Source of the DNA: Marsupella aquatica
Taxonomy: Eukaryota > Plantae > Marchantiophyta
DNA length: 64,000 nucleotides
Reading direction: 5' to 3'
Assembly: GCA_973895155.1 (NCBI GenBank)
Contig: OZ316892.1
Location: forward strand, 18,094,357 to 18,158,356
Of the stretch, positions 1-64,000 are shown piece after piece. The notes beneath the pieces are model-generated. The model was not told where the DNA came from, made no database searches, and saw only the letters and a list, made by a program, of their open reading frames with translations. Made by a program: the position numbers and the translations under genes. The first letter of the stretch is position 1; the number at the start of each line of letters is the position of its first letter.

Positions 1-174
1 ATAAAAAGATTTTCTAGGGATTGAGAAGAAAAATGAGATAGATCAATGAATTACCTAGACTTTGGGTCCAGCAAAAGAAAGACTAAGGAAGGAATGGAGC
101 CACTTATGTGAAAAGTTGGTAGACAAGAAACCAAATAATCATAATTCACTTAAAATTCCACAAACTGGCCATTG

Positions 175-519
175 TGTTAGGATTTACTCTTAGGTCTAGA
201 GTTACGACTGTACCGTAGTTAAGGCTAACCTTAGTTGTAGACTTGGTTAGGTTAGTCATGTTGTGCACACTCTATAACCAAGCGGTGTTTGCTTGGTGAG
301 GGGGAACTCAGGCTCATTGTTACGGAGCTAGTTGAGAGATTGAGAGAGCTTGCGTTGTGGATGCTTGGTATGGTCGGTCGTCCTAGAGTGCAGTAAAGCT
401 CATGTGTGTTCCCGTGGATGTAGCCTCATGTGGAGGTGAATCACGTATCTCTCTGTGTCGACTCTTGTGCGTTGGAAGGTTCATGGGCTTGCCGTTCTGA
501 TTGTCGTCTATGCTCAACA
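175..519 (+). repeat. 5' LTR of copia element
   Basis: tgttaggatttactc...tatgctcaaca; about 12 substitutions relative to the 3' LTR by manual comparison, no indels. Confidence 0.97.
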
Positions 520-521
520 AT

Positions 522-533
522 TGGTATCAGAGC
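522..533 (+). other. Primer-binding site (initiator tRNA-Met)
   Basis: TGGTATCAGAGC two bases after the 5' LTR, the canonical plant copia PBS. Confidence 0.95.
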
Positions 534-2055
534 ATGCCTGGGAGGTGACAAGGTTTTTTCGTGACGGTTTTCTAGCGTTCATTGTTGGTGTTGCATTCGG
601 GGTTTCATCGCATGAAACTCAAATATGTGTGGCTGAGCGAATAGGTTAGTGAGAGGGCTTTCTAACGGTGGTTAGAACTCGTTGATCGGTATCCATGGTG
701 CGGAGGAATTGAAGTTTGCATCGTTCAGGGTTTTTTTTTATGTTCGACGGGATTTCGGGGGAGAGACCAGAGATTTCTTTTTCAACGGTGTGAGTTGTGC
801 GGTGCGGGAGGCATTGCATGTTATAGCTCAAGTTGAAGGTTGAAGCGAGCTGGTCGTTTTGGTACCTGGTTTGCTGGCGTTTGTGGATCGAGTGCGTCGT
901 GACGAGTGAAAGTTGAGTTCTGGTTTTTTGACAAGCTATGGTGCTTGTTTTTCCCTGAACCGGATTACTCGTTGTGACGCTTGACTCGGAGGAAGAAACG
1001 CGAAGTGCTGAGACTCAACGGAGAGATCGTGGTGAGGCGATCATTTTGAGTCCAGGATTGGCCCTTGACGTGGAGAGAGTAAGACACGGCGGAGGTTTTC
1101 TCTTCTCTGGTGGAGCTGCAGACGTGCCGGTGCAATTCGGCAACATTTCATGTCGGCGGTCATCTCTTTTCTCATTGGAAACCGAAGCGGAGGTAGCTGA
1201 GGTTTGTAACATGGCATTTGTGTCATTTTTTGGCACATTTTAAGGTTAGTTTAGGGCATTTTTTTGCCCCATACGGCCTGTATACCTTCAATTCCCGACA
1301 AACCTACTTTGCCATATGCCCCGGCGCGCGCCTCGGCCTCCCACACCCCTTTAAGCGCGAAAATCTGCTTTTTCTGGTGAAAATACGACCCAAAACGCCC
1401 TTATATGACCCAAATATGCAAAAATATGCGCGTTTTAACCCCTTTAAACCCATTTTTCATGTTTTTTTGTTGTTTATACGCGATTCTCATCGTGAATATG
1501 CGCGCATGGCCGCGAATACGTGCGCCTTTTCCAGGGGCTTTAAGACCCCTTTAAAGTGATTTTTTCTGATTTTTTTATCTCCTCCTCCTCATTGGTTGTG
1601 CCGCATCCCGGGCCCTGTGACCCTCCATTTTAACCTCTTAGACAGGGGGAACAGCCCCCTATGAGACCTGTCGGACTGTGCGGGAATATTCCCGAAAAAC
1701 ATAGAGCTATTTTTTGGCCGTCCGACAAAGATTCCATCCGCCGAACGGTAACTTTTTTGGTGTTTTTTTGGCGAGGTCGTAGCCATTGAAGTTGGCAACG
1801 AGGCGCACCGATCACATCGCGATTCGGACAACGGGTTGTACTTGGTGTTTCGGTTATTCCCTGAGGTGATCAAAACGGGGGAGTTTCCCAAGGTTTTACC
1901 CACCCCGACCAAAATTTGAATAACTTTTTCATCAAATTTTGATTTCGATTTTGGTTTTCAGTATTGGACTCCTAGCTTCGTGGGCTACGCGGCGGTGTTG
2001 AGTTTCGAGTTTTTTTAGAAGGTGTGAAAAACGACATTTTTTGTGATTTTCTCAT

Positions 2056-5000
2056 ATGAGTGATTCGGAGGAGTTTTTCGAAGACGTGGAACTTGAAGCA
2101 CGAGGATCACCACGGCGGTTTGAGGGGCAGAGAGAGGAGCAGGAGGAAGAGCATATGACACCGGTACCATCACCGGTGCGGCGTGTGGTGGAGGAAGCAG
2201 TACTACTACCGGAGCTCACAGTAGTGCCAAAGAAGAAGATAGGGACTTTCAAGCTTGGGGGACCCAAGTATGAAGTGACAAAGTATGATGAGCGCTCTGA
2301 CTACTTGCTATGGAAGAAGCAGGTGAAGGGAGTGCTCTATGCGTCAGGGATGGGCCAACTGCTGAGCCCTCGTGAAGACGATGTTGATGAGAAACAATGG
2401 GACCGCATGCAGGAGCAAGGAGTGTGGTGTGTTACACTCTATCTCATGCCTCCCATCATCAAGCAGTTGGGTGCACATAAGGATTACATGTCCTTGTTTG
2501 CAGAATTGCAGAGCAAGTATGACCGCAAGGAGTTGTCGAACCGGCTCTACACTTCCTACAAACTGATGAGTTTCAGGATGAAGGAATCCGGTATAAAGTT
2601 GCAAGACCATGTGGATGCTTTCAACGACATGGTCGTTGACTTGGAAAATCTTGGGGAGACTTTGAATGATGAGACAAAGGCTCTGCAGCTTCTCAGTTCA
2701 TTGCCTCCATCTTACTAGTCCCTATCACGGATGTTGTTGCATCGTGATAGGGATACCATTTCATACAATGACGTGGTAAGTTCTCTGCTTAGTGATGATC
2801 TTCAGCAAAAGATGCACATCACGTCACAGCCTTCATCATCTGGTGCTACCCTCAATGTTAACCGTGGTGGGAGGAGTATGCAGCGACCAACTGGGGACCG
2901 TAGAACCCAGTTTAGATCTAAATCTAGATCTAAGTCCAAGGGTAAATCCCCTCAGAGGAGGCAGGTGACATGTTGGAAGTGCAACCAAGTTGGACACTTC
3001 AAGCGAGACTGTAAGGGAAAGGCAACGGAATCTTCATCGGCAAATGTGGCTAGGGCTGATGGAGAAGCTGATTTACTCAATGATGAGTATGTTTTATGAA
3101 GCCGGGGGTATGCCCTGTGCACGTCATCTAGGAGAGCAGATGATGTGTGGATTCTTGATTATGCTTGCTCTTTTCATATTTGTTACATTCGTGAGTTTTT
3201 CAGTTCTTTCTCTGTTTCAAACGGTTCAGTTCTAATGGGAAATAATCACTCTTGTCAAATTGAGGGAATTGGGTCTGTGAAGATTCAAATGTTTGATGGC
3301 GCTGTGCGTATAGTGTCCAGAGTTAGGTATGTACCTGGCATGCGTAAGAATATGATTTCACTCGGTGTGTTGGATTCAAATGGTCATCAATAAAGCGTTA
3401 TTGATGGTGAACTTCAAGTCAAGTCGGGAGAGACAGTGATTTTGAAAGGGAGCAGACAGAAGAATTTGTATGTATTATAGGGCAATACTGTATGTGGAGA
3501 GGCCAATGTAACCAAGTCTCACGAGGAGATGACTCAACTATGGCATTCATGGTTAGGCCACATGAGTGAGAAGGGTTTGGCTATCTTACGGAAGAATAGA
3601 CTCATTTCTGACTTACAATCTTGTAAATTAGAGTTCTGTGAGCATTGCATTCTTGGAAAGTAGCATCGTCGTGCTTTCGGTGTTGGAACTCATCGTTCCA
3701 AAGCGATTCTTGAGTACATACATAGTGACGTGTGGGGTCCATCCCTGACTCCCTCACATTCTAGAAAGTTGTATTATGTATCATTTATTGATGATTACTC
3801 AAGATTTGTGTGGATTTATTTCATGACGCATAAGTCTGATGTCTTGTCCATTTTTAAGAAGTGGAAGGCCCAGGTGGAAAATCAGACTGGAAACACGGTC
3901 AAGTGTTTGGATACAAGGGTGAAGAGTCTGAGGTCAGACAACGGCGGGGAGTACACTTCAGTGGAATTTGAAGAGTACTGTTCAGAACAGAGGATAACTC
4001 GCCATCTCACCATAGTTTACTCTGCAGCAGAATGGTATCGCTGAGAGGCTCAATCGGACACTATTGGAGCGGTCACGGAGTATGTTGAGCCAATCAGGTT
4101 TACCACAAGAATTTTGGGCAGAAGCTGTCAATACTGCAACTTATTTGGTAAATCTTTCTACTTCTAGTGCTATCAATTTCAAAACGCCATTTCAGATGCG
4201 CTATAAGCGGCAAGCAGACTATCATGGCTTGGTAGTTTTTGGAAGTGATGCATATGCTCTCACACCGAAGCAGAATAGGACCAAGTTGGATCCTACCTCC
4301 AAGAAATGTGTTTTTCTTGGGTACTAGAGTGGTGTGAAAGTCTATAGGCTATGGGATCCTATTGCCTGTAAGCTCGTTGTCAGTAGGGATGTTTGTTTCA
4401 ATGAATCCAGATTATTGAAGGAGGGGGAGAATACTCAGGTCTCCTGTACTGACAAAGGAAAATCTCCTATCCCGGATCTCGTTGAGGGGGAGATTGGTCA
4501 TGAGGTGCATAACCGGAGAGAAGGAGTTGCTCCAATTATGGAGTTGATTCCTGTGCTAGAGGAACCAGAGGAGTTTGTTGATGCTGGTGAGCATCAAATG
4601 GATGTTGCTGAGCTTCAAATTGTACCAGCACATGCAGATCAACCGGAATCATCGGCTAGAAGAATATCTAGTCGCACTGTACGCGCTCCACCAAGGTACA
4701 GACAGTGGGTTGATTCATCTCAATTGCAAGAGGAGGACTTTGTTACTGATGATGAGGGTGATGCGTTGATTATGGAAGAAGGGGAACCTTCTTCATTTCA
4801 TGAAGCAAGTGCTTCAAAGGAGAAGTAGGAGTGGACTGCAACAATGCAAACAGAGATGCAGTCACTGAAGGACAACAAAACTTGGGAGCTTGTCAAGCTG
4901 CCTGAGGGACACAAGTGGTGGACAGCAAGTGGATATACAAGCTGAAGGATCAATCCACAGGAGGTGGATCAAAGGTCTACAAGGCTAGGTTGGTAGCCAA

Positions 5001-6369
5001 GGGATTCACACAGGAAAAAGGTGTGGATTACAATGAGGTCTTCTTACCAGTTGCTAAGTACTCAACAATACGGCTATTGTGTGTGCTTGTTGGTATGTTT
5101 GGTCTGCTGCTAGATCAGATGGATGTTGTCACAACTTTCCTCTATGGCACCTTGGAAGAGGTGATCTTCATGAGATAGCCGCTAGGTTTTGTGAAGAAAG
5201 GGCAAGAGGATTTGGTTTGCGGATTGTTGAGATCCTTGTACGGGTTGAAGCAGTCACAAAGACAATGGAATAAGCGGTTTGATGATTGGATCCGTGCACA
5301 AGGCTTTCACAGGAGTGTGTTTGACCCATGTGTGTATCTTAAACCGGTGAAGAATGTTGTTTTTGGGTTCATTGTTTTAGTACTTTATGTGGATAACATG
5401 CTTATTGCGGCCAAGGATAGGTCTGAGATTGTTAAGCTCAAGGCACTGCTTAGTGAAGAGTTTAAGATGAAGGATTTAGGGCCAGCTAAGAGAATTTTGG
5501 GTATGGAGATCACTAGGGACTTGAAGGCTGGTAAGCTATGGTTAACGCAGAGCAGTTATGCGAGGAAGGTAATTGCAAGGTTCAACATGGGGGATAGCAA
5601 GCCATTAAGTACCCCGTTGGCTCCACACTTCAAGTTGTCATCAGCTTTCTGTCCTACGGATGACACAGAGAAGGGGTTGATGTCAAAGGTTCCGTATGAC
5701 AAGGCAGTGGGGAGTCTCATGTATTTGATGACTTGTACTAGACCTGATCTTGCCATGGCTATGGGCAAGGTGAGCAGGTACATGTCGAATCCAGGGAAGG
5801 TATACTGGGAAGCAGTAAAGTGGATTATTTGGTATTTGAAGGGTACCATGGATCATGGTCTATTGTTTGATGCACATGCTGATAATGCTAGATCATTGAT
5901 GGGCTATGTAGATGTTGACTATGCACAAGATCTGGATCGGAGGAGGTCAACAACAGGTTATGTGTTCACACTGGGAGATGGATGCATAAGTTGGAGGTCT
6001 ACTTTGCAAAAGTGTAATGCTCAGTCTACTACAGAAGCGGAGTATGTTGCAGCAGCGGAAGCAGCAAAGGAAGCGATTTGGTTGGATAGACTGATCACTG
6101 AGATGGGATTGCCACAGGGGAATGTGAAGCTCCATTGTGATAGTCAGAGTGCGCTTCACCTTGCTGTGAACCAAGTGATGGACAGCAGAGTGAAGCACAT
6201 TGACGTCAGGTATCATTTTATCAGGCAAGCTGTGTCTGATAATATGTTTGAGCTAGTCAAGATTGACGGTAAACTCAACCCGGCTGACGCTTTTACCAAA
6301 GTGATTCCTTTGGAGTGTTTTTCTAGACACCGCAATGCGTTGCAAGTTTTGCAATTGCCTCACAAGTAG
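2056..6369 (+). pseudogene. Copia gag-pol polyprotein with multiple stops and frameshifts
   Basis: Gag with CWKCNQVGHFKRDC zinc knuckle; protease WILDYACSFHIC; integrase HxxxGH..CEHC and LRSDNGGEY; RT YKARLVAKGF, LYGLKQS, LYVDNMLI (YVDD decayed); RNase H CDSQSA, NPADAFTK. In-frame stops at 2716, 3097, 3391, 3478, 3661, 4325, 4826, 5176; frameshifts near 4020 and 4915. Confidence 0.95.
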
Positions 6370-6549
6370 GGTTACTTAACATTTGTGTAGATACTGAGAT
6401 ATGCTCTTGCTCATTCCTTGTATAGGCTACGGCTTAGTTCTGGTCTACTCTCGTATAAAGAGGGAAAAACCGGTTTGGTTTTTCTTTCCAGAACTTCCCG
6501 CTGAGCAATCATATTCATAGCAGTCTTTACCCTCCCCTAGACCAAAGTC

Positions 6550-6559
6550 AAGGGGGAGA
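6550..6559 (+). other. Polypurine tract
   Basis: AAGGGGGAGA immediately before the 3' LTR. Confidence 0.9.
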
Positions 6560-6560
6560 T

Positions 6561-6905
6561 TGTTAGGATTTACTCTTAGGTCTAGAGTTACAATTGTACC
6601 GTAGTTAAGGCTAACCTTAGTTGTAGACTTGGTTAGGTTAGTCATGTTGTGCACACTCTATAACCAAGCGGTGTTTGCTTGGTGAGGGGGAACTCAGGCT
6701 CATTCTTACGGAGCTAGTTGAGAGATAGAGAGAGCTTGCGCTGTGGATGCTTGGTATGGCCGGTCGGCCTAGAGTGCAGTAAAGCTCATGTGTGTTCCCG
6801 TGGACGTAGCCTCATGTGGAGGTGAATCACGTATCTCTCTGTGTCGACTCTTGTGCGTTGGATGGTTCATGGGCTTGCCGTTACGATTATCGTCTATGCT
6901 CAACA
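6561..6905 (+). repeat. 3' LTR of copia element
   Basis: Direct repeat of 175-519, followed by TSD CATTG. Confidence 0.97.
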
Positions 6906-7680
6906 CATTGAAGTCATCATTACATACTCCACTCGTAGCCACAAATCCTGCGGGAAGTCCCAAACACCACGAACTGATTGAAATTTCTTTCTATTGAATG
7001 ACGAACTCCAAAGAAGGAGAAGTCTTCTAAGGAAATCAGGTTGACAAAAATTGGAGGGAGGATCATTAACAACTAAAGATACAACAATGAGCAGGACCAA
7101 TTGATAATGGATTCTACCCAGCCGAATCCCTTGACAGCGTAGCAATTTGAGAACAAAGATATGACTAGAAAAGCAACCCCCTAGGTTCTGGGATATCACA
7201 AAGAACAGCCACGGATTCAGAGAAATAAAAAAATTGAAGGACCACACGGTCAACCGACTGAAGGTAGCACAAATTGATGGGAGAACAATTGAGAGAAAGA
7301 AAAAGAATGGAGAATGGAGCCCACAGGCTGGTGACAAGACCGAAAAAGAAGAAACGATTGAGAGACAAACAAAGTTTGGGACCGAAGAGAAAGAAAACTT
7401 GAGGTGCGCTGACAAACAAATTCCTCAACAAAGCCAGCAAAAAAGTCAAGAAAAGACCGACTTAAACCACTAAGTGCAAACCCTCCTTAAATGCAAACTT
7501 GAATGATACATATTCCAATTTACAAAGAAAAATATGCACTTAACCAGGGAATACACTTAAAAACACACCTAAAGACTCAAAGATACTCAGAATTCCATTT
7601 CCTTTGAGAAAAGTACCACTCCAGCAAAGGCCCTTAATAAATCTCCTCCATAGAAACAAATAACCACTACATTTAACCAT

Positions 7681-8260
7681 ATGGCCTCCATACAAAAACT
7701 AAACTTTCTTGCACTCATAATCGATGGGGAAAATTGCTTACCATGGTCATTGGATGTGGTGGCCCAACTCACCACTAAAGACCTTCAAAACACAATAATC
7801 ACAGATATTGGTACCACCCCACAACAAAAGGCTAAAGCAATAATATAATTTATTAGACACCACTTAGTTGAACCACTCAAAATCCAATCCCTAAACAAAA
7901 ATAACCCAAGATATTAATGAGACCAATTGAAAGAGTAGTTTGATCATACTAATATGATCCACCTACCAAGAGCGAGACACAATTGGGTCAACCTGAGAGT
8001 ACAAGACCACAAATCGATGGCCAACTACAATAGCAAATTATTTAGAATCACATCCCAACTAGCATTGTATGGGCAACCAATAATCAACTAGGAACAAATA
8101 GAAAAGACCCTATCCACCTTCCACTCTACAAACATGATCCTCTCAACCCAATAAATAAATATGAAATTTACCAAACATTCTAAGTTGATAGCCCACATGT
8201 TGTTAGCAGAGAAGCATCGAGAGTTACTACTCAAGAACTCCAAGATGCGACCCCCTGGGA
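7681..8260 (+). pseudogene. Degenerate Ty1/copia Bianca-lineage gag remnant
   Basis: Manual translation across stops and shifts: MASIQKLNFLALIIDGENCLPWSLDV...QQKAKAI..IRHHL...LPRARHNWVNLRVQDHKSMANYNSKLFRITSQL...IEKTLSTFHSTNMIL...KFTKHSKLIAHMLLAEKHRELLLKNSKMRPPG. This matches the Bianca gag pattern (KAKAMIFLRHHL, ARYDWMHLRLQDFKSV, EKTFSTFHASN, LLVAEQNNELL). Confidence 0.8.
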
Positions 8261-8289
8261 GGTTGGGTGTGTTTAAAAAAGTGTTGTGG

Positions 8290-9340
8290 AGGCCAAGTGG
8301 TATAACTGGTGGCTCAGGGTTGACGAGTACTCTATCACGCACCATGATGTGGGATGGGTAGCATCCCTAATGGCCGACTACCAACACCAATATGGCCAAT
8401 CAGCCCCCGGAGGCCCCAACGAGTCATATTGTCCGTGGCATGTGTGCCTGCAACATTGACATCATCAATGACTTCTTTTGTGTCATACGCATGAATGACG
8501 TATCCTGAGACTCCACAAATGACCAAAACATTTATCACGTGCATAACTGACCCAAAATCCCTTGCAAATGACAAAATGCGAGTGTTTTGCCCAAAGTTAG
8601 GTGATGCCCTTCCAAGATGAAATACTTGGGTCATAAAAACTATTGCAAGGCCAAATTGGGACAACTAGTGGGCCCCCAGAGTTGATGCGTACCCTATCCC
8701 GCACCATCTACAATGGGTAGCATCCCTAATGGCCAGCTACAATCACACATATTGCGAAACAACCCCAAGATCAAGGCTCCAACGAGTCATATTGTCCATG
8801 GCATGCATGACTGCAACATTGACATCATCAATGACTCCTATTTCTGTCATTGGCATGAATGACGTCTCCCAACACTCCATAAATGATAAAAACCTTAGTC
8901 ATGCACACTAATGACTCAAGATCCCTTGCAAATGACCAAATGGGAGTGATTTGGACCCCTTTGGGCAAACAACTCCAAAGTCATACAACTTGGGAGGGTT
9001 TCAATGCCCAAATTTGGGTAATGCCCTTCCAAGGTGCAAGACTTGGGTCATAAAACCTATTACGAGACCAAATTGGGATAACTAGTGGCCCAGAGTTGAC
9101 GCACCCTAGTACCCTATCCCGCACCATGTGGAGTGGGTAGCATCCTAAATGGCCAGCCCCTATGACCATTATGACCAATCAGTCACCGGAGGCCTTAGGA
9201 GTCATATTGTGCATGACATATACAACCACAATATTGATCCCAAATGACCTGTTTTCATGTCATTTGCATAAATGACATTTGGCTACACTTGTCAAATGAC
9301 TAGAAAGTTGAGTCAAAGCAGAAATGACCTATTTCTTTGC
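8290..9340. repeat. Degenerate tandem repeat, about 3 units of 360-420 bp
   Basis: Anchor GCACCAT..GGGTAGCATCC.AATGGCC at about 8356, 8715 and 9135; shared downstream blocks gagtcatattgt, caacattgacatcatcaatgact, tcccttgcaaatgac. Confidence 0.8.
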
Positions 9341-12300
9341 AAATAATATGAGTAATTGGAAAAATGACATAAGCAAATATAGACATCTAGTACCTAAATC
9401 CTAAACCTACGCCACAAAGTGTTATTTGGCAACCTTGCATACCTTGGTACTCCAATATGTGAAATGTGAACACAACGTAAGGAATGGTAACACTTACGGA
9501 GTCCTTCACATATATAGAAAAGATGTAACAATGGGTGCAAGTATAAATACATACTTACTAGATTTGATGGAGCCTTTAAGTTGTACATCAATGATGAGAC
9601 TAACAACAATAACAAGGTTTGTTGAGTCTCTAAATGTATTCAAAATCTAATATGTGCGTGCCCCTAGTCTTTATACTACCGTGCATGTTGGATGGATAAT
9701 CATACCCTAAAACTTTAAAGAAAGTACTAGTAAACAGTCATGGAACTCGACTACCTTAACACTTAGCTTCGGCGTCACTGACTCCGATGCCGAGCTCCCT
9801 TATCGTCCAAACTCGGATAGGCCATTCGGGGAGGACTTAGCATGGGGAGACTTGTGGGCAATGAGACGTGGCACTAGCGAAGGCAAGGCGCCAAGCTGGT
9901 GACACACACTAAGGACTTAGACTAGCTGAGTGCTGGTCGGGTCAAGAGGAAAGGGGCCAAGTTCAAGGTCGACCGTCCGAACTCCTGGATGGACTTGAGT
10001 TCTAAGGGCTTGAGTGAGAGCTCCTCTTGGGTTGAAGGCCAATAGAGTTGATGCCATGGGCAACGGACGCTTGGGGCACAAGTTATGGCCCGATCCAAGT
10101 TTGGCCGATTGGGGGCCCCAAGCGGCGATGAGATCTGAGGGCCTAGGCATGAGCACTAGGTTGGCCCAATAACAACGGGGTAAGGCACTCCGCTTGCGGA
10201 CGCCTAACTAGGAAGTTAGGGGCGTTGCCAATTGGCGGCGCTCCCAGACATGCGGGATAGGATCCAGGTTGTGGACCAAAGTTGGTCTGGGGGTGGTAGG
10301 TCTCCATAAGCATATATGAGGGGAGTGGTGTCTCCCTAGGGGCTAAGGGCGAGCCGAAGTCGTGAGCCGCGGCAGTCGCAACACTAAGGGAAAATGCCAA
10401 ACGGAAACAACGATAATTTCCCAACGAGAAGTCCGTTGGAGGACTTCTTGGATGCGTTGGAAAGATCTCAAAGAGGGCTACATCCTATTGAGCTCATCTG
10501 GGTCTGGGGGTGCCGTAATTTCTCAAGATTTATAGGTTTTATCTTGCCCGCTTGCCAAATCTTGCCGAAATAGCAGCCAAGTCGCGTTCAGTCTCTCAAG
10601 GGAGCTTGCATTGGGGAGGCAAGTCCAAGTAGGCATGGGGGGTTGAGTTCCAAGGGCACTTGGCCCCTAGACCATCAGTAGGGTGAGAATCAAGAGTTGG
10701 TTGCTAAAGTCGGGGCCATTCTGGTGCCGACGTGTTGGGACAAGCTTTAGGACAAGCTACGCTATTTGGGCCATGAACATGTCTTGGGGGCAGGGTGGTC
10801 AGTTGGTGATGGATAGATACAAGGGAGAACCCGGGCTGCGCCCAAGGAAGGAGCTATTCTGGACGAACAGTGGGTGTTGGTTCTAGCTCCGGCTTATGGC
10901 ATCAAGAGGACCTATCGCTGACCTACTTACCAATGTTTGTTGAGCTTGATTTAGGATGCTAGACTTGGGGAGATCTAGATCCTGAAGGGTTATTTACCAA
11001 GATGCTTGGTTGCTTGGCAGACAGTGAGGACCGTTGAGTAGCGGTCGTGTTGGAGAGCAAGTGTAGCTTCATATGGGAGGGGCCGTTGGTGGTGCAAGGG
11101 GCACAAGGTTTCTTGCTCTAGGTATTTCATGGAGGTGTTCGAGCACCAGGGGCACTTAGGCGTGGGTGCTGGGATTGGTGAGGGCACTGGGTGGCAAGGT
11201 CCACCACTAAACCCTAAACCTCAAAATAGTCATATATTATTTATCATGACACTTATCACTTTTGGTTTAAATGACTACTAATATTTTTAAACATTGATAT
11301 TTGCATATTTGCTTTATTAGTAGTCACCGTTGTCTGAAATGACTTTTCAAATGTAAAACATTGACATGACAGGGTTGTTGTCAATTGTGTCATTGACAAA
11401 GACTATCCAAAATGACTACAATTCATCACTGTTGTCATTATAGCGGTCAAAGTCATTTGGCTCATTGGTTTAAATGACTTTATTGCAATTATTAGTCATT
11501 ATTTTCACTCTGTCCTTAGAGACAGTCATTTATGTGTCATTCATCTCCTGTCATTGAAACATATTGTCATTTTGGCACATAAGTCATATGTTTCATAGTC
11601 TTTAAAGACCCCATTAGTGATACATTTGCATCTACATGGGAACTTGTGTCCTGAGTCCTAAGTGAAGACTTTGCCAATGAATGTCTTGTTCATTTCAAAG
11701 TCGTTCATTTCAAAGTCAAGGTAACAGTCTTGACTGAAGGTTAGGACTTAGGACACGAAGGTTGTATGTCTTGTTTCATTTCAAAGTCACAATAATGGAT
11801 TTAACATAGTGAGTTCAATTAGGCATAGCATCGGAAGAAATTAGATTGAAGGTATTGCGCACTCTTGATTATCTATTTGCAGTTTGGTAAGCATTAGCAT
11901 CATGATCCCAGGATTTGTACAATTTGTGTCAGTTGTACTATGGTTTAGAACAATTGAGGTCGATGTTATGAGATAGTCATGGATAATGAAAGGAGGTTTG
12001 TCGTCTGTTGTGAGATTCACAGGTTTCACTTTGTCAAGCTTCTTCAGCACTTTCAAATCAAATAATGTTCATGGCTGGGAGTCAGTCTATGGTGACGTTA
12101 TTTAAAGAGTGATTATGGCTGGGATTCAATCTATGGTTGATGCAATTTAAGATTTACAATTATATACTCACAAAGCTCTTGGGCAAAGAGTGACAGATCT
12201 GACCTCTAATTGGAATTTCATTTAGAAATAGAAGACTTGAATAAAGTTTTCTTGATCCCTCTTCATCCCCTGTCATAGACATCCTACCAGCCTGGTATCT

Positions 12301-12935
12301 CTAGTGTATAATTCTAGATTCACAAAGATCAACGAATCCAATTTGGAATTGAGGATCTTATTTTGACAAGAAGGAATTAGTTCACTTGTGGAATTGAGCA
12401 AGGCTCTAGAAGTGACTGAAGCAACTACTTGGGTAGGAAAAGGTTTTGATGGCTGGGAAGCACTCCAATTCTTTGGGTTTTCAAATGCAATTAGGGCTAG
12501 TTGAGAAGATAGTTAAATCAAAGTGGCCGGCATAACAGATAGGTCTCCAACAATCATCGTACTTCAAATAGTTTGCACAGGCAATTCTGGTACTGGCTTT
12601 GTATGTAGAATATTTTATAGTGAGTTAGGATAATTTAGAGAACTCTATGTATATAGATGGGTTGGTAATGTGGAAGTAAGGACTTACCACTTTGGAGTTA
12701 CAATTCCCTTGAGCACAAATGTACCAGGCAAGACATTGGTGTGCAAATTTATGTGGAATATTGATTATCTGTGTGTAATGCAAATTAATGGTCTTGTATA
12801 AACTGTGATAGAGAGTCTGATCTCACGCTTTGCAAAATGGAGCCTGGCATTTAGCATTGGCGATTGCTGTATTTTCAATGAACGAGCTTGGAATAATTGG
12901 ATATTTAGGAAAGTAGGAATGAACCAAGTTTTGAT

Positions 12936-13160
12936 GGCCCTAAATCAAATTAACCCTAAGCTAAGGGGTCCACGAACTAATTAAAATCAATAAGTGCACA
13001 CCATGTATTGTCACAATTTGATGTGTGATTACCAAAAGGGCATTTGTGCTGGCCCTAAACCAAATGAATCGTAAGCTAACGGGTACATGAACTAATTAAA
13101 GAATGAGTGCACACCTCCCACACATTTTGATGTGTGATTGCCAACAGCGCATTTTTGGCT
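12936..13160. repeat. Tandem duplication, 2 x ~115 bp, upstream of DDB2
   Basis: ggccctaaa.caaat..a.c.taagctaa.gggt.ca.gaactaattaaa...agtgcacacc...tttgatgtgtgatt.cca at 12936 and 13051. Confidence 0.85.
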
Positions 13161-13216
13161 GACCGCAAATGAATGTCATGGTGGACTCTTTTAAAAGGGG
13201 GGAAAAAAACGAGGTT

Positions 13217-13224
13217 AAACCCTA
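13217..13224 (+). promoter_or_regulatory. Telo-box (AAACCCTA) upstream of DDB2
   Basis: Exact AAACCCTA about 820 bp before the DDB2 ATG; function not demonstrable from sequence. Confidence 0.35.
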
Positions 13225-14036
13225 GGAAACGACGACTACAAACCTGGGGATACAAACCTGCTCCGGCGAATATTTTTCTGCTGCTTTAATTTCTTTATGC
13301 TTGTACACATGTCATACCCCTACTGCCCGAGGGCAGAAAGAAAAAGGTTTTCCAACCGACGGAGAAGGTGAGCCGACGGCTCTGAGGGAATGTTCGGTCG
13401 CCGTGGTGGGACCGTGGCCACTTGTGCCATCGCCACGCGCTCGCCTCAACGGGTTACCCGGAAATCCGCCGCAAAACGATTCGATTGGTTTGCAGACTCC
13501 TGGCCCTGAACCGGCCCCCGGGAAAGCATTATATTCGCCCGATCGGCCCCTACTGTACTTGTTACGGGGCCGATGCAGGAGGCCAGGAGTCGATCAACAA
13601 GGAGTGGTGTGGCGACACTCGAGGGGGCCGAGAAGGGCCGCTGTCATTCGTTCGCAGTTGCGATTTTGCTATCCAGGGTATGAAAAAAGGAACATAACGC
13701 AACCCAGGGTTCAAACCCGGGGTTTGGCTGACTACGTGCGTCTTTCCCAGCCGGGTGTCGAACTACGGGTGTCGAACTACAGGACTACACTCCCATCGGA
13801 ATTCCAGATTCGCGCGAAAATTGCTGCGACATTTCCTCATTACTAGTAGAGCAGCGCGGTATTCTTTAGCAGAGCAAGAAATTGTGGATTTGCTCATTTG
13901 AATGAGCAGAGCGGCGAGGAGATTTTTTAGAGCTGAGCAAATTGAGGATTTCTCCACTGAAGCAGAGCAGAGCAAGAGGCTTGACGATTTCTTCATGAGG
14001 TGAAGGGAATTGTTGAAGCTGGTGCAGGACGTACAA

Positions 14037-17000
14037 ATGGGACGAAAACGGAGGGAGGTGATTAAGGTTCTCCCGGAGTGGGATGACGAAAAGGCGGAAG
14101 AATCCACAGACGAAGAAGAAGAAGATGATGAAATGGGAGAAGTAGAGGAGCAAGCTGAAGACTCGGATGACGAGGATTACGTAGTGGACACGAAAGATGA
14201 GGCAGAAGAGGAGGATGAGGGAAACGATGAGCAAGGGCAGGAGAAGGAGGAATTGGATAATGCCGAAGACAATGGAGAAATGCAAGACGGAAGGGAAGTC
14301 GAGCAGGCAACTAAACAGGCCAAGCGAGATAGGAAAAAAATTACCATTAAGCTGAAGGGGTCCAAACAGTGTAAGGTGGGTTGTCGTTCTCTTTCTTCAG
14401 CTCAAGGTCCTCCCCTGTTCTTATTCCGTTCTTAGTACCTCTCTGCGACGCATTGGTTGTCGAGGTCCTGTTTGTTAAAAACGAATCTCTCTTAAACATT
14501 GTTATGGTTCGAAAAATGGTTTCAAGATGTTAAAGGAAAAGAAAATGAAAACTCCCGAACAGAAGATAGAGGTCCTGTTCTCATCTTCTTTGTGCGCATG
14601 GACCCTGTCTTTGGCTTTCGCGTAAGCTGATGGCTGAGGTTCATATGAATCTCATTTCATTCAAACTTTTCGTCAATTGATCCAAAATTCTCGTTAGAGG
14701 AGGTAGTGGTACAAATAGATAAGAGGATTCCTGTAACAAGAATGCCCCTTTTTCTTTTCCCTACCGCAGGTGTGTAAGAAATTTGATCATCAAGCTGGGT
14801 TTTTGGGGTCTGTGTATATTGATTGCCCCAACAAGCCATGTTACCTCTGTAAAAAACCTGGTATGTTGCTTCTACGTCACCTGTGACATTTTCTGTTGGT
14901 CGGCCTGCTCTTCTGGGGTAGGCCTTTTTCTAGTACACTGATTGCCTACACCCACTAGAAAAATCGATATTAGCTTTGTTTTGGGGATAGTCTTAGTGTA
15001 AGCAACGTGCAGCTTGTAGAGTTATTAAGGTCAAGCGAAGATGCACAATCTAAATTTCTTGAGAGCTCTATTTCTGCTACAGGCCACACCACAATGACCT
15101 GTCCCCACAGGATAGCGACTGATTATGGAGTCACCCCAGTTTCTCATCGATGTGCTTTGGGGTTACTCGACTTTGTAGCCGACAGGCAGCTCAAAGGGCA
15201 TCGCTCTAAGGTATTCCTGACGCTCAGAAAAGTTGTACCACTTTGCATCTCTTGCTGCGTCTTCTTTTGAATTTCTCCCAAGCCTGGCATCGTCCTGACG
15301 GCACCTGAGGCATGTGAATTAGACTGTGGTCAGTATTCTGTTGCGCTTTCAGCAAGTGATCCGTTAGTTTCATAAGGGGTTTTTAATTGCAGCCACAATC
15401 CACCTCAACGAGTTCCCCATGCGACCGGAATGATCCTTGGTTATTGATCCCTGCAGAGGAAGATGTCACCTATTATTCCAAGTAATCTGGATGCCGCACT
15501 CATCCACCTACATAGTAGGCGTGTGACGCACATCGAGTTCCATCCCACACGGGATAATATTGTTATCTCAGGAGACAAGGTAAATTATAGTCTTGATGAC
15601 AACAATCTTCTGCACATGATAATGGATGTATTGGAGAAACAAAGGTTTACTTGCAAATCAAAGGTTAATGGAGTTTGGCTACGGTCCTTTAGGCTATCGG
15701 CATTGTTTGTCGCCTTGTTCCTCAGGGAAGCCGTAGGAATGTTTCTCGTCGTCCCTGTTCAAGGAAAGGAGTCACTCTTTTAAGATCTGGGGGACAAATA
15801 GCCTCCTGAGATGGGCAAAATCTGCGTTGGTCGAGTTGAGTCCTTCCACTATTGAAAAATTGAGGGTCCCCTATGAGCTAGCTTTTTAACCAGGTTCGAT
15901 GTATTTACTGGTAATTGGTTCGGGAAATTTAGGCGCGTCACATATTGATTTACCCGGCAATGTAAGATTTGATTTTTTAATCAGGATTTTTTTATTCCCC
16001 TCTTCAAATTTGTCAGTCGTTCATAAAAGTAATCATCAGGCCATTAGCACAGTTTAAAGTGCAGTGCAGGCATTTGGGTTGTCTAATGACTTCATGCTTT
16101 ACTTTTTCTTTAGCGTATAGAACATTTTCAGATTTTGTCTTTCGGTTGATTTCCTCGTAATCAGTGCTGAGTATTTTGTTTATGTAACAGAAAGGGCAAA
16201 TTGGAATCTGGGATTTTGAAGCTGTTGTGGATAAAACTGTGTATAACCATGTCCATAGTTGTCTTGTCAACAGCATCAAGTGAGTGTCTCACTGCTGAAC
16301 TCTGTTTGTAAGTGACCTTCTTTGATATGCTTTGTTCATGGGACGAACTTTGTACGTGACAGTCTAATGTCATGGCTTGCTGGGTGTCTTCACAGATTTC
16401 ACCCTATCAACAATGGTGCGATTTACACGTCCTCTTCAGATGGTACCGTGAACTGTACTGACTTGGAGACCGGAGTGCCATCCAAGCTATTGGATATGAA
16501 CCCTGATGGCTGGCATGTAAGTGAATTCAGTGGCTGGTTCTTCTACAATGCAATGCATACGCTTGCCATAGACTTACTTCAATGTAGTGATGCCGGCAGT
16601 TAAGAGAGGTCGCGCAGTAATATTACCGTCTCACCATCTCATGTCAGAGACGAGTTCCTTGGCTTTCTGAACTGTTCTCCTTATGAATTGAAATTTGTAT
16701 TTCAGGGTCCTTCAAGTTGGAAGATGATGTATGCAATGGATGTGAATCCCCTGCGAAATCTTGTGTTGGCAGCAGACAACTTTGGATTCATGTACCAGTA
16801 AGTCCCGCTGTCAAGTACACTGCAATGATAATTTCTTCTCAAGAAGAGAATAACATGGAGGATCACCTTGAGTGGAAGATGCCTTAGCAAAGGTTATTTG
16901 AAGGACTAACAGGCTAAGATGTAGTAGTGTTCAGTTGAGCTTCTTGCAATGCAATGAGCATATTGATTCAAACTCAAATGGCTAATAATTCGATACAAGG

Positions 17001-18500
17001 CCGCGTCAATAGCTTACAGGAACCATTGCCAACTGCTGATTGATCATCAGGTTAGATATGAGGACTGGCAAAGCAGCGGAAAAACCTGTACTGATGCATA
17101 AGAAGGGCACAAAGATCGTGGGTGTGAACTGCAATCCTGTAGATCCAGACATGTTCTTAACTTGCGGTAATGACCACATGGTAAATCTCTAGACTTTTCG
17201 GGTATCTTCCATGTTTTCTTATCTTCTGTCTTGCGCTGGGGTTGCTGGTAGGATTGCTTTTTGTTGATCGGGAGCTTTGAAAATGACTGGTCGTCTGTTG
17301 GATATGAAGATCTGCTGATTATACTCGGGTTATTTTCAAGCAAACATTTTATTGAAAGGTGGAACTTCTAGGTTAGGGCTTACTGTTTACCGTGCAAGCT
17401 GCTTTTCAATATAACTAATGCCTAGTGATCCTGGGCCACCAGACTCGAATTTGGGATTTGCGGTTGATGGATTCTAAGACCCACTTGGCCGAGCTTTCTC
17501 ATCCGAGAGTGGTGAATTCAGCGTACTTTTCACCAATTTCTGGAAGTAAGATAATGACTACTTGTCAGGACAACAGGATACGTGTCTGGGACTCTCTTTT
17601 CGGTGATTTGGAGGAGCCAAGCCGGGAGATTGTTCATAGTCACGATTTTAATAGATATGTCACAGCATTTCGAGCTGAATGGGATCCAAAGGTGTGTTGA
17701 TTTTCCCTGAGTTTATTGCCTTGGAGGAGCCCTTGTACTAGTTTGGTTGATTCATAGTTTGATGGACAGGAAGGCTGATAACCTTCGGAACCACTGAATA
17801 CCGTACTAACTCGATACCAAGACCTTTCAGGAAGAGGGAGTTTGATTACTAAGGTAGTGTTTGAGTTGAAGGTTGGGGGTTTCCGTATTTCTGTGAATAA
17901 AAGTGCTTTATTGAGAGGGATGCTATCGTAATAATCTTGGTTAATTTGCAGGACCCAACGGAGAGCCTAGTGGTTATAGGGCGGTACATTAGTGATGATT
18001 ATGATGGGGTGGCTTTGCATCCCGTGGACTTTATTGACACCAGCACTGGACAGCTGGTGGCTGAGGTCTTCGACAAAAATGTCTTAACTATTGTATCTGT
18101 GAACAAACTCCATCCAAGGCAAGATGTTATGGTCTCCGGTAGCTCAAGGTAATGGCTGTACTGATTACTTCCGGGATACGATGCAAGATTATGTAAGCTT
18201 TCATTATTTCTGGTTTTGCTACATTGTTAAACAGGAGACGTCTGAAATTTTGGTGTCTCGTGGTGCAGATCGCTGTTTCTTTGGAGATCTAACGAGGAAG
18301 ATGATGAGGATGAGGGCGAGAAGGAAAGGGAGAAGGAAAATGGCCGGACTAGAATTATCAATTTAACAGGTGATAACGAGAAGAAAGGTAGAGGCAAGGG
18401 TAAGAAAAAGTTTGATGACGACTACGACGATGATGAAAATGATTTCTGTGCAAGGAAGTCTACCGTTCTGCCCTCAAAGAAGTCCAGAAGCCGTAGGTAG
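14037..18500 (+). CDS. DDB2: DNA damage-binding protein 2 (WD40, plant type with CCHC zinc knuckle); 11 coding exons
   Basis: Exons, all GT-AG and frame-consistent: 14037-14375, 14770-14860, 15083-15210, 15457-15579, 16191-16279, 16396-16516, 16706-16797, 17051-17180, 17443-17691, 17952-18148, 18269-18500. Motifs [85 protein letters not shown] are collinear with plant DDB2. Confidence 0.96.
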
Positions 18501-20032
18501 GTGTAGTAGAAATTAGGCATTCTGTACTCTATTCCGCTTGTAACATTCTCACCAGCAAACAAGTTTTGATAGTAGAGTCCGGCAAATTGGTACACTCATT
18601 TGGATTGCAACTCGCTTTTAACACCACTCTATGTCTTCTTGCTGCGACATTCACTGGAAGTTCTCAGCTTGAAACCTGACCTCAGCAGTATTATTGTGCA
18701 CTGCAACGCTGTAGTTAGGATCTATCAATTGTCTTGGAAAAGGTTTAGCAGGATTGAGGTAGACGAATGGCCGGAGGATGTAGATGAAAAGACTGGGCGT
18801 CCATATATCAGGGTCGGCTGTATTAAGGATTAGTAGGTGAATACACTCGTCGAGAGCTTAAAAACAGGGGAACCATAGTTATTAGCCCACCATAACTCCA
18901 TTTTAGCAGCTTGTCAGAGCATCTCAGATAAAGCAATTTCATTGTAGATTCGCAAACACTGCACTTTTTGATGCAAGTACCTTTATAATTTCTGAAATTT
19001 CGAGCCCTCAAGTCGCGATGGGGAGGACGTCCCACCGGAGCTTCCAACTTCAATTCTAGTTCTGTCTGGATAATTATGAACACCCCACCCAGAGTGGGCT
19101 ACGAACTCGTGTATAATGTACATATGTTACAACCTCCGCCACGAGGGCTAACGGAAACGGACGGCAATTGACCCAGGGGGACCGTCACTCAATGTTGCTT
19201 GAAATCAGTATCTCTCAACACGCCTGTGTGAGGCGTTTTTTCTAGGAATAATGAATCCGTGGGAGTAGTGTCGTCGACAAGATCTTCACCTGCCCTCACT
19301 TTGCTTCCATACGAGCTAAGCACGACTATACTATGGTAATCCAGCCAAGGAGACCAAAGTCATGAGCTGGGTGTCTACCGATGTACTGTACACAGCAGAG
19401 TACCTGCCTTCCTAAGTCTGTAGTAAATCAAAATTCTTACAAAATGTTCTTCTAACTCACATAATTTAGCTAAGTAGCATGTTAAACTCATGAGCTGCGT
19501 ATGTACTGTATGTATCTACTGGGCCGGGCTGGGCTGAGCAACTTCCTAGTTCCCGAGTGCGTTCACCCCTTCAGCTGCTTGGTGATCTTGCCGGCAAGGG
19601 TACCACTTCATGCCTCTGAAGTGCAGTAGTTGTCCGTCGAACGGGATGTCCGGACCACGCCGTAACCTCGTTGGTGCTAGACCAGGGAAAGAAATCAACG
19701 ACCACTAGGTCTATGTTACAAAATCACAGATGGATCGAATTTAATTTCGATGACCCATCACAATCTCACGGTGCCATGCCATACAATGCAGTGAATTTAT
19801 CTAGCTGGGTTTCAGAGCATGGTGAAGGTGTGCCTGTTGGATGGTGATGGAAAGTCCACGACATGAGTTGACACACGTGGGTTGTGTTTGTGAATGGGTC
19901 AGAAATGTGAGTAGTGGGTATAATCAGAAAGTTTGCTAAGACTATGATGCAGTGAGAGTAATTGTGTTTGGGCAAGAGTGTGAGTGGACTTTGGAATGGA
20001 GATGAAGGGGTTGAATTGGATTGGAGTGGTGA

Positions 20033-21286
20033 TCAAGCTGGGCCTAGCCGGAGCTCGAGGTCTAGGATTCCAACATCATCTACGGTCCCTCTGATGCCCA
20101 TCGATTTGGAAAAGATGGACGAAGTGTGATGTTGGGGCCGTAGTTGAATGAGCTCTTGAGTGACGAGGGGAGCGGCCTGATCATGTGCGAATGGACTGGA
20201 TTGGTAAGGCTGGAAGGCCCCCAGTTGCAGCTTATGCGCAAAGCTGGCGGAATCGCCGGACACAGATCTGCTGCTACTTCTGTAAGGCGGGCTTCTTCCT
20301 CCTGCCCCTTCATGCTCTTGCGAGCCAGCTGAGCCGCTCTTGGTGATGACACTGGAGCCGGAGCTTCTGGAGCCCTGAGAAGCCGGGGAAGACATACGCG
20401 AGGTAGGGAACAATGAAGACGAGATTTGTACCCCGCTGTTCGCAGATATGCCACCTGCATTTTTGTTGTTTAGGTTGTTCTCGATGCCGGCGCTTTTGCT
20501 ATTGTTGTGGTTGTTGTACTGACCATGAGAAGGAGGAGAGGGCCCAGGACTTGATCTCGACGTGAACTGCGAGCTTCCGCCTGATGAGCTTGTCATGGTC
20601 AGGATAGCTCCACCGGGAGCCAAGCTGGAGTAGAAGAAAGCTCTTCTCTCGGGAGAAGCGGTAGCAGCAGCAATGGCTGCTGCTGGATTGACGCCCACTC
20701 CCATGGGCGAGTAGAGGCACCATTGAGCCTGGCCGTTGGGTCCTGCCACTGCGGCGAGCTGCTGTGGCGTAGCAACGGCTGCTGTAGCTGCGGCAGCGGC
20801 TTGCTGCGCAGTGCTTCTCAGGATGGCCATGTTGTTGGCCTGCGCTCGCTCCCGGCGATGTACATTCATGTGCCCTCCCAATGCTTGGGCGGTGCGGAAC
20901 TCTCTGCGGCAGAAGCTGCAGGCGTATGAGCGGGGTGGCCACTGCCCACTGCAGCTGGCCGAATCCTCGGCGAATGCTCGGACCTCCCAGGACGCATCGC
21001 CATCGGCAGCAGTCTGAGCTGTCGCTGCTGTTGGAGCAGCCTGACCGTGATGACTCAATTTCGAGACATCGCTGCCGCTCTGGTTGTTGTTGTTGTTGTT
21101 GTTGTTGTAGACGTCGTAGAGAGCCGGATCGCCCGGTGAAGAAGGCCGCCCTGCTGCAGCTCCTGCCCAGGCCATCACAGGAAAGACAATGGCACTCGCC
21201 TGCTGCTGCGCCTGCGAGTGCATTGTCTGCGACACCTGCTGCTCCTGCTTACACGGCTGCAGCTGCAGTAACTGCTGCGTGGCCAT
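20033..21286 (-). CDS. SUPERMAN/RABBIT EARS-like single C2H2 zinc-finger repressor with C-terminal EAR motif (417 aa, intronless)
   Basis: [33 protein letters not shown] (QALGGH finger) and C-terminal LDLELRLG. First ATG is at 21286; the ORF track's 21382 start is a TTG. Confidence 0.93.
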
Positions 21287-22911
21287 CTCCTCGATCTCCT
21301 GGCCTCGATTCTCTTCTCGCTCTCCTCTCTCTCTGTCTCTCCTCTCTCTCGATGTGCCTTTGACAAAGGTTTCTCCAGGCAATGCCAGCCGGGCCAGCCT
21401 GGGTGTTGCAATCCTTAACGTGTCTGGTGTAGTCAGTCAAGTTGTCCGATCCCAGTGCTCCGACTCGACCTGAATTGGACCAATCAGTTCGCTTCAAAAT
21501 TGATCAGATTGGTCCAGATCTACGCCTCAACATGAGCAGTCCGAGATATCTTCTTGTGCACCTCCAACCCAGTCCCAAATGTGTAGGATAACCGAATGAA
21601 TGGTGGCGTTCGTTTCAGAATTGATAGACAGTGTTCTCCTACAAGAAAGTCTAGATCATGTTTGGTTCCCTGCTGCTTCGTAGCACTTGAGTTCGATTTC
21701 AAGTGATAATTCTAGTACATCGCACGGGGATCCCAATTAATGTGCAAACTACAAACGCACGCACCGAGTTGTGTCACAAAATCCGTGCGGGAATCCGTGC
21801 AGCTCAGACCACTATTATCTCTTCCTGGAGCTCTAGAACATTGAAGTTCTAGAGGTGCACTCCAAAATTGAAGTCTGACGTGAACCTTGGGTATTTGTAT
21901 AGAGAAGTGAGTCGATCAATCTCACTCCTATGAGTGTTAAGATATATACGATTCTTGGCGTCTATAAGTAAGACTTGTACCACTTAGCTCCAGGTGGCTC
22001 CCAGCTAGTGTGGAGCAGCTAGCTTCTGAGCTCGCTTAGGCGTACTACGTCTGAGCTGAAGTAGAGCGAAGACTGGAATGATGCCATGACTTCTGTGTTT
22101 CCCGAGGAGGAAGATGGCAAGGCTTTGTAAGACTGAGCGGGGGAGAAGTTAATGAATGAAACAATTATTATATCCCCGTTGGGGACTCGCTAGATATAAT
22201 TAAAGCTTGTCCCGGAGTATAAGTCTGTGTGACCTCCGCAACACAAGCACTGGCAACGGCGTGGCTTCCTGGTACGTATGCTCAATTAAAATCTAGTGCC
22301 CGGCCTCAAAAGCCCCAAAAGGGATGGCGGCGCCAGGTTGAAATTGTTTTAGTAACCAGACGGATTCAATTGGAAAAGCTAGCGAGAAATTCTGTCACTC
22401 TTGAGCCGAGTTGCAGTGCGATCTGCTCACTGTTTACAATGGAGACAGGGAGTAACTAGCACTCAAGATTGGACCAGTGGATGATGGCTCGGCGACAGAC
22501 CGATAACCATTGTTCCAATCGCCGTGAGGTTGTTTTGCACTGACCACTGTCCACCCTCGTTATCATTCTCTCCTGTTTGTTTGCTCACCTCGTCCTCTTG
22601 TTAATAGCCCTACTCCCTTAAAACGCACGGAGCGGCGGCCGGCCTTCTCAATTTCCTCTCACTGTTCACTCTGTGGGCGGATACACCCACGCAAATCATA
22701 CAATTAGATAATGTTTTTATTTGTCGATCTCGAGCGATCGGTCGGTCGTTCCATCCAGTCTTCAGTCACAGTACTGCTAGGTTGCTTGCTCGCTCGAGAT
22801 CCGCGCGTGCGTGGGAGCTCTCGCAAGATTCTCATCACATTTTTATCTCTAATAAGCGCTTTGCGACGCTTTACGTATGACTACATCCAGTTCGGGCCTC
22901 GGCCATGTCCC

Positions 22912-23113
22912 AAATTGCAGCTTCCCCAAGATTCTCACGTATGATCCTTCATTGGAACTCTATAATAAGCAAATGAAGTTAACCTGTAGGCTAACACTAG
23001 TGCTTCAATGAAAATTGCAGCTATCCCAAAATTCTCAAGTATGATCCTAGCTTCATCGGAACTCTATTGTAAGCAAATGAAGTGAACCTGTGGACTAGTT
23101 CGAGTGCTTCAAT
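22912..23113. repeat. Tandem duplication, 2 x ~100 bp
   Basis: aaattgcagct..ccca..attctca.gtatgatcc...ggaactctat..taagcaaatgaagt.aacctgt...agtgcttcaat at 22912 and 23012. Confidence 0.9.
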
Positions 23114-26100
23114 CAATCCTCGTCTATGTCTGCTGCGCTGCTGACTAACTATCTACTCCAGTAAGTACTAAAGTAAGTCAGTAGCGGAGTGCTTCCTTTT
23201 CACTTGTCTGTGTTCATCACAGATTCTGGTCACCTAATCTTACTGCTTTATTATTTGTTTGCCTGATTCCAGTCAGGACTGATGAAGGTTACTTTCTTTA
23301 GCAGCTGGCTGAACTCATCATTGAAGATCTCGCCCAATGCCGCGACTCCCATTGATTCATTATTAATCCTCGACCCTGCATCTCCGGTCAATCTGATTCA
23401 TTGTCATTTGTACTTCATTGAAATCAAAGTATCCTGCCGAGCTAGTTGGATATCCTTCAACAATATAAACCATTCTCTAGCCTGCTTTGGACAAAGCTCC
23501 TCTTTCCAGATTGAGTTTACTAAGTTTACGTCTTTCAAATTCCAGTATCTAGCTTCCAAAGGACAGCAGCATACGATAGAACACATATCTAGCTAGCAGT
23601 TGGAAGAAAGGATATCAATATAGATGAACTTGATCGTGGCTGGTAGTTGCTCAAGGCAGTTATCTGGTTGAGAACTAGCCATAAATATATTGTATCTACT
23701 GGATGAAACGGTACCGTTTGTTAGTGATACATTACAGTAGTGCTAATACTAATAGCTCACTAGCCATGCATGAGTGAATCCACTGACAAATGAAACCTTC
23801 AAAAAACGCACATTAAAAACTACAGAAGTTTCACACTTGTTGTCTACAAAATGAATTTATACTGACAGATCAAACAGTAAAAATTTCAAATATGCTTGCC
23901 TTTCACTCAATCCCAAACCACTCCAAAAACATTCAATTTTTTTAGCGATAATTTATTAAGCCTATTCAAATAACACATTGAGTCACAAAACCAGTATCCC
24001 ATTTGGAGAACTCAAAATCTAAATATGGAGTAAGCAAACAGTGTAAATCAACAGAGGCCAGATATATCTGAATCTCGTCTGAGTAGACTAACTACATGAG
24101 CTTGGATTAATTGTGTTGGAGATCCGATGCTGAGGTTGGAGGATGGAAGAGATATTCGAATTGGTCTGACTAACGAGCTGCCTCTTGGACAAATTTAGAC
24201 AAAGCAAGGCACTGTGCCGTCAAGTTCCACGGCACACATCTACTGTAGATTAGGAGCACTGTTCCCCGCACTGTTCTCTACTTGGGCTAGTCTATTATTC
24301 AATTCTCAAACATTTACGCTCAAAGAGAATATATTCGAACCCTTTTATCAACTCTATCTGGTAGACCCTAAACAACAGAACGGCTTCTGCAATATCGTGT
24401 TTCGGTATGTGGTGATGTTCCTGTGGACTTGCGATCAGTCTAAGGAGTAGTGACCAATTGCTACTTGGTCATGGAGATTGCTAACAGCAGATTGCTGCAG
24501 AGTCTTGGAAACATAGTCATGGGACTAGTAGTATAGTAGAGTCTCCGAAATATAGAATGTTTGAATTGGAACACCGGAACAAGCACAGCCGTTTGATACA
24601 TAAGACAATATTATTAGCGGATCTTATATGTAAGCAGCAGTTTGGATCTGAAAAGCAGGAGATAGTTAATGGCCTTTGGGAATCGTCAGTGACGGTTGAC
24701 CCACTTGGAACGAGATATCGAATATGCCTACAATAGATTCAATGTACTGTCAGTAAAGCTCGAACTGTTGATGTTTCCAACGTGAATATGGCAACGATCG
24801 ACTGACGGACTACTCGTAACATCATATATTATTATGCTGCGTTTTCTCCTTGGCACTTGATTTACGCCATGCAGTGGTGGTGCATGCATCTGCAAACAAC
24901 TGATTGCAATCGACATATACTTGTCCAATGTACACAAACGGCTCGTTAAGCAGAAATTTACTTCGGTCAACTAGACAGGACAAAGACCTATGAGACCAGA
25001 CCACAAAAAGACAGAAAAATACTCAAATGTAATCGATCTGTCTGGTTCTGTAAGTTTCTAAAGCGTGGTTGTCTGAATTTGACGTACCGTGACAAGTGCA
25101 TGTTTAATTTTATAAGAGAATCAAATAGTAGCGAGACTCACTTTGGAAGTGAGATTTGCTGGAACTGCCAACTGATATGACGTTGGGTTGCTTGTAACCT
25201 GTAAGGCCGGGCCATGCGCCATATATGTCCGGACAGGCAGTCGAAATTTAATTTTGAGTCTCCAGACTCAATCTTAGCCACTAAATTTGACACAGGTCTT
25301 TTGTTGGTTTTTTGGTGGAGTGTTGCAGAAGAGAATTTCTTTGAATTCTACGAAATGATTCCTACAGGGACCTGCTCTAATGTTCTGAATTGATTTTGGT
25401 GATCATGGTGATGCAGCTGTAATATCAATAGTCTGGTCTATGGGGCCTTGGCTCTCTTGATTTCAATACAAAGCTGCATTTTGTTTCCAGAATAATATTT
25501 CACTCACGAAAAGGTTTGAGAATACCGTGATGAGTATATAATCACAAAGTCTTGTTCTTACTAACATAATACCGGGCAAAATACTCATTCTATCAACTGA
25601 GTTATGTGCAGTAACTTATTTTGAGACTAGTCTAAGTTGAAAAGACCACCGACTCCACTGCTGTCTTGACCAGCCACATTGCCATTGCGTAAGCAAATAC
25701 AGTTATGTCATTGATGGACTTGTATAGATCGCTACTGCCAGAAGCAATGGTACAGTACACGATCGTACAGTACACGATGACATTTTTTGAAATTGCTACT
25801 TGCAGGGAAATCAGTGTCGAGAGCGGGTGTCAAAACAGGAGAGACCAGGCCCTTTAAGTATCACTACTGTAGCTGCACCACCATCACATAATGAGAACAA
25901 AGACAAGATTTCCTGATAACATACTACTGAACTGATATATATGTGCAAGAAAAGCATCCTTGATTCGTATGAAGAGATACAACCTACTTTGTGCCCACTA
26001 CATCCTGCTTGCTTATTGAAGACCATTTTCATCGCTGTCCAGCCAAATTTGCCATCGATCGCCTAAACATAGTTGGATTGCAAGAATCTGCATAGGCTGT

Positions 26101-27659
26101 GACGGCTAGAAGTTTGAGGACTGTACTACATGTGAACCTAGTCGGAAATTCAACCCCTAGGATCCAAAGCAATCTCCCATGAAGCATATTAATTATATAG
26201 ACATGAATTGCATCGACTGTGATTGCCGTGTGATTGCTAGAACCAATAAGTGCGGTAAACCCAATCCGAAACCAGAAATGAAACTGCAAGTTGCTGAGGA
26301 CTTGAGTAAGATCTCGATCAGGCGGCCACGTGATGCAGATTCATTGCCAAAGATCATTTGTTCCTCGTGTGGCCGTCGACGGCCGCTCCGTGTCACAATA
26401 TTGTATATGATTATGCTTTCTGTCCCTAGTCCACGATTATAATGTTTTCCACTAACTAGGCTCAATGAAATACAAAATGAACCTCTACTGTAGTTGGACC
26501 GGCTCGTTACATCACTAAGTACTGTCAGTAAGTAGTGTAGTGAAAGCAACTGAAATTAAACAACGTGCAATTAAGCGCCCAGTGGAGAAGAACCGAGACT
26601 CTGAGAGCCTGAGAGGACTGACTTGACTGAAGTGAGTCGTATGCTAGCTATGAATGTACGTTCAGTACAGACTGAGATTGCTGCCGCGCGTGTGGTCCCT
26701 TTTCTCGCCTGTGGCTTTTCCTTCGCCCTACAATGCCATGCCGCCCGCTCTGATCGCGTCGTCTTCCCTGACTTGCTTCTTTCTCAGGAATATATTCATG
26801 TTGACCATCTCGGATCTCCTCGTTCGTATCTCAGTGGAGTCTGACCTGCTCCAACCGACGAAGTCGAGGCCAGATCTATCGAGGGTTGGGATTGGAGGCG
26901 TCGATGATCGATCCATGTCTCTAGTGCTCAGAGTTATTACAGATCTTTTCAGGGACACAAACGGGGAAACAAATCCTACAGAGGATTCTTATATGCGCCG
27001 TCAAGCTGCGTATTTGGTCTTTTCTTTTCTTCTCTTTTCTTCTCTTCTCTTTTCGTTTCGTTTCGTTTCGTTTTGGTCGGATCTGTTGATCTAAACGACA
27101 CTCTCCCAAAGATTCCTCCCATCGGTCACGTACTACATCAGTTTGCTCCTGCCAACGTACTTTGTAGAAATTGAAGGAAGATGGTACCAAAGTCAGACGA
27201 CAAATCTTTCTAATAAATTCAGTGGAATTGAGATGTGCTCCGGGAGGGATCTAATTGAATCAAGGTCGACGGACCAAATCTAGATGAGTGACTGACCTTA
27301 ACATTTGTTTAGTTCATGCATGGGGCTGTATATTTATACATATGTTACGATTTTTGTTGATACGTATGGGCTGGGGAAATTTCGGCCTGGCTCAAATTTA
27401 TCACAATGTTTGGCAAGATTTTCGAATGGATCAATGCAAATCCCATGGGCCACTTTAAAAGGTCAGTTTTCATTCAAATAGGGAGTATCTTTCCTTCATA
27501 TAAATTTCACAGCTAAAAAATGCTTGATCCATCCTTTCGGGGTGTACGTGTTATGGTCTATCAAATCATCAGAATGAATCCAAATTGAGTTGACCCAAGT
27601 GAGTTCTTTGTGATTATCATCCCATTATCATCCTCTTTATGCCAAGACCCTGCCCAAGA

Positions 27660-28890
27660 CTAGCTATCGCAATACCTGTGCCTTGCACAAAAGATGATGT
27701 TGCGGAAAAGAAGTCATTGTTGCGGAAAAGAAGTCATCACGAAAAGTATGTCATTGCCTAAAAAAGATGTACATTGCTTTGCAAAAATATTTGAGGCGGA
27801 AAGATGTTACATAAAGGATATTGCGCAAAATATTTCATTCTGCAAATATTGTTGTATGAAAGATGTTGTGAATGAAATCATTGAGGCAAAGGAGTGTTGT
27901 GGAAGCAAGGTTATTATTTGAGCCCTATGCCCATGCCTTACACAATTATCATTGTGACTATGTCCATTGAGCTTGTGATTGGGTTGTCACTGCAGTTGTG
28001 CAATGGTTGTGAAAGTCATGCAGTTTTGTTTTAACCAGCCAGGTTGTCTTGTAGCCTTGACTGTGATTCTTGAGGAAGTGTTGTCATTCTCATGTCGATC
28101 ACTATGTCATTTGTGTCGTCATGTTGTGGTTGCGGAAGTGTCATTTTGGTTGGGTTCATGGTTATTGATGCAAGAGTGTTGAATGTCATTTTGGCCGATG
28201 TTGTTGTCAGTTGTGAATGTATATGATGTTGTTTGGGAGGGCAAGGGCATAGGGAAGTGCAGGATAGATGAGCACAGGGTGCACACAAATAGGCACCGGG
28301 CAGGCTCTGGACCCCCCTTGTTACTTCCTTTTCCCCACACGCACTCCTTCTTTCCATCCCACTCCCATTCCCCACTCCCCCCTGGCAGTCCCCCTCCCGG
28401 GGAAAGACAACAACTGCCTAAATTGGGTGCAAAATACTATCAATGTGAACTGTTAGGTTGACACGAAATATTGTAGGCAAAAATGTGTGTTGTGTGAAGG
28501 GGTTGCAAAGAAAATTAACTCCACAGGGAAGATAAAAAATAAATATTGAATCAAAAATGAAAAATCCATGCAAACAAAGAATATGTTTGGTGATGCAAAA
28601 AAATAAAATGGGAGACAAAGATAAATAAAGCTTAAATGAGGACCAAAAAGAAGCATTGTGCAAGGTTTCATCACCTTGCCACAACAACTCAAATGCACCA
28701 CTGTACAAACTAATGGAAAAAGAAAAGTTCACCTCACCTCCAAAAAACAGAAAGGTAAGAGGAGGGTGGACATTCACCATGGCCGGGCCATGAAAAGAAC
28801 ACGCACCCATCCCTCCAACATTTTAAATAAAAGAAAAATTCAGCCCCCTCAAATGCATTCTATTAATGTATGTAGCTATTTATAGAAGAA
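27660..28890 (-). mobile_element. Non-autonomous Helitron-like fragment (3' end at 27660)
   Basis: a|CTAG-ctatcgcaata-cctgtgccttgcac-aaaagatg is the reverse complement of a hairpin+CTAG 3' end. It is followed by the same AAAGATG-rich repeats as the 49871 element. Right boundary approximate. Confidence 0.55.
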
Positions 28891-30776
28891 ATTGACCCTT
28901 TTTGAGACCCCGTTTAGATGTGACTCTAAGGAGACCCTTGCCATTTTGTTACTCCCAACCAACAACTGGGACCAAGCTTACAACTAAAAATTGAAGGTGA
29001 ATAGAAGCCCCGTTTGTGACTACTCTGATAGTCACTTATTTGACAGTTGTAATTCACTCATAAGGGCAGTTTTACAAGTAAAATACAAGGTATACTACCT
29101 GCAATTGAGTTCTTAGAAGTATAATATAAAGATTTACCCTGCATGTATTGTTAGGAACTCGTTTTCTACCTGAATGCTCTTACTTACTGGATCTAGGGTA
29201 CTGCAATTTTTACTGGATCTAGGGTACTGTATTTACTCTATGGGAAAGCCCGGAAAGTATGATCCATCCTAGCCAAATTCACTTATTATGCCTCTAGTGT
29301 GGCCACATCCCATCTTGAATTGTGCATCATTCTAGCTACGGAGATCCAATGTCATACAATAAAATAAGGTTATAACTAAATTGGAGAAGGAGTCGGGTAA
29401 GACAGTGTTGAATGTTTCTTTCATATGAATGTGGTTCATGCTCACAAATTGAAAGTCGTTAATAAATGCTACACTCATTGCAACGTGGTTGATACCCACT
29501 TATAGTGACTGACCTGTGACTGACCTGTGACTCCAGGTTACCAATTAGCCGAGTTGACACTTGACCACACTATGACTTTAAGTAGTCACAGCCTTAGTCA
29601 CTTTATTGACTTTTGGGATACTTAAAAATATGTGGTGAATATATTTTGACGCTGTACCTCACAACATACATTGTCTTTACCTCTGTGACAAATCGTACAA
29701 AAATCTTCTAGGCGGGCCTCTAGGTCTAGACACAATCATCTTTATAACTAAGAGGTTTGAAGTCTGTGGAGTTTACAGATGTTGTAACCTCATAGCGAGT
29801 AGTGCAAGATAGGAACCGAGTGTGACTTTCAATTAGTAGTTAGTGTGAGAGGCAGTCTTTTTTTATGAGTGACATTCAAAGTGAGTGACATTCATGAGAC
29901 AACATTCTATAGATAGCACTCAGACACAATGCAAGACATTTAGGTTAACACTTGCATTCATCAAACTATAGAAGTATAACAGAGAGAATATAATATAAAA
30001 ACACTCAGGTAGGGACATTACAAAGCATGAGATCAGCACATTACTTAAAAAAAATTCATTTATTAGAATTGAAGAGATCCACCATAAAGTTCACATAGAG
30101 CATTAATAATGATGGTCAATTCAATCATCATGCAAAATTAGGTATTGGGAGGTTTTGACAAGATCCCATATTATGGTGGTTGCTTGACAAATTTCTTTAG
30201 TTGAATATTTCATTATTATGCTTTGCTTAAACTTAAAATCATTGGTAAAATCACATGTTTCATTATCACTTTGAATCTTTTGAGTGATCGTTTAGAGACC
30301 ATCCGTAGTTATTGACAAATTTGTAACAGCATCTTACTTATAATTCTGCAACTACAAGCTAGAGTTGGGGCCTAGGCTTCTAGAGTGAAGCCTCTAGACA
30401 GTAACTCCATGGCTCATCATGTGGAATGATGAAAAACCTGATGTCTATGATGTATGTCATGTCAAATGATAATCATGATTGCTTGTTGTTATGATTTCTA
30501 TTTATATTAAAAACTGATCTCTACGGCCCCACCATATTATATGTGCATAAGTGGGATGTAGGATAGAAAAGCTAGGGATGTACGTAGAAAAGAGTACTAT
30601 GGTATGTTATGTCTGATTATTAAAATGATGATATGCATGATAATTTTTTTATCATTTTATTAACCTTCAAAATATGTGAATAAGGAATATATTTTGGTGA
30701 CATTTTTATTGTCCTCCCCGCTATTCACGTTCAAAGAATGGGTAGTCGGGGCTAGTTGAATAGGAAAGCAAAAGAA

Positions 30777-30777
<1 letters not shown>

Positions 30778-30817
<40 letters not shown>
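30778..30817. repeat. (CA)n microsatellite
   Basis: About 20 uninterrupted CA units. Confidence 0.97.
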
Positions 30818-30819
<2 letters not shown>

Positions 30820-32059
30820 AATTCAACAATTAAACTGCCAATATGTACAAACAAACAAGAGAATATCTAAGTCAGGCCAGCCTGTTGATTTTTTATTTCA
30901 TAACTGGGCTCATAACACTGCTGAAACAGTCCATTTTATATCTACGTACTGTTATAGTGAGCAAATTAATACTTTAAAACCATTTTGAGTGTCAGACAAA
31001 ATCATTCTAGTGACATTGTCTCCCTGTTTAGTGCTCTTTGTTCTTTGTCAAATGAATGTGTCATTTTTTTTAAGTCATCAACTTAAAAATGATAGTATAA
31101 CATAAAAACTAGTAACATTTTTTAAGTGGAAAAACCTTAAACTTTGTTTGAGTGCTATTCAATTACAGACCCCCATGGTAAGCTCCTTCCAAAATCTCTA
31201 GCGCCACATTATCAAATTCACTCTCAAACAGGAACAATGATGTTCACTACAAGAAACAAACAGAACTATTTGTGTTTGATGCAAGGCAAGGAAAAACCAC
31301 TATACTCAGAAACAGTAAAAATATCAAAATTTAGAAAATGAAAATTTAGAACGACAAACAATTGGGTAAAACATAGCTACCATTTTGATGCCTTGTCAAT
31401 GATATTTCAGTGATTCACATCAAAATACTTGTATTTTCCAATTTTTTAGATTATGACTTGCCTACCTATTTAACGTACCTATTACTAATAGTTTTGTCTT
31501 GCCTATGCACAGTTTTGAAAACATGAATTTTCAAAGTTATCTCCTGGCCAGGTTATATAGCCCTGGATTACCTAAGTGCACGGACCTTGTGAAAGTGTTG
31601 TGCTTAGAGTCTTTATTCATACATAAGTGACGTGAACTGAAGCTTGCACTACCTTCCTTTCCTAGAACGCACATCAGAGATACTTCTGTAGAGAAGCATA
31701 TCATAGGATCTATTGTCGGCCTTTATATGATCTATCGACCTTAATATATCAAACTGTTAGATGCTTTTCAGTCTTTAATTTTTTTCAACTGTTGGATTGA
31801 GGCAGCAGGGTGCGAAGGAGGGCTCTATTGTATATAGGGTGTGCTACATGTACAATGCGCTGGCTACTAGGTGGGTACATGGTTAGTGCACAAGCTGTAG
31901 TAACTATGTAATACATACAGGTATGTCATAAAGGTATGATGGTACATCCAGACTTGGCAATATCTATATGGGAAATATAGATAATTATAGGAATCAAGGT
32001 GAGAGATTTTCATTGTGGGGAATTTATTTTTGAGGTAGGGGAAAATTCATGGTGGCACT

Positions 32060-32433
32060 GAAGGTGGATCCTGCGCACCCCCCCTGACCTTAATATATTT
32101 CCTCTTTTTAATGTTGGTACTTTCTTTGTTATTTCTGGGGGTTCAAGCGCAAATTGATTTGCTCAGGTGATTCACCTCTCACCTTGCTTCCTGTTGTCCC
32201 CCATTTCAACTTCACTTATCTTTTGTCTTTTTGTTTTTCCCTTTGCATCCCCGATTGCATCACTTTGCATGTACTCCTCTATTTACATGCAGGTTTCTAT
32301 TTTTCTTCTGCTAGTTTTTTCTCTCTTCTCCTTGGGATTAATTTTCCTTGCAATGGACTGGTGTGTGACAATGTTTTGCCCATAATATTCCATGTCAACC
32401 AGAGCCTTCCACATTGACAACACCTTGCACCCA
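32060..32433. repeat. Dispersed repeat, inverted homolog of ~28425-28800
   Basis: cccataatattccatgtcaacc...cacattgacaacaccttgcacccaa is the reverse complement of ttgggtgcaaaatactatcaatgtg...ggttgacacgaaatattgtagg; diverged. Confidence 0.65.
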
Positions 32434-33937
32434 ACATGTTTTTGTAGTATATATTAGAAAATGGTTTTGATATACTTTACACTTTTTGTGGACTATAAAG
32501 TGTAGATAATCTATTATGCAAACTTACTTGCTTGTCAACCAATTGTTTTTTCTCCCATGTTTTTGCCCCATACCAAAGTATGCAAGCCTTGCACCTGCCA
32601 AATACACAGAAGGTTTTCAACCCCTTAATTGCTAGAGGGACATTTATTACTTAGATATGTAAAGACAAAATATCTAAAAGTGAAGCTTTGTTAGTGGAAA
32701 TTAAGTTTCAGCTCATTTATGGCATAAACACATTACCACTCATAGGTAGATCACATCACATTAGGACTCCAAACTCCAACCTGCAAAATATTGCCAGTGA
32801 GCTCTAATTAAGCTTGGAAGTGATTTCCATTTAAAATATATTTTGCCATAGGGTTCTCAAGAGCTCGTTTAAATGGAGCAGAAATAGCTTCTGTTGAATG
32901 AGCACAGACTATTAGAGAGTCCAGCATGGGAACCCCAGCAAATTACATTTTTAACTAAGATGACATGGTTTCAGAGCTAAAACAATTTCTTTTCATACAG
33001 AAAGAGCATGTTGGGATCCCATCCAGGTTGGAAGTTTGGATGGAGATCCCATATATACAAGCTTTTTACTCAAATAAATTCACTAAATTACACTAAATAT
33101 TTCATAATAATTGTAACATCATAGAGGTCACATTCTTCTATGTAAGATATATTCAGGTAGGGGACTTTACAAGAATGACAGGACAAAAATTGACTTCCAA
33201 GAGTTTGCTTTTAGATTTCATCACAATCATTCATAGATCAATAAGGGGTTCACATTGACTTTACAAAACATTGAGAAGTCACTTGTCCAAGATATCTCCC
33301 AGCCTTACATGGGCTTCTACCAATCCTATATGGACTAGAGTAGGTGGCCTAGAATGTTTATGTGGACAGTGTCATTTTAGCCAAGTCAAGACTACCTCTT
33401 GAGGTGGTATTTTCAACGAACCTTTGGGTCTCTTCTCATTGTGTCATAACAGTCTGAAATGCACCTGACCACCTTTTTTGGTTAGGAGACTCTAAATGGA
33501 CATGTGGGTCAGGTACAGTAAAAACACAACTGACACATCAATATTTGTCCTCCCTCATGTCCTCTGGTTCTTGTAAGCCCCCTCGTCTCCTTTTCCAGTC
33601 CAATCCCCCATCCAATCTTCATATCAAGGGGAATATGCTTTAATTTACTATTTTTTCCTTATCAAAATATTTCTTGCAACAAGACGACAACTAAAATTTT
33701 CATTTGATAATTTGGGTTAATTTGTCTTTTTCTGCTTACTCTGCCTGGGATTTGAGAACTGGGAAGCCAAAATTTGCAAACATAGGACACTTCCAGGGGA
33801 ATAACAATTGCAGACTAAAGACAAAGGTTTACTCCAAAACAGATATGAACTTTGAAATGCCTGTGAAGTTTAGTTAAAAGTCATAGTTAAAATGAGTAAT
33901 GACAGTTAGTTAGAGGCAGACGCTTGGCAGTACTTAA

Positions 33938-34696
33938 ACCACGCATCCGAGTATAAGGGGCTCCGCGTAACGCGGAGTCCCCATACGAAGTGTATTCCAT
34001 ACAGCAAAAAGACGGGCTACGCAGCAACGCCTGCCCTCCACCGTCCGATCGACGCTCATAGCTGCGCCTACCCTCAGCCATAGGATGTGATCTATGGCTC
34101 AAATTGTAGGTCTTGTTGAGATCTACGTCTCCAAAAAATCTCACACAAAATGGTTTATTATTTCAGGAGAAATGATAGAAAAACGAATAGTGCGCTCTGA
34201 TTGGCTAGATTCAAAATTTGAATTTTGGGGGGAATATTGATCTAAGCCGTCTGATTGTTTTGCCTCCACAAATCTCATCCGTCTATCATATTGGTCAATC
34301 TATGGCTCAAAAGAAAGACCTCGAGGAGATCTATGGATGGGTTTTTTCCGTTTTGTAAATGGGTTTATATTTCTCAAATTAAAAATAAAACAAATCTAAG
34401 CGCTCCTGGCCGTCGATTCATTGATTTTGCAATCTCTGCCGTTCATTGTTTATTGCATCTTAAAATCTTGTCCGTCCACGTTAGAAGGCGATCTAGGGTG
34501 CAAAAAAGAGATCTCGATAAGATCTACAGTTGGGTGTTTTTAGTTTCGAAAATGAGTAAATAGTTTTTGCAATAAAATTTAATGAAGTTTGGAGTTGTGA
34601 ACCATCTCTCCTGCCCCGATCCTGGATTTCCCTGCGCCGTGCCCAGCATTTATGGCCGTACAGTCCCTTGCTGCTTTAAATACCCCGATGCGTGGT
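33938..34696. mobile_element. Non-autonomous inverted-repeat element flanked by TTAA
   Basis: TTAA(33934-37)-ACCACGCATCCGAGTAT ... ATACCCCGATGCGTGGT-TTAA(34697-700); 15/17 inverted match; internal repeated gatctatggctcaaa and gagatcta motifs; no ORF. Confidence 0.7.
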
Positions 34697-34944
34697 TTAA
34701 CTAACCAAATAGCTAAGTGCCAACAAACATGGAACTTAACTTTTTCATAACTTTCTGACTCGATCCTTGAGAGAGAGAAGGTCTCTTTTGCTCAAAATAA
34801 TTAAGCACTCCCAAGGCAGTGAACGTTTCGGTCACGAAGCCTGCCATGGAGCGTTCTGTCTTGATCCTTTTTCCTTGACAAAAGGGCGATGATTCTCAAA
34901 TGCCATTTATTCAATTGAAAGCACTTGCAAGTAGATTGAGTCCT

Positions 34945-35190
34945 TGGGGGTCTCACTATATGAAGGTCTCCCCATCAGCTGCGATGTTTTTAGGCCTCGG
35001 ATCACCTAAAATGTAAGAATTTTTTTTAATCCCTATAAAGTTAGAATATTCTAAAAATTTGGTTAGACCCTAATATCCTTATAAGTCTCAAAATTGGATT
35101 TAAAAGACCCTATTATTCATCTGAGAAAATTCTTAAGTTTTTTCTTTAAACAAATAAAATTTAACCTTATTTTTTTATCGCACATGATGT
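34945..35190. repeat. Dispersed repeat, inverted relative of the 62350-63027 unit
   Basis: Its reverse complement aligns by eye to catcacgcg..aatccagttttgagaattataa..gaatattc..ttttagg..gtgaggccccc. Confidence 0.6.
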
Positions 35191-36171
35191 ACCCTTTTTA
35201 TGGAAATGAAACCCCCATTGAGTATGTCATCACTTTTCAATGTCGATCTAGCTTTGCAAGAGAGATGTGTACTACAGGTAATTCTAAAGAGCGAGAATTG
35301 ATTACACTTTTGATTGCCGTGCCAGTAGAGTGCATCATGAATGTGCAAGGTGAATCAAGGACCGTCAATTCAACCATGACCCTATTCCTTCGTTAGGAGC
35401 GATGGTCCATTTAGACTAGAGAAATATTCAGTTCAATCAGCACTTTAAATTATGGTCTGGTTGCAAAGGTCGTCATTGAGAGAAACCAGAGAATCACTGT
35501 GATGTCAAGCTTTGAGAAAAACTTCAAAATGGCAGGGGTGGTAGCGAGCTTGTGGTGGGGCTGTTCGGTGTCATTCATTTCCGGGAGAATTCCTAGATTT
35601 TTGGGTTTTTCTGAGAAACGGAAGTACCTAGCCTTATCATGGTGACAAAATTCATCTTGCTCAGGTCGTGTGCTGCCATCTTCTCCTCTCAGGTCTTTCA
35701 ACTAATCAGGGACATGAGATTTTTGCTCGGCTGTTTTAACTTAAGCTTAGAGCTATGATGAAACGAAGTATCTTGAGAACATTCAATACCGTGAACCGTG
35801 ATTCATAAATTTTGAGTCTAGGATGGCTTTTGTAGCTGTTATGACGTCGTTTACTTGCTGCTATGGACAGCACAGATATGAATCCGTCATCATTTTGCTC
35901 TCCTACATTTCAGGCAATTAAGACGCAAAAACTCCAAGTCCGATCTAGAGAGGTCTCGATCCAGCCCGGTTTGCTGACCACTTGGCAAATTGACTACAGT
36001 CTATAAATTCAGACAATAAGAATCTTGAGGCGGAACAGTAACAGACTAGCGATAATAGACATCACGCAAAGCTTGACAAGAACCAGACGTGAGATAGTTG
36101 ATTTCGGACAAGCCTGGTGGTAGGGATTCACCTTTGAGACTCGCTTTGAGAGTTTGGAGGATATTCATGAA

Positions 36172-36739
36172 CAGCTTTTTACTAACCTGGCCCCGAAATC
36201 ACCCAAATTTACTGACATGCCCCCGAAACAAATATTTATCATCTTGCCCCCCATTTCGTATGTGGGTTAACTTTTAACTCACGATCGGGTTTAGGGTGCA
36301 ATGTGGCGACTCGCTATAGGCTGAGCTTAACTCGCCGGGCTTTCCTTTATCCCCTCTTCCCTTCTCCCTGCCCAACACCGTCGCAGGCCCTGGAGGACTT
36401 AAAATGCAACCCCGCTAAAGAGTTGCCCTTCCATGCCGTCCCAAAAATGACTCGCTGCCTCTCGAGGGTCACTTTTGGAGGGGCAACCAGTTTTTGGGAG
36501 GGACGACTGGGAGGGGGGAGGCCTGCGATGGAGTCGGGCAGGGGAGAAGGGAAGGGGGCTAAAGGAAGGCCCGGTGAGTTAAGTTCAGCCTATGGCGACT
36601 CGCCATGTTACACCCTAAACCCGATCGTGAGTTAAAAGTTAACCCAGATACAAAATGGGGGGCAAGGTGATAAATAAATTTGTTTCGGGGGCATGTCAGT
36701 AAATTGGGATGATTTGGGGGACAGGTTAGTAAAAAGCTG
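36172..36739. mobile_element. Mutator-like (MULE) non-autonomous foldback element, 568 bp
   Basis: Perfect 10-bp TSD TATTCATGAA (36162-71, 36740-49); ~218-bp TIRs starting CAGCTTTTTACTAACCTG and ending CAGGTTAGTAAAAAGCTG. Confidence 0.93.
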
Positions 36740-36870
36740 TATTCATGAATGACGACCTTGGAATAAGATGTGAACCCCTGGTAGATTTCGCTGTTTTCCA
36801 CCTGCTCTGGCTGCAAGGTATTGTGAGTGTCTCTTAGTATCTCAAGGGTTGTTGTGGAGGTATTCTATGT

Positions 36871-37139
36871 TGCGAGCAAACAGGAGATTTTGATAGCGAG
36901 GAGATTTTGATAGCGAGACAATAATAGTTCCAAATTTCAGTTGCTTTTTGGTGCCCTTTATATTTTTTGTGTTTTTTTAAGGATTCCCTTTTTGCTAGCG
37001 AGCTCGCTAGCAAAAAGGGAGTCCCCAAAAGGGATGTTACCAACCAGGTAGTTGATAGCGAGGCAGTTGCATGTAGAAAAATAGGGGTCATGCAGGAATT
37101 TTTGGCTCGTGCGAGGAAATTTTTTACTGTTTGCTCGCA
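36871..37139. mobile_element. MITE-like element with 13-bp TIR and central perfect palindrome
   Basis: TGCGAGCAAACAG (36871-83) / CTGTTTGCTCGCA (37127-39); 36-bp perfect palindrome at 36985-37020; repeated (g)atagcgag motif; TSD not resolved. Confidence 0.65.
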
Positions 37140-38212
37140 CATTACAATTACCCGTTGTTGTGTGGCACTAGGCTGTACCGGGGAGGATTGCTAGCATGCA
37201 GTAGTTTAGACAGAACTGAAAGTAAGTTTGGAGACTTCTTTCACCCTCCATCAGAAAGGATGGCGTTTTTTAATTTCGGGACCAGGAACCAAGTTAAGGC
37301 AAAAGTACTGTTGGAACGCTTGAGGAGTAGTTAACTTTTTTATAGTTAAGTTTGTATACTATAGTTAAGTTTGTTAACTATCGGGTACATTAACTATCCG
37401 TAACGGTGGGTGGGAGTGCACCCTAAGTCAATAAAAATGTAGTGAACAACTTTGGGACAGTTCTGGGATTTTCACTCAATTCACTTCTGAAGTCTTCCTC
37501 CCCCACGCAAGGAATTAAGATACAGTCTCTCATTATACAATAAAAAAGGGCGTTTTGGCAGGGCTCCCTGTCAACTTAGATATATTACATGCTGGGTTAC
37601 ATGGACCCTATAAGATTGGCATTTATTTATATTAAATTAAAATTTGGAGATATAGAACTCGTCCAGCTATGTAGGTCATCATTCTTTGGAATTGGACATA
37701 GAGCTCCAAGCTAGAGTGACTCGAATGGAGATAGAACTGCCACTGCCCAATCAAAATGCAAAGTTAGTATTCAAAGGATCTCATTGCTAAAGTCAGTGGT
37801 TAGTTATGTACACCACAGTAAGCTCAACATCAGTGTGCAGCACACAGTTGTGGTTGATTTTGTGTCATTCTCGTGGCTAGCTTGTTGTTATGGCCAGGTT
37901 GTAGTTGCAAAAGTGTTGTTGGCACACATACATAGAGTGTCTTGTGAAAATATTGTCATTGCATGAATCCTAATTGTCTAGTGGTGCAGATGGTTGCAAG
38001 GTGAAAGCTGCAGGGGTTTTGATCGAATGAGGTGGATGATTGCAACTTGAAAGCCAGGCATATAAGGTTTAAACTAACGGGTAGGGAGATTTGGGGCAAG
38101 AGTTGTTCAAGCAAGAGCCAGAATGAGGCTAATTTAAAGGTCCTGGAGGGCACATTGTGCAAGGATGTTTGGCAGAAAAATTGATTAGCCCAGCCTTTCT
38201 GCCCCCTCCCCC

Positions 38213-38620
38213 CATTAGACATTTGCTCTTAGGTTTAGAGTTACTCTGTAGTTGTGGTTAGTCAAGCCATAGTCAGGTACTTGATCAAGGTTAAATATGC
38301 CACTTAATATCTTGCTTAATATATGGACAAGCAAGAGTACATTAGTTTGTGAGTGAAATTTAGATTCATTGTTATGGAGTTATCTGATAGATAAGGAGAG
38401 TTTATGTCATAAAGAGTATTTGATCAAGATTAAATATGCCACTTAATATCTTGTTTAATATATATATATAAGCAAGAATACAATAACTTGTGAATGAAAC
38501 TTAGATTCATTGTTATGGAGCTACCTGAAAGATAAGGAGAGCTTATGTTATAAAGATTTGATATCGTCAACAAATCTCGAGTGCACACAGCTCTCTTGTG
38601 TGTTCTTGTGGATGTAGCTT
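38213..38620 (+). mobile_element. Diverged, truncated solo LTR related to the copia LTR, with internal 2 x 139-bp duplication
   Basis: ctcttaggtttagagttac and gagtgcacacagctctcttgtgtgttcttgtggatgtagc match the 5' and 3' parts of the 175-519 LTR; duplicated units start at 38277 and 38416. Confidence 0.7.
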
Positions 38621-40345
38621 TACCCTAAACCCTAAACCCACACCCTTTTCATATCTTTCCCTCCTTGCCAAATTCAAGTTTATGACAAATGAGAAACTAG
38701 TGGAGAGTTAATCCTAAAAGGTCATTATTAAAAATTTTCCATACTAAGTGTGAACAGTTTTAATAAACTTACAAAAATTAGGGAATTCAAGTCTAAAAAG
38801 TAAGAAAACCTAGGGATTCATTTTCATTGCAACCTTCTAAAACGTTTTCATCATATTTTCCTCTCATCTGGCAATGTCTTTAAGAGTAAGTGCCACATGC
38901 ATTCATAGTAGTAGTCATACAACTAACCATATAGACGTTCTTCTGTATAGAGTCAATCCTAAAAGGTCATGATTCTTAGGCTCTCTGAAACCCCAGTTGC
39001 ACATATCAGAGCTACATCCAATGACAGGTACTTGTTAATGGTAAGTGGGAAACGAAATTCACATTTCTCCTGGTAATGCAAGTAGAATCATTGTCGATGA
39101 TAGAGCGAGGTTATGCAAACCAATTGGAGTCGGAGGATAAACACTTGTTTCCTTTCATCATGCATAATACAATGTAAAGACATTTAGAATTAATGATAGA
39201 ATCATAACAGAAAGGGTTGCACATCTATTCAACTGTGGTAAATGGACCCTTGACTGTACGTTTTATTAATTACTAATTTGAAACTATATATCTCTAGGTG
39301 TTGACGTCTCAATGAGGTGCTCACATTTCAGACAAGTGTGAATGATATTACTTTCTCGCCCTAAAATTTGTATATGACACTGTTACCCGTTAGGGGTGGA
39401 CCTTCTGAAGACTACTTGAGACCATCAATAATCAACTAGGGAGAACATGCATTTGTCTAGAGTTCTGCATTGAGTAGCAGTAGGAGCAACTCTCTTCCAT
39501 AGTTGATCCAAGGTAAGAATTCAGAAAAAGCATGTTCCCTCTGCACAGCAAATAGTTAGGTTTTACCTAAGCAAGAGCAGACAGACTTGAGGCCTTCGAT
39601 GGCCTCTGGTTTGATTCGGCTGCACACCTTTGCACCACGGAAACTATTCAATTTTCAACGTTTGCAAGAGTTTGGCGTCTTTCGAACACCCTGCCTCACT
39701 GCATTGGAAACTACCTAGAATCTTAGCCAAGGCATTAATAGCGCGGTCACTAATAGCCATTAATTGAAGTGAGATCGAGGAAACACTTCTCTGAAACTCT
39801 CCATCTTGTGACGGTCTTGGACAAGAGACAGTCCAGTATTGTAGTAGTATCACCCGACATTCTCCCAGGCTTTCAATGTGCCAGTCGACATGTCTAGGTC
39901 TTTCAACTTCCCGGTTCAAAAAACGACAACTCAGTGTTCTTATGGTGTTTCAGTCTTATCAATGCTCATTTCAGACAAATAATGCTATAAATGCGGTAAT
40001 CAGCACTTGAATTCTCAAAACAACGTTGTGCCTGTAATATCCTAAAGCCCTTTCGGACAATTGAAGTGACGCAACATCCTAGTCTTCAGTCTTGCAACCC
40101 AACATGGAGATGCTCTATACCATGAATGGCTTGAGCTGCCGTAACAAATGATTATGGTGCTCCAGCAGAGTACAATGATGCAGCACTTCCGACAGCGGTT
40201 GGCCAAATTCCGGACTAAAATCAACTAATGTAGAGACTGACCATGGTCCAGATCTGATAGGCCTACCTGCAAGCTCTTTTGAGCTCACAGACGCTATCAT
40301 TGTCAGCAGAAGATGCTGGTCGAACATAATTATGATCATATCAAC

Positions 40346-42067
40346 TCAGTGCTTGGCAGGAACCTTGGGCTGTGAAGAAGCCTGTGACTGGTAAACCAAA
40401 GCACAAAATCATTCAGTCTCATGTAGCTCTGAAGAGAAACGTGAAGATCTTCCTTTGCAAAATTCTTTCAAGGCTGGAGGAGATGGCAACCTAGATTAAA
40501 TTGCCAGGTTGTTACCAACGCAACGTGGTCCAAACTAACAAAGAGTTCCAGAAACAGAAAATTTACCTTCAGAATGGCAAATTTGACCGATCCATAAACC
40601 ACACCAACGGTGGCTGCAGTCACACGCGCTACCTGCAGATTAATTATGTGGAACTCCAATCATTAGTTCATCACTGCAAGGAAAGCTAAGCGCAGCAACT
40701 TGCCAGACCCCAAACTGATAGAAGAAATTGTTTTCCCCTTTCAATGCAAATCTAATGTCTGGTTAGTCTGACAAAACTGTTAACCTCCAGGATCCATCCG
40801 CACTTTTGAAAGTCCCCGTACTTCGGAAAAAGGTTTGAACAGGTTGTAAAATGTGTTTCAAAATCGAAGTACACAGGTTTCGTACATTCTTTGAGTTCAG
40901 GAAGTGAATGCAATGTTGGTAAAACATCCCAAGAGGATGGTGCAGCTATGTAGAGGGTAATACAAGCCAGGTTTTACAAATTCTTCTTCGAGGTCTGCTA
41001 TTCCTGTACTTTAAACTGGTTTTGGCTATGCAGAGGGTATACCCTAAACCGTAGCACTAGAACATCGGTTTCAGCATCACAGACGAACTCACACCTACAA
41101 ACCCTACTGCTTCATCTAGTTTGATTGGGTATAGGTCTCGGCAGAAAAACACAAAAGATGCATCTAAAGGGTAATTAAATACCACAGTCGAACATCTTTG
41201 ACGAAAAATGGCCAGAAATCCAAAACTTCCATGTGAGAAGCTCACCGAAATATTTCGAACAAGCAAACCTAACATCCACCTTCCTGTCCTCTACATCGGC
41301 TAGGAATCTAAAATCGAATGACCGGATGAACCTCAAAAGACCCGCAGTATGAATCAAAATCGTGTAACTGACGGACGAGTCTGGAACACAAGGGTGCACC
41401 TCTACTGGCTGGCTCCCTCACTGGCTCGTCAGGTCGATCACCACTACAGGCACTGGTCAAAGGTGACCTTAGATAATGTGTTCATCTCGAAGAGAGCTTG
41501 GGTAGAGACTACAATAATCGTTATAACTATCTGCAAAGCTTCCGTTACTTCCGTTCAGGCTAAGGCAGGTGGATTGCAAGAAGGTTTGGGCTAACCCCTA
41601 CCAGCTAGGTTATCAGACCCTCACAAGCAACCTTCACCACTTTCAGCAAATCTATAAGTTTGGCCAGCTTCGACGACAAAGCAAACGACGATGCAGTCCG
41701 TGTTTATTAGTCTACGATGATATCACCATCCTCGAACCAGGACCACCGACATTGCAGAGCAAGTAGGCTTTAACAACAATTAGAGTATCAACAAACAAGC
41801 AGAACCTAGAAGTCTCAAGGTTCAGATCCATCGTAGAGAACAGCTATAGCACACAATACTTCAGCCGAAAAACATAGGCTGCGTCCCATCCCGGGCAGAG
41901 CCTTCAGAAAATGCTGGATGCTACAACACTGGAGTAAGTCGATTCCCAAGCTTAGCAGGAAGACGAAAGCTCCACATCAAAGTGAAAAGTTCAGAGAGAG
42001 AACGAGAGAGACAGAGACTCACTAGGGCCAGAGTGCTGGTGCCAGAATACGGGCCTCCACCCGCCAT
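40346..42067 (-). CDS. ATP5ME: Mitochondrial ATP synthase subunit e, 50 aa, 3 exons
   Basis: Exons 42067-42023, 40632-40567, 40387-40346 (GT-AG, all phase 0) give MAGGGPYSGTSTLALVARVTAATVGVVYGSVKFAILKSQASSQPKVPAKH*. GPYSGTSTLALVAR...G.VYGS.K is the plant subunit-e signature. Confidence 0.92.
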
Positions 42068-42243
42068 TGCGAAACTTCAGGCCGGCTGGCAAGCTTGCAA
42101 ACTGACTGCCGGTTCGGTCGGTCGGTCGGTAGATCGATTCGATTGATAATTCGGTGGCTGCCTCCGTCGCCCTCGTCCCTGCTCAAGAGCACCGCAGCCG
42201 AAGGAGCTCGCAAAGTGCAGACCTACCGCTCGACTCCGATGTT

Positions 42244-42295
42244 CCTTTCCTTTCCCTTCCTTTCCCTTCCCTTCCCTTCCCTTCCCTTCCCTCCT
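42244..42295. repeat. (CCCTT)n / (AAGGG)n microsatellite upstream of the subunit-e ATG
   Basis: Six consecutive CCC tracts with 2-nt spacers at 42264-42291. Confidence 0.9.
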
Positions 42296-42559
42296 CCGTC
42301 TCTCTTTTCTCTCTCACTCTCGTTTTGCCTCGCTTCGTCAATAATGTGCTCCAGCGGCTTTTCGACCAGCACGTCGCAAGTTCAACACTCCACCAAACAC
42401 TTCTGCTCCGATTATAAACGCTCTACATTGTTTTATGTGTTCAGTGCTCACGGTGGTTAGTGTTAGAGTCGAATCTTTATCCCTCTTTAGATCTCGCTTC
42501 ATCGATGATGTATTATTGTGCTCAAGCAGCTCTTAATGCTCTACATTGTTTGTGTGTTC

Positions 42560-43660
42560 ATAAAATAGATTTTTTCCCTTGAAACATTCAATTGAATTTC
42601 ATTCAAAGAGAGAGAGTCCAAAAGGGTGGCCCATGAAAGGGGGACAACATCCAAGGGAGGTCGACGTGCTAAAAGCCGGGGGAGCCGGCACCACAGCAGA
42701 AGAAAGGCCCCCAAAGGAAGGCAGCTAAACAAGACATTCAACTATTGTAGAAGGAGCAGCACACTCCGGAAGACCAGCCAGTGAAGAAGCCCTGGCAGGG
42801 GGCCATCCAGTGGGTCCTTGACAAGAATTACCCTCTCCACCTATCCACAGAACAAACTCCTAGTACCCTGAAAACAACCTACATACACTTCATGGAGGTA
42901 TGGGGGGCACAGGGGTCTTGTAGAATCTCCTCATGAACCTCCCAAATGCTGGTATAAGACCCATAGTCCAAAGACATGTCAGCAAAAATACCATTGGCAA
43001 TAGCCTTCCCAAGCCAAAGTCTACGTTTGTTACAGGGCCAATCCTTATGCATATAGACGAAAAGCCTTTGCCATGATTTTTGAATGACAGCATGGGGATC
43101 CTAGCTAGTGTGTCCAATGAAGTGTGAACTCCTATCCTTCCAGGAAAATGTGGGCCGGGTTCAGGACAGAATGAAACCGACCAGTGGGTGAGATAAGTTT
43201 CAAAATGTAGAGAACCCAGTTCCAAACTTGCTGAGAGATGGGGCAACTCCAAATGCAGTGAACAATGTCCTACTGAGCCCCAAGATGGCTGCAAGAGCAC
43301 CAGGTGATAGGGTTTGCTGCAAGGTAGGAAGAGAAACGCCAGTGTTGTGTAGCCGGGATACGGTAGACCATCTGCCATACGAAGCAGTTCTTGGAAGCAA
43401 CCCAGAATGGCAACCAAGTTTGGCGCCAGAGTGTCTGAGGGGACCACTTCTGCAACCCCCTATGCAAAATGCTTCTCTCCTGGCCCTGCATTTCTTGAAG
43501 ATGCGCCGTGCTGGTATCAAAAAAAGGTCTGTCGTCTTTCAAGCTGTACTGAGTAGCAGCCACCAAATCCCCACATGGCCGTCCTATGCATTGTCTGGCT
43601 CCTGCCCTCTGCGGTGTCCTAATCAGTAGGTAAGTTGGTGTAGAGATACAGATGAAGGAG
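42560..43660 (-). mobile_element. Degenerate LINE (L1-type) ORF2 3' fragment with zf-RVT motif
   Basis: LWRQTWLPF..SKNCFVWQMVYRIPATQHWRF...WCSCSHLGAQ*DIVHCIWSCPISQQVW; boundaries approximate. Confidence 0.75.
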
Positions 43661-46124
43661 GTTGAGACTTCTCCACAAGCAAAAGGAAGTCATTATACAC
43701 ACTGAAAGTTGTGCTTGCTATAAGGAGGGTTTAAACTAATTTTGCTATTGCAAAGCTCTGCCTGAGATTCTAATCTAACAAGTATTGTTGAGAATTCATA
43801 TTTTTCAAAGAGCGCTCCTCTTGTTACAAAGAGCACTTTGAGTTTTTCCATTGCACGAAACTCTAAGGAATCATGTTTTTCAACGAGCGTTGCTTTGGTT
43901 ACAATAAGCGCTTCAAGTACTTTGCCGTTGCAGAGGTACCAAAGATTTCAGATGCTAAATGTAAACCTTCAAGCCAGTCCATGCAGGTTTTTATTTCACT
44001 TTTAGATGCACTCAATCTCCTTCCTTTAACAAAAATGTAGGTAAACTGTCAATGAGAACTATTTTTATCTAGATACTCTCATGACTAGGTGTAAAGTGCT
44101 CAGTCTTCCTTTCAAATTCCATAGGGATGACTAGAGACAATGTACAAGTCCATCTAGGCTTCAGTGTCCACTCTCACATAAGCAAATAATGACATTTTTA
44201 CATGAACTAACAATAAACCGAGGTTGACAACGGAGATCACACCATTGTTAAAAATGAAACATGGTTGATACTCAAACATGGCATAAAATAACAGAGTTCA
44301 TTGTATTGAAGTGAAATAAATACCTACATTTGATATGTCCGTCTCAAATGCTCAATAAATTTTTCCTTAAAGATAGATCCTCTCCCCTCAAACACGTTTT
44401 CAATTAGGTTTGTGAAATGTGGGGGTCTATTGCTTCATCAGTTCTCAGTCTTTCTGCCCTTAGTTGTTTGTGAATCTCAGTTGAAATGGTCCTTTCCACC
44501 TCTGTGCATTTAAGCTGGACAGCTGAGATTGGCCCAATCTTGGTTGACCTCGTCGAGATAGGCATATGGACCAAAAACATCCACCTACAAAAATCTAAAA
44601 TTTTTGGCAAAAAAATTTCTCATTGTACTGTAAGGAGACAGCCCATCTCAGCTACTCTCACGAAGATGAGACAGTAGTACAGATGGTCCATAGTGGAAAC
44701 AAAATTAAATCCTTCTTAAAATTGGAAACAAAATTGGAGTTTTTCTGCTACATTTCAATGGCCTCTCTGAAATGACATGGCAACTGATATCAATGAGGTT
44801 AATTGATGGAAGTCACTGATAAATGATGAAGTAGTTATAATGACGCTTCCCCTAAAGATTTAATCATTGGGGTTTGAATTTACTAGTATTCAAAGTATGG
44901 TATCAAGACAACCGATTGTGGCGTTGTCATTAGATGCCCGCACTCCAATGTTATATTGAGCAAGAGCTTTTGGACCATGGCCACGAGTCAAAATAATTGT
45001 CACAGTAATAGGATTGAAGTTGAATTGCACCATCCACTTTTCTTTGGACAAAAGGACATCAATGGAAGTGCCCTCTTATAATGATCCATTTTATAATGAA
45101 TTCTGCATAGGACCTTTTTTGGATTATCAATAGACTGGCCTCTCCACGAGTGATACAATAATCTACCTTTGGTATGATAACAATGATGAGTTGTTTAATC
45201 CACAACTATAATAAGGGATCCCGCATTTTTTTGTCCTTTGTCCCAATACAAAAAAGTTCCTGGGTGGGAAAGATCCACAGCCATTGGATTTGTTTGGCTA
45301 TTTTCCCTGACCAGTGATGGGGAAAATGGGCACCCCTGGCGCATATGTGTTTCCCCACGCTTTCCCATAAAATGCCCCAGCCCTCCTTGCGCCGTGCAAT
45401 GCACAGGTATAGGGCTCGTTCCCCTTTAAAATCTCAATCTCTTCTTTAATGCTAATCAGATTTGTTTTCCATTGCATCAGCTCACTATAAGTTCTACACT
45501 TCAAAAAGTTATTGCCTCTTTGTGAATAGACACTACTCTTCTCGCGGTGCAATTTTCTCCTCTGCACAAAAGAAGACCACCACTAACAAGCCTTCCCCGG
45601 TGGGAATCAGGCTGCTTGTGTTGTTCACTATGAACCAAACAATCCGGAATTGGGAATCACACTTTTGTACACCTTGAAACTCTATGTTGTAAGACCACAA
45701 AGTCAATCATCCGCAACACATTGCTACAGTAAGATACACCCTCCACAGCCACACCCCCCGCCACGCCCTTTTGAATACTTGTGGCCCCACTTGTAAGTTG
45801 GGGCGTGAGGATGGGACCTCGGCCAAAGAAGGAGTGGAATATTTCCTCTAGAGCACTAGGACAGTTGGGGAGATGCAGAGACAACAACATCAAAGCGACA
45901 AGATGAAAGAGAGGAGAGACATTGATTTACAGAGGTGGTATGGACAAGGCCCGTCACAGGGGGTGGTGGTGGGGGGGTGGGTTGTTGTCTCAATCGTGGG
46001 GTGATTCTTATAGTAGCTAGCCTACCAGATCTTGCCACATAAGCAGATTTTATATTTCTTAAATTTGCACCATTTTTTGGGGTGTATTTGTACACAGGTA
46101 TAGGATGACAAGGCAGCAAGCGCA

Positions 46125-49100
46125 CGTACCCTAACTAATCTCAGCCATTGAAATTGACGGTCGGATTTTAGGCATGGGGAGTTGTCAATTTGGTCCATTT
46201 GATTGAGTCAATCAATGGCCACAATCCTTAACGTATGTTTAGGGCCACAATCCTTAATGGGGTATTTGAGCTTCCAGATGCCTCTCCGCATCGCGGGTCG
46301 GCATTCAGTCGCTCTAGTATCTCATTAAGAAGCAGGACGAGACCGTAAACACATACGTTAAGGTTGTTAGGGTGATATTTTGCTTTTTGGGGCTTTAGGC
46401 TGCTGCCACGTTAGCATTTTTGGCAGTGATTATATCTCATTAAAAAATGACCATATATTTATACGGTCTGCGATCTGACCACTTTTTCTCGAGGGGAAGA
46501 TGCATATGCGGAGTGTTTGGAACGGGGGTTACAAATTCAAAATCCAGATAAGTCTTGTAATGAAAGATGAAAATCCCATGGTAGGGATGAAAACTTTATT
46601 AAAGTAAACAAAAATTATGGACAAAGGAATCTCAATAAATGTTTGCCATGAACTACATACTAGGGCCTCATAGACCATCTACTACTATAGCTTCTTACAT
46701 CCAGCACAACAAATTTGTGCTTACCAGGCAGGCTATTTACACTATCCTTGTACCAGGCAGACTATCTACACTATCCTACTATCATCTGAATTCTGATCCA
46801 CGTCTACAATCTCAATTATTTAACTTTCCAATACTGATGTTCACTGTGCAATTGTTTAGTGAACCGATGTGTCCAAGAACTGCAGAAACAGGATTGATGT
46901 TCTGGACTCTTTGTTCATCCCACCAGGGTTCAAAGTTGTCCCAATCCTTCTGGTCAATCCCATTCAACAATGGATCTTCCTTGACACACTCGGACGGAAA
47001 AGGGTCTTCCTTCCTTGACTCGTTGTCAGAATCCTACACAGAAATTGCACGAGTTAATACCAGACACTAATAACACAGTCAAAAACCAATCATAAATACA
47101 GTTGCATGAAGTCTATTCAAACCTGCTCAGACTTCATCTCAGAGTCCTTGGCGATTGTAGCTCTTGACACAAGCTGTGTTTCATTGCTTGGAGCTGGAAC
47201 TGTTGGGATTGTTGGAACCACACTTGGGATTGGAAGAACCTTTGAGTTAAATGGCATATTTTTCTTCCTAACGATGTTGATCTCTAACGGTGCTTCATTT
47301 CATGCGCTACAATCTGCAAAATGCGCGCGTGAGAAATAGCTAACACCTCAAAAGCCTTCAAGGAAAAAAACAGACTATACAAAACATATTAACTTACCTA
47401 TGAATGCCCCCTCCACGTTCAGTTTTGACTTCTTTGTAGGCGAGTCATCATCGTCTGCTGCAGGAACTGTACCAACGATCACCTTATTCTTGAACAAGTC
47501 GGTCTCTTCCCTCACAGTTTCCTCATACACACTGCCATCTCAAGCGCAATGTTGTGCAGCTTGAACTTGAGCTTCAATTGATCTTTCATATCGGACGTAT
47601 GCTCCCTTGCTCTTGTGACCAGTGATTCGCATGCCAACATTAAGTGGAACTCCCTCCGAGCACATACGAGTTACACAAGTTGTTTGTCCAGACTTGTTTG
47701 TGATACTGTCAGTAACAAGGCCACATTCTCGGTGTATCTCCTTCATACACCCGGTTAGTTTCACGTGAAGTCGAGTACCAAGCATGGTTCTTAGGATTAT
47801 CAATGTCCGATTGATAAAACAGAAAGGTACCTGAGACTGGAAGATGATCAACCAAGGCGAGAAGTGTTGTCACCATATCCTGATCATGCTCAGTCACAAC
47901 AAGTCGGAAGTGTTCATCTTGGTAACGATCCAAAGACATTTTATAGTTCTTAGACAAGCGCTCATTGTAGCTTACAAACCTCCCTGAGTGCCTCATCAAC
48001 ACCAAACTTGAACTCTTCCTTGTCTAAGTTGTACAGTTATGCTCCTCCACGGATAGCAAATCGACACAATAGATAAAACACAGCTCGACGTTGCAGACCC
48101 CTTGGGTGTGAGACACTTGTGCAGGGGTGAGCAAGAATGGTGCGCTCGTCAGTGAGAGTGATGACAGTTGCCTTCTTGCGAGGCTGGTTGGCGCCTGCTC
48201 TTCGAGAGCGTTCCATGGCTAGCACACATGAAATGCCAACCTGCTTGAACATAGGACTAGTCCTCATGCAAAAATTTATAGGTTCATCCTTACCTGATTG
48301 CTGGATTCTGGCCTCTTGCTTTTGACGCATGATTCGATGGAATGCACAGTACAGGCCCATCAGAGTCTGGCTGGGGTAAAGAGCTCCATCTTTCTTTGTG
48401 ACTTGCTCAAAGAACTTTGTTAGAAGCATACTGCAATCGTGCATTGGTAGCTCCTCGAGCGGAACTGTGGTGTCGAAGTTCTTAAACAAGCGGAACTTAT
48501 TTAAGCAATTCACAGCCCATTTGTCGACAGGGGCTGATGCATTTGCTCCACCCTTGGCAAGGGTGCGCTGGAACGATACGTCTTTGTCTAGGAACTCAAA
48601 TGATGGCCGTCCTTGGACACTGACCACAGCTTGGCTTGGTGTTACTAGACTTGTTGCCTCTAACTTCACAGACTCAATGTCCGAATGCAGCGCATCGATG
48701 AGAGCTTGCATTTGCTCATCAAAATCCTGTCCACTAAACAAGTCCAAAAAAGCATGTTCAAGGCTTGGCGTGCCTGTATTGCTCGAACTACCAGGGAGCC
48801 ATGCAGTAGGCGCGTGAGGGATCTCCTTTCCACTCGAACATGTCTCCTTGCCACTGGAACTCAAGCTCGGGGCCATGGCATAAGCAGACAAACCAATGTT
48901 GAACGATGGGGAGCACATCAATCTCCTGTTTGAGGCATAAAGTGCACCATTGAATGTAACACGTTACTGAGGAGGTAACCTCTCGCTACTGCATCAGAAC
49001 TATGGCTTGATTGAGATAGCAACAAACATAACAGTAGAGAGGAGCGCAAACATCAGTTGTAATGCAAACAATAGACACGAAATAACCAACCAAAAGCCGG

Positions 49101-49860
49101 CGATCAATGGTTGGCATGGATGACCGAATTTGGGGCGATCAAAGAAGTCTGAGACGACCAGAGGTGCACATTGGCAGACCAACTGTGGCAAGATCGTAAA
49201 TCATGGAACGAACAATGTCAAAAGCGGGAAGTGAAATATCACCTTGGAAAAAATAGAAGCGGAAGTTTGAGATGCTCAAAATATCAAAAGCATTACAAGA
49301 TAGAATGCTTACCTGAACTTGGAGTGAGATAACAACATCACGTTCGTTATGGTCGACGCTTAACTGCTTCTCACGCTATTATGGCTCTCGTCTGAGCGGC
49401 ACCAGTGAGATAACAACACCACGTCAGTAAACAAAACTACAGCAACAAAACCTGTCGCAACACAAAAGAACCTGTCACAACAAAAACAGATGATGAGCAC
49501 ATCGATGATTAACATTGACCAGCCATAACACAAGCAACAAGCATGATCACGGTCATGATTCACATCGACCAGCCGCACATCCAACACAGGAAAGCAGCTC
49601 CACAGCGATGGCGAAGCAGCCGCGAGTAGCAGAAAAGTAAAACAAGCAGCAGCAGCAGTGCCGAACGACGGGACCGCCGGCAGCGGGACGATTCAAACAA
49701 ATAGAATACAATTGACACTTAGATACTCCCTACGAGGTAATACCTCCGAATCCCTAACATTGCGGCTGTTTTGGGCTGTAGATTTTAAATGGATGATCCA
49801 TGACCGTCAATGAAAGACAACTTGTCGGCTGGATACTCCAATCCTTAGAGAACACTGATA
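46125..49860 (-). mobile_element. Putative extent of Crypton-like element
   Basis: Recombinase pseudogene plus motif-rich flanks: inverted ATTGACGGTC at ~46153 and ~49802-49811, direct CAATCCTTA at 46222/46248 and 49839. Ends not proven. Confidence 0.4.
46812..48876 (-). pseudogene. Crypton-like tyrosine recombinase (DUF3504/ZMYM-KCTD1-type), intron-containing, decayed
   Basis: LTKFFEQVTKKDGALYPSQTL; CRFAIRGG (catalytic R); YNERLSKN (K); WYS; MKEIHRECGL..ITNKSGQTT; GVP..ITGHKS..YVRY (H, Y); C-terminal LNNCTVNI. GT-AG introns 47397-47314 and 47122-47034 keep the frame. Stops at 48037, 47540 and ~47300; two frameshifts near 47990 and 47765. Confidence 0.85.
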
Positions 49861-49870
49861 TATCAATCTA

Positions 49871-52130
49871 CTAGCTCAATACCCGTGCGTTGCACAAAAG
49901 ATGTCGTCACGGCCAAGATGTCATTGAGAACAAAAGATATCATGTCGGCCAAGAGGTTGTTGAGAAGAAAGATGTCGTGTTGCCCAAGATGTTGTTGAGA
50001 ACAAAAGATGTCATGTCGGCCAAAATTTCGGTGATAACAAAAGATGTCGTGTCGGCCAAGAGGTCGTTCAGAACAAAAGATGTCGTGTCGACCAAGATGT
50101 CATGTCGGCCATGAATTGGTTGAGAAAAAAGATGTCGTGTCGACCAAGAGATTGTTGAGAAAAAATGTTGTATTGGCCAAGAGGTCGTTGAGAAAATCGA
50201 TGTCGTGTTGGCCAAGATCTCATTGATAAAAAAGACGTTGTATCGGCCAAGAAGTCATTGAGACAAAGGATGTCGTGTTGGCAAAGAAGTCGTTGAGAAA
50301 AAATATGTCATGTTGGCCAAGACGTTGTTGAGAGAAAAGATGTTGTGTCGGGCAAGACGTCACTAAGAAAAAAGATGTTGTGTCGGCCAAGACGTCATTG
50401 AGAAAACAGATGGCCAAGATGTCGTTGAGGAAAAATACCCGTGCATTACACAAAAGATTTTGTGTCGCCCAAAATGTAAAAGATGTCATTATGTGAAAGA
50501 TGGCGTTAAGAAAAAGTTGTCATTTTGCCAAACTAAGTTATTGTGAAGTAAATGATGTTATAAGTAAAAAGGTGTTGTTCACCCAATATGTCCTTAATAT
50601 GTGAAAGATAGCTCAATACCCGGGCGTTGCACAAAAGATGTTGTTAAGAAAAAATATGTTGTTTCGCCAAAGATTTAGTTAAGAAAAAATATGTTGTGTT
50701 GCCAAAGATTTTGTTAAGAAAAAATATGTTGTGTTGCCAAAGATTTCGTTAAGAAAAAAGATGTCATGTTGCCAAAGACGTCGTTAAGAAAAAAGATGTC
50801 ATGTTGCCAAAGATGTCGTTAATATGTGAAAGATGTTGTGAAGTAAGAAGATGTCATTAAGAACTATGATGTCGTGTTGCCAAAGGTGTCGTGAAGAAAA
50901 AATGTTCTTATGTGAAAAATGTAGTGAAGTAAAAAGATGTCGATGCGCCAAAGATGTCTTTATGTCTAAGATGTTGTCAGGTAAAAGATGATGTTTCACC
51001 AAAGATGTTATTAAGTATTTTTTGTTAAGTACAAAATGGTCGATAAGTAAAGGATGTCGTTAGACAAAGATGTAAGTTGTGAAGTAAAAGATGTTCTTAA
51101 GTACAATTGAAAATATTGCTAGTAAACCATGTTAAGTTAAATAAAAAAGTTGTTAAGTTGTTGCCACTTTTTTGCCACCCCTTGCATCCTGAAGCCCCAT
51201 TGATAACCCCAACGTTTTTGTTACGTTATTAAGCTTTTTGCTGAAAGTTACCATCATTGGCCGCTTACTTAAAACTTCTTACTTAAAGTTGCCGCAATAG
51301 CTTAATTGGCGTTGTCTGCCCCGATGTCGAGACCCCCTAGGGTAACGGCGCTGCTTGGCTGACTTTTCAATGGCCCTTTCCCTGCACTTGCATATATCTT
51401 GGAACCTCATCAGTAACCCCAATTTTTTGGTTACTTTAAGCTTAGTTTGATTAAAGTTGACTACGGCCGCTTTCTTGGCTTTGGCCGCCCCAACGCCAAT
51501 TCCCCTTGAGGCAACGACACGACTCAGCCCACTTTTCAACAAAACAATTTGCCTACCCCTTGCATGGAACCCCTTTGCTAACCTCATCCAAGTTTACTCG
51601 GCTCCTTAGTCGCCAATACCATGCCCCCTTGGGATAGTGGTGTGGTTTGCAACACTTTCCAATATTGGAGGACCTGCCACCCCCAGATATTTTGGCCCCC
51701 ACCCCATGCCTCTTCCTGTGGTAAACAAAGTGGCAAGACATAACAACAACTGAGGGGTTGTTGGGGAGTTGGAACCCGGGGCAAGATTGAGTTAGGGTTG
51801 GAGATGGGACTTTGGGGTCCCGGGTTTAAAACATTAATTTTTTGTTTTTAGCCAATGTGGCAAATGTCAGCCTCTCAAAGGTAGGAGATGCTAGGAGTAT
51901 TCTTCCACAATTTTTCTTGAATTATATCCTATTCGTCAGATATCACCTAGATTTACATACAACCGTTAGATTTTGGCAAATGAGGTCCATGATTTGGTGG
52001 GAGAGTGGCCAATGGTATGCAAAAAATCTAACAAATTTTTGGCAAAAGTGGCGGAAAAAGTGGTGAACACATTTTGGGGAGGTAGAATTTGGCAAAAGCT
52101 TGCACCAAAAAAATACATTTATTGGATAGA
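49871..52130 (-). mobile_element. Non-autonomous Helitron carrying a tandem array
   Basis: Minus strand reads ...GTGCAACGCACGGG-TATTGAG-CTAG|T at 49871, a canonical hairpin+CTAG end. Candidate 5' end TCTATCCAATA at 52130 lacks the expected flanking base, so it is uncertain. Confidence 0.65.
49897..51160. repeat. Minisatellite, 35-36-bp unit (AAAGATGTCGTGTCGGCCAAGAGGTCGTTGAGAA..) built of two ~18-bp AAGATGTC subunits
   Basis: Unit starts at 49934, 49969, 50005, 50041, 50077 and onward; a second block from ~50635; decays rightwards. Confidence 0.93.
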
Positions 52131-52225
52131 GGCTAGGGCCAGGGTCGTGTCAGGAGTTATCATCCCTTCCTCTATTGGATAGAGGCTAGGGCCAGGGTAG
52201 TGTCAGGAGTTATCATCCCTTCCTC
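52120..52225. repeat. Tandem duplication 2 x 53 bp
   Basis: tattggatagaggctagggccagggt(c/a)gtgtcaggagttatcatcccttcctc at 52120-52172 and 52173-52225; one mismatch. Confidence 0.97.
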
Positions 52226-52693
52226 TTCACTCTCCCTCTTCTGTAGTTGTTGTTGCTTAAAAGTTCTCATTAAATGCCAGGAGCCCTTATGAGCTCACAT
52301 AGGCTAGCAAGAGAGAACTTTAAACTCCAAAGGGAAAGAAGTTACGCTCCTCCCTTTCTCTTAAAAGTAAGTTGTACTCTGCTGGTACAACTGTACCTCT
52401 CTAGAGTACCTCTATCCCTTTTGTACCTTGTACCTGGGCTCCCAAGAGTAATGAGCTCATATTCTGTACCAAAAAATACAATAGTACCTGTCTTGTGCAT
52501 CTTTGTGTACCTGGTTTGTGCACACCATGTGCACACGCGGCCCTGTACCAGGTTTTTTCATGTTCCTTTTATTTTTTCCCTTATTGGTTTCATATTTACA
52601 GGTTTCAATTATTATTATCCAAAAGGACACTCCAAATTTGAATGAAGACCACTCCATTTTTTGGCACAATTGTGTATTATAGTTTAGGATATG

Positions 52694-52825
52694 ACCTTTA
52701 AGTATACGGACCAAGGTTATCCTTTAATGAAATATAAAGACGACCATATATATGCCCGACCATATACTATGGCCTTTATATGCCATTAAGGGATAACCCC
52801 GGTCCTTAACCGTATAGATTAAGGT
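52694..52825. repeat. ~130-bp foldback (imperfect inverted repeat)
   Basis: Nested pairs tatacgg/ccgtata, ggttatcctttaatg/cattaagggataacc, tataaag/ctttata, ccata/tatgg, tatatg/catata around loop cccgac. Confidence 0.85.
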
Positions 52826-52920
52826 GGCGGGGACAAGGTCCCAACTCCCAAGGGGTTTGTTTCATAATTAAGGGCTCATCAAGTGTTTGCTTGGTTAGAG
52901 TCGACGGTTAATTAAAGGAA

Positions 52921-55163
<2,243 letters not shown>

Positions 55164-55994
55164 GTGGTAAATGGAGAAATACATGTCTTTGTGATGGTTT
55201 CCAGCAGCAATACCTCCAATTCGAGCACGGTCTGACAAGAAACCATTTGTACTCGATATAAATCACGCTATTTACAATGATTTTAAACTTCCGATTGAAA
55301 ACACTGTAAAGGTTCACCTGGTTCGGCTCTCAAGCATTGTGAAGAACTAGATTTATACACTCAATTGCAATGAGGATAAAGTTAATATGCAGTACCCACA
55401 GCGCGCGAATGGGAAGAACGGCCTTCTACTAACGTGGACAGCAAATTTAGGATTGTCGTGAAGTTGGATCCTTAAAGTGGGGTGTAATTGAGACTTTTTG
55501 AGTTGATGATGTACGGCCGCCTAGTTGACATTAAAGCCCTCATCAATTCTGTGCAACGCTTCTACTTCAGGTGAATTTGTTGTTACATGGGGTAGTAGAC
55601 TACTAGTAGTGTATGGATGATTGTGTGGAGGATGTTCGTTTTCCTCCAATACCGGTAATTGAAGGATAGGGAATTTACAACCCTGGTGGAAGTCATGTGA
55701 GCTGTGGCAAAACTCAGGTTCTCATCTTATGTCATCCAGGCGCTAACATCAATAATACCCTCATCCAATATACTATTTGTGGGGTTTGCATATTGACATT
55801 TTGACCAGTACAGGTTAAGTCATCAATTATTGTTCAATATGTATGCAGTGACGAGAGGATGTGTGTAGAGAGAAGCTGTTGCAGAAAAGATGATGTTGCA
55901 AATAGATAGATATTGTATAGAAGGTGCACTTTAGTGAAAGATATCAGTTCATCATAATGGCTCGTTACTCAACTGTCGAGGCCTCAGCAGCAAA

Positions 55995-56545
55995 ATAGAG
56001 CATCTTTGGGCCAAAAAATTGCCACAATTTGTGGTTTTTTTCAATCTCAATTTTCACTCACAAGATGAGAAGACGGTTTAGACTTTCATCTCAGCCTAAA
56101 AATGACATCACCTTGGACAGCCTATCTGGGAGGCCTAAGCCCTTTGTGCTGCTGGCCAGGGAGCTTGAGGGCCCACTGTTGACTTGTTGTTTTCACTGCT
56201 GCACTCGACAACAGACATTGGGTCAGTAGCAAGGGATGAAGGGGGAGGGTGAAGAAATAACCCACGGGTAATGGCACCTCACCATTGGTTAGAGCAGCAG
56301 GAAGCTCTAACCAATGGGAACAGAAGTTTTGTAACCATGGTTGAGTTACTGGTAACCCATATACCAAATGGGGGACGGGGTAGGATAGCAAATAATTTTG
56401 TTGGGGGACAGGTAAATAAATTAGGGGAGGGGACAGGTTAATAAACAGCTTGTAATTTGGCATAAAGGTTATCATAGACCAAAGGTTATGATGTAAAAGA
56501 TATCATTGTATGGTATGTTGTTCTGTTTGGGTTTCATTGAGTAAA
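55995..56545. repeat. Inner inverted repeat, left copy (contains MULE-like TIR)
   Basis: Reverse complement of ~58565-59072, e.g. taaccatggttgagttactggtaaccca / tgggttaccagtaactcaaccatggtta; clearly more diverged than the RPS14 arms. Confidence 0.88.
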
Positions 56546-57299
56546 TGGTATTGTTGAGATGTGATTATTGGCTGTCAATATGCAAAAGAAGTCAAAGCAT
56601 AAGAGAGCTGATAAAGATGTCAATGTATAAAAAAGGTGGTACCAAAAATATCATTGCAACTGTATAATTTATTTAATAAAGTGCAATCGAATGCTATTTC
56701 TTGGGCTTAGTCTCTAGAGTGAAGCCTTTAGACCATAACTCTAAGTGTGGTCATAAGTGAAAATGAGTTGTAAACATGGATGGGGACAAAGATGAACAGG
56801 AAATAAGGAAGAATCCTTCTTTTGCAAGGTTTCTTTTGTCTCCTCATCTTTACTTACTTTCAAGGAACATGTATTAGGCTACTAGTTTAGTAAATAATAA
56901 CTCTTTTAAAATTATTTTGGCACGAAAGATGTGAGTGATTAAGATACTGCCATTGTTTTGTCACTAACTTGTCATCCACATGGCACTTCCCACTTGGAAG
57001 ATAACTCCTTCCAGTCTGTGTAGGGTTTTAGATTTCTGTTTAGGGAGCTCCAAGGTTGTTGGAGTGAATCACGGAGGTTGCAGTTTTGGGGGTCACTCTA
57101 CAAAAAATGGCCAATGGGAAGGCATCCAGCGCCTTTTGGTTTGCGGTTCCGCCCCCTGTCGTACCGGGCGGCTTGGTTTTTGAGAAGCTTTAACCTGCAA
57201 TAGCCTGTTTGGTGACTAACGTTTTGCACTGTTCTATGTTGCTTTGAGGGAGCTTCGACGGAAAATGTCCCATTCAATTTTATTTTCTCATCTCACAGC

Positions 57300-58575
57300 C
57301 TGAGCTTTTTCTCATCACAATCGCAGCCAGGAAACGTGGTTCTCAAGAATGACAAGGCTGCAAGTGAATTTCTTGATCATGGATGTCACTTGTAGAGATT
57401 GTGTGCCCATTGGATTGAGTTTTGGTCGCAAGCTGGAAGGGAAATCATTTTTCAGAAGCGCTTGTGATTTGCAAGGCGCAATTTGAGTTCCAGATTTTGT
57501 CAGGCTCTTTTCCCAAGCAGCTCCCACTGGAGCAAATCAACCTGTATCCTATGCTCGGCAGTGCTACGTTTCCATAGATTCCTGAATGATTTTGCTGCTA
57601 TTAATGTTTCTCCTGCAAATAATAAATACAAATTGACAGGATCAGTGGATTCATTTCATTACAGAACAATGGCTGCATCTCCTGCAAACTCTGCAACTTT
57701 TAAAGCCATGAGCAGCGGATTTTCATCACCAATGTCTGGGGTATTCAACACACTTTCTCTCAGGTTCCTTCCATACCACCCACTCCTGTCAATGAGTCCC
57801 AACCTGCCACTCAGTGGTAAGCCACTTCAGTGGGGGTTCCAAGTCAAGTAACTAGCACACAACCGCAGAGATGGACAATGGCAAAAATGATGAGTACAAG
57901 TGGAGCCTTCTTGACACCCCACCTGAGAGGATTAAATCTGCAAATGCCTGGTGGAAGATTGTCACTAAAGGCTTGCTCAAGCATGGCTTCAACAGGAAGC
58001 ACTGAAGAAATGGGAGAAGCTGATGACCGATTTGAAGAAAAGAAAAAAACTCCCAGAGAAAGCCTTCCTCTACCAAGCTTGGTTATTTTGAGAAGGGGTC
58101 TGAAGAAAGGAAACGTTTCATCCTCCCGCCACAATCTGACAGTGAGGTATACAAACTAATGGAATGTTGGGTCCCCTGGTAGACAAGCTGGTCAACCTGA
58201 CCCTGAGCAATTGACGGATAGTTCCTTACTTGAAATGGAAGGGTACTCATTGTCAAACTCAGGGGGTTCTAGTCCAACTGCAAGTGCAGCCAATACACAA
58301 CCACCACCAGGTGCAGGGGGTATTCAAGCAGATAACACTGCTAGTCCACAATCAGCAGATGGTGAAGCAATGCCCAGACCACCAACAAATGGTGAGCTGG
58401 ATCAGCTGCTCATTGGAGAGGAGAATCCAGAGTCCAATGCAATCCCAGATCACCCTGCTGCACAAGGACGCTTGTTAAGTCTTTTGCACCTCTTTTATGC
58501 TTTCAGCTCTTTACTAACCATTTACTTCTTTTGCGTATTGACCCCTCTTAGGCAACAATACCGCTTACTCAATGA
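57300..58575 (+). pseudogene. Unidentified degenerate coding-like segment in the palindrome spacer
   Basis: Chain of plus-strand ORF pieces (57483, 57830, 58211) with S/P/Q-rich composition and a plausible gtaagt...ttag intron at ~58475-58551; no recognisable domain. Confidence 0.3.
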
Positions 58576-58652
58576 AGCCTAAACATTACAACATACCATA
58601 TAATGACATTTTTTTCACAAAAACTTCGTTCTGTGATAACCTTTATGCCAAA

Positions 58653-59157
58653 CAGCTTTTTACTAGTGTCATCCAAACACACTAATTTATTTACCTGTCC
58701 CTGAAACTAAATTATTTGCTTCCAAACTGTCCCACAATCGTGTGTGGGTTACCAGTAACTCAACCATGGTTACAGAACTTTTGTTCCCATTGTTTAGAGC
58801 TTCGTGCTGCCACTTGGTATGGTGACAGTAGCTGTGGGTTATCCCTTTGCCCTCCTCCTTCTTCCCTCGGTACTGGCCAATTGTCTATTGTCAAGGGAAA
58901 ACAAGCATTCAACAATGAGCCCAGCACAAAAAGGGCTCAGGATCGACTGATAAAGGTTATGTCATTTTTGGGTTGAGATGAATGTCTAAACATTCATCTA
59001 ATTTTGTGAGTAAAATGTGTTTCCGAAAAAACCACGATTTTTTGCAAATTTTTGGCCCAAAAGATGATCTTTTAGTGGTCCCAAGTCCTACAACCTTGGA
59101 ATATAGGGAACAGGTTAGTAAATTTGGGTAATAGAGGGACAGGTCAGTAAAATGCTG
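58653..59157. mobile_element. MULE-like MITE related to the 36172 element
   Basis: Begins CAGCTTTTTACTAG and ends GGGACAGGTCAGTAAAATGCTG, matching the termini of 36172-36739; no clean TSD. Confidence 0.65.
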
Positions 59158-59159
59158 TT

Positions 59160-61425
<2,266 letters not shown>

Positions 61426-61899
61426 GTTTACCCTTCCTTAGAACCAGCCCCATTGCCCCAACTCCCCCAAGGAGCATAGTACCTCTTTGGCCATTGGATT
61501 AATTGACCTATACACCTTGGGAGGTCAGTTACACATGTTAGTGAAAATCGATATATATTTCATTGATATTTGCAGAAGTTCAAAAAGGGAACTAAAACCA
61601 GGATGGACCTCCAGTTTGTCCATGAAGCCCAGATGGACTTTCTCAGAACATTTAAATTGATTTGGATAACACTTTTACACTTTGGATTGAAATATGACTG
61701 GTAAAGAGTCTCCTTATTGTCGGTTTCAATTACATCACCGAACCGGTTTCCTTGGTAACTTGAAGACTTGACTACCTTGATCCTGCAAGACTTCAAGATG
61801 TCATGTAATTATTCAGGATCACCATGACGTCTTGACTACTTTCTCCCCAAGATAGTCAAAGTAATCAACTATGATCCCTAATGTGTAATCAACTATGAT

Positions 61900-64000
61900 G
61901 CCTAGCATGTTTTGCCTTAAGCTGAGTGAAGAAATATTTGGTTGGAGCCTCTCCTAGCTTCAACCATCTCCCTCTACTCTTCCTCAGTGTTCTAATTGCA
62001 TCCAGCCTTTCTATCTCTCTTTTGCTTTTTGTAGTTCTTCTATCTTCTCGGCAGTGGGGTCCGCTCCAACTTCAATTCACAGAGTTTGGATATGGTGTTT
62101 TGGGGAGCCAGGTAGTCTTTTTTGTATTATTCTTCTCCTTTTCAGTTTGCAGATATTTCCTGATTGCAGTCCAGGCCAAGTCCCAGTTGACTCTTGCTTC
62201 TCATTTCTCCTGCTAGTGTAAATTGCACAATTCTTCCATCTTAGACTCCATTTTTGGTGAGTTGATCAGAGTTTCATCCATTTTGAAATAGGTGGACTTC
62301 CCCATTCTTGTGTGGCCCGTGGTTTTGAGGACAATGGTGTAGATAACTAGCACGTGGTATCGGGTTCCTCACTTATTTTCTTTTGACCCATCACGCGTGA
62401 ATAAGTATAGGGTTGTTTATTGAGTTTGGTAAATGACTTTAAATTTTTTTGGAAGAACACTAGCGGTGTTGTAATCCAGTTTGAGAATTATAATAATCAT
62501 AGGGTTTCTAAAAACCTAATACAAGAATATTCCAAATAAATTCTAAAAACTTAGGGGTTAAAAATCCCTTTCAAAGACTTTATTTACTTAAGTTTTAGGG
62601 TGTCTATTCCTCTAAAGCTTTGCCCATGAAATGAGACCCTCCTTCGAGTGAGGCCCCCAGCACTTGGTAAAGGCAATGTTTGTGTGCCGTCATAAGTCAT
62701 GGATTTGATGTACTCACACCCCGGGGTCCCTCACTTCTTTTCTTCCAACCCATCACGCGCAATAAAATATAGGGGTTTCTTATTGGGTTTAGTGAAAGGC
62801 TTTTAAATTTTTGTTGAATAACATTAGGGTTGTTTTAATCCAGTTTTGAGAATTATAAGAGTCGTAGGTTTTTTAAAACCAAATTTGGGAATATTCCATT
62901 AAGTTAGGGGTAAAAAAGACCTTAAAAAACTTTATTGACCTAAGTTTTAGGGTGTTTATTCCCCCAAAACTTGGCACGTGATATGGGATACCCCTTGGAT
63001 TGAGGCCCCCTAAGACCCACACCACTGATTCTACCTGCTATTGTAGATCTTGTTTAGTCTTGATTGGTCTAGTCTACTCAATTTTCTGGCCTAATGCGTG
63101 AAGTGGGGACCAAGCCGTTCTCCAGCACATAGATAGTTGTCTACAAGGTTAAACTTGTCAAAGCTCCATGAACTAAAGAACTTGGGCCAATAGCTTTGTC
63201 CCAAAGGTCTACCATATTCCAATCTCCCTTGAAAGTCCAATTTTCTTTTGCATTTGAGTGTGGAAATCCATTTCCACCTTTGTATCTCTCCTTCCTTTGA
63301 TTCGAGGCTTCAGTAGAGCCAATGTTGATAGTCCCAATGCATGAGTTGATTTTAGCCCATGCAAAGATTTTGTCACCCTTTGTGCCCGAATCAAGAACTT
63401 GCATTGAGCTAGGGATGATCAATGAAGTGCCCACTTTCCCATTGAATGCGGAATCCAAATTGTGCATCCTCCTTGGGCTATGTTTGTCAATTTGAACTCA
63501 GTAGTTGACTTGCTTACCTTCAGTTCTTGTATGCAAATGATAGATTTTTGCTTCTTGGTAGTATTGATCCATTTTTGCATCCGTTTAGCTCTGACTTGCA
63601 CTTTCTCCTAATCCCATGATGTTCCAAGTGCAGATGGTGAGGTTGTCATTCATCATAGTGGCTTGGGGATTGTGTTTTCAGATTGGTTGCAAGTCCCAGG
63701 TTGGTCTCCATTGAGTGCTTGGCTGTCTTGATCTACTATTATTTGCTGATTTTGTTTTGGTTCTTTTGTGGTACCTCCCCCATGGTTGATGCTTTGTTGG
63801 ACATCAGATGATAAAAGTTCAGCACACAGGGTTTAGGTGATGATTCCCGAGTTGGCCCCTCCAAATAATGTTTCTTCCAGGACTACCTCAGTCATCCTCT
63901 TGTCAAACGCAAAAACTGGTTCCTTGCTGCTGGGGACGTTTGTTTGCTTCTTGAGCACCTGTCTATTTTGCTTTGTTGTTTTGGGTGTATTGGTGGTTCC
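61900..64000 (-). mobile_element. Degenerate LINE: ORF1 tail and ORF2 N-terminus (APE endonuclease), interrupted
   Basis: From 63656: MMNDNLTICTWNIMGL..ICIQELKV..KGDWNMVD..GPHFT..SRLD. Resumes below ~62340 with STYFKMD..WDLAW..WLKLGEAPTKYFF. Runs off the window end. Confidence 0.8.
62350..63027. mobile_element. Dimeric (2 x ~362 bp) non-autonomous element inserted in the LINE, possibly hAT-type
   Basis: Anchor cccatcacgcg at 62387 and 62749; each unit ends gaggccccc; right end ...ACCACTG resembles a CAGTG-type terminus; no TSD seen. Confidence 0.6.

Follow-up and report, generated by a model that had tools for sequence, protein, structure and literature searches.

The closest described relatives of the locus that we analyzed are the Cryptons, which are DNA transposons with a gene for a tyrosine recombinase (YR). 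Cryptons have no TIRs or long direct repeats at their ends; CryptonF and CryptonS have terminal direct repeats of 4–6 bp, and none have been found in CryptonA and CryptonI. As reported by Kojima and Jurka (2011, PMC3212892), the YRs of CryptonA match Pfam's DUF3504, while those of DIRS and Ngaro elements do not. Crypton-type copies with introns are described in fungi (PMC13465315), and CryptonF-1_cRei of Chlamydomonas was observed to insert at a short matching target and to excise cleanly (PMC9977147).

A first-pass annotation of our DNA had placed Cryptons in fungi, animals, and stramenopiles, and not as a standard superfamily of land plants. Our search for Cryptons of land plants, which covered published papers rather than the curated repeat libraries Repbase and Dfam, found no case. 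The green alga Chlamydomonas already has a CryptonF (PMC9977147). Because Cryptons were known from this alga, what is new here is their extension to land plants and a lineage with an unusual lysine.

A broken tyrosine-recombinase gene in a liverwort

The window (the whole stretch of DNA that was analyzed) is 64,000 nucleotides of the liverwort Marsupella aquatica, from contig OZ316892.1, positions 18,094,357 to 18,158,356. Its minus strand contains a broken YR gene at 48918–46812 (Table 1). Several copies that have diverged from it are present elsewhere in this genome. We think it probable that this gene is a dead DNA transposon of the Crypton type, from a lineage of seed-free plants in which a Lys-x-x-Arg motif replaces His-x-x-Arg.

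The motifs that the first-pass annotation listed are all present, in the order KKDGALYPSQTL, FAIRGG, ERLSKN, TNKSGQTT, TGHKS, VRY, and LNNCTVNI. An unbroken protein from Calypogeia fissa (P0001) matches the window in three in-order pieces (tblastn, E = 1e-140), and 179 of the 186 proteins compared with it match as well, with every match but one falling within the YR gene. These matches exclude a chance resemblance. The window has one ordered chain of these motifs, and none of 60 shuffles had any, which is a lenient comparison as the pattern was taken from the observed motifs themselves. Weak Pfam matches of single ORF pieces (PAS_4, Gallidermin, WDR11, and CstF) were dismissed as noise.

Table 1. 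Positions of the YR gene's parts and lesions, and of nearby features, in the window.
Feature	Position	Strand	Remarks
Likely 5' leader and upstream element part	48919..49822	-	Homology of another copy ends at 49822 (one contig only)
Candidate GT-AG intron	49312-49243	-	70 nt; within likely 5' leader
Exon 1	47398..48918	-	Core-binding and catalytic domains after an acidic leader at the N terminus; from tblastn of P0001, the alignment of P0186, and the P0001 model
Arg-I (IRGG)	48051-48049	-	Intact
Stop TAA	48036-48034	-	At conserved Glu after RGG
Frameshift	near 47990	-	Exon 1 lesion
Catalytic Lys (SKN)	47951-47949	-	Intact; K300 of P0001, nearly invariant in family alignment
Frameshift and short deletion	near 47762	-	Exon 1 lesion
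Lys at His-II position (N-K-S-G-x)	47695-47693	-	Family trait, not a lesion of this copy
Arg-II position	47686-47684	-	CAA (Gln); lesion of this copy
His-III (TGHKS)	47617-47615	-	Intact
Catalytic Tyr (AYVRY)	47590-47588	-	Intact
Stop TGA	47542-47540	-	Exon 1 lesion
Predicted intron 1	47397-47314	-	84 nt, GTAAGT...TTGCAG, phase 1; from sequence and frame
Predicted exon 2	47123..47313	-	Low-complexity linker
Stop TGA, in frame	47302-47300	-	In predicted exon 2; absent from the first-pass annotation
Predicted intron 2	47122-47034	-	89 nt, GTTTGA...GTGTAG, phase 0; from sequence and frame
Exon 3	46812..47033	-	Tail NP-x-x-AVLG-x-I-x-x-x-x-NCTVNI, then stop
Likely 3' untranslated part	46560..46811	-	AATAAA at 46600-46595
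Higher-copy repeat zone	45996..46600		Based on read depth, loose ends, and two joints, each in a single contig (46421>48515; 46458>47711)
Hairpin	46226-46363		138 bp, 13-bp perfect arms; folding z about -3.3 on both strands

The gene had been taken to start at 48876, but the ATG at 48918 is the likelier start: P0186 aligns from its own first methionine there, with 67% identity. The gene has three internal stops, two frameshifts, and glutamine instead of Arg-II. That column has arginine in 53 of the 61 nearest proteins. Against other copies, a CAA versus CGA difference of this kind is seen at a different codon, 47562; the 40 listed of 925 differences include that codon but not the one for Arg-II. 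The lesions, the CAA codon, and the several copies fit a decayed plant YR transposon, as proposed earlier; its Crypton-type origin is likely.

Two predicted introns would bring a family-conserved tail into frame. The tail in exon 3 is matched by P0108 (59% identity, E = 3e-8) and P0002 (42%, E = 5e-6) with tblastn, and similar tails are found in the plant relatives and in His-type relatives, which have histidine instead of lysine at the His-II position. Because the tblastn matches skip exon 2, its predicted edges rest on the splice signals and the frame. The two GT-AG introns of about 85 bp that had been suggested (84 and 89 nt) preserve the frame and are supported by the relatives' tails, but predicted exon 2 has an in-frame TGA.

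Copies, flanks, and neighboring repeats

In all four sequencing runs that were considered (4/4, from two studies), distinct contigs with 80–90% identity cover the coding region, with up to 6 per site. The same paralogous contigs recur in two of the runs, at single-copy-like depth. The gene is therefore multi-copy, as had been implied, with the copies known from contigs rather than by genomic position. They differ by deletions as well as by sequence, and the stop at 47542 is missing in another copy. Third codon positions account for 18 of 31 coding differences (p = 0.004), where the 31 are among 40 of 925 differences, selected by support.

A six-frame Pfam scan of 42000–46500 and 49000–58500 identified no RT, RNase H, or gag domains, although a decayed RT could escape it. 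A motif scan gave no such signal in the flanks either, and Pfam found none in the YR gene's own ORFs. The gene thus has no RT nearby, in agreement with the first-pass annotation. The copies at 80–90% identity and the lack of RT or gag nearby are why we view the gene as a likely dead Crypton-type transposon. The same lack argues against it being the YR frame of a DIRS or Ngaro retrotransposon that has lost gag and RT. In one relative (P0042), the gene model does include an RVT_1 domain, but RT was absent from the other 20 of the 21 Lys-side proteins scanned. Also, spliceosomal introns are lost on reverse transcription, which counts against a DIRS or Ngaro origin. Finally, a profile of the family leads to DUF3504 proteins, which the YRs of DIRS and Ngaro do not match (PMC3212892). 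The flanks already suggest that full-length copies would be free of RT, and we consider a retrotransposon origin to be extremely improbable.

The repeat zone at 45996–46600 has about 10 times the depth of the coding region, and is either the downstream end of the YR element or separate inserted elements. A second hairpin, related to the one in this zone, lies on the other side of the YR gene, at 52696–52824; the tested hairpins fold about equally well on both strands. If the YR gene were a passenger or module of a larger element, such as a large hairpin-bearing transposon or a Helitron by which it was captured, and was spread by another enzyme, then related hairpins on both sides, a deeper repeat that two contigs join to YR sequence, and the inactivity of the corresponding mutant of Cre (H289K) would all fit. 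However, the gene lies outside a Helitron-like 3' end at 49870; the Pfam scan of the flanks gave no transposase, and its sole cargo-type match was a ribosomal S11 gene; and liverworts and ferns alike retain the catalytic residues, for which a simple passenger would have no use. We consider the passenger scenario unlikely.

In the likely 3' untranslated part, a contig found in two sequencing runs joins 46607 to 46811. As for the ends of the YR element, there is no mirror copy of an end-to-end junction above 16 bp between 45900–46820 and 49000–54000, and no long repeat is shared by the two flanks. The contigs of the sequencing runs showed neither an empty site nor a circle. A 9-bp direct repeat (49817–49809 and 46567–46559) is a mere lead, as the zones were picked after the fact. 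Rfam gave no match in 44000–54000.

Relationship to DUF3504 and the active site

The window's pieces do not match DUF3504 in Pfam. P0001 and P0002, the nearest unbroken relatives, have scores of 12.7 and 15.9 bits, below the cut-off of 29.7 bits, and just 1 of 21 other Lys-side proteins exceeds it (P0068, 31.7 bits). All 18 of the His-type proteins scanned, taken from those that a profile built on 6 relatives matches at about 1e-22, are above the cut-off. So, the proposed DUF3504 type holds as kinship to DUF3504 and CryptonA, but the window and its nearest relatives score under the cut-off of the HMM. Because the Lys-type proteins form a separate branch and are mostly under the cut-off, membership in DUF3504 is not established.

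In our tree, 23 Lys-side and 17 His-type rows are split by a 100/100 branch; the tree has no outgroup and the His rows are unnamed. It was built without CryptonF, CryptonS, CryptonI, DIRS, or Starship sequences and has no named Glomhopper. Proteins covering fewer than 170 core profile columns were omitted from the trees, and the first tree also leaves out the 10 shortest of 53 that passed. For a careful tree, P0009, P0013, P0070, P0123, and P0147 were dropped and P0172 was added.

We looked up 26 proteins from the best 150 of 1,843 profile matches, and all 17 members with a species name are from seed-free land plants: liverworts, a moss, clubmosses, and ferns. Because a third protein search, with a word index, added one new protein, these look-ups are the basis for the host range. 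Two metagenome scans (with an alignment query and with P0155) and one viral scan (P0144) found no loci. With tblastn, P0001 had no match in phages and one weak hit to a Microcystis plasmid integrase (E = 0.06). The 6-sequence profile had no meaningful sequence match in the PDB, and a mixed Lys/His profile matched a QRICH1 chain (9hjt, E = 4e-20). We found no match to GCR1_C (CryptonF) in P0001–P0006, nor to DUF3435 (Starship captains) at E up to 1.

Lysine occupies the His-II column in 62 of the 87 matches that cover it, so the change from histidine is family-specific, as had been suspected. This column aligns with the histidine of H-x-x-R in XerA and in a Staphylococcus integrase. Active CryptonA/DUF3504 proteins have an R-H-R-Y tetrad; here, lysine replaces the histidine family-wide. 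Seven unbroken relatives (P0001, P0002, P0003, P0008, P0011, P0012, and P0068) keep R, K, K-x-x-R, H, and Y.

A structural model of P0001, with pLDDT above 90 in its core, has Cre as its best match (Foldseek, E = 2e-7), which supports the identification as a YR. Against Cre, the VIA Z is 18.9, with an rmsd of 4.8 over 292 aligned positions; XerA, XerH, and the Tn1549 integrase come next, and TopIB has Z of 11–12. This unbroken relative is thus predicted to have a Cre-like fold. The nearest clusters in the ESM Atlas are mollusc and cnidarian DUF3504/Phage_integrase proteins, with a score of 0.98 and TM values of at most 0.82.

In Cre, H289K is one of five substitutions of His289 without detectable recombination (PMC2943603). 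Yet three proteins from Adiantum (P0007, P0153, and P0154) are 98.6–98.7% identical and are encoded on three chromosome-scale sequences of 161–178 Mb. Therefore, the active site of the Lys-type proteins is likely rearranged. Because lysine at His289 abolishes recombination by Cre, we infer the activity of the Lys-type enzymes solely from the pattern of copies. The near-identical Adiantum copies could also stem from segmental duplication or from carriage by another element. The two Adiantum gene models that were read through this region (P0007 and P0153) skip the G-H...Y segment.

Some members of the family look domesticated. Clubmosses have a PAXX head joined in one protein to a Lys-type YR that is catalytically dead, as it lacks Arg-I, His-III, and Tyr. 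The Marchantia gene MPTK1_5g04240 shows 94.5% identity between two species, and its catalytic end is degenerate. Plant parallels to ZMYM, KCTD1, and QRICH1 therefore appear to exist. Could the window's gene be a pseudogene from such a domesticated host family, with lysine reflecting lost or altered catalysis and the copies made by ordinary duplication? The domesticated-looking genes are on the same branch, and the predicted introns and spliced leader are host-like. But introns are also found in fungal Crypton-type copies (PMC13465315), the several 80–90% copies differ by deletions, and Adiantum has near-identical dispersed copies. Also, the window's own seven-member subfamily mostly retains the catalytic set, unlike those genes, and the locus is broken with diverged copies instead of being intact and low-copy with lost catalytic residues. 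We consider this origin very unlikely.

If, as is likely, the window's gene descends from a Crypton-type transposon, then its intact ancestor would have been transcribed and spliced by the host. The recombinase would bind both ends of the element and join them via 3'-phosphotyrosine intermediates. A DNA circle would be released and then recombined into a short target that matches it. This route has been proposed for Cryptons and is consistent with the active CryptonF of Chlamydomonas. The chemistry would fall to Arg-I, Lys, Arg-II, His-III, and Tyr, and the extra lysine might be turned to a neighboring phosphate, by analogy to poxvirus topoisomerase IB. After insertion, the copy would have decayed, with CG-to-TG/CA changes as one cause, and its upstream end may later have had a Helitron-like element placed beside or in it.

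Significance and comparison with known systems

The window's locus is a dead relic, and its importance lies in the family that it exposes, which standard Pfam screens mostly overlook. In the papers that we cite, DUF3504-related Cryptons come from animals and fungi; the family widens this range to liverworts, a moss, lycophytes, and ferns. We tentatively propose, with somewhat less than even confidence, that seed-free plants have their own ancient Crypton lineage, which predates the split of bryophytes and vascular plants, is still mobile in ferns and liverworts, has a TopIB-like Lys-x-x-Arg site, and was domesticated at least twice (the clubmoss PAXX fusion and the Marchantia gene). If so, these domestications would parallel the origin of ZMYM, KCTD1, and QRICH1 in animals. 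The family points to plant domestication of a transposon recombinase, including its fusion to the DNA-repair scaffold and end-joining factor PAXX. It also offers a natural recombinase, with a predicted Cre fold, that has lysine at His-II, a swap that abolishes recombination by Cre. Because a natural Lys-type protein exists, why recombinases keep His-II but topoisomerase IB does not is directly testable.

ZMYM2–4, KCTD1, and QRICH1 are domesticated DUF3504 genes with a homologous domain; the window's locus differs in being broken and multi-copy, within a subfamily that retains the catalytic residues. Cre shares the two-domain fold of the P0001 model, but lysine at His-II is not tolerated by Cre (PMC2943603). 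Poxvirus TopIB, like the Lys-type family, has a lysine three residues before Arg-II (Lys220; PMC2943603).

Within the green lineage, CryptonF-1_cRei is also a DNA transposon with a YR (PMC9977147). It belongs to the CryptonF group, whereas the window's relatives P0001–P0006 had no match to GCR1_C. The Glomhoppers (CryptonA of Glomeromycota) are also DUF3504-related YR elements, many of them truncated or with introns, whose mobility is inferred; unlike the Lys-type family, they keep the R-H-R-Y tetrad, and the main text of that paper has no mention of liverworts, Marchantia, Streptophyta, or Viridiplantae (PMC13465315).

The nearest neighbors, in both sequence and structure, are CryptonA and DUF3504 proteins. 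CryptonA elements of animals also have a single YR gene, no RT, and no GCR1_C domain (PMC3212892). They have the motifs K-x-x-G-x-x-Y-P, RGG-x-E, SKN, TN-x-S-x-R, TGH-x-S, and Y in common with the window's family, and similar NC-x-V/I-N tails. The window's family differs in having lysine at His-II, its own 100/100 branch, and scores mostly under the DUF3504 cut-off, and its hosts are seed-free land plants, whereas Table 1 of the CryptonA paper names no plant host (PMC3212892).

Structure of the recombinase locus

The set of tyrosine recombinase motifs that the first-pass annotation had described is all there: each motif is present, in the stated order, on the minus strand between 48918 and 46812. 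The first protein search with this gene found an unbroken 642-residue protein from Calypogeia fissa (P0001, CAM6083274.1) and a 556-residue protein. By tblastn, P0001 aligns to the window in three collinear pieces, with 52, 63 and 68% identity (E = 1e-140). The annotated extent, 46812..48876, covers most of the locus, but its 5' edge should probably be moved. The first methionine of another relative, P0186, aligns to an ATG at 48918 (67% identity), so the gene likely begins there, 42 nt upstream. The lesions are listed in the table. A working enzyme cannot come from this copy; the locus is real but dead.

The reading frame of exon 1 ends at 47375, and the conserved tail sits in a different frame. 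Removing two predicted introns puts the tail in frame, much as the annotation had it (two frame-preserving introns of ~85 bp). The predicted spliced product aligns at both ends with the related proteins P0108 and P0002, whose tails match exon 3 (E = 3e-8 and 5e-6, respectively). Predicted exon 2, a variable linker, has no separate match, and its exact edges are therefore placed by splice signals.

Elsewhere in the window, a single C2H2 zinc-finger gene ends in LDLELRL, which we take to be a SUPERMAN-like EAR repressor motif. A gene of the ribosomal protein S11 family (RPS14-like) has spliced exons in the left arm of a 2.2-kb inverted duplication.

Features of the recombinase locus and of the rest of the window
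Feature	Position	Strand	Remarks
Exon 1	48918-47398	minus	
Stop TAA	48036-48034	minus	lesion
Frameshift	near 47990	minus	lesion
Frameshift	near 47762	minus	lesion
Lys at His-II	47695-47693	minus	
CAA at Arg-II	47686-47684	minus	lesion
Stop TGA	47542-47540	minus	lesion
Predicted intron	47397-47314	minus	84 nt
Predicted exon 2	47313-47123	minus	
Stop TGA	47302-47300	minus	lesion
Predicted intron	47122-47034	minus	89 nt
Exon 3	47033-46812	minus	
Candidate third intron	leader	minus	70 nt
Ty1/copia retrotransposon	175-6910		350-bp LTRs, 96% identical; broken gag and RT frames
C2H2 zinc-finger gene	20033-21436	minus	intact-looking
56-bp piece	27664-27719		similar to the element at 49870
Small high-copy repeat	45198-45517		left edge sharp at 45198
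Deeper repeat zone	45996-46600		contains 138-bp hairpin
Hairpin	46226-46363		
Very high-copy element	49870 to at least 52500		35-bp tandem arrays
Hairpin	52696-52824		
Inverted duplication	52921-55150 / 59189-61425		95% identity
Inner inverted pair	55994-56611 / 58503-59073		72%; within 52921-61425

Fold, family and the lysine at His-II

Pfam gave a faint hit to Phage_integrase for the window's pieces (E = 0.02), and both P0001 and P0002 fall below the Phage_integrase cut-off. Other methods agree on the predicted fold. In the AlphaFold2 model of P0001, pLDDT exceeds 90 in the core, and the model's best structural match is Cre (Foldseek E = 2e-7; VIA Z 18.9, rmsd 4.8, 292 aligned), followed by XerA, XerH, Tn1549 integrase, QRICH1 (Z 12.6) and topoisomerase IB (Z 11-12). 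In the ESM Atlas, the nearest neighbors of P0001 are DUF3504/Phage_integrase clusters from molluscs and cnidarians.

A profile built from six relatives matched 1843 representatives with E no higher than 0.001. Among the best 150 of these, proteins with histidine at the His-II (H-x-x-R) position ("His-type") are the longer matches from about E = 1e-22 downwards. The Pfam cut-off for DUF3504 was passed by 18/18 scanned His-type proteins versus 1/21 proteins from the lysine ("Lys-type") side. The His-II column is covered by 87 of 152 proteins (62 Lys, 18 His, 5 Arg, 1 Glu and 1 Tyr), so the suspicion that the lysine is family-specific was correct. If we consider the 61 proteins ranked above the first His-type match, a cut chosen after the fact, then 54 carry Lys and none carries His, and Arg-II is present in 53. 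With a mixed Lys/His profile, N-K-S-L-R falls on the H-x-x-R of XerA and of a Staphylococcus integrase, so the Lys column is the His-II position.

In a 40-row tree, 23 Lys-side and 17 His-type rows split at 100/100, and the window's gene pairs with P0001 (98/88). As the tree has no outgroup and its His-type rows are unnamed, it does not decide if the plant branch lies inside or beside CryptonA. The host range of the Lys-type family comes from 26 proteins that we looked up. The 17 with a species name are all from seed-free land plants: Calypogeia, Riccia, Marchantia, Ceratodon, Selaginella, Diphasiastrum and two species of Adiantum. The nearest named relative of the window's gene points to a liverwort as the likely source of the window.

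The available text of Gibb et al. (PMC2943603) reports that five substitutions of His289, Lys among them, abolish recombination by Cre, and that poxvirus topoisomerase IB has Lys at the equivalent position, where it contacts the +1 phosphate. If the site is Cre-like, the Cre result is evidence against activity of the Lys-type enzyme; equally, that result would make an active Lys-type family of particular interest. The other catalytic residues are intact in seven unbroken Lys-type relatives, and this conservation argues for selection on catalysis.

Copies and flanking sequence

We compared the locus to contigs from four sequencing runs and two studies, one of which may be the window's own source. 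Besides exact matches, distinct contigs with 80-90% identity cover the coding region and leader, with up to six at one site. Two diverged contigs recur in runs X1 and X3 with equal length, the same differences, and depth like a single-copy locus, which rules out contaminants and indicates that they are paralogues. One paralogous contig lacks the stop at 47542, and two 3-nt indels between copies correspond to one-residue gaps seen against relatives. Among 40 listed of 925 differences, 31 are coding; 18 of the 31 fall at third codon positions (p = 0.004), and 15 of the 31 are synonymous. Several listed differences are CG versus CA/TG. In Adiantum capillus-veneris, three gene models with 98.6-98.7% identity are found on three separate sequences, 166, 178 and 161 Mb long. 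Recent transposition would give this pattern, although two of the models, P0007 and P0153, leave out the G-H...Y segment.

A six-frame scan of the flanks found no reverse transcriptase (RT), in agreement with the first-pass annotation, and no RNase H or gag. The one RT that was detected in the window is that of the copia element, which is 40 kb away and unrelated. We consider a remnant of a DIRS element very unlikely.

Homology to one other copy ends at 49822, 48 bp from the edge of a Helitron-like element. That sharp edge (49869/49870) is found in dozens of contigs per run. Read on the minus strand, the element closes with a short GC-rich inverted repeat and with CTAG preceding a T, features of a Helitron 3' end. 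Beyond the gene's 3' end, the deeper repeat zone is joined to recombinase sequence in a few contigs. The two hairpins (~130 bp) are related, with CCTTAA...TTAAGG-like arms and folding z of about -3 and -6 to -9; they could belong to a MITE-like family or form the termini of an element. Both the repeat zone and the 52696-52824 hairpin could represent either the end of the element or independent insertions. A 9-bp direct repeat, with copies at 49817 and 46567, is only a tentative lead to the ends. The adjoining repeats would suit a gene that is a passenger within a larger element, which is unlikely; the gene lies outside the Helitron-like edge.

Putative domesticated relatives and comparison with Cryptons

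In Selaginella (two paralogous pairs; P0047 and P0056 are LOC9653486 and LOC9657615), Diphasiastrum (P0030, O6H91_21G046100) and Logan contigs (P0080/P0177), a recombinase of this family follows a PAXX-like head and coiled coil in a single fusion protein; the recombinase part is truncated and catalytically dead, ending before Lys-x-x-Arg and lacking Arg-I. The fusion is conserved between species (42-48% identity) and forms a 100/100 group in the 40-row tree. Over its N-terminal ~190 residues it resembles Arabidopsis PAXX (PDB 8p26; profile E = 8e-12), which is also the head's top Foldseek match (E = 2e-7, target TM 0.80; model mean pLDDT 54.7). This is likely a lycophyte domestication; a literature search for PAXX in Selaginella found nothing. 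A candidate second domestication is MPTK1_5g04240 / Mapa_012797 (P0015, P0158) from Marchantia polymorpha and M. paleacea, which are 94.5% identical, have a degenerate catalytic C-terminus, and are named "DUF3504 domain-containing protein" in UniRef. Given that both genes look like domestications from their sequences, the window's gene could be the pseudogene of a domesticated gene; with its paralogues in mind, we consider this very unlikely. Instead, it probably belongs to a Crypton-type element, of which it is a dead copy.

An intact ancestor would excise as a circle, which would reinsert at a short matching target via phosphotyrosine strand exchange; the extra Lys would take the topoisomerase IB position. 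The model of circle excision and short-target reinsertion is from Goodwin et al., as summarized in the available text of PMC3212892, and is supported for Chlamydomonas CryptonF in that of PMC9977147.

Among the results listed by our literature searches, which covered main texts and few subscription journals, no paper described land-plant Cryptons; other subscription journals, supplements, Repbase or Dfam may already contain such families. In the portions available, the host table of Kojima and Jurka (PMC3212892) lists no plant, the 2026 paper on Glomhoppers (CryptonA of Glomeromycota; PMC13465315) assigns DUF3504 to Opisthokonta and says nothing of liverworts, and a plant-genome review (PMC11630846) describes Cryptons as rare and names no plant host for them. 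Crypton, recombinase and DUF3504 are all absent from the main text of the 2025 bryophyte pangenome (PMC12513842).

The locus points to a Lys-type branch of Crypton-like recombinase transposons from seed-free plants that has been little described. Its intact form would work like a Crypton, and its closest relatives, by the ESM Atlas and profile searches, are CryptonA/DUF3504. The kinship to DUF3504 in the original assignment is thus supported, but P0001 and P0002 score below the Pfam cut-off for that domain, and the Lys-type recombinases depart from the R-H-R-Y tetrad of CryptonA.
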